Part shown: positions 1-64,000 of the stretch, one piece after another
Position numbering within the stretch: position 1 is the stretch's first letter
How the letters are laid out: each line of letters opens with the position of its first letter
The notes under the pieces: model-generated
The model's input: only the letters and a program-made list of their open reading frames with translations
Databases searched by the model: none
What the model was told of the DNA's origin: nothing
Made by a program: the position numbers and the translations under genes
Source: Anaeramoeba ignava BMAN
Lineage: Eukaryota; Protista; Anaeramoebae
Length of the DNA stretch: 64,000 nt
Direction: 5' to 3'
NCBI GenBank assembly: GCA_028826165.1
Contig: JAPDFW010000059.1
Coordinates: 1,736,001-1,800,000 of the forward strand

Positions 1-333
1 AGTTGATTTCTTAATTCGTATTTTTCTTTTTTGTTGATTATGATGCAAATCATAATATATAAAAGTGAAATACATTTTTTTTCCTTTTTTCTCTAGATCT
101 ATAAATCGATGAGGTTTTTTGTTGAATAAAAGACACAAAATATGTTTTTTGCTGACAAAATAATCCTTTTGATTTTTTCTTGATATTTTATATAATTTGC
201 CAAATCCTTTTATTGTGTGGCTGACTAATTTTGGCAAATAATCCACACCTAATACTTGTTCATTTTGTTTGATATCTTGAATTTTTTTGGTTGTGAAATT
301 TGACATGAGAATTTTTGTATTTGCAGCAAAGCA
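1..333 (-). mobile_element. Intein, N-terminal part, inserted in the Cdc14 active-site motif
   Basis: After VAVH the expected CKAGLGR is replaced by CFAANTKILMSNFTTKKIQDIKQNEQVLG (block A-like) and later YFVSKKHILCL (block B-like His). The C-terminal part lies outside the window. Confidence 0.88.
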
Positions 334-2705
334 ATGCACAGCAACACCACCTTTTTTTTCTGTTGAATTTCCATTATTATTTTTGATATCATTTTTATCC
401 TTTTTCTTCTTATTATCGTTATCAATGATAACGTTATTTTTTGGTAAATTTGAATTATTTTCTTCATCACACAAATTGCTTTGATCATCTATATTAATTT
501 CTTTCTCAACAATATTAAGAAAATGGTTGATAATTTTCCAAGAAGGAACACCACCATCTTCATAATACAAGTGATGGTGAGAAATGTTGTTTTGAATGAA
601 TATTTGAGAATCATACAAAGGCAAATTGAGTCTGATAATTGATGTGATCCCTATTTTTTGGAAATGTTCAACATATTTATCCAGACTCCAAAAATAATAT
701 TTCATCAAATTTTCTGCAATCATCATTTTTTCTGGGCTTAATGGTCTTGAGAAACGTGATGGCAAAGTATTTCTTTGAACAAATTTTTTCTTTGATTCTT
801 TTTTCTTTTTCTTTTTCTTTTTCTGATCAGTTGAAGGAGTTATTTTTTCATTTTCTGGTTTATATTCATTTGAAAAATCTCTTGGAGAAGAAAATGCAAG
901 AAGTTTTCCAGGGATAATCCAATTCATATCCCCATTTTCTATTTTATCATGATATACAAACTCTTCAATTGAAAAAGTTTCGAAATTATAAAATCCACAT
1001 TTCATTGCTTTATATAAACCATTTAAAACATCTAAAACTGTTAATGAAAATGTTTGACGTAAATATGAAGCGTCTCTAAAGCTAATTATTTTATCTATTT
1101 TTTCGAAAGGTTTAAAAGCTTCTTCTGGTGTTTTTTCCATTGCAATCATCATAAATGAACAAATTAAAACAGCTGAGTTTGTAAAACTTTCTGGAGTATC
1201 AAGACAATAAAAGATGATTTTTTTTTGAGTTAATTCTGGATCCTAAAAATTTATTTATAAAATTAAATTAAAATTTATAAAATTAAATTAAAATTTATAA
1301 AATTAATATAAAATTTATTTATAAAATTAAAATTCATTTATAAAATTAAATTAAAATTTATTTATAAAATTAAATTAAAATTTATTTATATTAAATTAAA
1401 ATTTATTTATAAAATTAAATTAAATTCATTTATAAAATTTATATTAAAATTTATTTATAAAATTAAATTAAATTCATTTATAAAATTAAATTAAAATTTA
1501 TTTATAAAATTAAATTAAAATTTATTTATAAAATTAAATTAAATTCATTTATTAAATTAAAATTAAAATTTATTTATAAAATTATATTAAATTTTATTTA
1601 TAATATTATATTAAAATTTATTTATAAAAATTAATATTAAATTTATTTATAAAATTTTAATTTAAATTCATTTATAAAATTTATATTAAATTAAAATTTA
1701 TTTATAAAATTAAATTAAAATTTATTTATAAATAAAATTTAAATTCATTTATAAAATTTATATTAAAATTTATTTATAAAATGTCATGTAAAAATTATAT
1801 TTTTGTTTTACATTCATTTATAAAATTAAATTCATTTATAAAATTAAAATTTATTTATAAAATTAAATTCATTTATAAAATTAAAATTTATTTATAAAAT
1901 TAAAATAAAAATTTATTTATAAAATTAAATTCATTTATAAAATTAAATTCATTTATTAAATTAAAATTTATTTATAAAATTGAATTAAAATTTATTTATA
2001 AAATTATATTAAAATTCATTTATAAAATTATATTAAATTCATTTATAAAAATGTCATGTAAAAATTATATTTTGTTTTACATTCATTTATAAAATTAAAT
2101 TCATTTATAAAATTAAAATTTATTTATAAAATTAAATTAAAATTTATTTATAAAATTAAATTAAAATTTATTTATAAAATTAAATTAAAATTCATTTATA
2201 AAATTAAATTCATTTATTAAATTAAAATTTATTTATAAAATTAATATTAAATTCATTTATAAAATTAAAATTAAAATTTATTTATAAAATTATATTAAAA
2301 TTTATATATAAAATTTAAATTCATTTATAAAACTAAATTTAATTCATTTATAAAATTAAATTAAAATTATTTATAAAATTAAATTAAAATTTATTTATAA
2401 AATTAAATTAAAATTTATTTATAAAATAAAATTCATTTATAAAATTTATATTAAAATTCATTTATAAAATTTCATGTAAAAATTATATTTTGTTTTACAT
2501 TCATTTTTTCAAATAAAATTTCACAAAATTTTGTAATTTGTGCTAAATTATAAGGTCCAAAATCATTTGCAAATGGTTGATAAATAAATTCATTCTCAAT
2601 TGTAAAATAATGATCATTAGATTTTGAAGAATCAAGAATTATTTTTGAACAAAAGAAATATAATCGATTTTTTATAAAATCAAAGAAATGAACTCTTTTT
2701 AACAT
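1..2705 (-). CDS. CDC14: Cdc14-family dual-specificity phosphatase, 3' partial, intein-containing. Exon1 2705-2499, intron 2498-1243, exon2 1242-<1
   Basis: Exon1 has YQPFANDFGPYNL. A phase-0 GT..AG join gives exon2 with FRDAS, ENGDMNWIIPGKLLAF, IIRLN, YEDGGVP and GGVAVHC. The frame stays open to base 1. Confidence 0.93.
1243..2498 (-). repeat. Cdc14 intron expanded by an AT-rich minisatellite (about 20-25 bp, TTAAAATTTATTTATAAAATTAAA-like)
   Basis: Imperfect tandem repeats between the GT donor (2498) and AG acceptor (1243). Confidence 0.9.
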
Positions 2706-2966
2706 AATTATAAATTTAGCAAAAAGAAAATTGAGAAAAAAAAAATAAAAAATAAAATAATTTTGCGTTAAATTAATATAATTTAATCAATTTCTTTTGT
2801 GTTTTTATTTTATATTTTCTTTTTTGTTTTAAATCAACTAGAAGAATAAAAAGCAAAAAAAAGAAGAAAAATGAATTATTTAAATCTTATTTAAAAAAAA
2901 AAATAATTTATTTCAAAGTTATGAAAAATAAATTATTTGAATAACAAAACAAAAAAAAATATAATT

Positions 2967-5900
2967 TCAATTTGTTAGAAAAACACCAACAAGTAAATCA
3001 CCATTTTGTAAACCAACAAATAAAAATTGTCCAAATGAAGAAAAAGCTAAAGAAGAAATTCCACAATCCAAAACAAGATTATCAATTGAAGTAAGTGAAT
3101 GCAGATGAAATAATTGGAGAACGGAATCAGAAGCTCCAGTGATTAAATATTCTTCATCGTCACTAATTATCATTGATTGAATTTTGTTTGTGACAAAATT
3201 CTTATGAAGTAAATCTCCATTTATTGAATAAAGAAAAAGTGATTGATCTTTTTCCAAGAACATGACAATATATCCAAATTTGGGACAAATACGAACATTT
3301 GTAATTGGGATATTATTTTTGGGATAAATTGATCGAAGATATTCTCCTGATTTAAGTGAGTGAATCATCAAAGATCCATCTTTTGAACCTGAAACCACAA
3401 TATCTAATTCACAATTGATTTTAAGACAAGTAATTTCATCATCATGGCCTGTTAGAACATGAAGAGGTTTTCGAGGAATAATTCTGTTCAGATTTTTCAA
3501 GTTGATTTTCCAAATGATGATTGTTGTATCATATGATCCAGTTGCTAAATATGAATCTTGATCAATTGCTAAACAGGATACTATATCTTTATGATAAAAA
3601 ATAGTTTGTATTAATCTTCCATCTTCTGTACAATTGATTTTGAAACTGTTATCCCAATATCCACAACTAAAAAATATTTTCCCATTTTTGGATAATGCAA
3701 ATTTATTTTCTTCTATGATTTTTTCATTAATAAATGAACATCCAATTCGATTTTGTGTTTTTGTTATTCGATCAATTTCTAAAATGAAAGGAAGGGATGA
3801 ACTATTTGCTGATATTGCTTCTTTTTTAATTTCTTGTGAAGGATTTTGGTTTTGATTTATATTTTCATTTTTAATTTGATTTTGATTTTGATTTTCATTT
3901 TTAATTTGATTTTGATTTTCATTTTGATTTTGATTTTGATTTTGATTTTGATTTTCATTTTCAATTTGATTTTCATTTTGATTTTGATTTTGATTTTGAT
4001 TTTGATTTTCAATTTGATTTTCATTTTCATTTTGATTTTGATTTTCAATTTGATTTTCAATTTGATTTTGATTTTCAATTTGATTTTCAATTTGATTTTT
4101 ATTTTGATTTTCATTTTCAATTTGATTTTGATTTTGATTTTGATTTATATTTTGATTTATATTTTCAATTTGATTTTGAATTTGATTTTGATTTTGATTT
4201 TGATTTTGATTTTGATTTATATTTTGATTTTGATTTTTATTTTCAATTTGATTTTTGATTTTCATTTGATTTTTTCATTTTCATTTTTTGATTTTGATTT
4301 TGATTTTCAATTTGATTTTCAATTTGATTTTTATTTTGATTTTCAATTTGATTTTGATTTTGATTTTTATTTTCAATTTGATTTTCAATTTGATTTTTAT
4401 TTTCAATTTGTTTTTGATTTTCAATTATATTCTCATTTTCAATTTGATTTTGATTTTGATTTTGATTTTCAATTTGATTTTGATTTATATTTTCATTTTC
4501 ATTTTCATTTTGTTTTTCATTTTGAATTTGATTTTGATTTTGATTTTGATTTTCAATTTGATTTTGATTTATATTTTCATTTTGTTTTTCATTTTGAATT
4601 TGATTTTGATTTTGATTTTGATTTTGATCTTCATTTTGATTTTCATTTTCATTTTGTTTTTCATTTTCATTTTCAATTTGATTTTCATTTTTATTTTCAA
4701 TTTGATTTTCAATTTGTTTTTGATTTTCATTTTCATTTTCAATTTGTTTTTGATTTTCATTTTGTTTTTCAATTTGTTTTTCATTTTGTTTTTCAATTTG
4801 ATTTTCAATTTGATTTATATTTTCAATTTGATTTTGATTTTGATTTTGATTTTCAATTTGATTTTCAATTTGATTTATATTTTCATTTATATTTTCATTT
4901 TTATTTTCAATTTGATTTTGATTTTCAATTTGATTTTCAATTTGATTTTCATTTTCATTTTCATTTTGATTTTCAATTTGATTTTGATTTTCATTTTCAT
5001 TTTCAATTTGATTTTCATTTTCATTTTCATTTTGATTTTCATTTTGATTTTGATTTTGTTTTTCATTTTCATTTTCATTTTCAATTTGATTTTCATTTTC
5101 ATTTTCATTTTGTTTTTCATTTTCATTTTCAATTTCATTTTCATTTTCAATTTGTTTTTCAATTTGATTTTCATTTTGTTTTTCATTTTCATTTTCATTT
5201 TCATTTTCATTTTCATTTTCATTTTCATTTTCAATTTCATTTTCATTTTCGTTTTCAATTAAATTTTGTTTTTCATTATTCAAAATCTTTGGCTCTTGTT
5301 CTAACAATACAATTAATTTCTCTAAATATTCTGCATTCTTTTGTAAATTTGGTTTAAATTTATGAAATCCTAATCTTCGATCTAAATCAAATGTTATTAA
5401 ATAAAACCATCCAGAATCATTGGATAATTGATATTGAAATGAAAAAGTTTGGACATTCGATAACCCAATAAATTTCAAAGAAGATTTTGGATGAAAAGAT
5501 TCAGCTTTAATTTGGAACATTTCCAATTTACTAAATTGATTTGCATCAAATTTTCTGAGGTTAAAATGATAAAAAAATCCATTTGAAGAATAAATTTGGG
5601 AAAGAGTCAAACGTTTTGGATGAGGACGTTTAAATAATTGTATTGGAGTTTGTCCGAAATTTTTGACTTGAATTTTCAACGCAACAAGTTCCTGTTCGTC
5701 TTGAGTAGAATCAAAGTTGATATTGTTTTCATAAGTTGTATAATAGAATAAATTGTTGGCTTTAACTGCAGATTTTCCTTGTTGCTTATTTCCAAAAATA
5801 AGATCAATCCAGTTGTTGATATTTGCAGAAACATATTCACTTTCGAGAGCTTGGCGATGAATTCGGATAAAATCATGAGCATTTTTCGCCCATCGAGGCA

Positions 5901-8900
5901 GAATACAGTTATAAATTCGATCTCCTTGGTGCTTTACACCGAGATCAAGATTGTTGATGTTCATCAAGAAATCAGGAAGATAGAAAAACTCAGGAAGTAA
6001 TTCTTTGAGATCTTGCAAGTCTCGCGTGCAATTTATCCATGAAGATCCGATTGAGTAAAAAATACGATCTGCAGAATCAAATTTTTCATCATGAACACGC
6101 AACGCAAGAGAAGTAAAAGGTTCAATTCTGATTAAGAAGAAAGCAACAATTCCTGGATTGGAATAGTGAGATCCATAGTGGAAAGGCGGAATAAGCGTGT
6201 TTGATTGTTTGCACTGTTTGTATCTTTGGATATAATTTTCCAATCGTGTTGGATTAAGTGCGCCAATAGGAAGTGATAAATCCCGATACACTGAAGGATC
6301 GGAGAGATCTAATGTCTCGCTTTCGTATTGAGAAAGGATCCATGGAAATACAGGATATTGAGAAACATCATTTGTTGATCTTCCTGAAAAAATATTCAAA
6401 TGCATCAAATATTCAAAATTACTGATCTGTCTTGTTTGCCAAAGTTTCGTATACTCCTCCTTCTGGAAACATTCCGCAGCATCACTCGAAATCGAATGAT
6501 ACATAAGATTGGGCGGATGAAGCATCAGAAGTTCATGATACACTTTGGATCGATTTTCAACTGAAAAATTCAAGAAAAAGGATTTTCCTGTTGTTAAAAA
6601 TATCTCAAGTGCAGAATGGCAGAAAAGATATCTGCGTTTGTGGATTGCATAGATTGTTTTCACACGCCATGAGCGGTCTCCAGATTTCTTCGCACTTTCG
6701 TATTTTGGTTTTTGGACCGATTCTTTTTGCTCGTTGTTGTTTTCGTCTTCAGAATTTTGTTTAACGAGAAAAATTATTTTTTTGTGCGAAATTTGGATTT
6801 TTCCTTCAATTTCTTGATACATGTGAATTAGTTGACAAGGAACAATTAAAATGATATCATTTTTATTTGTGATTGTTTCCTCGTTTTTTTCTGAAACTTC
6901 AAAATTTTCAGGAGATTTTTTTGGATCCTGTGGTTCATTTTTCCAATCAATTTGCATATAAACATTGTCTTCAGGAAAAGTAAGAGGAAATGAATCAAGT
7001 TGTGATTCAGTTATTTTTTGCGATTCAAGAAGATCAATTGCCTTATACTTCGAAATTTTTTTGTCTCTTCTAATCGCAGCTATTTTATATTTGTGTGTAT
7101 CCTTATAAGAAACTTTGGTCTTTCTTCTGCGATAAAGAGAATCTATGCGAGAATCAAGTCTCCATAATTTCTGTGAAGAAGATTCTTTACTGTCAAGATT
7201 TACACTCCAAGGTCCTCTTTCAGAGGTTAACCATCTTGCGCATTTTTCCCATAAATATCCTGAATAGTAGAATCTTTTCTGAGCAAAAGATTCTTCTTTC
7301 ATGTTCTTCTTACGTTGGTTTTGGTGGATCTCAGAATATTTTTGATTTACTCGAAATTGGAAATTATTGCATGCTTCAGTGTCAATGAGAACTTGTTTTT
7401 TCACTGCTTGTCGAAGAATGGCGGCTTTTTCTTTCATTTCGGTCTTGATTGTTTTGAGTTTCTCATTTGTGAGGTTCTCAACTTCTGTGCGAAATTTGGT
7501 GAAAACCAGATCTATTGCTGGATTTCTATTATTTGTTTTAAATCCTGAAATCATTTGAATATCTTGAATATTTGGTTCCAAAATTGATGTGTTTAAATTT
7601 TTCACAATTATCCAGCATTTATCAAGAAGATCTCCAATAAGTTGTTGTATTTCTTCTTCTTGAGCATCTACAAGCCCATCATTATCAAGCCTATCCCATA
7701 AAGCAAGTACTAATTTCGTGTAAACTTGCGAATCAGAAAAATTTCTTGGTAATTCCTTTAAAGAAGGTTCAATTATAAATGATTTGATTTTCTTCAGTAT
7801 TTCTTTTTGTGATGAAACTGACCCAAATGCTTCAAGTAATAAATCGGAAACACTCAGAAAAAATTCTTGGTTTGTGGGTTTATCAAGCATATTCCGACGA
7901 TTTCTAAAGAATCCAAAATTCTCAAGAAACTCTATCACTTTGAAAACGAGGAAATTTGTTTTTTCTTCGAAATTCCAATTTTTTTCCATTTTTTCATCTT
8001 TTTCAGGAATCACATCTTCATCTAAATTTGCTTCCCAATCAGAAACATTTTTGGCAGCGATTGTACGCATAGAATACATATGGAGCTTTCCAAGAAACTT
8101 ATTCTTCTTGGATTTTTCAACATCACTTATATCTGTCATATTTTTTTGATTTGTGATATTTGTCCCGAATTTATTTGATTTAATGAGTATTAAAATTTTG
8201 CAAATAAGAATTCCCAGATGTGCAATATTTCCTCTTTCCATCTTTGTGATATTCGAGATTGCGGTGTTTGAATTGTAGCGTTTGGAAAGTTTATGGATCA
8301 TTTTTAAAGATAAAAGATGAAGAAGTTTGTGGCGCTCTAAAGAAGTTAATTGCACTAATTTCTGAACAACAACGATAGTCTGATCGAAATCTGACCATCC
8401 GTTCTTGATCCCAATGCGATGAGTGTGGACATGGGTGAATATTTTGAGGATTGTATTGTTGAACTTCTCACGCAAAATATTCGCTCGTGATTTTGGTTTT
8501 TGAGGAAGGGATGTTTCAAGAGATTTTTTTATGAGTTTGAGCGGATTTGGATCAGATGAGACTAATGAAAAATCAAAGATCAAAATGAGTCTCTGACGCC
8601 AATTGATTTGGTTGAGTAAAATGGAAGTTGTATCGAGATTTTTTGTGATTAATTTGGATATCATTTTGAGTGTTGTCAAAGCGGGCTGATTTTTGTGTTT
8701 TGAGATTGAAGCAAGGAGAACAGACAACACAGAAGGACGGCATATAGGCTGAGAGAAAAAGAGCCGTTCTTGATTCTTTCCAAACTCAATCTTTGTATCA
8801 AACATAAGAGAAAAGAGTATATTTGCGATCCGCCGCGATAAAGGTAAAGTAACAAGCAGCATGCCTATATATCGAACCCAATCCTCATCATCCTGAACAG

Positions 8901-11900
8901 GCTGCAAATTCAACGTCTTTCTTTTATGCTGACTTGTTTGTGTGTGCCAAAATAGCATTTCAAGTCCGAATTCGCAGATGGAAATATTTGAATTTTCGAT
9001 AAACATAAAAATAGTGTGAAAAAGATCAGGAATCTGAGAAATCGCCTCTGGTTTGATTTCCAGAACGTGATGCGCGACTTGAAGCACTGAGAACATTGTT
9101 GTGTTATCTTTCTCACGCAGATAGACACAAGTATTGAAGACATGGACAAGATCACTTGGTGAAAATTCATTTTCCAAAAAATTCGAAATGGATTTAAGAA
9201 GAACAGATTGAAGATATTGAACATCCTGGATTGTCAACAGAGGCAAATGAGTCTTTTCTGGGTTGTTATCTTTTCTTGCCTTCATTGCGCGAGAAAAGTT
9301 TGTTGGAACAATCCAGTAATAAGCGACTAGTATCCACATAAGTCGCGATACAGTGATCCAACATTTTCGAAATTTCATTTGGCGTCGATCGAACATTGCA
9401 GAGGATATTATGTTCAGAATCCCCTCTTGCACAGATCGCGCAGTGTAAATCCAAATGTCGAAATCTAAGATGAAATTCGCAATTAATTCCTCAAGAAAAT
9501 GTGCCTCGCTAATCTCAGTAATCATTCGGTTGATATTTTCCACCATCGCAAATTCAATCCAATTTGGAGGTGTTTTTCGGAATATATAACACAAGATGCG
9601 GAATCCGCGCGCACGAACCATGTCGTCCTGATTGATAGAGCTGATAAGTAACGCCTCGGTTATCATCTCAAATACCAGTGAAAATGAGTGTTTATTTTTT
9701 TGATCCAAATTTTCGTTCTCATTCGGATCAGATTTTGTTTTGATTAGTTGAACAAGCAATGGGAAGAATAATCTCATCCCTCCCACACAGTACAAAATAT
9801 CCACAAAGTTGCACGTGAAACATCTTGAAAGCCCCTCAGTCTGTGCTTGTATCTCCAAAGACGAGTGCTTTGGACTTTGGTCAATGCAAACCCCGTTTTC
9901 ACATGCTTTTGAATTGAAATTGAAAAAGATTTTTTCATTCAAAGATCTGGCAAATACGTTTGAAAAATGAGGACTTTTTTCAAAATTTTTCGACATTTCA
10001 ACGGTTTGTTCTGAAGGATGAAACGAGGAGATGTATTTAGGCCCAAGTTCAAAAATGCCTCGAATTTGCTGAGAAGAAAGAATATCATCAAAAATATAAA
10101 CGCATCCCATTTGTCCGAAAAAAAAGTTAGCGAGAACGAGTTCTTGTTTGTCTTCGCAAATATATCCAGCACCAATATGGTTTGAGCTCAAAGTTCCTGT
10201 GATTTTAGGAACATTTACAAGAATTCTTTCAGAAAAATTTCCGTTAAGATACACTCTGAATTCTGCAATTGTACGTTTTTGGAAGGAGATTGTAACAGCC
10301 AAGAAATGGTATCTGTGCGCAGAAATTTTGCATTTTGTGGAGATTGCCACTGAGTTTGTTTTGCGGGGTTTTGAAAGAAAGTTGATACAGAGATTTGCAT
10401 CATTGTCATCAATTAAGGACTGAGAAAGTGGATCAAGAAAAATTTCGATTCCTTGACAAGTGGGAGTCAATAAACTAAGGAGTCTCGGCTGGTAAATTTG
10501 TGTATGAATTGGGCTTGAAAAACTCTCCACTCTGAGCCATACTAAAAAGCTTATTCCCTTGCCTTCTATTGGTGGCCAAGATCCAAGAGAAGGTATTTTT
10601 AGACAAGATGTTCTTCCATCAAAATCGAAGAAAATTGGAGGTTCGTGCTTATTATTTGTGATCATCTGTTTCATTGCTCGAATAAAAAGTGCGGGATGTT
10701 TTGCTCTGTTTTGCTGAGAAAAGATATGCAACTTTTTAAAAAGAAGTCTCAATTCAGGAACAGTTATTCGATGAGCTCCCAACACGCCTAATAAACTACT
10801 TAGAGCTTGGCCTATTTCGGGAGATTGCACGTGTTCGATTGTCTCGATAAGAATATTGATGAGACCAGCCTCGCAACAGGAGGATTTGTTGTGAACTGAC
10901 TTGTTGCATATTGCTAACAACGTGTTTATCATTGAAGAAAATTTTTCATCTTCTTTTTTGGAAAACAAAGAGAAGAAAAGGAGAACAGCATCGGGAAGAT
11001 CAATTGCGTAATTCTGATTGATATCAAAGGATCTATTATTGACAATCAAGTCGAGAATCATTGAATAAACAGAGTCCGAAGGCTCGTGATTTTCGGCTTC
11101 GTAAAGAAGAACACCAAGACTATCAAAACCATAATTATGTTTAAAATACTCAATATTTGTACGACTTCCTCGGAAAAGTCCAATTAAATTTTGAAGCACA
11201 ATGTTCGTCATTTTGTTCCGAATTAAAGGGTTTGCTAATAAACTCAATAAAGAATCAAAAAATCCGACTTCTCTTAAGCCAGTTTGCAAAGCGATGGGAT
11301 TCTGAACCACAACCGATGAAAGCAAACGCGATATTTCAAGCAGAAAATTCAGTGAATCGTTTTCCACTTCTTGCTTTAAAAGCATATTTTGAAGATATCC
11401 TGTCATTTTGTCAACAAGAACTGAAAGGAAAATCCCTTGTTTTTCTTTTTCAGCGTTTTCTAGTGTCAAATCAACTGCAATTTGATGGATATGTTTCACT
11501 GCAAATTCGCGTGTTTCTGTGTCAGAAAGAAGATCCATTAATGTGTTAATTGTAATTGTGTCTTTGATAAGCGACGGCTTCACTTTCTCATTCAAAAGAA
11601 CATGATCCAAAAGTTCGAAAATGGAAATTTTTGCGAATTTTCTCATTTCTTTGATTTTCTGGAAATCCTCTTCATTTTCAGAACGAATTTGTTCCAAAAC
11701 TTCCGATCCTTTAATTGAAAGAACTCTTGCAACAATACTTATTGTCGGAAGTGCAAAATCTCTAATAAATGGTTTTCCAATAATGTTCCCATTTTTGTGC
11801 ATAATTGTAAGTAAAAGTTGTGATATTTCATGAATTACAATGATGTTTGTTGTATTGCTTTGAAGAATATTAACAAGTGCTCTAATTTCTGCAAAATGCC

Positions 11901-14276
11901 GATTTTTCTTTCTCATTGCAAAAATAAATAGTAATGAAAAGATGATTTGTTTTATGAGCATAAATTTGTTTTCCTTGATATCTGATACATAATTCTATCG
12001 AATATTTAATTTTTTATTTTTAATTTTTAATTTTGATTTAATTTCTAATTTTGCTTTACTTTCATTGAAAGATCAGGATAAAATGATTCTGAAAATAATT
12101 TCCCCCAAAAATCCTCATTTGAAACTAAAAATTCATCTTCTTCATGAATAGTATTTGTTAATAATGAAAGCACATATAATTGCAACTCTGGTGAAAAATT
12201 TCTTATTTTTTTGCGAATGGTGGCATTTTTTTCTGTATTTCGAAAATAGCGATTAAAAATATTCAAACAAATTGCAATAATTTTGATCCTTAAACTTGAT
12301 TTCTCATAATTTGTTTTTTTATATTTTTCAGTTGTTGTTGTTTTTGATGTTCTTGATTTTTTTAGCTGGTTTCGATAGCTTTGAGTTGAAATATCTGATA
12401 AAACTTGGAATAATTGGTTCAAATACATACTTTGATAATATTTTAATTTGGGCATTTTTGTGTAAATTACTATTTGAGTTTTTGTGCGTGGATCTTCACA
12501 GATTTCAAGAAAATTATCGTCATTTTGAAGTGGATCTTGAATATTATTTGCAGTGTTACTTATTGATATTTGGAAATTATTTTCCCAAATATTTTTTTCA
12601 TCTTTTAAATTTTCATTTTCTAAATTTTCATTTGAAATGATATTTTTTTCATCTTCTAGAAAAAAATTATTGAAAATATTCAAGATTAAATCACAAATAA
12701 CTTCCAAATGCATATGCTTGCATACCAAGAATTCATTCTCAGTATTTTCTGAAATTAAAGAACGTAAAATTTGCAAATTCAATAATTTTGTTTTGAACCA
12801 ATTTGACATAATTTGATCATGATTAAGAGGGCTATTAAACTCTATTAATTGCGGCAATATTTTCTTTTCAAAAGATTCTGATGAATCCGATGTTCCTTGA
12901 TAACAAAAAAATTCCTTTCTTAATTGACTTAGTTTGACTTGATCATCAATATCAATATGTGAATCAAATGATAAAATTGTTCCTAAACTTATCAATGAAT
13001 CATTCAAAGGTTGAAGAGCATTTCTGAAAATGTAATCAAGTATTTTATTGATCCATTTTGGTTTGATTTTTGAATAAGAACCCAAAATTATCAATAAATT
13101 GATTGTGTGAAAAAGAATATTAAAATGAGCCTCTGTAAGACAAACAATATTTTCGAAGGAAGTTATATTATCAACAAATGCTATTTTGTTTTTTGTTATT
13201 TATTTTTAAAATCCTCTCCAATTTTCTTATTGCTTTTTTTTTTTTTTCTCTTTAAAAAAAAAATACCTAAAGCAAATTCAATTAATTCTTCAAATTCAGA
13301 TTCCATTTGAAGTATTTGTTCAATATAAATTAAAAAAATTTGTAATAATTTCTCAATAAGGTATTGAATAAAAAGAAAATTTCTTTTTCTTGATTCTTTA
13401 AAACGTTGATCTTTTTCATCTATATGTGTTCGAATCTTTTTAGAAAGATTTAATTTAAATTTAATTTAAATTTTAATTTAAATTTGATTTAAAACCTTTT
13501 CAATAATTTTAGAATATAAAATAATAGCAGGCTTTGTTAATTCTGCTAAAATAAAACATAAATTATGCTCTAAAAAAAATAATTGATTAATTTTGGAACG
13601 AGATAATATCATTAACATTTCTAATGAAACTGCACTAAAATAAAGAGAAAAAGAACTTTGTTCAATTTTTTTCCTCATTTGTTCTTGATTTTTAGTTTCA
13701 TTTTCTGATTGAGTTGAATCACTTATTGATTTTTCTTTTAATTCTAAATTTAAAAGAAAAATGAATATTAAAAAATTTTTTAATAAAGAATAAATAATTT
13801 TTTTTACTTTCAAAAAGTAAATTGCAAAATTGTTTTAAAATTGTAATATTTGCTAAAATTAAGTCTTTTGGATGACAAGCATCTTGTTTTATTGCTTCTT
13901 GAATAAATTCTTCATTTTGTATAATATCAGAATTGATTTTAAATTGATTTTTTAGTGGAAATGAAACTGGAAACCAATTTTGATAAGTATCAATAAATTC
14001 TAATGAAAATTTATAAAACCAATTTGATAAAGAAATCTTCGATATAAAGAATTGTTTATTAAAAAAAGTTTTAAATTAATTTCTTTGTTTTGTTTATTTT
14101 GTTTATTTTTTAATTTTTACTGCTTCTATAAATTGATCTTTTTTAATATATAAATTTATTAAATTTTCATTTCCTAAAAATTTTGGAATTAAATTTCGAT
14201 CTTCTTTTTGTAAAGAAGGTTTTCTTGGTTTATTTTTATTTTTATTCTGATTCTTTGGAGAATTAGTTTTTTTCAT
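2967..14276 (-). CDS. Neurobeachin/LRBA-like BEACH protein (ConA-like, PH-BEACH, BEACH, WD40). Multi-exon, with one apparent frameshift near 4245-4290
   Basis: BEACH motifs ISNFEYLMHLN, QYPVFPW, FHYGSHYS, KELLPEFFY, WIDLIFG, FGQTPIQLF. C-terminal WD40 (SCGYWDNS, GHDDEI). ATG at 14276 with short 5' exons (14276-14121, about 14036-13808, others); large exon starts at 11994. Middle 5' exon boundaries are approximate. Confidence 0.9.
3846..5260 (-). repeat. Hexamer microsatellite (AATCAA/AATGAA/ATTGAA) encoding an N/Q/E-rich linker between BEACH and WD40
   Basis: Continuous 6-nt repeats read as ENQNQNQIEN in both flanking ORFs. Confidence 0.85.
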
Positions 14277-14409
14277 ATTTTTATTTATTAAAAAGAAAAA
14301 AAAGAAAAGGAAAAAAATGAAAAACGAAAAATGAAAATTAATTTTTTTTTTAAAATTTTTTTTTCTCTTTTGTTTGAAAGAAAAATTTTCTCAATTAATT
14401 GGATTTAAA

Positions 14410-16270
14410 TTAATTGATTAATTTTTTAATTCTTTCAGGCATTTCACGGAGAGCATAAGAATTTTGCTCAAATCTTTTAAAAGTAATACCAGACCAAGTA
14501 AAATCAAGAAGTTTTTTTTGATCATTTTTTTTAAATGAATTTTCAAAAAGATCTGTTTGAGAAAAATAAGAAGTGTCAAAACAAGAAACATCAAGTTCCG
14601 ATTGCAAAAGAGGAATGAAAGGGACTTCTGAGTTTCGTAAATTGACTTTTTCCCAATTAACGTTCTGGAAGAACTTGTGATTTTTAATTTGAGAAATTGA
14701 AGAAAAACGGTTTTTTGGAAAAGTGATTAATTTGGAAATTAATTCTTTTGCTTCTTGGCTTAAATGTATATTAGAAGGAATTGAGTAATTGAAAGTTAGC
14801 ACATTTCTAAGTGTTTTTTTTGTGTTTTTGTCGTGGAAAGGAGGCTTTCCAATAAGCATTTCATAAAGAATAACACCAATTGCCCAAAAATCCACTTTTT
14901 CATCATAACCCATTTCAAGTTTCTTTGAAGAGGAGAATTTATTGAATGTATTCCCAGTCGATAAAAGAACTTCAGGAGCAATATATTCAGGTGTTCCTAC
15001 TAGCGATACTGCCCTTTTACGTTTTATATTTTCGAAATTTTCAGAATTTTCAAAAGGTGAATTTTTTTCGTTTTTTTTGATCCAAATTGAATTTGAATTG
15101 GAATTCTCTTTCATTTTCTTCATTTCTTGATGATACATTTCCATATCAAAATCCATAAGAGTTTTTTCGAATTTTTGTTGATCTGTATCAAAAAGATCCT
15201 TGAAAAAAGAAACGTCTTTTGACAATCCAAAATCTGCCAATTTTAAGTGACCATTTGAATCAATCAGAAAATTTTCAGGTTTTAAATCACGATGAATAAA
15301 TCCAATTTGATGTAAAGCCTCAACTGCAGAAATAATTTCGCATAAATAAAAACGAGCTTGTTTTTCGTTCATTTTTTTCACATTTGAAAGTAAAGAAGCA
15401 AAATCACCTCCAGGTTGGAATTCCATTAAAAAATAAATAGATTTTGAGTCTTGAAATGTTTTGAAAGCTTTGACTAACCAATCTGAATTATGTCCAATTA
15501 AAACGTCTCTTTCTGCTTTTATTCTTTCAACTTGTTTTTCATTTTGAAATTTGGATTTTTTCATTCTTTTGATTGCAAATATTCCTTTTTGTTCATCTTT
15601 TACAACAAAAACATCCCCATATGCTCCTTCTCCTATTTTTGTAACTACTTCAAACTCTTCAATTCTTGTTTTTTTTCTTCTCATTCGAAGATGATTTGTT
15701 TCCTTTTCAAAATGCTTTTCAATTCTTTTCTCAACTTCTAATTCAGATTCAATTTGCAAAATTTCATTTGTGAATTTTTTCATTCTTTTAAAATTAAAAC
15801 AAAAAATTAAAATTAAAAATTAAAAATTAAAATTAAAATTAAAATAAAAAAAAAGTGGAACAAAATTATTTTTTTTTTTATTCTTTTTTTTTTTTACCTT
15901 TGTTTTCTTGACCAAATTGTATATATTTTTTCAACAAATGATTGAGAAAACCATTGTTTAAAAAAAAGTGACTTGTTTGTTTTTTTTTTTTATAAATTAG
16001 AAATTTCTTGTTAAAAGAAAAAATTTTTAATTTTTTTTAATTTTTTTTTACTTTTCTTTCTGTTGATGAAGAAATTTGAATTGAAGGAAAAGAAGAATCA
16101 AAAAATAATGATCTTGCAATTTCATTGAAAGAAAGATTATTTTCAATTTCTAAATCAATTTCTATTTCATTTTGATTTTCATTTTGATTTTGATTTTCGT
16201 TTTGATTTTCATTTTCATTTTGATTTTGATTTTTTTTGATCAATTGATCTTGAAATTTGGAATTTATCAT
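14410..16270 (-). CDS. NDR/LATS/Dbf2-family AGC kinase. Exons 16270-16052, 15971-15898, 15784-14410
   Basis: N-terminal regulatory ETNHLRMRRKK, GEGAYG, HRDLKPEN, DFG followed by a long insert, AVSLVGTPEYIAPE and C-terminal GITF. Both GT..AG introns keep the frame. Confidence 0.9.
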
Positions 16271-16602
16271 TTTAATTTTATTGGAATTTTTTAAAAGAAA
16301 ATAAAATTAAAAATAAAATGAAATAAATCTAAATTTAATTTTTGATAAATTTATTATCTAAAAAAAATAAAAAAATGAAAAAAAAAAAAATCAAAAATTT
16401 TGTTTTGTTGATTTTGAAATTTTATGAATTAAATTGTTAAATCTAAACCAGAATTAAATTTCGAATAATTTTTGTTTTGTTCTTCTTTTTGATTTTAGAT
16501 TTTTTTTAAAAAAATAATTGTTTTTTTTGTTTTTGAATGAAAAAGAAATTAAAAAAAGAAATTAAAAAAGAAATTAATTAAGTAAGCGATTAAATTTTCT
16601 TT

Positions 16603-17339
16603 TTAATTTGTATCATTTTCGTTGTCATTTTCGTTATCGTTATCATTTTCATTATCATTTTCATTATCATTTTCATTATCATTGTCATTGTCATTTTCGT
16701 TATCTTCATCTTTATTTTGATCATCATTAGCATTGGCATTAGCATCATTATTACTTTCTTTTGTATTGTCATTGGCATCTTTATCTTGATTGTCATTTTC
16801 TTTATTGTTTAATTGAGAATTTTCTTTTTGATTAATTTGGGATTTTTCTTCATCTCCTTTTTGATAATCTTCAATTTCTTGATCTAATAAATTTTTCATA
16901 TAATCTCCATCTTTCATCATGTATTCATTTAGTTGTTTATCTAACATTTCTGCTGACATTCTTTCTTTTGCAATTTTCTTTCCAAAAGTTTTTTTATTTT
17001 GATTAAAATTTCTTTTTTTTGGAAATCTTCTTGGTTTAAAATTTCTTTTGATAAAATTCAAAAGTAAAAAGATTTAGATATAAACGTAATAAGATAAATT
17101 GTTTTTAAATTAAAAGCTTATTTGAAATATTTGCATTTAATTGTTTTTCTTTTATTTATTTTCTTTTTTTTTTTTTATTTTGCAAACCTATTCATAGGAT
17201 TTCGGTTAAATCTTGGTTTTGAATTAAATCTTGTTTGTCTTTTGTTTGGAAATCGATTCCGATTAGATCTTGAAAATTCACTTGGTTTATCGAAATTTGC
17301 AAATCTTTCACTTAAAGTTCCTGTTTTTCTATTACTCAT
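16603..17339 (-). CDS. Chtop/FoP-like RNA-binding protein. Exons 17339-17188, 17044-16603
   Basis: N-terminal LSERF motif, R-rich middle, FoP-duplication-like SAEMLDKQLNEYM...LDQEIEDY and an N/D/E tail. The splice join keeps the frame. Confidence 0.7.
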
Positions 17340-17421
17340 TTTTTAAAAAAAATTAAAAAAGGAAAAAAATGAAAAATTATTTTTTTAAATTTTTTTTTTT
17401 CATTTTTTTTTAAAATAAAAA
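17340..17421. promoter_or_regulatory. About 80-bp bidirectional promoter region with opposed TTTTCATTTT (Inr-like) motifs; duplicated at 39593-39672
   Basis: Separates divergent ATGs in both copies. Confidence 0.55.
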
Positions 17422-18878
17422 ATGGAAACTTATTTAAATTTAGAAAAACTTTCAAATGATTTAAAAAATTTATTCCAAAATCAAAATCAAAATGAAAACC
17501 AAAATGAAAGTTATTTTGATTTTGAAATAATTTGTGAACAAAATCAAATTTCATTTAAAACTCATAAATCAATTCTTTCATCAAGAAGTCAATATTTTAA
17601 ATCTCTTTTTAAATCTAAAAATGAAAGAATATCAAGAAAATAAATTAATTCTAAAAGATGTTTCAAGTTCAATTTTATTCCCAATTTTAAATTATTTTTA
17701 TTCAGGAAAAATTGAAATTAATTTAGAAAATGTAATTCAAATTTTAATTTTTTCATCAAAATATTTAATTGATGAATTAATTGAAATTTCTTCAAATTTT
17801 ATCAAAAAGAATTTTCAAATTGAAACTATTGTTGATATTCTTAAATTATCTGAATCAATGAACCTAAATCAATTATTAGATTCTTCTTATCAATTTATTT
17901 TTGAAAATTTTGAAGAATTTATTAAAACTTCATTTTTTTTTGAACTTGAAGAAAATCATTTAAATTCAATTTTATTAAATGATGAACTTTCGATAAATGA
18001 ATTTGAACTTTTCCAATCAATAATCAAATGGGGAAAACATAAATCAAATATTAATCAAGAAAAAGAATTAGAAAAAGAAGAAAAAGAACAAATTCAAATT
18101 CAAATTTCAAATATTATTGATAAAATCAGATTTATTGATTTTACAAATAAAGAACTTAAAACTATTTTGAAAGAAGATTTAATTCCAAATCAAATTTCAG
18201 AAAAATTAATTCAATTCCAAAAACTTGATGAAAATGATAAAAATGAAAAAGAATTAAAACAATTTATTGAAAAAGAAAATTCATTAATTTTCAAATCAAG
18301 ATTAGGTTTACATTCTTCATCAATAATAGAAGAAAAAAAACATTCCAATAAATTAAAAGAATGGATAAATGATGATGAATTCTTTTACAAAATGAAAAAA
18401 AGGATATTCAGCTAAAAAAGATGGATTTGATTCTAAGAAATGGCATTCATCAGTTGATAACAAAGGAAAAACATTAGTTATTATTAAAACCAAAAGATAA
18501 ATATATTTTTGGAGGATTTACTCAAATTGGATTTATTTCCGATCAAGAATTTTGGGAATCAAAAGATTCAGGAGGAGGATGGATTAAAGATATAAATGCA
18601 TTTATTTTTTCATTAAGAAATAATAAGAATGATAGAAAACCTTCAAAATTTGAAATTAAACAAGGAGGAAGAAATGCACTTTTTTATCGTTTAAATTGTG
18701 GACCTAAATTTTCAGGAGATATTTCTTTAAATTCTAATCTTCAAGCTGGTTATACAGAATTTGGATATATGTATCAACTTCCAAAAGGAATGAAACCTTA
18801 TAAAGATGAAGCTAGAAATTATTTAGCTGGTTCTAGAAATAAATGGATTATTGAAGAAGTTGAGACTTATTTCATTAA
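17422..18878 (+). CDS. BTB-BACK-TLDc protein, copy 1, with several homopolymer frameshifts (sequencing error or pseudogene)
   Basis: Near-identical to 39673-41127; indels fall in A/T runs at about 17620, 18400 and 18490-18510. Confidence 0.8.
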
Positions 18879-19022
18879 AAATAAATTAAAAAATTAATTA
18901 AAAAATAATTAAAAATTAAAAAGGTTTTTGTTCCACTTTTTTTTTTGCTTTTATTGAATTTTAAATGAAAAAAAAAATTTAACTGGAAATTAAATGGAAA
19001 TTAACTGTTTTTGTGGATTTAA

Positions 19023-22000
19023 TTATTTTTTAGAAAAAGCATAAAGTTTATCAGCCAATTTAATAAGTTTATCATGAAATTCAATATCTTGATAATTAAT
19101 TTTAGGGACATTTTTGAAACCATAAAAAGCACCAAACCAAGCAGAAGCCAAAATACCAATTGAATCAGAATCACCTTCATTCAAGTATCTCATGCATAAT
19201 TCAGGCCAATTATCTTGAGCAGCCAGAAGACAATCCCAAGCAATTAATGGGGCATCATGACCAGAACTTCCACCCCAACCGCTAAAAGAAACTGATTTAA
19301 TCCAAGCATCTCTGACCTTAATATTATCATAATTATCAGGCCATTTAATTGATTCAAAAGATGGTTTCTCAATATCAAGGTTTCTTTCATGGAGATAAGT
19401 TTTCCATTTTTCAATAAAAAAATCCATTTTCTTTATATTTGAATCAACATCTCTTCCGCTTGATTTGATATATTCAACAACAAGTGGTATAATTTCGTTT
19501 ATAAGTTTTTTTCCCCATTCATATATCGGAATTTTGTTAATTGCATATGCTGTGAAAAGTGCTCCAGCAACTGAACCTAAATATCCAACTGGGTTATTAT
19601 GTGTCATTCTTCCACTTTCAACTGATACTGATATTAATTTTCGAATATCTGTTTCTAAATTGGGAAAAGCTAAACCAATAGGAGTGCTTCTCATTCTATT
19701 TTATCAATTAATTTTTAATTTTAATTTTTAATTTTTATTTTAATTTTAATATTAAATTTTGATTTTAATTTTAATTTTAATTTAAATTTTAATTTTATTT
19801 TTAATTTTAATTTGAATTTTAATTTTAATTTTAATTTTGATTTTAATTTCATTCTATAATTAATTTTATTTTAAATTTTGATTTTAATTTTAATTTTAAT
19901 TTTGATTTTAATTTTAATTTTAATTTTAATTTTAATTTTAATTTTAATTTTAATTTTAATTTTAATTTTAATTTTAATTTTAATAATATTAATTTTAATT
20001 TTAATTTTAATTTAAATTTTAATTTTAATTTTAATTTTAATTTTAATTTTGATTTTAATTTTAATTTTAATTTTAATTTTAATTTTAATTTTAATTTTAA
20101 TTTTTAATTTTAATTTAAATTTCATTCTATAATTAATTTTATTTTAAATATTGATACGCTGCACCACAACCACCTCCTCTTGAATTAAAAGATAATTTAT
20201 CCCAAAGTTTTGGAACATTTCTTGAAATAAAATTAACACCAGAAATACAACTACCACCTGGAGCTCTACCTGCCATATCATTAAAACATTCAACATATTG
20301 TTCTCCAATATGAATATATATATATTCATCAATTGGAAGATAATCGGTTTTTTTCTTTTCTGGTTCTTTTTTTTTTTCCTTTTCTTTTTCATTTATTGTT
20401 GGAATTAATATAATATTCTTTCTTAATTGATCTTCAAAATTTTCTTCTTTTTTTTCTTCTTCTTCTTTTTTTTCTTGATTATCTTTTTTCTCTTCTTCTT
20501 TTTCTTGTACAATTCCTTCTGCAGTTGCAATCATCATTACCTTATTAAAAATGAAAATCAATTTTTAATTTTGATTTTAATTTTAATTTTAATTTTAATT
20601 TTGATTTTAAATTTAATTTTAATTTTAATTTTAATTTTAATTTTAATTTTAATTTTAATTTTAATTTTTAATTTTGATTTTGATTTAAATTTTAGTTTTA
20701 GTTTTAATTTTAATTTTAATTTTAATTTTGATTTTAATTTTAGTTTTAATATATAAATTTAATACAGTATCATCACTAACTCTCCATTTTGATCCTCTTA
20801 ACTCTAAAGCTGTTATTCCTTTTCCATCTGTAATTCTCATTAAATCTGCATGAATACTTTCAGTAGAATAATCAAATTCATATCTTCCACCATGATATCC
20901 AAGTGCATCTCCTAGTAAATTTTATTTTAAATTTTATTTTAAATTATTATAAATTTTATTTTAAATTTTATTATAAATTTTATTATAAATTTTGTTTTAA
21001 ATTTTGTTTTAAATTATTATAAATTTTATTTTAAATTTTATTATAAATTTTATTATAAATTTTATTATAAATTTTATTTTAAATTTTGTTATAAATTTTA
21101 TTATAAATTTTATTATAAATTTTGTTTTAAATTTTGTTTTAAATTTTGTTATAAATTTTATTATAAATTTTATTATAAATTTTGTTATAAATTTTATTAT
21201 AAATTTTATTATAAATTTTGTTATAAATTTTATTTTAGATTTTATTTTAAATTTTATTATAAATTTTATTATAAATTTTATTATAAATTTTATTATAAAT
21301 TTTATTATAAATTTTATAAAGCAAGGAATATTTAAGTGATAAAAGAAATTTTTTTGTAAGTGATGATTTTTCGCATTAGCAACAAAAAAATTAATTAAAG
21401 AAAAATTTTTCTCCTTTAGAAATTTTTTGGTTTTGAAAAAGAATACATTTCCAGGATTTAAGTTTGATTTTTATGTGCAGTTTTGGACTTAGTTTGATTT
21501 ATTCTGTGGAAAATTTGCATCAATTGGTTGGTGAAAAAAATAAAATGAAAAAGAAAGAATTTAAGCAATTCTGTTGCAAGAAAAGATTTTGAAAAGAGAT
21601 TAAATTTTGTTTTTGATTTGTTTTGATTGATTTTATTTTAGATTAAAATTGAATAAAAAAATATGAAAAAAAAAGTTTTTTGAAAGAAGAAAAATTAAAC
21701 TGAAAGGAATCAGAGTGGTGATCAATGAAGGAAAGAAGAAGATGAAAATAGATGAAGAGTGAAAGAGTGAGAAAAGGTAAGAGGAAAGAAAATAAATTGG
21801 AAATAGTAAGGGGAATAGATAAGTGAAAAGTGAAAAAAAATAATTAAGAGCATGATCAGTGAAGTGAGAGATAAGGAAAGGTTCGAATGATTGACATCTC
21901 GTCATCTCCGCGCACGCAAGCGGCGCTCCGTGACTCGATTGTCATCATCCGAACCTTTCAAAGAAATTAAAAAAAAATCCAAATTTAATTCTAAAAACAA

Positions 22001-25000
22001 TTGATTATTGCAATCCTCAATGATATCTTTGAAAACATTAAAATTGGTACTAATAAAAAAATATAAGGTGAGTATTTTGAAACAATATGTAAAGGATCAG
22101 ATAGATCCAAACCCAACTAAAGGATCCTTTTTGAAACCAAAAAATATCTATGAAAATTTCAGATGAAGAAAGCAATAGGCAATATTTTCTTGTTTTGTTT
22201 CCAAATTTTTTGAGGTGTGAAACGTTTTCCGATTTAATTGATTTTAAATTGATTTTAAATTGGTTTTTAAATTGGTTTTTAAATTGGTTTTAAATTGGTT
22301 TTAAATTGATTTTAAATTGGTTTTTAAATTGGTTTTTAAATTGATTTTAAATTGATTTTAAATTGGTTTTTAAATTTTTTAAATTGGATTTTAAATTGAT
22401 TTTAAATTGATTTTAAATTGATTTTTAAATTGATTTTAAATTGATTTTAAATTGGTTTTTAAATTGGTTTTAAATTGATTTTAAATTGGATTTTTAAATT
22501 GGATTTTAAATTGGGTTTTAAATTGGTTTTAAATTGGTTTTTAAAATTGGTTTTAAATTGGATTTTTTAAATTTTTTTAAATTGATTTTTAAATTGGTTT
22601 TAAATTGATTTTAAATTGGTTTTTAAATTGATTTTAAATTGGATTTTAAATTGATTTTAAATTGGTTTTTAAATTGGGTTTTTAAAATTGGATTTTTAAA
22701 TTGATTTTTAAATTTTTAAATTGGTTTTAAATTTGGTTTTAAAATTTTTTTTTAAATTGATTTTAAATTTTTTAAATTGGTTTTTAAATTGGTTTTAAAT
22801 TGATTTTAAATTGATTTTAAATTGGTTTTAAATGGTTTTTTTTAAATTGGTTTTTAAATTGATTTTTAAATTGGTTTTTAAATTGATTTTTTAAATTGGT
22901 TTTAAATTGATTTTAAATTTTTTAAATTGGATTTTAAATTGTTTTTAAATTGATTTTAAATTGGATTTTAAATTGATTTTAAATTTTAAAAATTTTAAAT
23001 TGGTTTTTAAATTGTTTTAAATTTTTTAAATTGGTTTTAAAATTGGATTTTAAATTGATTTTAAATTGGTTTTTAAATTGGTTTTAAATTGGTTTTAAAT
23101 TGGTTTTTAGAAATTGATTTTTAAATTGGTTTTTTTGGATTTTAAATTGGTTTTTTTTTAAATTGGTTTTTAAATTTTTAAATTGGTTTTTAAATTGGTT
23201 TTAAATTGATTTTAAATTGGATTTTAAATTGGTTTTAAATTGTTTTTAAATTGGTTTTTTTGGTTTTAAATTGGATTTTTTAAATTGGTTTTAAAATTAA
23301 ATTGATTTTTAAATTGGTTTTTAAATTGGTTTTTTTAAATTGGTTTTTAAATTGGTTTTAAATTTTAAATTGGATTTTTAAATTGGTTTTAAATTGGTTT
23401 TTAAATTGGTTTTAAATTGGTTTTAAATTTGGTTTTTAAATTGATTTTTGATTTTTAAATTGATTTTTTTGGATTTTAAATTGGTTTTAAATTTTTTAAA
23501 AATTGGTTTTTAAATTGGTTTTTAAATTGGTTTTTAAATTGGTTTTTAAATTGATTTTTAAATTTGGTTTTTAAAATTGATTTTAAATTGGATTTTAAAT
23601 TTAAATTTTTAAATTGATTTTAAATTGATTTTTAAATTTTTTAAATTGGTTTTTAAATTTGATTTTAAAATTGGTTTTAAAATTGGTTTTTAAATTGGTT
23701 TTTTTAAATTGGTTTTAAATTGATTTTTAAATTGGTTTTTAAATTGGATTTTAAATTGGATTTTAAATTGGTTTTTAAATTGATTTTTAAATTGATTTTA
23801 AAATTGGTTTTTTGGTTTTAAATTGATTTTAAAATTTTTGATTTTAAATTGGATTTTTTAAATTGGATTTTAAATTGGTTTTAAATTGGTTTTAAAATTG
23901 ATTTTTAAATTGGTTTTAAATTGATTTTAAATTGATTTTAAATTGATTTTTAAATTGATTTTAAATTGATTTTAAATTGGTTTTTAAATTGGTTTTAAAT
24001 TGATTTTAAATTGATTTTAAATTGGTTTTAAATTGGTTTTTAAATTGATTTTAAATTGATTTTAAATTGATTTTTAAATTGATTTTTAAATTGATTTTAA
24101 ATTGGTTTTAAATTGGTTTTTAAATTGGATTTTAAATTGGTTTTTAAATTGGATTTTAAATTGGTTTTTAAAATTTTTAAAATTTTAAATTGGATTTTAA
24201 ATTGGTTTTTAATTTGTTTTTAAATTTTTTAAATTGATTTTAAAATTGGATTTTAAATTGGTTTTTAAATTTTTTAAATTGATTTTAAAATTTTAAATTG
24301 GTTTTTAAATTGTTTTTAAATTTTTTAAATTGGGTTTTTAATTGGGTTTTAAATTGATTTTTAAAATTGGATTTTAAATTGGTTTTAAATTGATTTTAAA
24401 TTGGTTTTAAATTGGTTTTAAATTGATTTTAAATTGATTTTTAAATTGGTTTTAAATTGGTTTTAAATTGGATTTTAAATTGGATTTTAAATTGATTTTA
24501 AATTGATTTTAAATTGATTTTAAATTGGTTTTTAAATTGGTTTTAAATTGATTTTAAATTGATTTTTAAATTGGTTTTAAATTGATTTTAAATTGGATTT
24601 TAAATTGATTTTAAATTGGTTTTAAATTGATTTTAAATTGATTTTAAATTGAGTTTTAAATTGGTTTTAAATTGATTTTAAATTGATTTTAAATTGGTTT
24701 TTTAGGAGGTGTGATTTTAAATTGGTTTTAAAATTGGATTTTTAAAATTTTAAATTGATTTTTGATTTTAAATTGGTTTTTAAATTGGTTTTAAATTGAT
24801 TTTTAAATTGGTTTTTAAATTTTTGGGTTTTTAAATTGATTGGTTTTTAAATTGATTTTTTAAAATTTTAAATTGATTTTAAATTGGTTTTAAATTGATT
24901 TTAAATTGATTTTTAAATTGATTTTTAAATTGATTTTTTTTGTTTTAAATTGGTTTTAAATTGGTTTTTAAATTGGTTTTTAAATTTTTTAAATTGGTTT

Positions 25001-28000
25001 TTAAATTGATTTTAATTGGTTTTTAAATTGGTTTTTAAAATTGATTTTTTAAATTGTTTTTAAATTGGTTTTTAAATTGGTTTTAAATTGGATTTTTAAA
25101 TTGATTTTAAATTGGTTTTAAATTGATTTTTTTTAAATTGGTTTTAAAATTTTTAAATTGGTTTTAAATTGGATTTTAAATTGATTTTTAAATTGATTTT
25201 AAATTGGTTTTTAAATTGGTTTTTAAATTGATTTTAAATTGGTTTTAAATTGATTTTAAATTGGTTTTAAATTGATTTTAAATTGATTTTAAATTGGTTT
25301 TTAAATTGATTTTAAATTGGTTTTTAAATTGGTTTTAAATTGATTTTAAATTGGTTTTTAAATTGATTTTTAAATTGATTTTAAATTGATTTTTAAATTG
25401 ATTTTTGATTTTTAAATTGGTTTTTAAATTGATTTTTAAATTGGTTTTTAAATTGGTTTTTAAATTGATTTTTAAATTGATTTTAAATTTTGGATTTTTA
25501 AATTGATTTTAAATTGATTTTAAATTGGTTTTTAAATTGATTTTAAATTGATTTTAAATTGGTTTTTAAATTGATTTTTAAATTGGATTTTTAAATTGAT
25601 TTTAAATTGGTTTTAAATTGATTTTAAATTGATTTTAAATTGGTTTTAAATTGATTTTTAAATTGGTTTTAAATTGGTTTTAAATTGGATTTTAAATTGG
25701 ATTTTAAATTGATTTTAAATTGATTTTTAAATTGGTTTTTAAATTGGATTTTAAATTGATTTTAAATTGGTTTTTAAAATTGATTTTTAAATTGGTTTTT
25801 GATTTTTTTAAATTGATTTTAAATTGGTTTTTAAATTTTAAATTGATTTTTAAATTGGATTTTAAATTGGATTTTTAAATTGATTTTAAATTGATTTTAA
25901 ATTGATTTTTAAATTGATTTTAAATTGGTTTTTAAATTGATTTTAAATTGGTTTTAAATTGGTTTTTAAATTGGTTTTAAATTGGTTTTAAATTGATTTT
26001 AAATTGGTTTTTAAATTGGTTTTTTGGTTTTAAATGGTTTTTTAAATTGGTTTTAGGGTTAAGGTTTTTAAATTGATTTTTAAATTGGTTTTTAAATTGA
26101 TTTTAAATTGATTTTAAATTGAATTTTAAATTGGTTTTTAAATTGATTTTGATTTTTAAATTGGTTTTTAAATTGATTTTAAAAATTGATTTTAAATTGA
26201 TTTTTTTTTAAATTGATTTTTAAATTGTTTTAAATTTGGTTTTTAAATTGATTTTTAAATTTTAAAATTTTTTGATTTTTAAAATTGATTTTAAATTGTT
26301 TTTTAAATTGATTTTAAATTGATTTTTTAAATTGGTTTTTAAAATTGGTTTTTAAATTGATTTTAAATTGTTTTTTAAATTGATTTTAAATTGGTTTTTT
26401 AAATTGATTTTTAAAATTTTTGGTTTTAAATTTTTAAAATTTTAAATTTTAAATTGATTTTTATAAATTGATTTTTAAATTGATTTTAAATTTTTTTAAA
26501 TTGGTTTTTAAATTGGTTTTTAAATTGGTTTTAAATTGATTTTAAATTGATTTTTAAATTGGATTTTAAATTGATTTTAAAATTTTTAAATTGGATAAAA
26601 TTTTAAATTGATTTTAAATTGGTTTTTAAATTGATTTTAAATTGGTTTTTAAATTGATTTTAAATTGATTTTAAATTGTTTTTAAATTGGTTTTAAATTT
26701 GATTTTTAAATTGATTTTTAAATTTTAAATTGATTTTAAATTGGTTTTAAATTTTTTAAATTGGTTTTAAATTGATTTTTAAATTGTTTTTAATTTGATT
26801 TTAAATTGATTTTAAATTTGATTTTAAATTGGTTTTTAAATTGATTTTAAATTGGTTTTTAAATTGGATTTTAAATTGGATTTTAAATTGATTTTTAAAT
26901 TGGTTTTTAAATTTGGTTTTTAAATTGGATTTTAAATTGATTTTAAATTGGTTTTAAATTGATTTTAAATTGATTTTAAATTGGTTTTTAAATTGATTTT
27001 AAATTGATTTTAAATTGGTTTTAAATTGATTTTAAATTGATTTTTAAATTGATTTTAAATTGATTTTAAATTGATTTTTAAATTGATTTTAAATTGATTT
27101 TAAATTGATTTTAAATTGGTTTTAAATTGGATTTTAAATTGGTTTTTAAATTGGTTTTAAATTGGATTTTAAATTGGTTTTAAATTGATTTTAAATTGAT
27201 TTTAAATTGATTTTAAATTGATTTTAAATTGATTTTAAATTGATTTTAATTTGATTTTAAATTGATTTTAAATTGGTTTTTAAATTGGATTTTAAATTGA
27301 TTTTTTAAAATTGGTTTTAAATTTGATTTTTAAATTGGTTTTTAAATTGATTTTAAAATTGATTTTTAAATTGATTTTTAAATTGGATTTTAAATTGATT
27401 TTAAATTGATTTTTTTAAATTAAATTGATTTTAAATTGGTTTTAAATTGATTTTTAAATTGGTTTTAAATTGATTTTTAAATTGGATTTTAAATTGGATT
27501 TTAAATTGATTTTAAATTGATTTTAAATTGATTTTAAATTGGATTTTAAATTGGATTTTTAAATTGATTTTTAAATTGGTTTTAAATTGATTTTAAATTG
27601 ATTTTAAATTGGTTTTTAAATTGATTTTAAATTGATTTTAAATTGGATTTTTTAAATTGATTTTTAAATTGATTTTTAAATTGATTTTAAAATTGATTTT
27701 TAAATTGATTTTAAATTTTAAATTGATTTTTAAATTGATTTTAAATTGATTTTAAATTGATTTTAAAATTTTTGATTTTAAATTTTTTAAATTGATTTTA
27801 ATTTGGTTTTTAAATTGATTTTTAAATTGATTTTAAAAAATTTTAAATTGATTTTTAAATTGATTTTAAATTGATTTTTAAATTGATTTTTAAATTTTAA
27901 ATTTTTTAAATTGATTTTTTTTTAAAAAAATTGATTTTAAATTGATTTTTAAATTGATTTTTAAATTGGTTTTAAATTGATTTTAAAATTGGTTTTTAAA

Positions 28001-31000
28001 TTGATTTTAAATTGATTTTTAAATTGATTTTTTAAATTGATTTTTTAAATTGGATTTTAAATTGGTTTTTAAATTGATTTTTAAATTGATTTTTAAATTG
28101 ATTTTAAATTTTTTTAAATTGGTTTTAAAATTATTTTTAAATTTTAAATTGATTTTAAATTGATTTTTAAATTGGTTTTAAATTGGTTTTTAAATTGATT
28201 TTAAATTGATTTTTAAATTGGTTTTAAATTGGTTTTAAATTGATTTTAAATTGATTTTAAATTGGATTTTAAATTGGTTTTAAATTGATTTTAAATTGAT
28301 TTTAAATTGGTTTTTAAATTGATTTTAAATTGATTTTAAATTGATTTTTAAATTGATTTTAAATTGGTTTTAAATTGATTTTAAATTGATTTTTAAATTG
28401 GTTTTAAATTGATTTTAAATTGATTTTAAATTTGGTTTTTAAATTGATTTTTAAATTGATTTTAAATTGATTTTAAATTGATTTTAAATTGGTTTTTAAA
28501 TTGATTTTAAATTGATTTTAAATTGATTTTAAATTGATTTTAAATTGATTTTTAAATTGGTTTTAAATTGGTTTTAAATTGATTTTTAAATTGATTTTAA
28601 ATTGATTTTAAATTGATTTTAAATTGATTTTAAAATTGTTTTTAAATTGATTTTAAAATTTTTTAAATTGATTTTAAATTGGTTTTGATTTTAAATTGGT
28701 TTTTTTGATTTTAAATTGATTTTAAATTGATTTTAAATTTTTTTAAATTTTTTAAATTGATTTTAAATTGATTTTAAATTGGTTTTTTTAAATTGATTTT
28801 TTTAAATTGGTTTTTAAATTGATTTTTAAATTGGTTTTAAATTGATTTTAAATTTTGATTTTTAAATTGATTTTAAATTGATTTTAAATTGGTTTTTAAA
28901 TTGATTTTAAATTTTTTTTAAATGATTTTTTTTTTAAATTGATTTTTAAATTTTAAATTGATTTTAAATTGATTTTAAAAATTGATTTTTAAATTGGTTT
29001 TAAATTGATTTTAAAAATTGATTTTAAATTGATTTTAAATTGGTTTTAAATTGATTTTAAATTGGTTTTAAATTGATTTTAAATTGATTTTAAATTGGTT
29101 TTAAATTGATTTTAAATTGATTTTAAATTGTTTTTAAATTGATTTTAAATTTATTTTAAATTGATTTTAAATTGATTTTAAAATTTTTTGTGATTTTTAA
29201 ATTGATTTTAAATTGGGGGGATTTTTTAAAATTGGTTTTAAATTGATTTTTAAATTGATTTTAAATTGATTTTAAATTGATTTTAAATTGGTTTTAAATT
29301 GATTTTAAATTGATTTTAAATTGGTTTTTAAATTGATTTTAAATTGGTTTTAAATTGGTTTTTAAATTGATTTTAAATTGATTTTAAATTGGTTTTAAAT
29401 TGATTTTAAATTGATTTTAAATTGGTTTTTAAATTGATTTTAAATTGGTTTTTAAAAAATTGGTTTTAAATTGATTTTTTTAAATTGGTTTTAAATTGAT
29501 TTTAAATTGGTTTTTAAATGGTTTTAAATTGATTTTAAATTGGATTTTAAATTGGTTTTAAATTGGTTTTAAATTGGTTTTAAATTGATTTTAAATTGAT
29601 TTTAAATTGGATTTTAAATTGGTTTTTAATTGGTTTTAAATTGGATTTTAAATTGGATTTTTAAATTGATTTTAAATTGATTTTGAACTAATTTTCGTGT
29701 TAGATTTATCCACTCTTTTGCATTTTTTCGGAATTGTTTGAATTTATTAGTTTTCCACCCCTTTTTATTTGGATTTTAATCGAGTTTATTGTAGTTAAAA
29801 TGTAGGATTATTGATTTTTTTGTAGAAATGATATTAAAAAGTGGAAATAATTGGATATTTTTCGGAAATCTTTTTGCAAAATGAGAAGCGAAAAGATTGG
29901 CATGCAATCGAATTAAAAATGAAAACCGAAAATGAATGAGTTCAAATATTTTATATTTCCAAGAAGGGAAATGAAAAATGAAAAATGAAAAATAAGCTAA
30001 CAAAGCCAACAGAAAAAAATTTTTTTTATCATTTTTTATCATTTTTTTTCTTCTTTTTTAAGTTTTGTATGCAAAATCGATCAAATTGCTGGTTTTCAAG
30101 CGCCAATAACTATATAGAACATATATATTCAGAAAAGAGTTATGGAGGTGTTCAAGTATGTGCTAGCTGTTGGGCAAAACTAATCAAAAAGGTATTAAAA
30201 AATTTTCCTGTTCAGATAAAAATGAATATCACAACGAAAAATAGCAATCATCTCGATTTTTGAGGGAAGCATGAATGAAACTTTTTTTTTCATGTATTCA
30301 TGCCTCTTCATCACTTTTTGTTTTTCAAAATCAAGAAATAAATGAAAAACCAAAATTCAATTTTTTGATTCTTAATGAAAAAGGGTTGGATTTCCCATGA
30401 ATTTTAATAATGATCTAAGTTGATTTTTCTTGAAAAAAAATACGCAAAACAATGGCCATTGGGGAATCAATAAATAAAAATATGAGAGGGAGAAAGAAAA
30501 CAACCAGGAGAAAAAAAAATTTTTTTTCATAAATAACAAAAAAATATTAAAATATAAGTTCAATCTAACCAAAACTCATTTATACTAAAAATTTTTACTT
30601 TTTTATTTATTTAGTTAAAAGAAAATGAAAAACTAAAACAATTGGAAAAATGCCAAGCTGATCTGGAAAAGGCCAAAGAAAAAATCATATGGTTAAAAGG
30701 AGAATTAAGAAAAAATAAATATCAAAAAAACGAAAAAATCAAAGAAAATAAGCGCCTCGATAGACAAATTGAAATAAAAACTAATTATAGTAAAAAGCTC
30801 CTCGAAACCAAAAAAAAATTATCGGAAAAAAACCAAGATCTTAAAAAAAAAAAAAAAAAAATCGCAAATGAATTGGAGAAAACAAAAAAAGAAATTGGAA
30901 CAACAGAAAACCCCTTGATCGTGGAGTTACGACAAGAAAAAGACAAAAGAATGTATGAAGATTCTTATAGTAAGATTGTTTCACAAGTTGCTTGTTTCAC

Positions 31001-34000
31001 ACTTTCTCAAACGGCTGCTGCGGAAAGTATGAAGGCTTTCTTGTATTGGATTGAGGATTTTTTATTTGAGAAATATAAATTCTCAATAAATATCGAACCC
31101 AAAACGTTACACGCCCAAACCGTAGCGGAATTTATCAAAGACTCAGCTTTCAAATTAGACCTTGTAACAAAAGAGGCTTTGAGAAGAACAAAATATTGGG
31201 CAATTGCCGTGGATGAAACAAAACGATACCAAATTCGTTTACTTGCAATTGTAATTTGGATAAGAGCGACAAAACAAAATAATGAAAATAATGAAAATGA
31301 AAATAATGAAAATAATGAAAATAATGAAAATAATGAAAATAATGAAAATAATGAAAATGAAAATATTATTGAAAATAATGAAAATGAAAATATTATTGAA
31401 AATAATGAAAATGAAAATAATATTGAAAATAATGAAAATGAAAATAATATTGAAAATAATAAAAATAATATTGAAAATAATATTGAAAATAATGAAAATG
31501 AAAATAATATTGAAAATAATATTGAAAATAATATTGAAAATAATATTGAAAATGAAAATAATATTGAAAGTAATATTGAAAATAATGAAAATAATGAAAA
31601 TAACGATCCAAATAAAAAAATTAAAAAAACTTTGTGGAAAAGAGGAAAAAAAAAGTTTTTCATGGTATCAAGAAAAATGGTACCCAGAGTTATTGCTGTA
31701 TGTGAAATATCAAAGGGGGATGCGAAAGCCATTTTTAACAAAATAACAAAGGCTATAGAAGAAATTATGAAACAAGGAATGAATAATGATGAGACTCTAG
31801 ATCTCAATGATATTTATGCCAAATGCACTTATTTCTTATCAGATAATTGTGTAACAATGATTGGAAAACTTGGTGGTCTCGCCAAACTGATAGGAGATTA
31901 TATAAATTCAATTAAAAATAATGAAAGTTTTTTACAAGTTGGGTGTTTAGAGCATCAGGGAAATCTGATTTATGCTCATTTTTCGTTGACCATTTTTCCT
32001 TCTGATTCTCGACAAATGAACAAATTTTTCAAATTAGCTCAGCTTACTTCTACTCAACTGAATAAAAATGGAGCTTTTCAGGCCTGGTTATTATTAAAAT
32101 TTGAAACCAGAAATCTTGAAGGACCTCGTGTTTCCGCTACAAGATTTGGGACTGAAGCCATTCAATTTTGTTCTTTGTTGTCGTTTTACCCGAATATGAT
32201 TGAGTGGGTGGAAGAGAATACGGACACGAAATCAGATGAGATTCTTGAACTCTTGTTAGATTATAAGTTTTCATTTTCTGTTTTGATTATCGGTATCTCG
32301 TGGCTCGTTTGGTATGGGTCATTTATTACTCAGATCAATCAAGAGATGAAAGTATGTGAATTGGAGAATATTATCAATGAATTAATTGGTCAAGGAGAAA
32401 AAATCGCAAATATTGAAGAAAATTTTTTCGATAAATTTGTGGGCATGTTCAAAAACACTAAAAAAGTGGAAAAAGAAGTTGGAATATTAAAAGCACTTTG
32501 GGATGAAGGAGAAATGAAATTAAAGAAATTGAGAAAAGAAAAAAATATGGAATACGATAAATTGGAAATTGAAAGAAAAATAGTCTGTACATTTGGCCAA
32601 AAATTTTCAGGAGTTTTTAAGGATTTTTCAAAAAATCTGATCCAAATGCCTGACTTAGTGGATAAAAATCAACTGATTGTACCATCCAACAAATTTGTAG
32701 AAGGGATTTTTTCAAATTGTGAAAGGCAGATGAGTAAAGGCCTGCATATGAAAAATAAAAATTTAGATAGCGCTCTCAAAAATAGCCAGTATCACCGTGA
32801 TCAAAAAGACGGGATATTTACCGATTTGTACGACACTGTAGAAAAAAATTCGGGAAGGAAATCAAGAAATAAGATGAGAAGACAAAGTGAGGATTCACAA
32901 GTTTTTTTAGAAAGGGATAAAATAAATGAGGAAAAATTAAAAATTCAAATGGAAAAAGAAAAGGAAAATGTCAGGAAGATAGCAAATTCTCAAAAAGGTC
33001 AAAACTCAAAAGATAAGAATCAACAAAAGATGCCCAAATCTCAAAAAATGGAGAAGAAAAAAAGAAAAGAGAATTCTGACGCCCTTGGTTTGGACCAACT
33101 CAATGACCAAATTAATGAATTTAGTTCTCAAATAGGAAGAAGACGAATAACCCGCTCTTTCTCTCAATCCCAAAGAACTTTAGCAATCACTGAGAGCAAG
33201 AAGGAATCCACAAATAATTTGTGAGCATTTTAAACACTCTGAGTTTCCATTCAAGGCTCAAAAAAGAAAGAGGAATGCCTGATTAAGATTTCTTGATCTT
33301 CTTGGCAATTTTGAATCGAAAACAGTGAATAACCCAGAGAATGAGATTCGTTGCTTCATTGAAGGAATAATCTTGGCGTAAAGAAATGGTTATAAGACGA
33401 TTAGATTGTAAAAAAGATCAAGAGAAAATTCTGATAATTGAAATGAAATCTACTCATAGTTTCACTTCCCACCTTGAATTCGCAACTCCACATGCTATAA
33501 TGAGAATCATCAAATCAGCTATCCAATAATCCATCTCAATCATCCGATAGAACCTTTTTCGTCTCACAAAAATTATGCTGAATCTCCCCAAAAGAAAATT
33601 CTCTTCTCCAAAAGTAATTCTTTAGAGAAGGAAAAAAATATTCAATGTTTTTGAGTTTACATCCTGGAATCAGAAGATGAAATTAGCAAATGAGATTCAT
33701 AAAAAAGGATTTCCTTGAGATTCAAAGCAGCATCACTTTATCAAATCAATATCAAAAAAGGCTCAAGTTCATCTGAATTGCCCCTCTCAGCAATTGATCA
33801 TTCATGACTAGTCGTGTAATCCCATAAATGGACATATGAGGGTCTTGTATAATGGAAAATAAAAGATTTTTTTGAAACAATATTGCTTGCCAATAGTCCA
33901 CTCAAGGTACTACTGAAAAAAAAAATAAAACAAGAATATTTCTTCCTAATTAGAAAGTATTTTTCCAGGATATACAGCCAAAAGCCAATAATTCATTGAT

Positions 34001-37000
34001 TCAAATCTTCTCAATTGTCTTAAAGGGATGATAGATGAAAAAAAATGTAATTCATTTTTATTAAAGGAAAAATGGTGATGGGAGAACTCTTTATCAGATG
34101 TAATGCAATTCACAGTGAATTATTCTTCGTTTAAAAAAAGATTATGTCCTTTAATGCTTGATGAAAATGTAGTTAAAATACAAGCAACCTGCTAATATAA
34201 TTCCAAGAAAATGTTCAAATAAAGGAAAGAGGTGTTATCTATTGAAGAAGATGAAAAGGTATTTTTTTTATCCAATATCATTCACTACTCCTACTTGGTA
34301 CAAATCTGTCTTCGTTTTGAGAATTGAAAAATGGAGAACCTCATGTTTCATAACTAATCAAGTCTCCCAATTTAAACAGAAAACAATGAATTTGGGGATT
34401 TCCTCATTTCAGATGAGATATTCCTTTTTCTAAAATGTCAATTTCCCCCCTTATTATTAATCAACTTTGTTACAAGCGACTTGTTTAATCCCAAATTTTC
34501 TGGGATATACAAAAATTCAGAAAATTGCCATTAAGATGAAAATATTTTTTTAGATGGAAACCAATAATATATAGCACTTTGACCCTTCGACTACTTGATT
34601 CTTTGACTCTTTGACCCTTTTACTCTTTTACTCTTTGATTCTTTGATTCTTTGATTCTTTGATTCTTTTATTCTTTTATTCTTTGATTCTTTGATTCTTT
34701 GATTCTTTGATTCTTTGATTCTTTGATTCTTTGATTCTTTGATTCTTTTACTCTTTGGTTCTTTGATTCTTTGACTCTTTAATTCTTTGATTCTTTGATT
34801 CTTTGATTCTTTGATTCTTTGATTCTTTGATTCTTTGATTCTTTGATTCTTTGATTCTTTGATTCTTTGATTCTTTGATTCTTTGATTCTTTGATTCTTT
34901 GATTCTTTAATTCTTTTACTCTTTGACTCTTTGATTCTTTGATTCTTTGATTCTTTTACTCTTTGACTCTTTGACTCTTTGATTCTTTGATTCTTTGATT
35001 CTTTTGATTCTTTTACTCTTTGATTCTTTGACTCTTTGATTCTTTGATTCTTTTGACTCTTTGATTCTTTGATTCTTTGATTCTTTAATTCTTTTATTCT
35101 TTAATTCTTTGATTCTTTGATTCTTTGATTCTTTGATTCTTTGATTCTTTGATTCTTTGACTCTTTGATTCTTTGATTCTTTGACTCTTTGATTCTTTGA
35201 TTCTTTTGATTCTTTGATTCTTTGATTCTTTGATTCTTTGATTCTTTGATTATTTGATTCTTTTGATTCTTTGATTCTTTGATTCTTTGACTCTTTGATT
35301 CTTTGACTCTTTGATTCTTTGACTCTTTGATTCTTTAATTCTTTGATTCTTTGATTCTTTTACTCTTTGATTCTTTGATTCTTTGATTCTTTGATTCTTT
35401 GATTCTTTGATTCTTTGATTCTTTGATTCTTTGATTCTTTGATTCTTTTACTCTTTGACTCTTTGACTCTTTAATTCTTTGATTCTTTGATTCTTCGATT
35501 CTTTGACTCTTTGATTCTTTGACTTTTTGATTATTTTATTTTTTAATTCTTTGACTCTTTGATTCTTTGATTCTTTGACTCTTTGACTCTTTGATTCTTT
35601 GATTCTTTGATTCTTTGATTCTTTACTCTTTGATTCTTTGATTCTTTGATTCTTTGACTCTTTGATTCTTTGATTCTTTGATTCTTTGATTCTTTGATTC
35701 TTTGATTCTTTGATTCTTTGATTCTTTGATTCTTTGATTCTTTTGACTCTTTGATTCTTTGATTCTTTTGATTCTTTTGATTCTTTTGACTCTTTGATTC
35801 TTTTGATTCTTTGATTCTTTTGATTCTTTGATTCTTTGATTCTTTGACTCTTTGATTATTTGATTCTTTGATTCTTTTACTCTTTGACTCTTTGATTCTT
35901 TGATTCTTTGATTCTTTGATTCTTTGATTCTTTGATTCTTTGATTCTTTGATTCTTTGATTCTTTGATTCTTTGATTCTTTGACTCTTTGATTCTTTGAT
36001 TCTTTGATTCTTTGACTCTTTGATTATTTTTGATTTTTATTCTTTGATTCTTTGATTCTTTTATTCTTTGACTCTTTGATTCTTTGACTCTTTGATTATT
36101 TGATTCTTCGATTCTTTGACTCTTTGACTCTTTGATTCTTTGACTCTTTAATTCTTTGATTATTCGATTCTTTTACTCTTTGACTCTTTGATTCTTTGAC
36201 TCTTTGATTCTTTGATTCTTTTACTCTTTGACTCTTTGATTCTTTTACTCTTTGACTCTTTGATTAATTCTTTGATTCTTTCGATTCTTTTACTCTTTGA
36301 CTCTTTGACTCTTTGATTCTTTGACTCTTTGATTCTTTGATTCTTTGACTTTTTGATTATTTTATTTTTTAATTCTTTGACTCTTTGATTCTTTTACTCT
36401 TTGACTCTTTGACTCTTTGACTCTTTGATTATTTGATTCTTCGATTCTTTTACTCTTTGACTCTTTGATTCTTTGACTCTTTGATTCTTTGATTATTTTA
36501 TTTTTTAATTCTTTGACTCTTTAATTCTTTGACTCTTTAATTCTTTGACTCTTTGATTCTTTCACTCTTTGACTCTTTAATTCTTTGACTCTTTGATTCT
36601 TCGATTCTTTGACTCTTTGACTCTTTGATTATTTGACTCTTTGATTATTTTATTTTTTAATTCTTTGATTTCGGAAATTTGTCTCAATGGATGAGTGAGT
36701 GAAAGGGCGAGTAAGTAAGTGAGTAAGGGAAAGGGTTGGTGAGTAAGTGAGCAAGGGAAAGGGTGAGCGAGATCGGGTTCTGTTCCAAATTTGTTTCGGA
36801 ATAGGGGAATTTCAAGGTTTGGGTTTGAATTTTGAAAATTTCCATTTGAAAAGATTCATTTTTTTTTTGTTTGGGGAAGTTAGTGATTATTTTGAAATTT
36901 GTTTTTTTTTGAGATTCTAAAAGGAAGGTGGATCGAAATTTCATAAATCAGAACAAGACCCTCTCTAAACCCCAATTTATGAACGATTTTTTCAAAAGCA

Positions 37001-39592
37001 TTCGTGCATTTTTTTTCTCCAAAACGATATTACTCCTGTTTATATCTTTGAGACCACCAATGAATTCCAATTTTCCTTTGAGTTGTATTAACAAATTTCT
37101 TTTCGCATCCCCTAAATTCATCTGGCAATTGCCCAATATTTATTACAAGAAATTAAATTGCGAACTTTGTGCATAATTGATTTGAAAAGAAAAAAAGAAA
37201 AAAAAAGAAAAAAACCAAAATTTGGGTACATTCTTGGGTATTCTTTGTAACTCTTTCTGATGAATATGCTTTTTCAAAAAACAAATCTTTCATCTTTTTC
37301 TTTTTCTTTTTTTTGTTTTTGTTTTTGTTTTTGTTTTTGTTTTTGTTTTTGTTTTTGTTTTTGTTTTTGTTTTTGTTTTTGTTTTTCTCAATCAATAAAG
37401 TTTGCGAAAACCTTTTTTTAACCAACTCAAAAAAGCATTTTGAAAAAACTCACAATTTGAAAGAGAAGATCAAATGAAAAAACATTTTTCTTGATCAGAG
37501 AAAACAAAACGAACACTTTTTTGGGAAAATATAATTGGAGGATATTATAAATTTTGGTAATTTGGGAATAAATGATGGAAAAAGAGATCCAAAAAGCAAA
37601 AAGAAGTTCCTTCAAATATAAAAAAAATCAATAAAGGAAACAAGGAATTTGAACCAAAAAGTCAAAATTTAACACAAAGATAAAAAATTTAAAATTAATT
37701 CTGTTGTAAAATGATTGCTCTCATTACGGAAAAGAACATGATCCAACTTTGTGATTTTTTTTCCAAATAGAAAGGAAAAATGTACCGAAAGAAGAGTAAA
37801 ATCAAAAACAAGAAAAACTTTTCTTTTTGGTTGTTGATAAATACACCAGAAAAGATATGAATTTATAAACAAAGAGATGAATCAAAAAAAAAAGTAAGTG
37901 ATTTATAAATGAAAAAAAAAAGGAGAAAAATTAAAAATTCTTTAATTAATTTTTTTTGTTGTTAATGCGAATTTTTCTAATTCAAAAATTTTTTCTTTTA
38001 AAAAAAAAAATTTCACTAGATATTCCTTGCTTTAAAATTTTATTATAAATTTTGTTATAAATTTTGTTATAAATTTTGTTTTAAATTTTGTTATAAATTT
38101 TGTTTTAAATTTTATTATAAATTTTATTATAAATTTTGTTATAAATTTTATTATAAATTTTGTTATAAATTTTATTATAAATTTTATTTTAAATTTTATT
38201 ATAAATTTTATTATAAATTTTATTATAAATTTTGTTTTAAATTTTATTATAAATTTTATTATAAATTTTATTATAAATTTTGTTTTAAATTTTATTATAA
38301 ATTTTATTATAAATTTTGTTATAAATTTTATTATAAATTTTGTTATAAATTTTATTATAAATTTTTGTTATAAATTTTGTTTTAAATTTTTGTTATAAAT
38401 TTTATTTTAAATTTTGTTATAAATTTTGTTATAAATTTTATTATAAATTTTTGTTTTAAATTTTGTTATAAATTTTATTATAAATTTTGTTTTAAATTTT
38501 TATTTTAAATTGTTTTAAATTTTATTTTAAATTTTATTATAAATTTTATTATAAATTTTATTATAAATTTTGTTATAAATTTTATTATAAATTTTATTTT
38601 AAATTTTATTATAAATTTTATTATAAATTTTATTATAAATTTTATTATAAATTTTATTATAAATTTTATTATAAATTTTATTATAAATTTTAATTATAAA
38701 TTTTATTTTTAAATTTTATTATAAATTTTATTATAAATTTTATTATAAATTTTGTTATAAATTTTATTATAAATTTTATTATAAATTTTATTATAAATTT
38801 TATTATAAATTTTATTATAAATTTTATTATAAATTTTATTATAAATTTTATTATAAATTTTGTTATAAATTTTATTATAAATTTTATTATAAATTTTATT
38901 ATAAATTTTATTATAAATTTTATTATAAATTTTGTTATAAATTTTTTATTATAAATTTTATTATAAATTTTATTATAAATTTTGTTATAAATTTTATTAT
39001 AAATTTTATTATAAATTTTATTATAAATTTTATTATAAATTTTATTATAAATTTTATTATAAATTTTATTTTAAATTTTGTTATAAATTTTGTTATAAAT
39101 TTTGTTATAAATTTTATTATAAATTTAATTATAAATTTTGTTTTTAAATTTTGTTATGAATTTTATTATAAATTTTGTTATAAATTTTATTATAAATTTT
39201 TATTATAAATTTTGTTATAAATTTTATTTTAAATTTTATTATAAATTTTGTTTTAAATTTTGTTATAAATTTTATTTTGAATTTTGTTATAAATTTTATT
39301 ATAAATTTTATTATAAATTTTATTATAAATTTTATTATAAATTTTATTATAAATTTTGTTTTAAATTTTATTATAAATTTTGTTATAAATTTTGTTATAA
39401 ATTTTGTTATAAATTTTGTTATAAATTTTGTTTTAAATTTTATTATAAATTTTATTATAAATTTTGTTATAAATTTTGTTTTAAATTTTGTTATAAATTT
39501 TATTTTAAATTTTGTTATAAATTTTATTTTAAATTTTTACCAACTGCTCCTAAAATCATTGATGCTCGATAATTTTCAACTAAATCTTCCAT
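19023..39592 (-). CDS. ADP-ribosylarginine hydrolase-like (ARH1/ADP-ribosylglycohydrolase). Exons 39592-39541, 20911-20766, 20540-20158, 19695-19023
   Basis: Spliced product [18 protein letters not shown]|[12 protein letters not shown]...VSDDT|VMMIAT...GRAPG...GCGAA|MR...THNNP...GHDAP...GDSDS. All three GT..AG introns are phase-consistent. Intron 1 is 20912-39540. Confidence 0.92.
19710..20140. repeat. (TTTTAA)n microsatellite in ARH intron 3; a similar tract is in intron 2 (about 20560-20750)
   Basis: Direct hexamer repeats. Confidence 0.9.
20917..21316. repeat. 12-bp (ATAAATTTTATT)n intron minisatellite, left part
   Basis: Same unit as 38035-39538, interrupted by the transposon. Confidence 0.9.
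21876..21959. other. GC-rich hairpin (inverted repeat) inside the transposon left arm
   Basis: GAAAGGTTCGAATGATTGACA pairs with TGTCATCATCCGAACCTTTC, plus inner GTCA/TGAC and GCGC-A-CGC/GCG-GCGC stems. Confidence 0.8.
22232..29685. repeat. About 7.4 kb satellite of 11-12 bp units (TTTTAAATTGA/TTTTAAATTGG) inside the transposon
   Basis: Continuous tandem array; noisy homopolymers. Confidence 0.95.
30069..33224 (+). CDS. hAT-like DDE transposase. Exon1 30069-30191, exon2 30615-33224 (about 910 aa)
   Basis: WAIAVDET (D1), [16 protein letters not shown] (D2), CLEH (CxxH), TRF and [11 protein letters not shown] (E). A phase-0 GT..AG intron joins a C/H/CxxC exon in frame. Confidence 0.82.
31278..31603 (+). 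repeat. N/E-encoding microsatellite inserted in the transposase core
   Basis: (AATAATGAA/AATATTGAA)n in frame. Confidence 0.9.
34577..36670. repeat. About 2.1 kb 8-bp satellite (CTTTGATT/CTTTGACT)n inside the transposon
   Basis: Tandem array. Confidence 0.95.
36775..37293 (-). pseudogene. Inverted, internally deleted relic of the element's own transposase core
   Basis: Colinear reverse-complement matches to about 31053-32159, including an 18-nt exact AAATATTGGGCAATTGCC. Confidence 0.75.
38035..39538. repeat. 12-bp (ATAAATTTTATT)n intron minisatellite, right part
   Basis: Tandem array up to the ARH exon1 donor at 39540. Confidence 0.93.
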
Positions 39593-39672
39593 TATAATTT
39601 TAAAAAAAATTAAAAAAGGAAAAAAATGAAAATTATTTTTTTAAATTTTTTTTTTTCATTTTTTATTTCAAA

Positions 39673-41127
39673 ATGCAAACTTATTTAAATTTAGAAAAAC
39701 TTTCAAATGATTTAAAAAATTTATTTCAAAATCAAAATCAAAATGAGAATCAGAATGAAAGTTATTTTGATTTTGAAATAATTTGTGAACAAAATCAAAT
39801 TTCATTTAAAACTCATAAATCAATTCTTTCATCAAGAAGTCAATATTTTAAATCTCTTTTTAAATCTAAAATGAAAGAATATCAAGAAAATAAATTAATT
39901 CTAAAAGATGTTTCAAGTTCAATTTTATTCCCAATTTTAAATTATTTTTATTCAGGAAAAATTGAAATTAATTTAGAAAATGCAATCCAAATTTTAATTT
40001 TTTCATCAAAATATTTAATTGATGAATTAATTGAAATTTCTTCAAGTTTTATCAAAAAGAATTTCCAAATTGAAACTATTGTTGATATTCTAAAATTATC
40101 TGAATCAATGAACCTAAATCAATTATTAGATCCTTCTTATCAATTTATTTTTGAAAATTTTGAAGAATTTATTAAAACTTCATTTTTTTTTGAACTTGAA
40201 GAAAATCATTTAAATTCAATTTTATTAAATGATGAACTTTCAATAAATGAATTTGAACTTTTCCAATCAATAATCAAATGGGGAAAACATAAATTAAATA
40301 TTAATCAAGAAAAAGAATTAGAAAAAGAAGAAAAAGAACAAATTCAAATTCAAATTTCAAATATTATTGATAAAATCAGATTTATTGATTTTACAAATAA
40401 AGAACTTAAAACTATTTTGAAAGAAGATTTAATTCCAAATCAAATTTCAGAAAAATTAATTCAATTCCAAAAACTTGATGAAAATGATAAAAATGAAAAA
40501 GAATTAAAACAATTTATTGAAAAAGAAAATTCATTAATTTTCAAATCAAGATTAGGTTTACATTCTTCATCAATAATAGAAGAAAAAAAACATTTCAATA
40601 AATTAAAAGAATGGATAAATGATGATGAATTCTTTTACAAAATGAAAAAAGGATATTCAGCTAAAAAAGATGGATTTGATTCTAAGAAATGGCATTCATC
40701 AGTTGATAACAAAGGAAAAACATTAGTTATTATCAAAACCAAAGATAATTATATTTTTGGAGGATTTACTCAAATTGGATTTATTTCCGATCAAGAATTT
40801 TGGGAATCAAAAGATTCAGGAGGAGGATGGATTAAAGATATAAATGCATTTATTTTTTCATTAAGAAATGATAAGAATGATAGAAAACCTTCAAAATTTG
40901 AAATTAAACAAGGAGGAAGAAGTGCACTTTTTTATCGTTTAAATTGTGGACCTAAATTTGCAGGAGATATTGATTTAAATTCTAATCTTCAAGCTGGTTA
41001 TACAGAATTTGGATATATGTATCAACTTCCAAAAGGAATGCAACCTTATAAAGATGAAGCTAGAAATTATTTAGCTGGTTCTTATAATAAATGGATTATT
41101 GAAGAAGTTGAGACTTATTTCATTTAA
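39673..41127 (+). CDS. BTB-BACK-TLDc protein, copy 2 (intact)
   Basis: BTB (DFEII...HKSILSSRSQYFKSLF), BACK-like INEFELFQSIIKW, TLDc (DGFDSKKWH...TLVIIKT...IFGGFT...GPKF...EVETY). Confidence 0.92.
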   Translation: MQTYLNLEKLSNDLKNLFQNQNQNENQNESYFDFEIICEQNQISFKTHKSILSSRSQYFKSLFKSKMKEYQENKLILKDVSSSILFPILNYFYSGKIEINLENAIQILIFSSKYLIDELIEISSSFIKKNFQIETIVDILKLSESMNLNQLLDPSYQFIFENFEEFIKTSFFFELEENHLNSILLNDELSINEFELFQSIIKWGKHKLNINQEKELEKEEKEQIQIQISNIIDKIRFIDFTNKELKTILKEDLIPNQISEKLIQFQKLDENDKNEKELKQFIEKENSLIFKSRLGLHSSSIIEEKKHFNKLKEWINDDEFFYKMKKGYSAKKDGFDSKKWHSSVDNKGKTLVIIKTKDNYIFGGFTQIGFISDQEFWESKDSGGGWIKDINAFIFSLRNDKNDRKPSKFEIKQGGRSALFYRLNCGPKFAGDIDLNSNLQAGYTEFGYMYQLPKGMQPYKDEARNYLAGSYNKWIIEEVETYFI

Positions 41128-41172
41128 AAATTTTTTTCTTTTTTTCATTTTTCATTTTTTTCTTTTCAAAAA

Positions 41173-42987
41173 ATGAATGAAATTATATTTTTTGGTCAAA
41201 ATCAATCACCAATTCTTATCAAAAATAAACCAAATTCAATAACAAAACCAATTCAATTTAAATTTGAAAATGAAAATGAAAATAAAAATAAAAAACAAAT
41301 TAAACAAATTTCAACAAGTTTATCTGGAACAATTTTCCTTTTTAAAAATGGAAAAGCAATAGAATATTTAAATGAAGAAGATTCAAATCAAAATCCTCAA
41401 AAAATCCAAATTGAAGAAAATATTCAAAAAGTAACTGTTGGTTATCGAAATCAAGCTATTTTAACAATAGAAGGAAATGTATTTGCCAAAGGAAATAATA
41501 TTAATCCAAAAAATCCAAATGAATTTATCAATATTTCATCATTAATTAAAGATAAAAATGATAGAATAATTGAAGATGTTGTTTGTGGTGCTCAATCAAT
41601 TTACTTATTAACTTCAAATCAAACTGTTTATGGAATTGGCGATAATTATAATAATCAACTTGGTTTTGATTCTAAAACACTTAAAAAAACAGAAAAACCA
41701 ATTTTAATGATGAAAAATGTTTCTAAAATATTTTCAGGAAATTTGTCTTATCATGTTTTTCTTTTAAATTTAAATCAAGAATTATTTGGATGTGGTTGGA
41801 ATAATCACAGGCAACTTGGATTAGGAGAATCAAGAAAAGAAGCAAAAATCCAAAAATTAACCAAAATCCAAAATATTCCAAAAGGTAAAATAATTGATAT
41901 TCAATGTGGAAACTCTCATTCAATAATGTTGATTGAAAATGAAAATGAAAATGAAAATCCAAAAAGAAAACTTTATTCATGTGGAAATTGCCAATGGAAT
42001 GGACTTGGCAAACAAGATCAAGATTGCTATCAATTTACTGAAATCAAATCACCTTTATTTGAAAATGATAATATTCTTGAAATTTCTGTTGGATATGAAC
42101 ATACTTTGATTTTAACATCCAAAGGGAAACTAATAGTATTTGGAAATAATTCTTCTGGTCAATTAGGAACTGGAGATGGAAATGATTATTTAATTCCAAT
42201 TCAAATTGAACTTCCTAAATTAAGATTTAATGAAAATATTTCTAATTATCATATTTGTTGTGGAGATGAAAATTCATTTCTTTATTATTCTCCTTTTCTT
42301 TCTCCTTTTTCCAATCTTGAAGAAGATTTGATAAAATTATTTAGAAGAAAAGAATTTTGTGATATTTCATTTAAAACCGAAAATGGAGAAATAATTGAAG
42401 CTCATAAATTAATATTGAAATATAGATTAAATCAAAATCAAAATCAAATTGAAAAACTTCAAGAAATTATTTCAAAAAAATCAATTAAAGAATCAAATCA
42501 AATATTTGAAATGATTTATTCAAATAATTCCAAAATAAATCCAAAATTATATTCTGAAATTAAAGAAATTATAAATTCAAATGAAAAAATTGAAGAAACA
42601 ATGAAAAGAATTTATTTAAATGAAAATGAAAATGAAAATGAAAAAGATTTTATTATTGAAAGAAATGAAAAACAATATAAATTCCCTAAATTGATATTAA
42701 TAATGAGAAGTGAATTATATCGAGGAATGTTTTTATCTGTAACTGAAGATAAATCAAATAAAGTTACAGATTATAGTGAATTAAGTGAAGAATCATTCCA
42801 AATATTTGAATATTGGATTTATTCAAATCAAATTAAAGATGAAATTGAAATTACACAAGAAATTATTAATGAAATTAAAATTGGAATTGATTATTTTCAA
42901 TTAAATCAAACAAATCCAAATTTATTTGATTTATTAATTAAGAAATTTAATAATCAAAATCAAAAACAAAAATGTTTAATTTTTTGA
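41173..42987 (+). CDS. RCC1-repeat + BTB protein, copy 1
   Basis: Repeated GxNxxxQLG and HS/HT motifs; C-terminal BTB-like FCDISF...AHKLIL and RSELYRGMF. Confidence 0.9.
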   Translation: MNEIIFFGQNQSPILIKNKPNSITKPIQFKFENENENKNKKQIKQISTSLSGTIFLFKNGKAIEYLNEEDSNQNPQKIQIEENIQKVTVGYRNQAILTIEGNVFAKGNNINPKNPNEFINISSLIKDKNDRIIEDVVCGAQSIYLLTSNQTVYGIGDNYNNQLGFDSKTLKKTEKPILMMKNVSKIFSGNLSYHVFLLNLNQELFGCGWNNHRQLGLGESRKEAKIQKLTKIQNIPKGKIIDIQCGNSHSIMLIENENENENPKRKLYSCGNCQWNGLGKQDQDCYQFTEIKSPLFENDNILEISVGYEHTLILTSKGKLIVFGNNSSGQLGTGDGNDYLIPIQIELPKLRFNENISNYHICCGDENSFLYYSPFLSPFSNLEEDLIKLFRRKEFCDISFKTENGEIIEAHKLILKYRLNQNQNQIEKLQEIISKKSIKESNQIFEMIYSNNSKINPKLYSEIKEIINSNEKIEETMKRIYLNENENENEKDFIIERNEKQYKFPKLILIMRSELYRGMFLSVTEDKSNKVTDYSELSEESFQIFEYWIYSNQIKDEIEITQEIINEIKIGIDYFQLNQTNPNLFDLLIKKFNNQNQKQKCLIF

Positions 42988-43078
42988 AAAGAAATCAAAA
43001 TTTAAATTAAAATTAAAATTAAAATTAAAATTAAAAATTAAAATCATTTTTTCATTTTTCATTTTTTTCTTTTTAAAA

Positions 43079-44873
43079 ATGAATGAAATTATATTTTTTG
43101 GTCAAAATCAATCACCAATTCTTATCAAAAATAAACCAAATTCAATAAGAAAACCAATTCAATTTAAATTTGAAAATGAAAATGAAAATAAAAATAAAAA
43201 ACAAATTAAACAAATTTCAACAAGTTTATCTGGAACAATTTTCCTTTTTAAAAATGGAAAAGCAATAGAATATTTAAATGAAGAAGATTCAAATCAAAAT
43301 CCTCAAAAAATCCAAATTGAAGAAAATATTCAAAAAGTAACTGTTGGTTATCGAAATCAAGCTATTTTAACAATAGAAGGAAATGTATTTGCCAAAGGAA
43401 ATAATATTAATTCAAAAAATCCAAATGAATTTATCAATATTTCATCATTAATTGAAGATAAAAATGATAGAATAATTCAAGATGTTATTTGTGGTGTTGC
43501 TTCAATTTACTTATTAACTTCAAATCAAAATGTTTATGGAATTGGTTTAAATCCATCGGGTCAACTTGGCTTCGATTCTGAAACACTTGAAAAAACAGAA
43601 AAACCAATTTTAATGATGAAAAATGTTTCTAAAATATTTTCAGGAAATGCTTCTGAATGCGTCTTTCTTTTAAATTCAAATCAAGAATTATTTGGATGCG
43701 GATATAATCGATTTGGTCAAGTTGGATTAGGAGAATCAACAAAAGAAGAAACAGAAATCCAAAAATTAACCAAAATCCAAAATATTCCAAAAGGCAAAAT
43801 AATTGATATTCAAAGTGGAGGATATCATTCAATAATGTTGATTGAAAATGAAAATGAAAATGAAAATCCAAAAAGAAAACTTTATTCATGTGGTTATTCG
43901 AATTACAATGGACTTGGAAAAGAAGATGAAGATACTTATGAATTTACTGAAATCAAATCATCTTTATTTGAAAATGATGATTATATTATTGATTTTTCTA
44001 TGGGATTTCATCATACTTTGATTTTAACTTCAAAAGGGAAACTAATAGTATTTGGATATAATTCTTATGGTCAATTAGGAACTGGAGATACAGAACCACA
44101 ATCAATTCCAATTCAAAGTTGAACTTCCTAAATTAAGATTTAATGAAGATATTTCCAATTATCATATTTATTGTGGTGCATTCAAATCATTTCTTTATTA
44201 TTCTCCTCCTTCTTTTTCTAATCTTGAAGAAGATTTGATAAAACTATTTAGAAGAAAAGAATTTTGTAATATTTCATTTAAAACCAAAAATGGAGAAATA
44301 ATTAAAGCTCATAAATTAATATTGAAATATAGATTAAATCAAAATGAAAATCAAATTGAAAAACTTAAAGAAATTATTTCAAAAAAATCAATTAAAGAAT
44401 CAAATCAAATATTTGAAATGATTTATTCAAATAGAATAATAAATCCAATATTATATTCTGAAATTAAAGAAATTATAAATTCAAATGAAAAAATTGAAGA
44501 AACAATTAAAAGAATTTATTTAAATGAAAATGAAAATGAAAATGAAAAAGATTTTATAATTGAAAGAAAAGAAAAACAATATAAATTTCCAAAATTAATA
44601 TTAATAATGAGAAGTGAATTATATCGAGGAATGTTTTTATCTGTAACTGAAGATAAATCTAATAAAGTTACAGATTATAGTGAATTAAGTAATAAATCAT
44701 TTCAAATATTTGAATATTGGATTTATTCAAATCAAATTAAAGATGAAATTAAAATTACACAAGAAATTATTAATGAAATTAAAATTGGAATTGATTATTT
44801 TCAATTAAATCAAACAAATCCAAATTTATTAGATTTATTAATTAACAAATTTAATAATCAAAATCAAAATTAA
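43079..44873 (+). CDS. RCC1-repeat + BTB protein, copy 2 (one frameshift near 44118)
   Basis: Paralog of copy 1, split into two ORFs. Confidence 0.85.
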
Positions 44874-45129
44874 AACAAAATTAAAATTAAATTTAAAATT
44901 AAAATTAAAAATCAAAATAAAAATTAAAATTAAAATTAAAATTAAAATTAAAATCAAAATTAAAATTAAAATTAAAATTAAAATCAAAATTAAAATCAAA
45001 ATTAAAATTAAAATTAAAATTAAAATTAAAATTAAAATCAAAATCAAAATTAAAAATCAAAATTCAAAATTAAAATTAAAATTAAAATTAAAATCATTTT
45101 TTCATTTTTCATTTTTTTCTTTTCAAAAA

Positions 45130-46949
45130 ATGAATGAAATTATATTTTTTGGTCAAAATCAATCACCAATTCTTATCAAAAATAAACCAAATAAAATAAC
45201 AAAACCAATTCAATTTAAATTTGAAAATGAAAATGAAAATGAAAAACAAATTAAACAAATTTCATCAGGAAGATTCTCAACAATTTTCCTTTTTAAAAAT
45301 GGAAAAGCAATAGAATATTCAAGATATACAAATCAAAATCCTTCAAAAATCCAAATTGAAGAAAATATTCAAAAAGTAACTGTTGGTTATCGAAACGAAG
45401 CTATTTTAACAATAGAAGGAAATGTATTTGCAAAAGGAAGAGATATTAATTCAAAAAATCCAAAAGAATTTATCAATATTTCATCATTAATTAAAGATAA
45501 AAATGATAGAATAATTGAAGATATTGTTTGTGGTGCTCAATCAATTTACTTATTAACTTCAAATCAAAATGCTTATGGAATTGGTTCAAATCATAATGGT
45601 CAACTTGGTTTTGATTCTAAAACAATTCCAAAAACACAAAAACCAATTTTAATGATGAAAAATGTTTCTAAAATATTTTCAGGAAATACTTCACAACGTG
45701 TTTTTCTTTTAAATTCAAATCAAGAATTATTTGTATGTGGTTGGAATAATCATGGTCAAGTTGGATTAGGAGAATCAAGAAAAGAAAAAAAAATCCAAAA
45801 ATTAACCAAAATCAAAAATATTCCAAAAGGTAAAATAATTGATATTCAATGTGGATATATTTATTCAATAATATTGATTGAAATTGAAAATGAAAATGAA
45901 AATCCAAAAAGAAAACTTTATTCATGTGGAAGATATCTTTTTAATGGACTTGGCAAATATACTTATGAATTTACTGAAATCAAATCATCTTTATTTGAAA
46001 ATGATAATATTCTTGAAATTTCTGTTGGATGTTATCATACTTTGATTTTAACTTCCAATTCGAAATTAATAGGATTTGGTGATAATTTTTTTTGTCAATT
46101 AGGAACTGGAGATACAGAACCACAACCAATTCCAATTCAAATTGAACTTCCTGAATTAAGATTTAATGAAAATATTTCCAATTATCATATTTCTTGTGGA
46201 GAATATAATTCATTTCTTTATTATTCTCCTTTTCTTTCTTTCTCCTTTTTCCAATCTTGAAGAAGATTTGATAAAACTATTTAGAAGAAAAGAATTTTGT
46301 GATATTTCATTTAAAACAGAAAATGGAGAAATAATTGAAGCTCATAAATTAATATTGAAATATAGATTAAATCAAAATCAAAATGAAAATTGAAAAACTT
46401 CAAGAAATTATCTCAAAAAAATCAATTAAAGAATCAAATCAAATATTTGAAATTATTTATTCAAATAATTCCAAAATAAATCCAATATTATATTCTGAAA
46501 TTAAAGAAATTATAAATTCAAATGAAAAAATTGAAGAAACAATGAAAAGAATTTATTTAAATGAAAATGAAAATGAAAAAGATTTTATAATTGAAAGAAA
46601 AGAAAAACAATATAAATTTCCAAAATTAATATTAATAATGAGAAGTGAATTATATCGAGGAATGTTTTTATCTGTAACAGAAGATAAATCAAATAAAGTT
46701 ACAGATTATAGTGAATTAAGTAATAAATCATTTCAAATATTTGAATATTGGATTTATTCAAATCAAATTAAAAATGAAATTAAAATTACACAAGAAATTA
46801 TTAATGAAATTAAAATTGGAATTGATTATTTTCAATTAAATCAAACAAATCCAAATTTATTTGATTTATTAATTAACAAATTTAATAATCAAAATCAAGG
46901 AAAAAAGAAAAGAAAACCTTTTTTAGAAAAAGAAATATTCAGAAAATAA
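45130..46949 (+). CDS. RCC1-repeat + BTB protein, copy 3 (frameshifts near 46235 and 46388)
   Basis: Paralog of copy 1, split into three ORFs. Confidence 0.85.
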
Positions 46950-47022
46950 AATTAAAATTAAAAAATTAAAATTAATTTTTTCATTTTTTCATTTTTCATT
47001 TTTCATTTTTCATTTATTTTTG

Positions 47023-50000
47023 ATGTCAGTTTCAAAACATTCCAGTTTACGTTATTCAACAAGACCAATTGCTAATAAAACAAAAGATCTTCAATTACAT
47101 ACACAAAAAAAAGTAAAAAAAAAAACCAAATTTTCAAAAAAAAAGAAATTTTTTGAATTAATAATTTGAAAAATAAAAATAAATGTAATAAAGATTTTTT
47201 CTCTTTGGGTTAGAAAATATTTATCAAAACATACAGCATTTAGAAGTATTAGAAGAAATTGTGAAGATGGTATTGCTCTTATAGAATTAGTACAAAATTT
47301 AAGTGGAAAAAAGTTAGTTAATTTTAAAATTGAAAAAAAAATTTTTAAATCTAAAAATAAAAAAAAAATTAAATTAAAAATAAATTAAAATTATAATTAG
47401 TATTCCAACTTATCATCAAAAAACAAAAACAAAAATGCAAAAAATCGATAATTTAAATTATTTCATCCAATTTGCTTTGGATTTAACAATTCCACTTGAA
47501 ATTTCTCCACAAGATATAATTGACCAAAATCTTCAAAAAATATCACAAATGATTTGGACAATTGCAATATTTTTTCGTTTAAAAAAAATTCCAGCAAATA
47601 TTTTTGATCCTCGAGAAATTTTATTACTTTGGTGTCAAATATCGGGAGAAAAATATTCAATTCAAATTAATAATTTTAGTTCCAGGTATTTTTTTATTTA
47701 TTTTGCTTTCAAATTTTATTTATTTTGCTTTCAAATTTTATTTATTTTGCTTTCAAATTTTTGGAAATTTTTTTGCTTTCAAATTTTTTTTTAGTTTTAT
47801 GGATGGAATAGCTTTTTGTGCAATTATAGATTTCCATAAACCTGGATTCATTTTTCCTTCAGTTTTTACAAAAGTATCATTTCCAAAAAAAAAATTATAA
47901 AATAAATTTTAAATTAAATTTTAATTAAATTTTAAAAATAGCAATTGAGAAATAAAAAAAGACTTAAAATTGCTTTTGATAAAGCAACTGAATTAGGTGT
48001 TCCTCAAATTCTTGATCCTTCTGATTTTACAGAAACACGCATATCTGAGAGAGGAGTAATGCTTTATATTGCTGAAATGTATTATCTTTTAGCAACACAA
48101 AAAGATGTAAAAATGATAAAAAAAAAATTTTTTTGATTCGGGAAAAAAATTCTCAATTTTTTTAAAATTAAAAAAACTTTTTTTTTAATATTGAAAAAGA
48201 TTGATGAAATGACAAGAAGAATCACAAAACCTGAAGAAAACAGTATAGAAAACCAACCAGTAGAGCCACTTAGTCCAATTGAACCGCCAAAAATTGTGAA
48301 ACCAACAGAAATGAATTTTAATCAAGGTAAAATGAAACCGAAACCGCCAGTTAGAGATGGATTTCAACAGAGATCACGACGGTCAGGAAAATTCTCACGA
48401 AAGTTCCAGCAAATTTATCAGCAAATACAAAAGCAATATGAGGATAAAATTATCCAAATTTTCAATGTTTTAAAAACAACAACGAATGAAATGGAAAATG
48501 TTAAGGAGAAAATCGAAGAGATTAAATCAGGAAAGATTTTGGGAAATGAAATGAGTTTGTCAACACTTGATCCTGAAGAAACCAAGAAAAAGATGGTTGA
48601 ATATGAAGCAGAAAACCGAAATTTCAAAAAAAATATTCAGGAAAGCGAGAATAAAATTACGAGCCAACAAGAACAGTTCCGAACTGAGCACGCAAAAGTG
48701 ATTGAAGAAACAAATCAAATCTCCCACCAAATTGAGGAAGAACAAAATAGTCGCGAATCACGACTTGAAGATATTGAAAAACAAAGCAAGGAAAACCTTA
48801 AAAAAACGAAGGAAGAAAATAAAAGATTGCGAGAAAAAAACGAAATCCTTCATTTGCAACTGGAAAACAAAAGACAGGAAGAGCAACTGCGCAAGCAAAC
48901 AGATCCTGAGATTTCTCAACTGCAAAAACAGATTGAAGCCAATGAGCAAAACAACGCTCAAATCAAAATGAAGCTGCAGAAGCTCGAAACAGTTACAAAT
49001 GAAATGGAAGAAGAAATCAAAGAAACAAAAATTAACATCCAGAAAAATCAGCAAGTTATTAGAAAGGCGCAGCAGGAGATCGAACAGCTGAACCAAAACA
49101 TCCGCAAAGAAAAAGAAACAAACACGACGAATTTGCGGAAGAAACAGGAGCAGATCCAAGATTTAAGGAAACGTGTTGAGCAAATGAAGAGCAAATCGGA
49201 AAACGCAAAATTAACGCTAAGAAAAATGTTGAAAACAAAGCAACCGAAATTAGGCATGGAGCTTGATAAAATAGAAGCGCAAATTGAGGAGGGGAAGAAA
49301 AAAGAAAAACAACTTGCAGAAGTGTTTCGACAAGAAGAGTATTTCTCGAATGTTTTGGAGGAAAGAAACAAAAGACTGCATAATTTAACTCAAAAAAAAA
49401 ACGAGTTCCAGACGCATTTGCAGTTGGGGAACAAACTGCAAGCGGAGCAAATTCAGCTCATCCAAAAAGAGACAAACGAATTGCAACAGATGATCAAGGA
49501 TTCAGCACATTCCTACGCGGTTAAAATGCGGCAACTTCGCGAGGAATTGCAGAATATTTCAAAACAAAATATTGAGAAAGATGAGCGAATTTTGTCAATT
49601 CAAGAAACACTGCAAGATATGCAAAGCAAATACGATGCGCAAGAAAAACTTTTTGGATCGCTTGTCGAAAAAAAGAACCAAGAATTACTTGATCTTCAGG
49701 AAAAATTCGTTGGCGTTCAAAAAACAAATCGCCAACTTACTAGCCAATTGGAGGAAATTGTGATGGAATATAATCTCGAATTGGAAGGATTGAAAGAGCG
49801 TGTTGATGATATCAAAACCGTTCAAGAAGAAAAACACAAAAAGAAAAAAAGCAAAACGGAACAAAAATTTATTGATTTTGTGGATCTTGTTTTGATCAAG
49901 CTTGATTTCGAAAAACAAAATTCGCAACAAAAACAAATGAATAACGATTATCAAAGACTTCATGAGATCCTTATGTCCAAGTCTGAAATCATTGGGTCGC

Positions 50001-50497
50001 AGAGGAAGATTCTTACGAATTTGCAAGAAAAACGCGACGCAAAGAATTCTGAATTGAAAGAATTGGAGAATAAATATGCAAGTTTGAAAGCGCAGTTCAA
50101 CAACATGGTTTCTGAAGACTCGTTGTTTTCGGAAAAGAACAAAGAAAAACTTGAAAAAAAGATCAAAATTGCAAACAATGAGAAGAGTATTGTTCGTTTT
50201 GAACGCGATTTGCTTGATTTGCAATCCCGTCAAACGCGATATCAAGAAAAACTTATTCAAGTAGAATCTTCTCTTTCTTCTTTTAAATTATTATCTACTA
50301 TTTTATCTTCTATTTCTGATACTCATGGAAAAATTAATAAGATTCTTCAACAAAATCAAAGGCTTAATGATGAACAGAAATCAATGGGTGTTACTTTTTC
50401 AAATGTGAATGAAATTTCAGATTCTATTCAATTTAATGAGAAGAAAATTCTTCGTTTTATATTTACTATTCAACAAATTGATTCAATGTTATTTTGA
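47023..50497 (+). CDS. Tandem calponin-homology actin-binding protein with long coiled coil (cortexillin/interaptin-like); multi-exon
   Basis: Exons give TQKK|IFSLWV...EDGIALIELVQNLSGK (CH1) and LLLWCQ...NFSS|SFMDGIAFCAII...AFDKATELGVPQILDP...VMLYIAEMY (CH2), then a 768-aa heptad-rich ORF. Confidence 0.82.
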
Positions 50498-50681
50498 TGT
50501 GTTTTGAAGGAAAAAAATGATGAAAATAAAAAACAAAAACAAAAACAAAAACAATAATTTAATTTTATTTTATTTAATTTTATTATTTATTATTTATTAT
50601 TTGCAAAAGTGAGAGAACAAACAAATTCATTTTAATTTCATTTTAATTTCATTTTAATTTCATTTTAAATTGATTTTGAAT

Positions 50682-53406
50682 TTAATTATCACTGCTAACA
50701 TAAGTATTCCATAACCCTCCACAATCACAAAACTTAATATCTTCACTATTCAAATCAGATAACCTTCCACAATGAACACATTGCTTCAACGGACTAGAAG
50801 AAAAATAGGAAGAAGAAAAAGAAAGAAAAGAAGAAAGAGAAGAAACAATAGAATCTTCTTCAGAATCAGATTCATGACGATCTTGTTGAATTTGATTCTG
50901 TTTGCGCTTTAAATAACCAAAATTATTAAGAACAGAATGATTAAAACCAAGGAGAGAAGAAAGAGAAGCAAGCATAGTGGAAGTAATATTGGAAAGAACA
51001 GAACTCAAAGGAAGATCGGAACTAATAAGCATTTGAGCAGTATCGCCAACAGTTTGTGTTTCTTTTGAGGAAATAAAATGGAAAAAATCGGCATATAATG
51101 ACTTGAATCGAGAGGAAAATTTATCCTCAAATCCTTTGATGGATTGGTGGCTTTGCAACAGAATTGTGTAAAAATCTTGGTTGAATAAAATGTCGAAAAG
51201 TTGGTTCAAATAAGGGAAAAAATCCCAACGAAAACCCAAATTATCACAAAGAAAATCACTAACGGAAATTAGGGAAAATTTTTTTGAAGAATCACTCTGA
51301 AAATGGGAAACGTCAAGAGGTTGTTTGAGATCGTTGAGGCCAAATGGATCGTACGGGACAAGAATGGCGCGCATGATGAAAAGGATGATATCGGAGGTTG
51401 CGCGCATGATGGGGCCGAATAGCCTTGTGTTTTTCTTGCTCACGAGTATTTCCAATGAAAATTGGATTGCGAAAAAGATGATAAATGAAATGTATATTCG
51501 AGGGTTGTCAAAAACACTGAAGAAAGGCTGCAGAAAGAGAAGATAAAGTTGTGACGGGATGCCTTTCTTGCGGATGATTTCTTGCTCCAAATTGAGAATT
51601 ATACTATCCACTTGCACCTTGTCTTCCAATTGCAAGCGAGCAACAATATCGAACACACTGTATCTGTTGATTAGCGCCTTAACGATGTCGATTTTGAGCT
51701 GCTTCATCAACATTTCCGTTTCATTCTCTTTTGTCTGCGTTTGCTGATGCTCTTGAATGGAAAAAACAGGGCGATTGGGAACAAGAAAAACGCGCAGTTT
51801 GTGATTTTCTAGAAGGACTGCAATTGCGTGAGAATTCGGCGAAAAACACGCGCTAATTGGCGCAGCAGGCGTCTCGCCCTTCTCAAGCTCATCTGCGGGC
51901 GTTGTTTCAAAGCTCGCGATTTGAGTGAATTTGATTGCGTCAAGCAGAAATAATTTGCCGGATTTTGCTGTCAACGCAATCATTCTTCCTTTCTTCGAAA
52001 AATGCAGTGTTGAAATTTCCTCTTTGAAATGCATCTGGAACTTCTTTTCGCATGCAAAGCCTTGTTTGAAAAGGCGCTGATTCGCGCGCATCTCCTGGCC
52101 CTGTCCCGAGGTCGTCCCAGAAGGGATCTGCGGTTGTGTCTGTTGCGCTTGAGTGTGCGGATTTTTTTTAGTTGGATCTTCGTTCGGGTTGCTGTTCTGT
52201 TCCTGCTTATCCTGCAGCCGCATCTCGCGCATATTTTGTTTGTACCGATTCAGATGCATCACAAACACGAGAAGGATGCTGCGGTATCCCTGTGGGTCGC
52301 TGTCATCATTACTGTGCTGCAAATCATCGTCTTTGTCCATCGATTGCGAATTTGCAAGCGTTAGAACAACAACAATTTTGATCGTCTTCTCGTAATTTTC
52401 TGGGCTGATTCGCACAAGTTTGATGGCGAATTCCGATGGGAAATACTTCCTTCCTGTCTGCTTGAAAATTTCAAATTCGGGACTAAGAATATCCACAGTG
52501 TCGATCAATTGGGATTTTAAATTGATTTTTGCCTGGTCAAGTTCAGTTGGATTTTTCGGTTGTTCAAAACTGACATGAGTAAATGTTCAGATTTGTAGGA
52601 GAAACTTCCTCAACGGTCGCGATAATTACAACTTGAGTTCCAAGTGCAACAATCACATCCGAAATCATGACCGCGTTTGTGATGTATGAGAAATCGTTGT
52701 GGATATCCGCAAAAAAGGGACAGTAAGTGGCGACGCCTTTCATTTCAAAATAGATTGTGATGCGACCCATCTTGCTCAGGGTCAGAAAGGCGGGATAAAA
52801 AAAATGCGTTTGCGGTCCAGTTTTCGTGTTTTCCTTCGTGTTTTCTCGCGCGTTCGCATTCTCCCCTTTCGGGAGATAAAACCAAGCAACGGAAACAATG
52901 TTATGGACCTTGAACTTGTGGGTTATCTTGAAACGGTCGATCAAACTCGACGGCGTTTGCCATAAACACAAGCCAAAAGAGGCGTCACATGTCAAAAATC
53001 TCGGAACGGAATTTTCTTGGAAAACAACAAACTCAATTGGGCCTTTATGAGGCGTTACAAACGGTTGATGTTTCCACGGATGATTGGCTTCAAAGATGTA
53101 AACGGGATACTCTAAAAAAGGTGTCGTTTTTGCTGATAATCCGGACTTCGTTGAAAATCCTATTATGTTTGTTTCAGACCAAAATAACGTTCTTTGTTGT
53201 TTTTGTGCTTGTTTTACTTCCCATATTATGTTGTTTTCCTCAATTTTCCGAAATGCATTTTTCACCATTTTTAATTTTTGTCCAATTGTTTGTTCCCGTT
53301 TTTTTCGTGAGTATTTTTCTTCTTGTCGTTTTTCTTGATCTAATGATTGCGGTTTCATTGAATAAAGTTGAATTGGTTTTGAATTAGGGAAATTTTCTTT
53401 TTGCAT
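50682..53406 (-). CDS. MED16: Mediator subunit 16-like (one indel in a T run near 52567)
   Basis: N-terminal WSETNIIGF...HPW...H..PI...RFLTCDA...LW, an FSPN motif and C-terminal QCVHCGRLS...CDCGGLW, recalled as Med16/Sin4 hallmarks. One base joins the two ORFs. Confidence 0.75.
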
Positions 53407-53561
53407 TTTTATTTTTATTAATAAAAAAATGAAAAAAATAAAAAATAAAAAATATTTTTTTTGAATTCTTTTTTTCATTTTTTCTCTTTTTGAATTTTTT
53501 AATCTTTCTCTTTTTTTTTTTCTTTAATCTTTTTCTATCTTTTTTTTTTTTAATCATTTTT

Positions 53562-55470
53562 ATGGCAGATTTGTCAGATGAATTCAATGATTTTGTTGTT
53601 TCTGATATAACAAGTTCAGATGAAGAATCAAAACAAAAGAAAAAAACAAAAGAAAAGCAAAAACAACAAAAACAAAAACAACAAAGACATAAACACAAAC
53701 ACAAACATAAACACAAAAATAAACACAAAGACAAAGACAAATCACAGAATGAAAGTAGTGACATTGATAGCGACAGTGATATTGATGTTCTTGGCGAAAT
53801 TCAGTCCATTAAAACAGGAATAACTCCCAAACAAGATCGAAAAAAAGAAACAAAATCACAAGAACCAGATCAGCAGAAAGAAAGGGAAAAAATGCGGCGA
53901 ATCAGATCTCAAAAAGCAGTTAATTTATTTGAGCAAATTGATCCATTAAATGAACCTATTGTTGAAAAACAACCAATTTCAGTTCCAAATAATACAGTTT
54001 CAATGAAATCAAAACCCCCTGATATGTACACGGAAATGAGAAATCTCGATAAATACAACGCAACTACTCAGAAAAAGACGAAAAGACGCCATCGCCACAA
54101 GTTAAAAAAACTCAAATCAATTTCTTCTCCTTCTGAAAACGAAAGTAGTGACATTGATAGCGACAGTGATATTGATGTTCTTGGCGAAATTGAATCCATT
54201 AAGACAGGAATAACTCCCAAACAAGAATCGTTTTGAGGAAATTATGCTTCCAGAACCAGATAAAGAACAAGAAAGACAACAAATGCGCAGACTCAGATCT
54301 CAAAAAGCTTTCGATTTATTCCAGCAAGTCGATCCTTCAAAAATTGCAGAAGAGAAAACGGTTGGCATTGACAGCTCCCAATATCAAAGTCAATCAAAGT
54401 CAACCCAACAACAAGATGATGAAGAGAAATTATTTCAACAAATGCAATCACAAATTAAAACTGAGCAAACACAAAGCAAAAAAAACGAAAAAAAACCAAG
54501 AAAGAAACATAAAAAACTCAAAGTCTCTTCTCCTTCTGAAAACGAAAGTAGTGACATTGATAGCGACAGTGATATTGATGTTCTTGGCGAAATTCAATCC
54601 ATTAAGACAGGAATAACTCCCAAACAAGATCGAAAAAAAGAAAAAAAATCAGAAGAACCGAATAAAGAGCAAGAAAGGAAACAAATGAGGCAACTCAGAT
54701 CTCAAAAAGCATTTGATTTATTTGCGGAAATTGATCCATTAACGGAAAAAGAAAAACAAGAACAATCTTTAAAATATTCACAAATTTCACAACAAGAAGA
54801 ACAAAACAAGATCCAACAGAACTCACCAAGATATTCAACTTCAACGCATCAAGAAGATGTCGATTCTCAAAAATCATCTCAAAAAATTTCAAGTGATGCT
54901 AAACAACTTAGTTTGGATATTGATGATGAATCAAGAAGTGAAACTAGTATTGATTCAGATGATGTCGATGATTTTGGTGAAATTGTTGAAGAAGAGAAAA
55001 AAGTTAATGAAGAAGATGATCTTTATTCTTTTATTTTTGGAAATTCTGAAGAACCAAAGAAAAAACCATCAAATCAAGAACAATTAAAACAAGAAAAATT
55101 AAAACAAGAACAATTAAAACAAGAAAAATTAAAACAAGAAAAATTAAAACAAAAAAAATTAAAACAAGAAAAATTAAAACAGGAACAATTAAAACAAGAA
55201 AAATTAAAACAAGAACAATTAAAACAAGAACAATTAAAACAAGAACAATTAAAACAAGAACAATTAAAACAAGAAAAATTAAAACAAGAACAATTAAAAC
55301 AAGAAAAATTAAAACAAGAACAATTAAAACAAGAACAATTAAAACAAGAACAATTAAAAAGAAATGTTCAAACTCCTCAAAATGAAAGACTTTCAAAGAT
55401 TGATTTGGAAAATTTAGATTTCTCTTCAGATAGTGATGAATCAATTAATAGTAGTGATCTTGATTTTTAA
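53562..55470 (+). CDS. Hypothetical low-complexity protein with three internal repeats and an (LKQEQ/K)n tail; frameshift near 54230
   Basis: NESSDIDSDSDIDVLGEIxSIKTGITPKQ x3 and RxxRSQKAxxLFxxxDP x3. Head-to-head with MED16. Confidence 0.7.
55073..55358 (+). repeat. 15-bp coding minisatellite (CAAGAAMAATTAAAA)
   Basis: Tandem array encoding QEQLK/QEKLK. Confidence 0.9.
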
Positions 55471-55781
55471 TCATTTTCTTCTTTTCTTTTCTTTTCCTTT
55501 TCTTTTCTTTTTTTCTTTTCCTTTTTTCTTGTTTGTTTTGTTCTTTCTTGTTAGATTTCTTTTTTTTTTTCATTCCACATTTTAATCTTACTCTCTTATT
55601 TTTTTTTGCTAAATCATTCAGTAAAATTCTTTCATTAAAACCATTGAAAAATTTAACAAAATAAAACATTTTTTAATTTTAATTTTAATTTTAATTTTTA
55701 ATTTAAATTTAATTTTAATTTTAATTTTATTTTTAATTTTGATTTTAATTTTAATTTTAATTTTTAATTTTAATTTTAATT

Positions 55782-57390
55782 TTAATTTTGATTTTTAATT
55801 TTAAATTTAATTTGGATTTTGATTCTAAATTTAATATCAATTCCTATTTGAATTTCATTAATTATTTCTTGTGTAATTTCAATTTCATCTTTAATTTGAT
55901 TTGAATAAATCCAATATTCAAATATTTGGAATGATTTATTACTTAATTCACTATAATCTGTAACTTTATTTGAAGTATCATTTGTTACAGATAAAAACAT
56001 TCCTCGATATAATTCACTTCTCATTATTAATATTAATTTAGGAAATTTATATTGTTTTTCTTTTCTTTCAATTATAAAATCTTTTTCATTTTCATTTTCA
56101 TTTAAATAAATTCTTTTCATTGTTTCTTCAATTTTTTCATTTAAATTTATAATTTCTTTAATTTCAAAATATAATATTGGATTTATTTTGGAATTATTTG
56201 AATAAATTATTTCAAATATTTGATTTGATTCTTTAATTGATTTATTTGAAATAATTTCTTGAAGTTTTTCAATTTGATTTTGATTTTGATTTAATCTATA
56301 TTTCAATATTAATTTATGAGCTTCAATTATTTCTCCATTTTCTGTTTTAAATGAAATATTGCAAAATTCTTTTCTTCTAAATAATTTTATCAAATCTTCT
56401 TCAAGATTAGGAAAAAGGAGAAAGAAAAGGAGAATAATAAAGAAATGAATTTTCATCTCCACAACAAATATGATAATTAGAAATATTTTCATTAAATCTT
56501 AATTTAGGAAGTTTAATTTGAATTGGAATTGATTATGGTTCTGTATCTCCAGTTCCTAATTGACCAAAAGAATTATATCCAAATCCGATTAGTTTCCCTT
56601 TTGAAGTTAAAATCAAAGTATGATGAAATCCAACAGAAATATCAAGAATATTATCATCATTTTCAAATAAAGATGATTTGATTTCAGTAAATTCATAAGT
56701 ATATTTGCCAAGTCCATTAAAAAGATATCTTCCACATGAATAAAGTTTTCTTTTTGAATTTTCATTTTAATTTTCATTTTCAATTAACATTATTGAATGA
56801 GAGTTTCCACATTTAATATCAATTATTTTACCTTTTGGAATATTTTGGATTTTGGTTAATTTTTGGATTTTTGTTTCTTCTATTGATTCTCCTAATCCAA
56901 GTTGACCATAATAATTATATCCGCATCCAAATAATTCTTGATTTGAATTTAAAAGAAAAACACAATCTGAAGAATTTCCTGAAAATATTTTAGAAACATT
57001 TTTCATCATTAAAATTGGTTTTTGTGTTTTTGGAAGTGTTTTAGAATCGAAGCCAAGTTGATTATTATAATTTAAACCAATTCCATAAGCATTTTGATTT
57101 GAAGTTAATAAGTAAATTGAATTGTATCCAGAAACAATATCTTCAATTATTCTATCATTTTTATTTTTAATTAATGATGAAATATTGATAAATTCTTTTG
57201 GATTTTTTGAATTAATATATTCTCCTTTAGCAAATACATTTCCTTCTTTTGTTAAAATAGCTTCATTAAAATAACCAACAGTTACTTTTTGAATATTTTC
57301 TTTAATTTGGATTTTTTCAGGTTTTGGTTTTGAATCTTCTTCATTTAAATATTCTATTGCTTTTCCATTTTTAAAAAGGAAAATTGTTTT
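55782..57390 (-). pseudogene. RCC1-BTB paralog, copy 4 (5'- and 3'-truncated, in-frame stops)
   Basis: Homologous to copies 1-3; TAA at 56767-56769 and 56533-56535; lacks the MNEIIFFGQ start. Confidence 0.85.
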
Positions 57391-58395
57391 TATTTTTTGT
57401 TTTTTAAATAAGAAATCCCAATTTGAATAAATTGAAATTAATTTAAAATATAAATAAATAATCACAAAAACTTATTTATAAACATTGATATATTCATTTT
57501 ATTATAAATAAATTAAAATTAATAAAGGAATAAAAAATGAAAAAAATGAAAAAAAATTTTAAAAAAAAAATGAAAAAAAATTAATTTTTATTTTATTAAA
57601 TTTTTTATAAGAAAAATCAAAATAAAAAATCCAAATTAAAATTAAAAAAAATAATAAAATAAAAATTAAAAATAATCTAAAAATGAAAAATTGATAAAAA
57701 ATGAATAAAAAGAAGCAAAATGAATAATAAAAAGAAAAAAGAGGAAAATAATCAAAGAATAATAAACTTCTTGAATAATTTCTGAAATAAAATTATGAGA
57801 AAAAAAGAAATAGAATAAAATTAATTAAAAAATTATATTTAAAAAATACATAACAAAAGGCTTGATAAATTAGACATAATTTTAATAAGAAAAAAACTCT
57901 ATTTTAATAATTTTAATTCATTAACTTTTAAGACAAATATTAAGTTTTAATTCAAAATTTTTTTTTAAATGATAATTTATGTTAATTTTTTAATTAAAAA
58001 TGAAATAAAAAAAAAATAAATAAAAAATCGGAAAAAAAAATTTAATAAAAAAAATAACAATAATAATAACAAGTAAATATATGAAGAGAAAGGAAATTTA
58101 TTTAATTTTTTTTCATTAAATTGATTTATAATTTAATTTAATTATTTTTTAAAAGAATCAAAACTAATTTTAAATTAAAAAAACCTTTAATAAATTATTT
58201 AATTAAATTTTTAATCAAAAAAGCCTTTAATAATTTATTTTTTTGAAATTAAATTTAAATTATTTAAATAAGGAACTTAAATTATTTATTATTAAATTTG
58301 ATATAAGAGTAAATAGGAAAAATATAAATTAAAAAAAAATTTTTTTTTTCATTTTTTTTTCATTTTTTTTAAACAAAAACAAAAAGACAAACACA

Positions 58396-58686
58396 ATGAA
58401 TACAAACACAATGAATACAAATGCAATGAATACAAACACAATGAATACAAACACAATGAATACAAACACAATGAACACAAATGCAATGAATACAAACACA
58501 ATGAATACAAACACAATGAATACAAACACAATGAATGCAAACACAATGAATACAAACACAATGAACACAAATGCAATGAATACAAATGCAATGAATACAA
58601 ACACAATGAATACAATGAATACAAACACATTGAAAACAAATGCAATGAATACAAATGCAATGAATACAAACACAATGAATACAAAC
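58396..58686 (+). repeat. 15-bp coding minisatellite (ATGAATACAAACACA) = MNTNT
   Basis: About 19 tandem units. Confidence 0.92.
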
Positions 58687-61600
58687 TTATTGAATTTACC
58701 AAACAATCAATTTGATGCTTTACTTTCTGATGAATGTACGATAGACCTCAAAGCTTTATTGAAAATTGAAGCAACCCTTTCTGATTTTACAATAATTTGT
58801 GGTAAAAATCTAAAAGAATTTCGTTGCCATAAATTAATTTTAAGTTCGAGAAGCCAATTTTTCCATTCATTATTCCGACAAAAAGATTTGGAGATAATCA
58901 ATTTCGCTGAATTTGAATATGGAATTGTTGATCCTGTTATGGGTTTTTTGTATACTGGAGAAATTAAAATTCCTCAACAATCTTTTGATTCTTATCACAA
59001 ATTAGCTGATAAACTAATATTACCAAAACTCAAAATCAAAATTGAAAAAGATATTCAACAATCATTAAATCAAGATAACTTAGTTGATGTATATTCTAAA
59101 TCTAAAAGAATTTCATCAGATTTTCTTATTCAATCTTGTGGAGATTTATTAACTCAGAATATTGACCAAATGATTCAATCAAATCAAGTTCAAAAAATCA
59201 ATCAACATGAAGTTATTTGCTTTATTGAAATGATGCTTTTAAACAAAACAACCAATAAACTTAAATTAATTCCAGGTTTAGTTATTGAATGGTTCAAATA
59301 CAACAATTTGAAACCTCAACGAGAATATTCCAAATTACATTTAAAGAATTTACAAATTCCATTTTATAAATCCATTTTTCAATTATTGGAACATATTCAA
59401 TATCTTTATCCAATTTCAGATTATCAAATGTATCAAATTCAGAAATTCTCTTTTTTTCCTTTTGAAACTGTTGTTGAAATCTATAATCATCATGTAATTT
59501 CATTTATTTTGAAATTAAAAACAAAAACAAAAATAAAAACAAAAACAAAAACAAAAATAAAAACAAAAATAAAAACAAAAACAAAAATAAAAACAAAAAT
59601 AAAAACAAAAATAAAAACAAAAATAAAAACAAAAACAAAAACAAAAACAAAAACAAAAACAAAATTAAAAATAAAAACAAAAAAAACAAAAATCTTAAAA
59701 AAAAAACAAAAACAAAAACAAAAATAAAAATAAAAAAAAATAAAATTAAAAACAAAAACAAAAATAAAAACAAAAAAACAAAACAAAAAAACAAAAAAAC
59801 AAAAAGAAAATAAAAAAAAACAAAAAAAAAATTAAAAACAAAAAAAAAACAAAAATAAAAACAAAAACAAAAACAAAAAAAAATAAAAACAAAAAAAAAT
59901 AAAAATAAAAATAAAAATAAAAGATCGAAAAATAAACTGAACAAAAATTAATTCAAGAAAAGAAAGATCTTAAAAAGAAAACAAAAGAATTAATTCAAGA
60001 AAAAGAAGATTTCAAATCAAAGAAAATAAAAAGAAAAAAAAAAAAAAAAGAGAACCAAGAAAAAAAAATTAAGCAAGAAGGAAAAAGATATGACGAAAAA
60101 GAACAGAATTAACCAATCAAAAAAACAAGAATTGATCAAAAGGAAAAAAAGAATGCTAAAGAAAACAAAAAGAACTTGATCGAAAGGAAAAAAAAATCAA
60201 GAAGGAAAAAAAAGAATTAAGAACAAAAAACAAGCGAGATTCAACTAAGTCAAACCAAGTAATTTTATTTCAAATTAATATATATATTCAAATTGAATCA
60301 AAAATATAATTTGAATTTAATTAATCTCTAATTTATTAATTATTAATATATTTATTTCCAAAACTAATTTATTAATTTTCATTCAAATAAAAATAGCCAG
60401 TAAATATTTTTTTTTAAATTAAAAATTTATTTTAAATAATTTGAATTGAAAATATTTAATAAAAACAAAATAGCCTGTAAATTAATATATTTAAAAACAA
60501 AAAATAATTCTCAAAATAAAAATGAAAATTATTTATAAAATAAATAGAAAGTAAATATATATTTTCATTTCCCATTTTTTCTCATTTTCCCAATTTTTTA
60601 ATTTGAGAAATTTCAAAATAAATATTCTCTCCTTTTTTTTATGCTTAATTCTTTTTTTATTTATTTATAATTAATTATTATTTAATAAATAGGAAGTAAA
60701 TATATTTTCCTTGCCATTTTGTTCATTTGTGGAATTTAAAAATTAAATATTTTTTTCTTTTTTTTTAAACCTAATTATTTTAATTTATTCATAAAATATT
60801 TAAAAATTTATTAATTCAAAAATAATTATTCATAAAATAAATAGGAAGTAAATATCTTTTTTTTGCCAATTTTTTTCTTCACAATTCCTTTTTTTATTAA
60901 TTGTTTAATTATTATTCAATTTATTAAATAGCCAGTAAATAATTAAATTTAAAAAAAAAAGAAATTATTATTAAAATAATATTAAATTAATATTTATTAT
61001 TATTTTGGAAAAAAAAATTAATCTATTTTGATTTATTATTTAATTTTCACACATAAAAATTTTACAAATTTAAAGAGTAACAACGTTGAAATTGAAAAGG
61101 AATTAAAGCTTTTGGATGATGAATTTAACAAATCAGATTATGTAATTCAAACAAAAATAAAAACAAAACAAAAACATTTTTAATTTAATTTTATTTAATT
61201 TTTTAAAAATAAATTTAGAAAAAGAAGGTTTGAATTATTTTTTGATTAAAATTAACAACAATTAGTTCTTAATTTATTAACTCATTTTTATTATTTAAAT
61301 TATGAATAATTTGTTTTAATTCATTTATTTTTTGAATTATTTTGTTTTTCCAATATTAAATTTAAAAACAAAAATAAAAAAGAAAGGAGCAACTTTATTA
61401 CATTATTTTGCACAAAAGAAACCAATTAATAATGATCTTTTTAATCATTTTATTAAATCAGGAGTTGATTGGAATAAACAAGATGTAAAATAATATATAA
61501 TTTTTTTCCAATTTAAATTACATTTTTATTATTCAAAAAACAAAAACAAAAACAAAAATAATTAAATTAAAATTATTTTATTTAAATATTAAATAAATAT

Positions 61601-61775
61601 CAAAAATAATTAATTTTTATTTTTAAATTGAATAATATTAAATTATTTATAATAGGAAGTAAAAATAAATCAAAATCAAAATTTACTTTTTTTTTCTTTT
61701 TTCTTTTTTTGAAAAAAATGAATTATTTATTGAATGAAAATTTGTTTTTATTTTATTTTGAAAAAAAAATAGTAT
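58396..61775 (+). CDS. BTB-BACK + coiled-coil + ankyrin protein, multi-exon. Exon1 58396-59493, noisy exon about 59924-60258, putative microexons, exons 61076-61141 and 61383-61484; 3' end unresolved
   Basis: BTB (SDFTII...CHKLILSSRSQFF...FLYTG); phase-0 donor at 59494; ankyrin-like exon KGATLLHYFA...FIKSGVDWNKQD. Linking the downstream exons to this gene is inferred. Confidence 0.65.
59512..59920. repeat. (AAAAAC/AAAAAT)n intronic microsatellite
   Basis: Lies between GT 59494 and AG 59922-59923. Confidence 0.8.
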
Positions 61776-61780
61776 GTAAA
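60392..61780 (+). other. Eight AATAG-NNN-GTAAA motifs, putative 3-nt microexons
   Basis: CCA 60397, CCT 60474, AAA 60548, GAA 60693, GAA 60845, CCA 60932, GAA 61656, TAT 61773. Confidence 0.65.
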
Positions 61781-64000
61781 AATAAACATTTTTTTTTGTG
61801 ATTTTTCTTTTGAATAAAAATAAAAACAAATTTCCCAAATAATATAATATTTATTTAATTCATTTGGAAAAAAAAATAATCTAAATTTAATTTAATTTAA
61901 TTTAATTTGAAATTGGGGAAATATCAAATAAGATTTTGATTTTTAATTTTATTAAGAAAATCATAAGTGAGATTTCTACATGTTTTTTTATGTTTTTTTT
62001 TGAAGTAATTTTGATAAAAAGAAAATAAAAGGAAAATGGAATAATTCATTTTTAAATTAATTTTTATAATCATATTCTATTTAATCTTTCAAGTAAGAAT
62101 AATATATCAAATAATCTGTATAATATTCTGATTATTCTTTTCATTATTTTGATTCTAACTCTAATTCTGATATCTTTATTAATTAATATTTCCAAATATT
62201 CTTTGTATCCTTTCTTAGATTTATTTTATTTGTTATAATTTATTTTCTTTGAATCTTTCTTTCTTTTTTGAATTTGTTTTTATTTTTGAATTTTTTATTT
62301 TCAGAATTATCCTTGTTATTTATCTTATTAATTTTATTATCATTATTGAATTTGATTTTGAATTTGATTTTCTTCATTATTTCTCATTTTCTATTCATCT
62401 TTCTTATATTATATTCTATTTCCCATTAACTATAAATTATGATATAATTTCAAATATCTTCTGAATATATTTTATTGTTTATTTTTTCATATATTTACCT
62501 TCTGTTAATTTCTTTTATTAGTTTTTTTTGTTTATTTATTTAATTGAATGAATTGATTTTTATTCATTTATTTCTTATTTCTTGATAAATTTAATATTTT
62601 ACAAATAAAAAGAAAATAATTTAATATTTCTTTTCTTTCTTTAAATAACATAGATATATTTCATATTATTATTTTTTTTTCATTTAATAAGTATATTTAT
62701 TGATTCTATTTATGAAAATTATTAATTTTAGAAGAATAATATTTTTGATATTTTAGATATTTTTATTCTTTGATTTTTGGTTTTTATAATTTAATTATTT
62801 CTAAATAAGTTATTTTTCTATCCTTGATTCATTCTAATTTATTTTTATCTTTCTAAAAATAAATATTCTTTGAATTATTTTTGAAATATTTTTGTATTCC
62901 TTATTTCTATCTTATTTATAAATATTGAATATAATTTCTTGAATTAAGATTTTCTAATTTTATTTTAATTTTTCTATTATTTTCTATATTCTTATATTTA
63001 TTTGAATTATGAAATTAGAAATGTTTATTTCATTCCAAAAGTCAAAATATATGAATATAAATTAATTTTTATATAAACTTGATTTAATATGTTTATTAAC
63101 AATTAAATTTATTCTTTTTGATATTATTTTTTTTTTATTAATAATAATATTAGGGTTTTTCTTACATAATATAATTATGTAAGAATTGTTATTTTATAAA
63201 TAATTATTTTTATAAATGATTTGAAATATTATTTAAATTGATTATAAACCTTAATTAATTAATTAAAATTTTTCTTTGAATTTTTGAATATTATTTTCAA
63301 TATATTTATTTGAATTAAGCAATAATTTCAAGATATTTTAATATTTCCTTTTATTTTATTTTTATTTTTTTATTTGATTTTTAATTCATAATTTTCAAGA
63401 ATTGTTATTAATATTATTTGAACTTTAAATACAATTTCTATATATGAAAATTTTTATATCAATATAATCATATAATCAATAATAAAATTTTATCTCTTCA
63501 ATAATAAAATGATTAATCATTCCAAATATTAAAAAGGGATAAATAATATTTCTCTTTCTGATTTATTCCATATTTATTTACCTTTATAATATTTATTTAA
63601 GAAGTTTTAAATAATAATAATAATAATAATATTGATGAAATTTTGATAATAATTTTTCTAATTAATTTTCTAATTAATTATATCAAAAATATTTTTGAAT
63701 ATTTATATTTATTATATAAGGTTATTTTATTTATATTAATTTATTTTGTAATTTTAAAATTTCTATTCTTATATTCATTATTTTTCTAAATCCAATTTAT
63801 TTATACAAAATATATTCTCTCATAATAATTTAATTTATTCAAATATTCTTTTCAAAAATAATAAATATTCTTATTAATAAATTATTTATAGATAAACATA
63901 ATTCTTCTTGAAAACATTTAATTTATTACTTTTGGATTCATATTCTTTATTTATTCTTTTATTATTCTGTTTTATTTATTTAATAAATTGATAATGATAA

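Follow-up and report, generated by a model that had tools for sequence, protein, structure and literature searches.

What kind of sequence occupies 16.7 kb in the middle of an intronic satellite of Anaeramoeba ignava BMAN, and to which family of mobile elements does it belong? In the window, which is the 64,000-nucleotide stretch of DNA analysed here, the initial annotation had placed a transposon within a 12-bp satellite of an intron, bounded by terminal inverted repeats (TIRs) and flanked by an 8-bp duplication, and direct reading together with a script confirmed this structure. The element spans positions 21317-38034 and is 16,718 bp long (Table 1). Its TIRs cannot be extended outward because an A faces an A, while a global alignment revealed an imperfect inverted repeat with indels that reaches about 100 bp into the element from either end. 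The exact 15-mer of the TIR occurs at two sites in the 42.8-Mb assembly, and both are the ends of the element.

Because the target site duplication (TSD), AAATTTTA, also occurs within the satellite unit, finding it on either side of the element is uninformative alone and only the shift of the satellite register counts. The scripted analysis revealed that AAATTTT recurs every 12 bp without exception across the joined flanks once the element and one copy of AAATTTTA are removed, as had been claimed, and that keeping both copies leaves one 8-bp step, with the caveat that a 4-bp loss without any duplication would give an identical register. The TIRs of hAT elements are short, about 10-25 bp, and begin with 5'-YARNG. 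The perfect 15-bp TIR with its TAAAG start fits this rule, and the duplication has the 8 bp characteristic of hAT, its length and the mobility of the element both being read from a single insertion (n = 1).

Table 1. Coordinates of the element, its transposase gene and the surrounding host gene (positions in the window)
Feature	Position	Strand	Details
Last large host exon	19023..19694	-	C-terminal part, ADP-ribosylglycohydrolase domain
Host exon 2	20766..20911	-	After AG acceptor, in frame with exon 1
Host 12-bp satellite, left part	20916..21316		TRF
Left TSD copy	21309..21316		8 bp, AAATTTTA
Left TIR	21317..21331	+	TAAAGCAAGGAATAT, 15 bp, starts TAAAG
Left subterminal region	21317..21416	+	Pairs imperfectly (indels) with right end
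G+C-rich hairpin island	21876..21959		84 nt, -39 kcal/mol, z = -5.7
Internal satellite, 11-bp unit AATTGATTTTA	22236..29695	+	About 660 units, 7.5 kb, TRF
Putative exon 1, transposase gene	29985..30191	+	69 codons with the ATG at 29985 as start
Intron, transposase gene	30192..30614	+	423 nt, GT..AG
Exon 2, transposase gene	30615..33224	+	869 codons + stop
In-frame N/E/I-rich coding repeat	31276..31603	+	Periods 12, 27 and 54 nt, TRF
Internal satellite, 8-bp unit TTGATTCT	34595..36670	+	About 259 units, 2.1 kb, TRF
Right subterminal region	37919..38034	-	Pairs imperfectly with left end
Right TIR	38020..38034	-	15 bp, exact reverse complement of left TIR
Right TSD copy	38035..38042		8 bp, AAATTTTA
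Host 12-bp satellite, right part	38043..39537		Register equals left part; TRF and script
Host exon 1, ADP-ribosylhydrolase	39541..39592	-	52 nt, 17 codons + one base; sequence reading

The element is inserted into intron 1 of a gene for an ADP-ribosylhydrolase, which is encoded on the strand opposite to the transposase. A GT donor at 39540 follows exon 1 of this gene, and exon 2 leads into a G-DALG motif. The last large exon matches PF03747 (E = 6e-28, profile positions 127-286 of 287); Pfam was uninformative on exon 2 by itself, single host exons being too insensitive for such a search. Neighbouring host introns are likewise filled with tandem repeats. Including the element, intron 1 measures 18.6 kb, whereas the longest annotated intron of the A. 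ignava genome is 4,168 bp, and RNA mapping in that study was limited to 10 kb (PMC11550330). The published annotation therefore probably lacks the first exon of the host gene or leaves it unlinked.

The description of the element as giant holds for its length of 16.7 kb but not for any cargo, since 9.5 kb consists of internal tandem repeats. According to TRF, satellites make up 9,536 of the 16,718 bp (57%), leaving about 7.2 kb; the length of the element is thus mostly internal simple repeats, with no cargo. The + strand of the 11-bp AATTGATTTTA array contains no C, and this satellite is also present on other contigs. The 8-bp TTGATTCT satellite is exclusive to the element, with all 110 of its 110 genome matches lying inside. 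The hairpin island yielded neither an Rfam family nor a tRNA match, and a second copy of it was not found in the genome. The idea that 36775-37293 holds the transposase core in inverted and condensed form found no support, the only matches being low-complexity Lys/Asn stretches.

The sole long open reading frame (ORF) within the element belongs to a two-exon gene on the + strand. This ORF is long and intact at 860 codons, with a D..D..CxxH..E order that supports the initial annotation, and residues are numbered here from the start of this 860-aa ORF at 30642. With the base composition of exon 2, an open frame of such length would arise by chance with a probability of about 1e-37. Exon 1 contains a Cys/His cluster and is directly followed by a GT donor, and the frame carries on from exon 1 into exon 2. 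The intron is supported by a GT..AG joint in one contig from run X3, an independent run of a second study (n = 1, depth 7.8, 28 nt on the short side; run type not on record). This joint is listed as 30189 to 30613, and moving the cut by +2 places the end of exon 1 at 30191 and the start of exon 2 at 30615. Unspliced contigs of the gene are present as well, and the sequence of the gene in this second sample is identical. The suggestion that the element is recent and autonomous is no more than plausible, as it would fit the perfect ends, the undamaged gene of two exons and the single spliced contig; neither an empty site nor a second copy of the element was seen.

All of the motif residues are located in exon 2, in a hAT-like order: D191, D401, C435xxH438, R501-F502 and E687, the last in the context PSxxxxExxFS. 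The gap between D191 and D401 is about 98 residues when the coding repeat is discounted, and D401 and E687 are 286 residues apart. These spacings fit a hAT-type DDE transposase with a large insertion domain, as far as can be read from the sequence. The roles of the CxxH and R-aromatic residues in hAT transposases have been described (PMC4763223); at R501-F502, Phe is found where the hAT 'RW' block has a conserved Trp. In hAT transposases the DDE triad lies on an RNase H-like fold interrupted by an all-alpha insertion domain; AlphaFold models of the present protein were of unusable quality, with a pLDDT of 37.5 for residues 100-760 from a single sequence and 35.3 for residues 326-745 from a 5-row alignment. 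Exon 1 and the N-terminal part gave no Pfam match to a BED zinc finger or other known DNA-binding domain, and the spacing of the Cys/His cluster in exon 1 differs from that of BED. The BED finger is not universal across hAT elements.

When the genome was searched with the TIRs and the transposase, decayed relics of the transposase were recovered, but a second copy with ends was not. Genome-wide searches with the TIR pattern, the left 300 bp and three internal stretches of unique sequence found neither another copy nor a MITE, and matches to the right end were low-complexity and ended before the terminal 23 bp. The relics are located on contigs C6, C61 and C35 and share 26-73% identity with the transposase. 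Those on C6 and C61 belong to a single segmental duplication, in which hsp70-like DNA of the host is included; both relics lack TIRs and therefore offer no second TSD. The motif blocks AVDETKR, SDNC, RC[LM]EH and [TV]RF[GA] are kept in the decayed relics, and C435xxH438 and R501-F502 are kept in every relic that spans them, while E687 is covered by none. The coding repeat is missing from the relics, in which residue 201 runs directly to residue 324. A single element gives no evidence that such transposons target satellites.

The searches for relatives outside this genome took the transposase exons one at a time, as did the searches with the host gene. Pfam-A gave no match to the transposase, even for fragments at E <= 10, in a library that did not include the newer models PF27046 and PF27073. 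PF10551 and PF00872, on the MULE side, had no match in the transposase, and no genuine match to the profiles PF05699 and PF14291 emerged anywhere in the genome; weak DUF4371 matches on contigs C8 and C98 were traced to a HEAT/TOG-like host protein and rejected as transposases. The transposase had no match among PDB sequences or in NCBIfam, two word searches returned nothing, and no relatives were found in metagenome or viral contigs. A phmmer search against 1.8 billion representative proteins gave no match outside the A. ignava genome, its two fragments being gene models of the relics of this genome. In a language-model search, every cluster bearing a Pfam family was hAT (Dimer_Tnp_hAT, FAM200/GTF2IRD2-like, ZBED RNase-like and DUF4371), with scores of 0.80-0.85 for the named clusters that the tool itself grades only as a lead. 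In the assignment to hAT made by the initial annotation, the 8-bp TSD, the TIRs and the motif order thus stood, whereas statistically supported homology to any transposase did not emerge.

Among known systems, the Buster/Charlie-like hAT branch (TcBuster and AnBuster, and the domesticated ZBED5, FAM200, GTF2IRD2 and SCAND3) is one of the closest, sharing with the element the 8 bp of the TSD, the 15 bp of the TIRs and a TAAAG terminus that fits YARNG, and its families are the only named ones matched by the language-model search. The transposase also resembles Buster-type motifs, with the first Asp in D-E-T, the second Asp followed by xxxxMxGK, and CxxH followed by R-aromatic and then a C-terminal PSxxxxExxFS. 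In contrast to Buster, the transposase shows no HMM or BLAST-level similarity and no detected BED finger, has Phe in place of the conserved Trp, carries a 112-residue Asn/Glu repeat between its putative core strands two and three, and is encoded by a gene with an intron. Typical hAT elements measure 2.5-3 kb, against 16.7 kb here, and have TIRs of 14-17 bp and TSDs of 8 bp (PMC12637253, PMC10368747). The nTnnnnAn target preference is known from the Ac branch (PMC10368747); AAATTTTA matches neither this pattern nor the nnnTAnnn of the Buster branch, such preferences being statistical and the element offering one site (n = 1).

Hermes, a hAT element of the Ac branch (2BW3, 4D1Q), also has short TIRs, an 8-bp TSD, subterminal ends that span a few hundred bp and differ from each other, and a DDE domain split by a large insertion with CxxH at the active site (PMC10368747, PMC4763223), the last feature being represented in the element by motifs that suggest it. 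The element differs from Hermes in that its transposase has no detectable match to PDB chains, its TSD falls outside nTnnnnAn, and its subterminal regions lack significant short repeats: six inward-oriented copies of TTTGATT were equalled in 270 of 2000 shuffles, and three copies of TAAGTGAT in 1412 of 2000. P-element/THAP9 shares the 8-bp TSD and, presumably, a DDE core with an insertion domain, whereas the transposase lacks a THAP domain, a GTP-binding insertion domain and any Pfam match, and the TIRs are 15 bp rather than the 31 bp of P-element.

The element is best explained, with a probability of roughly two in three, as a single-copy class II (cut-and-paste) element that lies within or is closely allied with hAT and encodes a very divergent DDE-type transposase. 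Another cut-and-paste superfamily with CxxH-bearing DDE transposases has to be weighed, as the D-D-CxxH-E order is common to hAT, P, Kolobok and MULE, P elements make 8-bp duplications as well, parabasalids, which are relatives of Anaeramoeba, carry P-like and Kolobok elements, and the hAT profiles failed to match. However, Kolobok duplicates TTAA and MULE 9-11 bp, neither of which agrees with the 8 bp found here; a THAP domain and P-element or MULE Pfam matches are absent, the named language-model matches include hAT but neither P nor MULE, and the 286-residue Asp-Glu spacing and PSxxxxExxFS end suit hAT better, making such an origin distinctly unlikely. The failure of Pfam, of 1.8 billion representative proteins outside this genome and of metagenome and viral contigs to yield relatives could instead point to the founder of a separate, undescribed superfamily, whose hAT-like traits would reflect convergence or an ancestry shared too deeply to count as membership of hAT. 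This is unlikely too, as motif order, spacing, TAAAG, the 8-bp TSD and the exclusively hAT language-model matches all converge, and the failed searches can be explained by extreme A+T bias and fast evolution in the lineage. Orthologues between two Anaeramoeba species share only 37% identity (PMC11550330).

It is very improbable that the TIRs delimit a non-autonomous or composite shell around a captured or unrelated ORF that does not move these ends. Repeats filling more than half of the element, an ORF with no recognised domain and the want of a second copy tying that ORF to the ends would speak for it, while the ORF is the only long one inside, its DDE/CxxH-type motif set is conserved in the relics, and further copies of its unique portions are absent from the genome. 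That the structure never moved, and that the inverted 15-mers and the 8-bp repeat arose by chance or rearrangement within the satellite, draws on the membership of AAATTTTA in the satellite unit and on the equal register after a 4-bp loss. This is scarcely credible given a perfect 15-bp inverted repeat that is unique in 42.8 Mb and located exactly at both satellite breaks, with an imperfect inverted repeat that continues for about 100 bp and a transposase-like gene inside.

By analogy with known hAT enzymes, the transposase of this hAT-like element would bind the inverted ends of 15 bp along with about 100 bp of subterminal sequence on each side, and excise the element via hairpins formed on flanking DNA; CxxH and the aromatic residue after the conserved Arg may act in this excision. 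Both 3' ends would then join the target over an 8-bp stagger, producing the AAATTTTA duplication; the site of insertion was the 12-bp satellite filling intron 1 of the opposite-strand ADP-ribosylhydrolase gene. The two arrays of 7.5 and 2.1 kb may have expanded in non-coding parts of the element, and a smaller in-frame repeat within the transposase gene.

The genome paper of A. ignava describes no eukaryotic transposons (PMC11550330), and this element provides a clean and complete example for the species, with ends, duplication and an intact gene. The transposase may retain the hAT motif skeleton yet fall below HMM detection, which matters for the annotation of divergent, compositionally extreme protists. 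It is possible, though doubtful, that it represents a deep, lineage-restricted hAT-like branch or a sister superfamily that is invisible to profile libraries and persists as a single expressed copy in a genome that ranks among the most A+T-rich known from eukaryotes. If so, sequence-based censuses would undercount hAT-type transposons in fast-evolving protists.

The element of 16,718 bp is bounded by perfect 15-bp terminal inverted repeats (TIRs), TAAAGCAAGGAATAT on the left and its exact reverse complement on the right, as established by direct reading and by script, and each TIR is followed on its outer side by AAATTTTA. The inverted pairing stops at the outer ends of the TIRs, and on the inner side it goes on, imperfectly and with gaps, for ~100 bp. 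A single 12-bp satellite lies on both sides of the element. Taking out the element and one AAATTTTA leaves the satellite word at an even 12-bp spacing through the junction; if both copies are retained, the spacing shows one 8-bp step. Because AAATTTTA belongs to the satellite unit, the evidence for a duplication lies solely in this shift of register. An 8-bp target-site duplication (TSD) is the simpler reading, though a 4-bp loss gives the same register. The perfect TIRs with an 8-bp duplication, and the regular satellite register regained on removal, were both described in the initial annotation and are confirmed by the sequence.

The assembly searched comprises 42,843,398 bases in 147 contigs and contains one full copy of the element. 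The exact 15-mer TAAAGCAAGGAATAT has no further site in this 42.8-Mb assembly, and genome searches with the left end, with the TIR pattern, and with the unique segments inside the element detected neither another copy nor a short derivative. The search of the genome with the TIRs, as proposed earlier, returned the element's own two ends and no second copy, and the TSD length rests on one insertion because there is a single full copy. A sequence differing from the TIR at two positions, TAAAGCAATGAATAA, occurs on five contigs in arrays spaced ~200 bp. Its likeness to the TIR is probably due to chance; alternatively, the arrays may be satellite DNA that arose from the ends of related transposons.

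The host gene, an ADP-ribosylhydrolase gene on the minus strand, matches its protein profile only from position 127 onward within the segment at lower coordinates, and its N-terminal part must therefore sit at higher coordinates. An AG at 20912–20913 is followed by a frame (exon 2) that opens with a DALG motif and contains no in-frame ATG. Past the element and the satellite, a predicted exon 1 starts with ATG, ends in ILGAVG, and is followed by GT, and it joins exon 2 in frame. This arrangement places the element, in antisense orientation relative to the host gene, within the predicted intron 1, which it would enlarge to 18.6 kb. In the annotation of A. ignava, introns have a modal length of 76 nt and reach 4,168 bp at most; a 10-kb limit was set when RNA reads were aligned (PMC11550330). 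The predicted exon 1 is probably not connected with the rest of the gene in the public annotation. The A+T content of A. ignava BMAN is 80.65% in the genome and 91.86% in introns (PMC11550330). Two further introns of the host gene are filled with 6-bp satellites; judging from the one gene looked at, introns of this kind may be common across the genome. Beyond exon 1 lies a cluster of BTB-domain genes.

The initial annotation described a giant element, and the length is indeed 16,718 bp, but satellites account for 9,536 bp of it (57%), leaving ~7.2 kb of non-satellite sequence. The size of the element is accounted for by satellite growth. The 11-bp satellite is also carried by several other contigs, and the 8-bp satellite is confined to the element according to the genome search. 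The activity of Buster-type hAT transposons drops as the load rises from 5 to 8.5 kb (PMC12637253), which suggests that the arrays probably expanded, at least partly, after insertion. The hairpin in the left arm has a perfect stem (−39 kcal/mol, z = −5.7) and matches no Rfam family, no tRNA, and no second copy in the genome. The reading of a right-arm segment (36775–37293) as a condensed copy of the transposase core in inverted orientation was not supported, as unfiltered tblastn gave only Lys/Asn low-complexity matches.

Coordinates of the element, its surroundings, and related sequences (window positions unless a contig of the same genome, C, is named)
Feature	Position	Description
Host gene segment	19023–19694 (minus)	ADP-ribosylglycohydrolase profile positions 127–286 of 287
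Further host introns	19708–20147; 20563–20763	(TTAATT)n; (TTTTAA)n
Predicted host intron 1	20912–39540 (minus)	contains the element
12-bp satellite	20916–21316; 38043–39537	both sides of the element
AAATTTTA	21309–21316; 38035–38042	outer flanks of the TIRs
TIRs	21317–21331; 38020–38034	15 bp
Left arm	21317–22235	unique; G+C-rich 84-nt hairpin at 21876–21959
Satellite, 11-bp unit	22236–29695	7.5 kb
Unique region	29696–34594	only long ORF of the element
Satellite, 8-bp unit	34595–36670	2.1 kb
Right arm	36671–38034	unique; includes (TTTTTG)n run
Predicted host exon 1	39592–39541	52 nt
BTB-domain gene cluster	39673–57400	
BTB-BACK-TLDc gene	39673–41127	opposite strand to host gene; 80 bp from host exon 1
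RCC1-BTB gene	41173–42987	more paralogues downstream
TAAAGCAATGAATAA arrays	C22:48.7–75 kb; C24:51.7–54.8 kb; C35:149.7–151.9 kb; C6:36–38 kb; C33:0.1–0.8 kb	
Segmental duplication	C6:96.0–102.3 kb; C61:396.2–403.2 kb	at least 6.3 kb; 94–98.5% identical

The unique region encodes the putative transposase in an open frame of 860 codons (30642–33224), the chance probability of which is ~1e-37 at its own base composition. An AG preceded by a T-rich tract (30613–30614) lies just upstream, and farther upstream a 92-codon ORF reads into a GT at 30192–30193. For the splice check, contigs from four public runs were compared with 29700–34590; three runs derive from the sample probably behind the assembly, and the fourth, X3, is from another study, its run type being unrecorded. 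One X3 contig (284 nt, depth 7.8, short side 28 nt) carries a GT..AG joint between 30191 and 30615 that preserves the reading frame, and contigs spanning the unspliced intron are also present in X3. Over the remaining gene sequence, X3 is identical to the assembly. From this single contig, we read the gene as a putative two-exon gene (29985–30191 and 30615–33224) that is transcribed and spliced. An N/E/I-rich stretch (residues 207–323 of the 860-aa ORF; 31276–31603) was considered as an intron. This was ruled out, since its repeat periods of 12, 27, and 54 nt are all multiples of three and residue 201 joins directly to residue 324 in decayed relics of the family elsewhere in the genome; the stretch is therefore a coding repeat expansion.

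The relics on C6 and C61 belong to one segmental duplication that reaches into host DNA, including hsp70-like sequence, and lacks element ends. It may be an assembly duplicate because C6 terminates inside it.

The transposase has no match in Pfam-A, as a whole or in fragments, up to E = 10, nor in NCBIfam, PDB sequences, or two word searches, and no relative was found in metagenome and viral contigs. A phmmer search against 1.84 billion representatives returned only two short matches, both being gene models that correspond to relics in this same genome. PF05699 has no match anywhere in the genome, and two weak DUF4371 matches, considered as transposases, were rejected as a host HEAT/TOG-like protein. 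Two AlphaFold models of transposase portions reached pLDDT 37.5 and 35.3, too low for fold comparison.

The transposase nevertheless contains the motifs AVD191ETK, SD401NCVTMIGK, C435LEH438, TR501F502, and PSNKFVE687GIFS, with ~98 residues between D191 and D401 excluding the repeat and 286 between D401 and E687. We take this order and spacing to be the hAT block order, nearest to Buster/Charlie-type sequences. The motif blocks other than E687, which falls beyond all relics, are exactly those retained in the relics (C6/C61, C35, and a second C61 site), at an overall identity to the transposase of only 26–73%. Enzymes of the hAT superfamily have in common only a handful of residues, namely the DDE triad, CxxH, and active-site-proximal aromatics (PMC4763223). 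In a language-model search, all clusters bearing a Pfam family were hAT families, at scores of only 0.80–0.85, no more than a lead by the tool's own rating. Among the unnamed clusters, the top scores were 0.93 and 0.91.

The proposed hAT assignment is therefore upheld at the DNA level, by the ends and the 8-bp TSD, and at the motif level, by the D..D..CxxH..E order, but protein homology failed statistically in every test. The element is a real transposon, and its mechanism is most probably conventional and hAT-like. On its sequence features, it is filed as a putative divergent variant allied to hAT rather than a proven member, and it offers a clear example, from an under-studied lineage, of a transposase that falls below what profile searches can detect.
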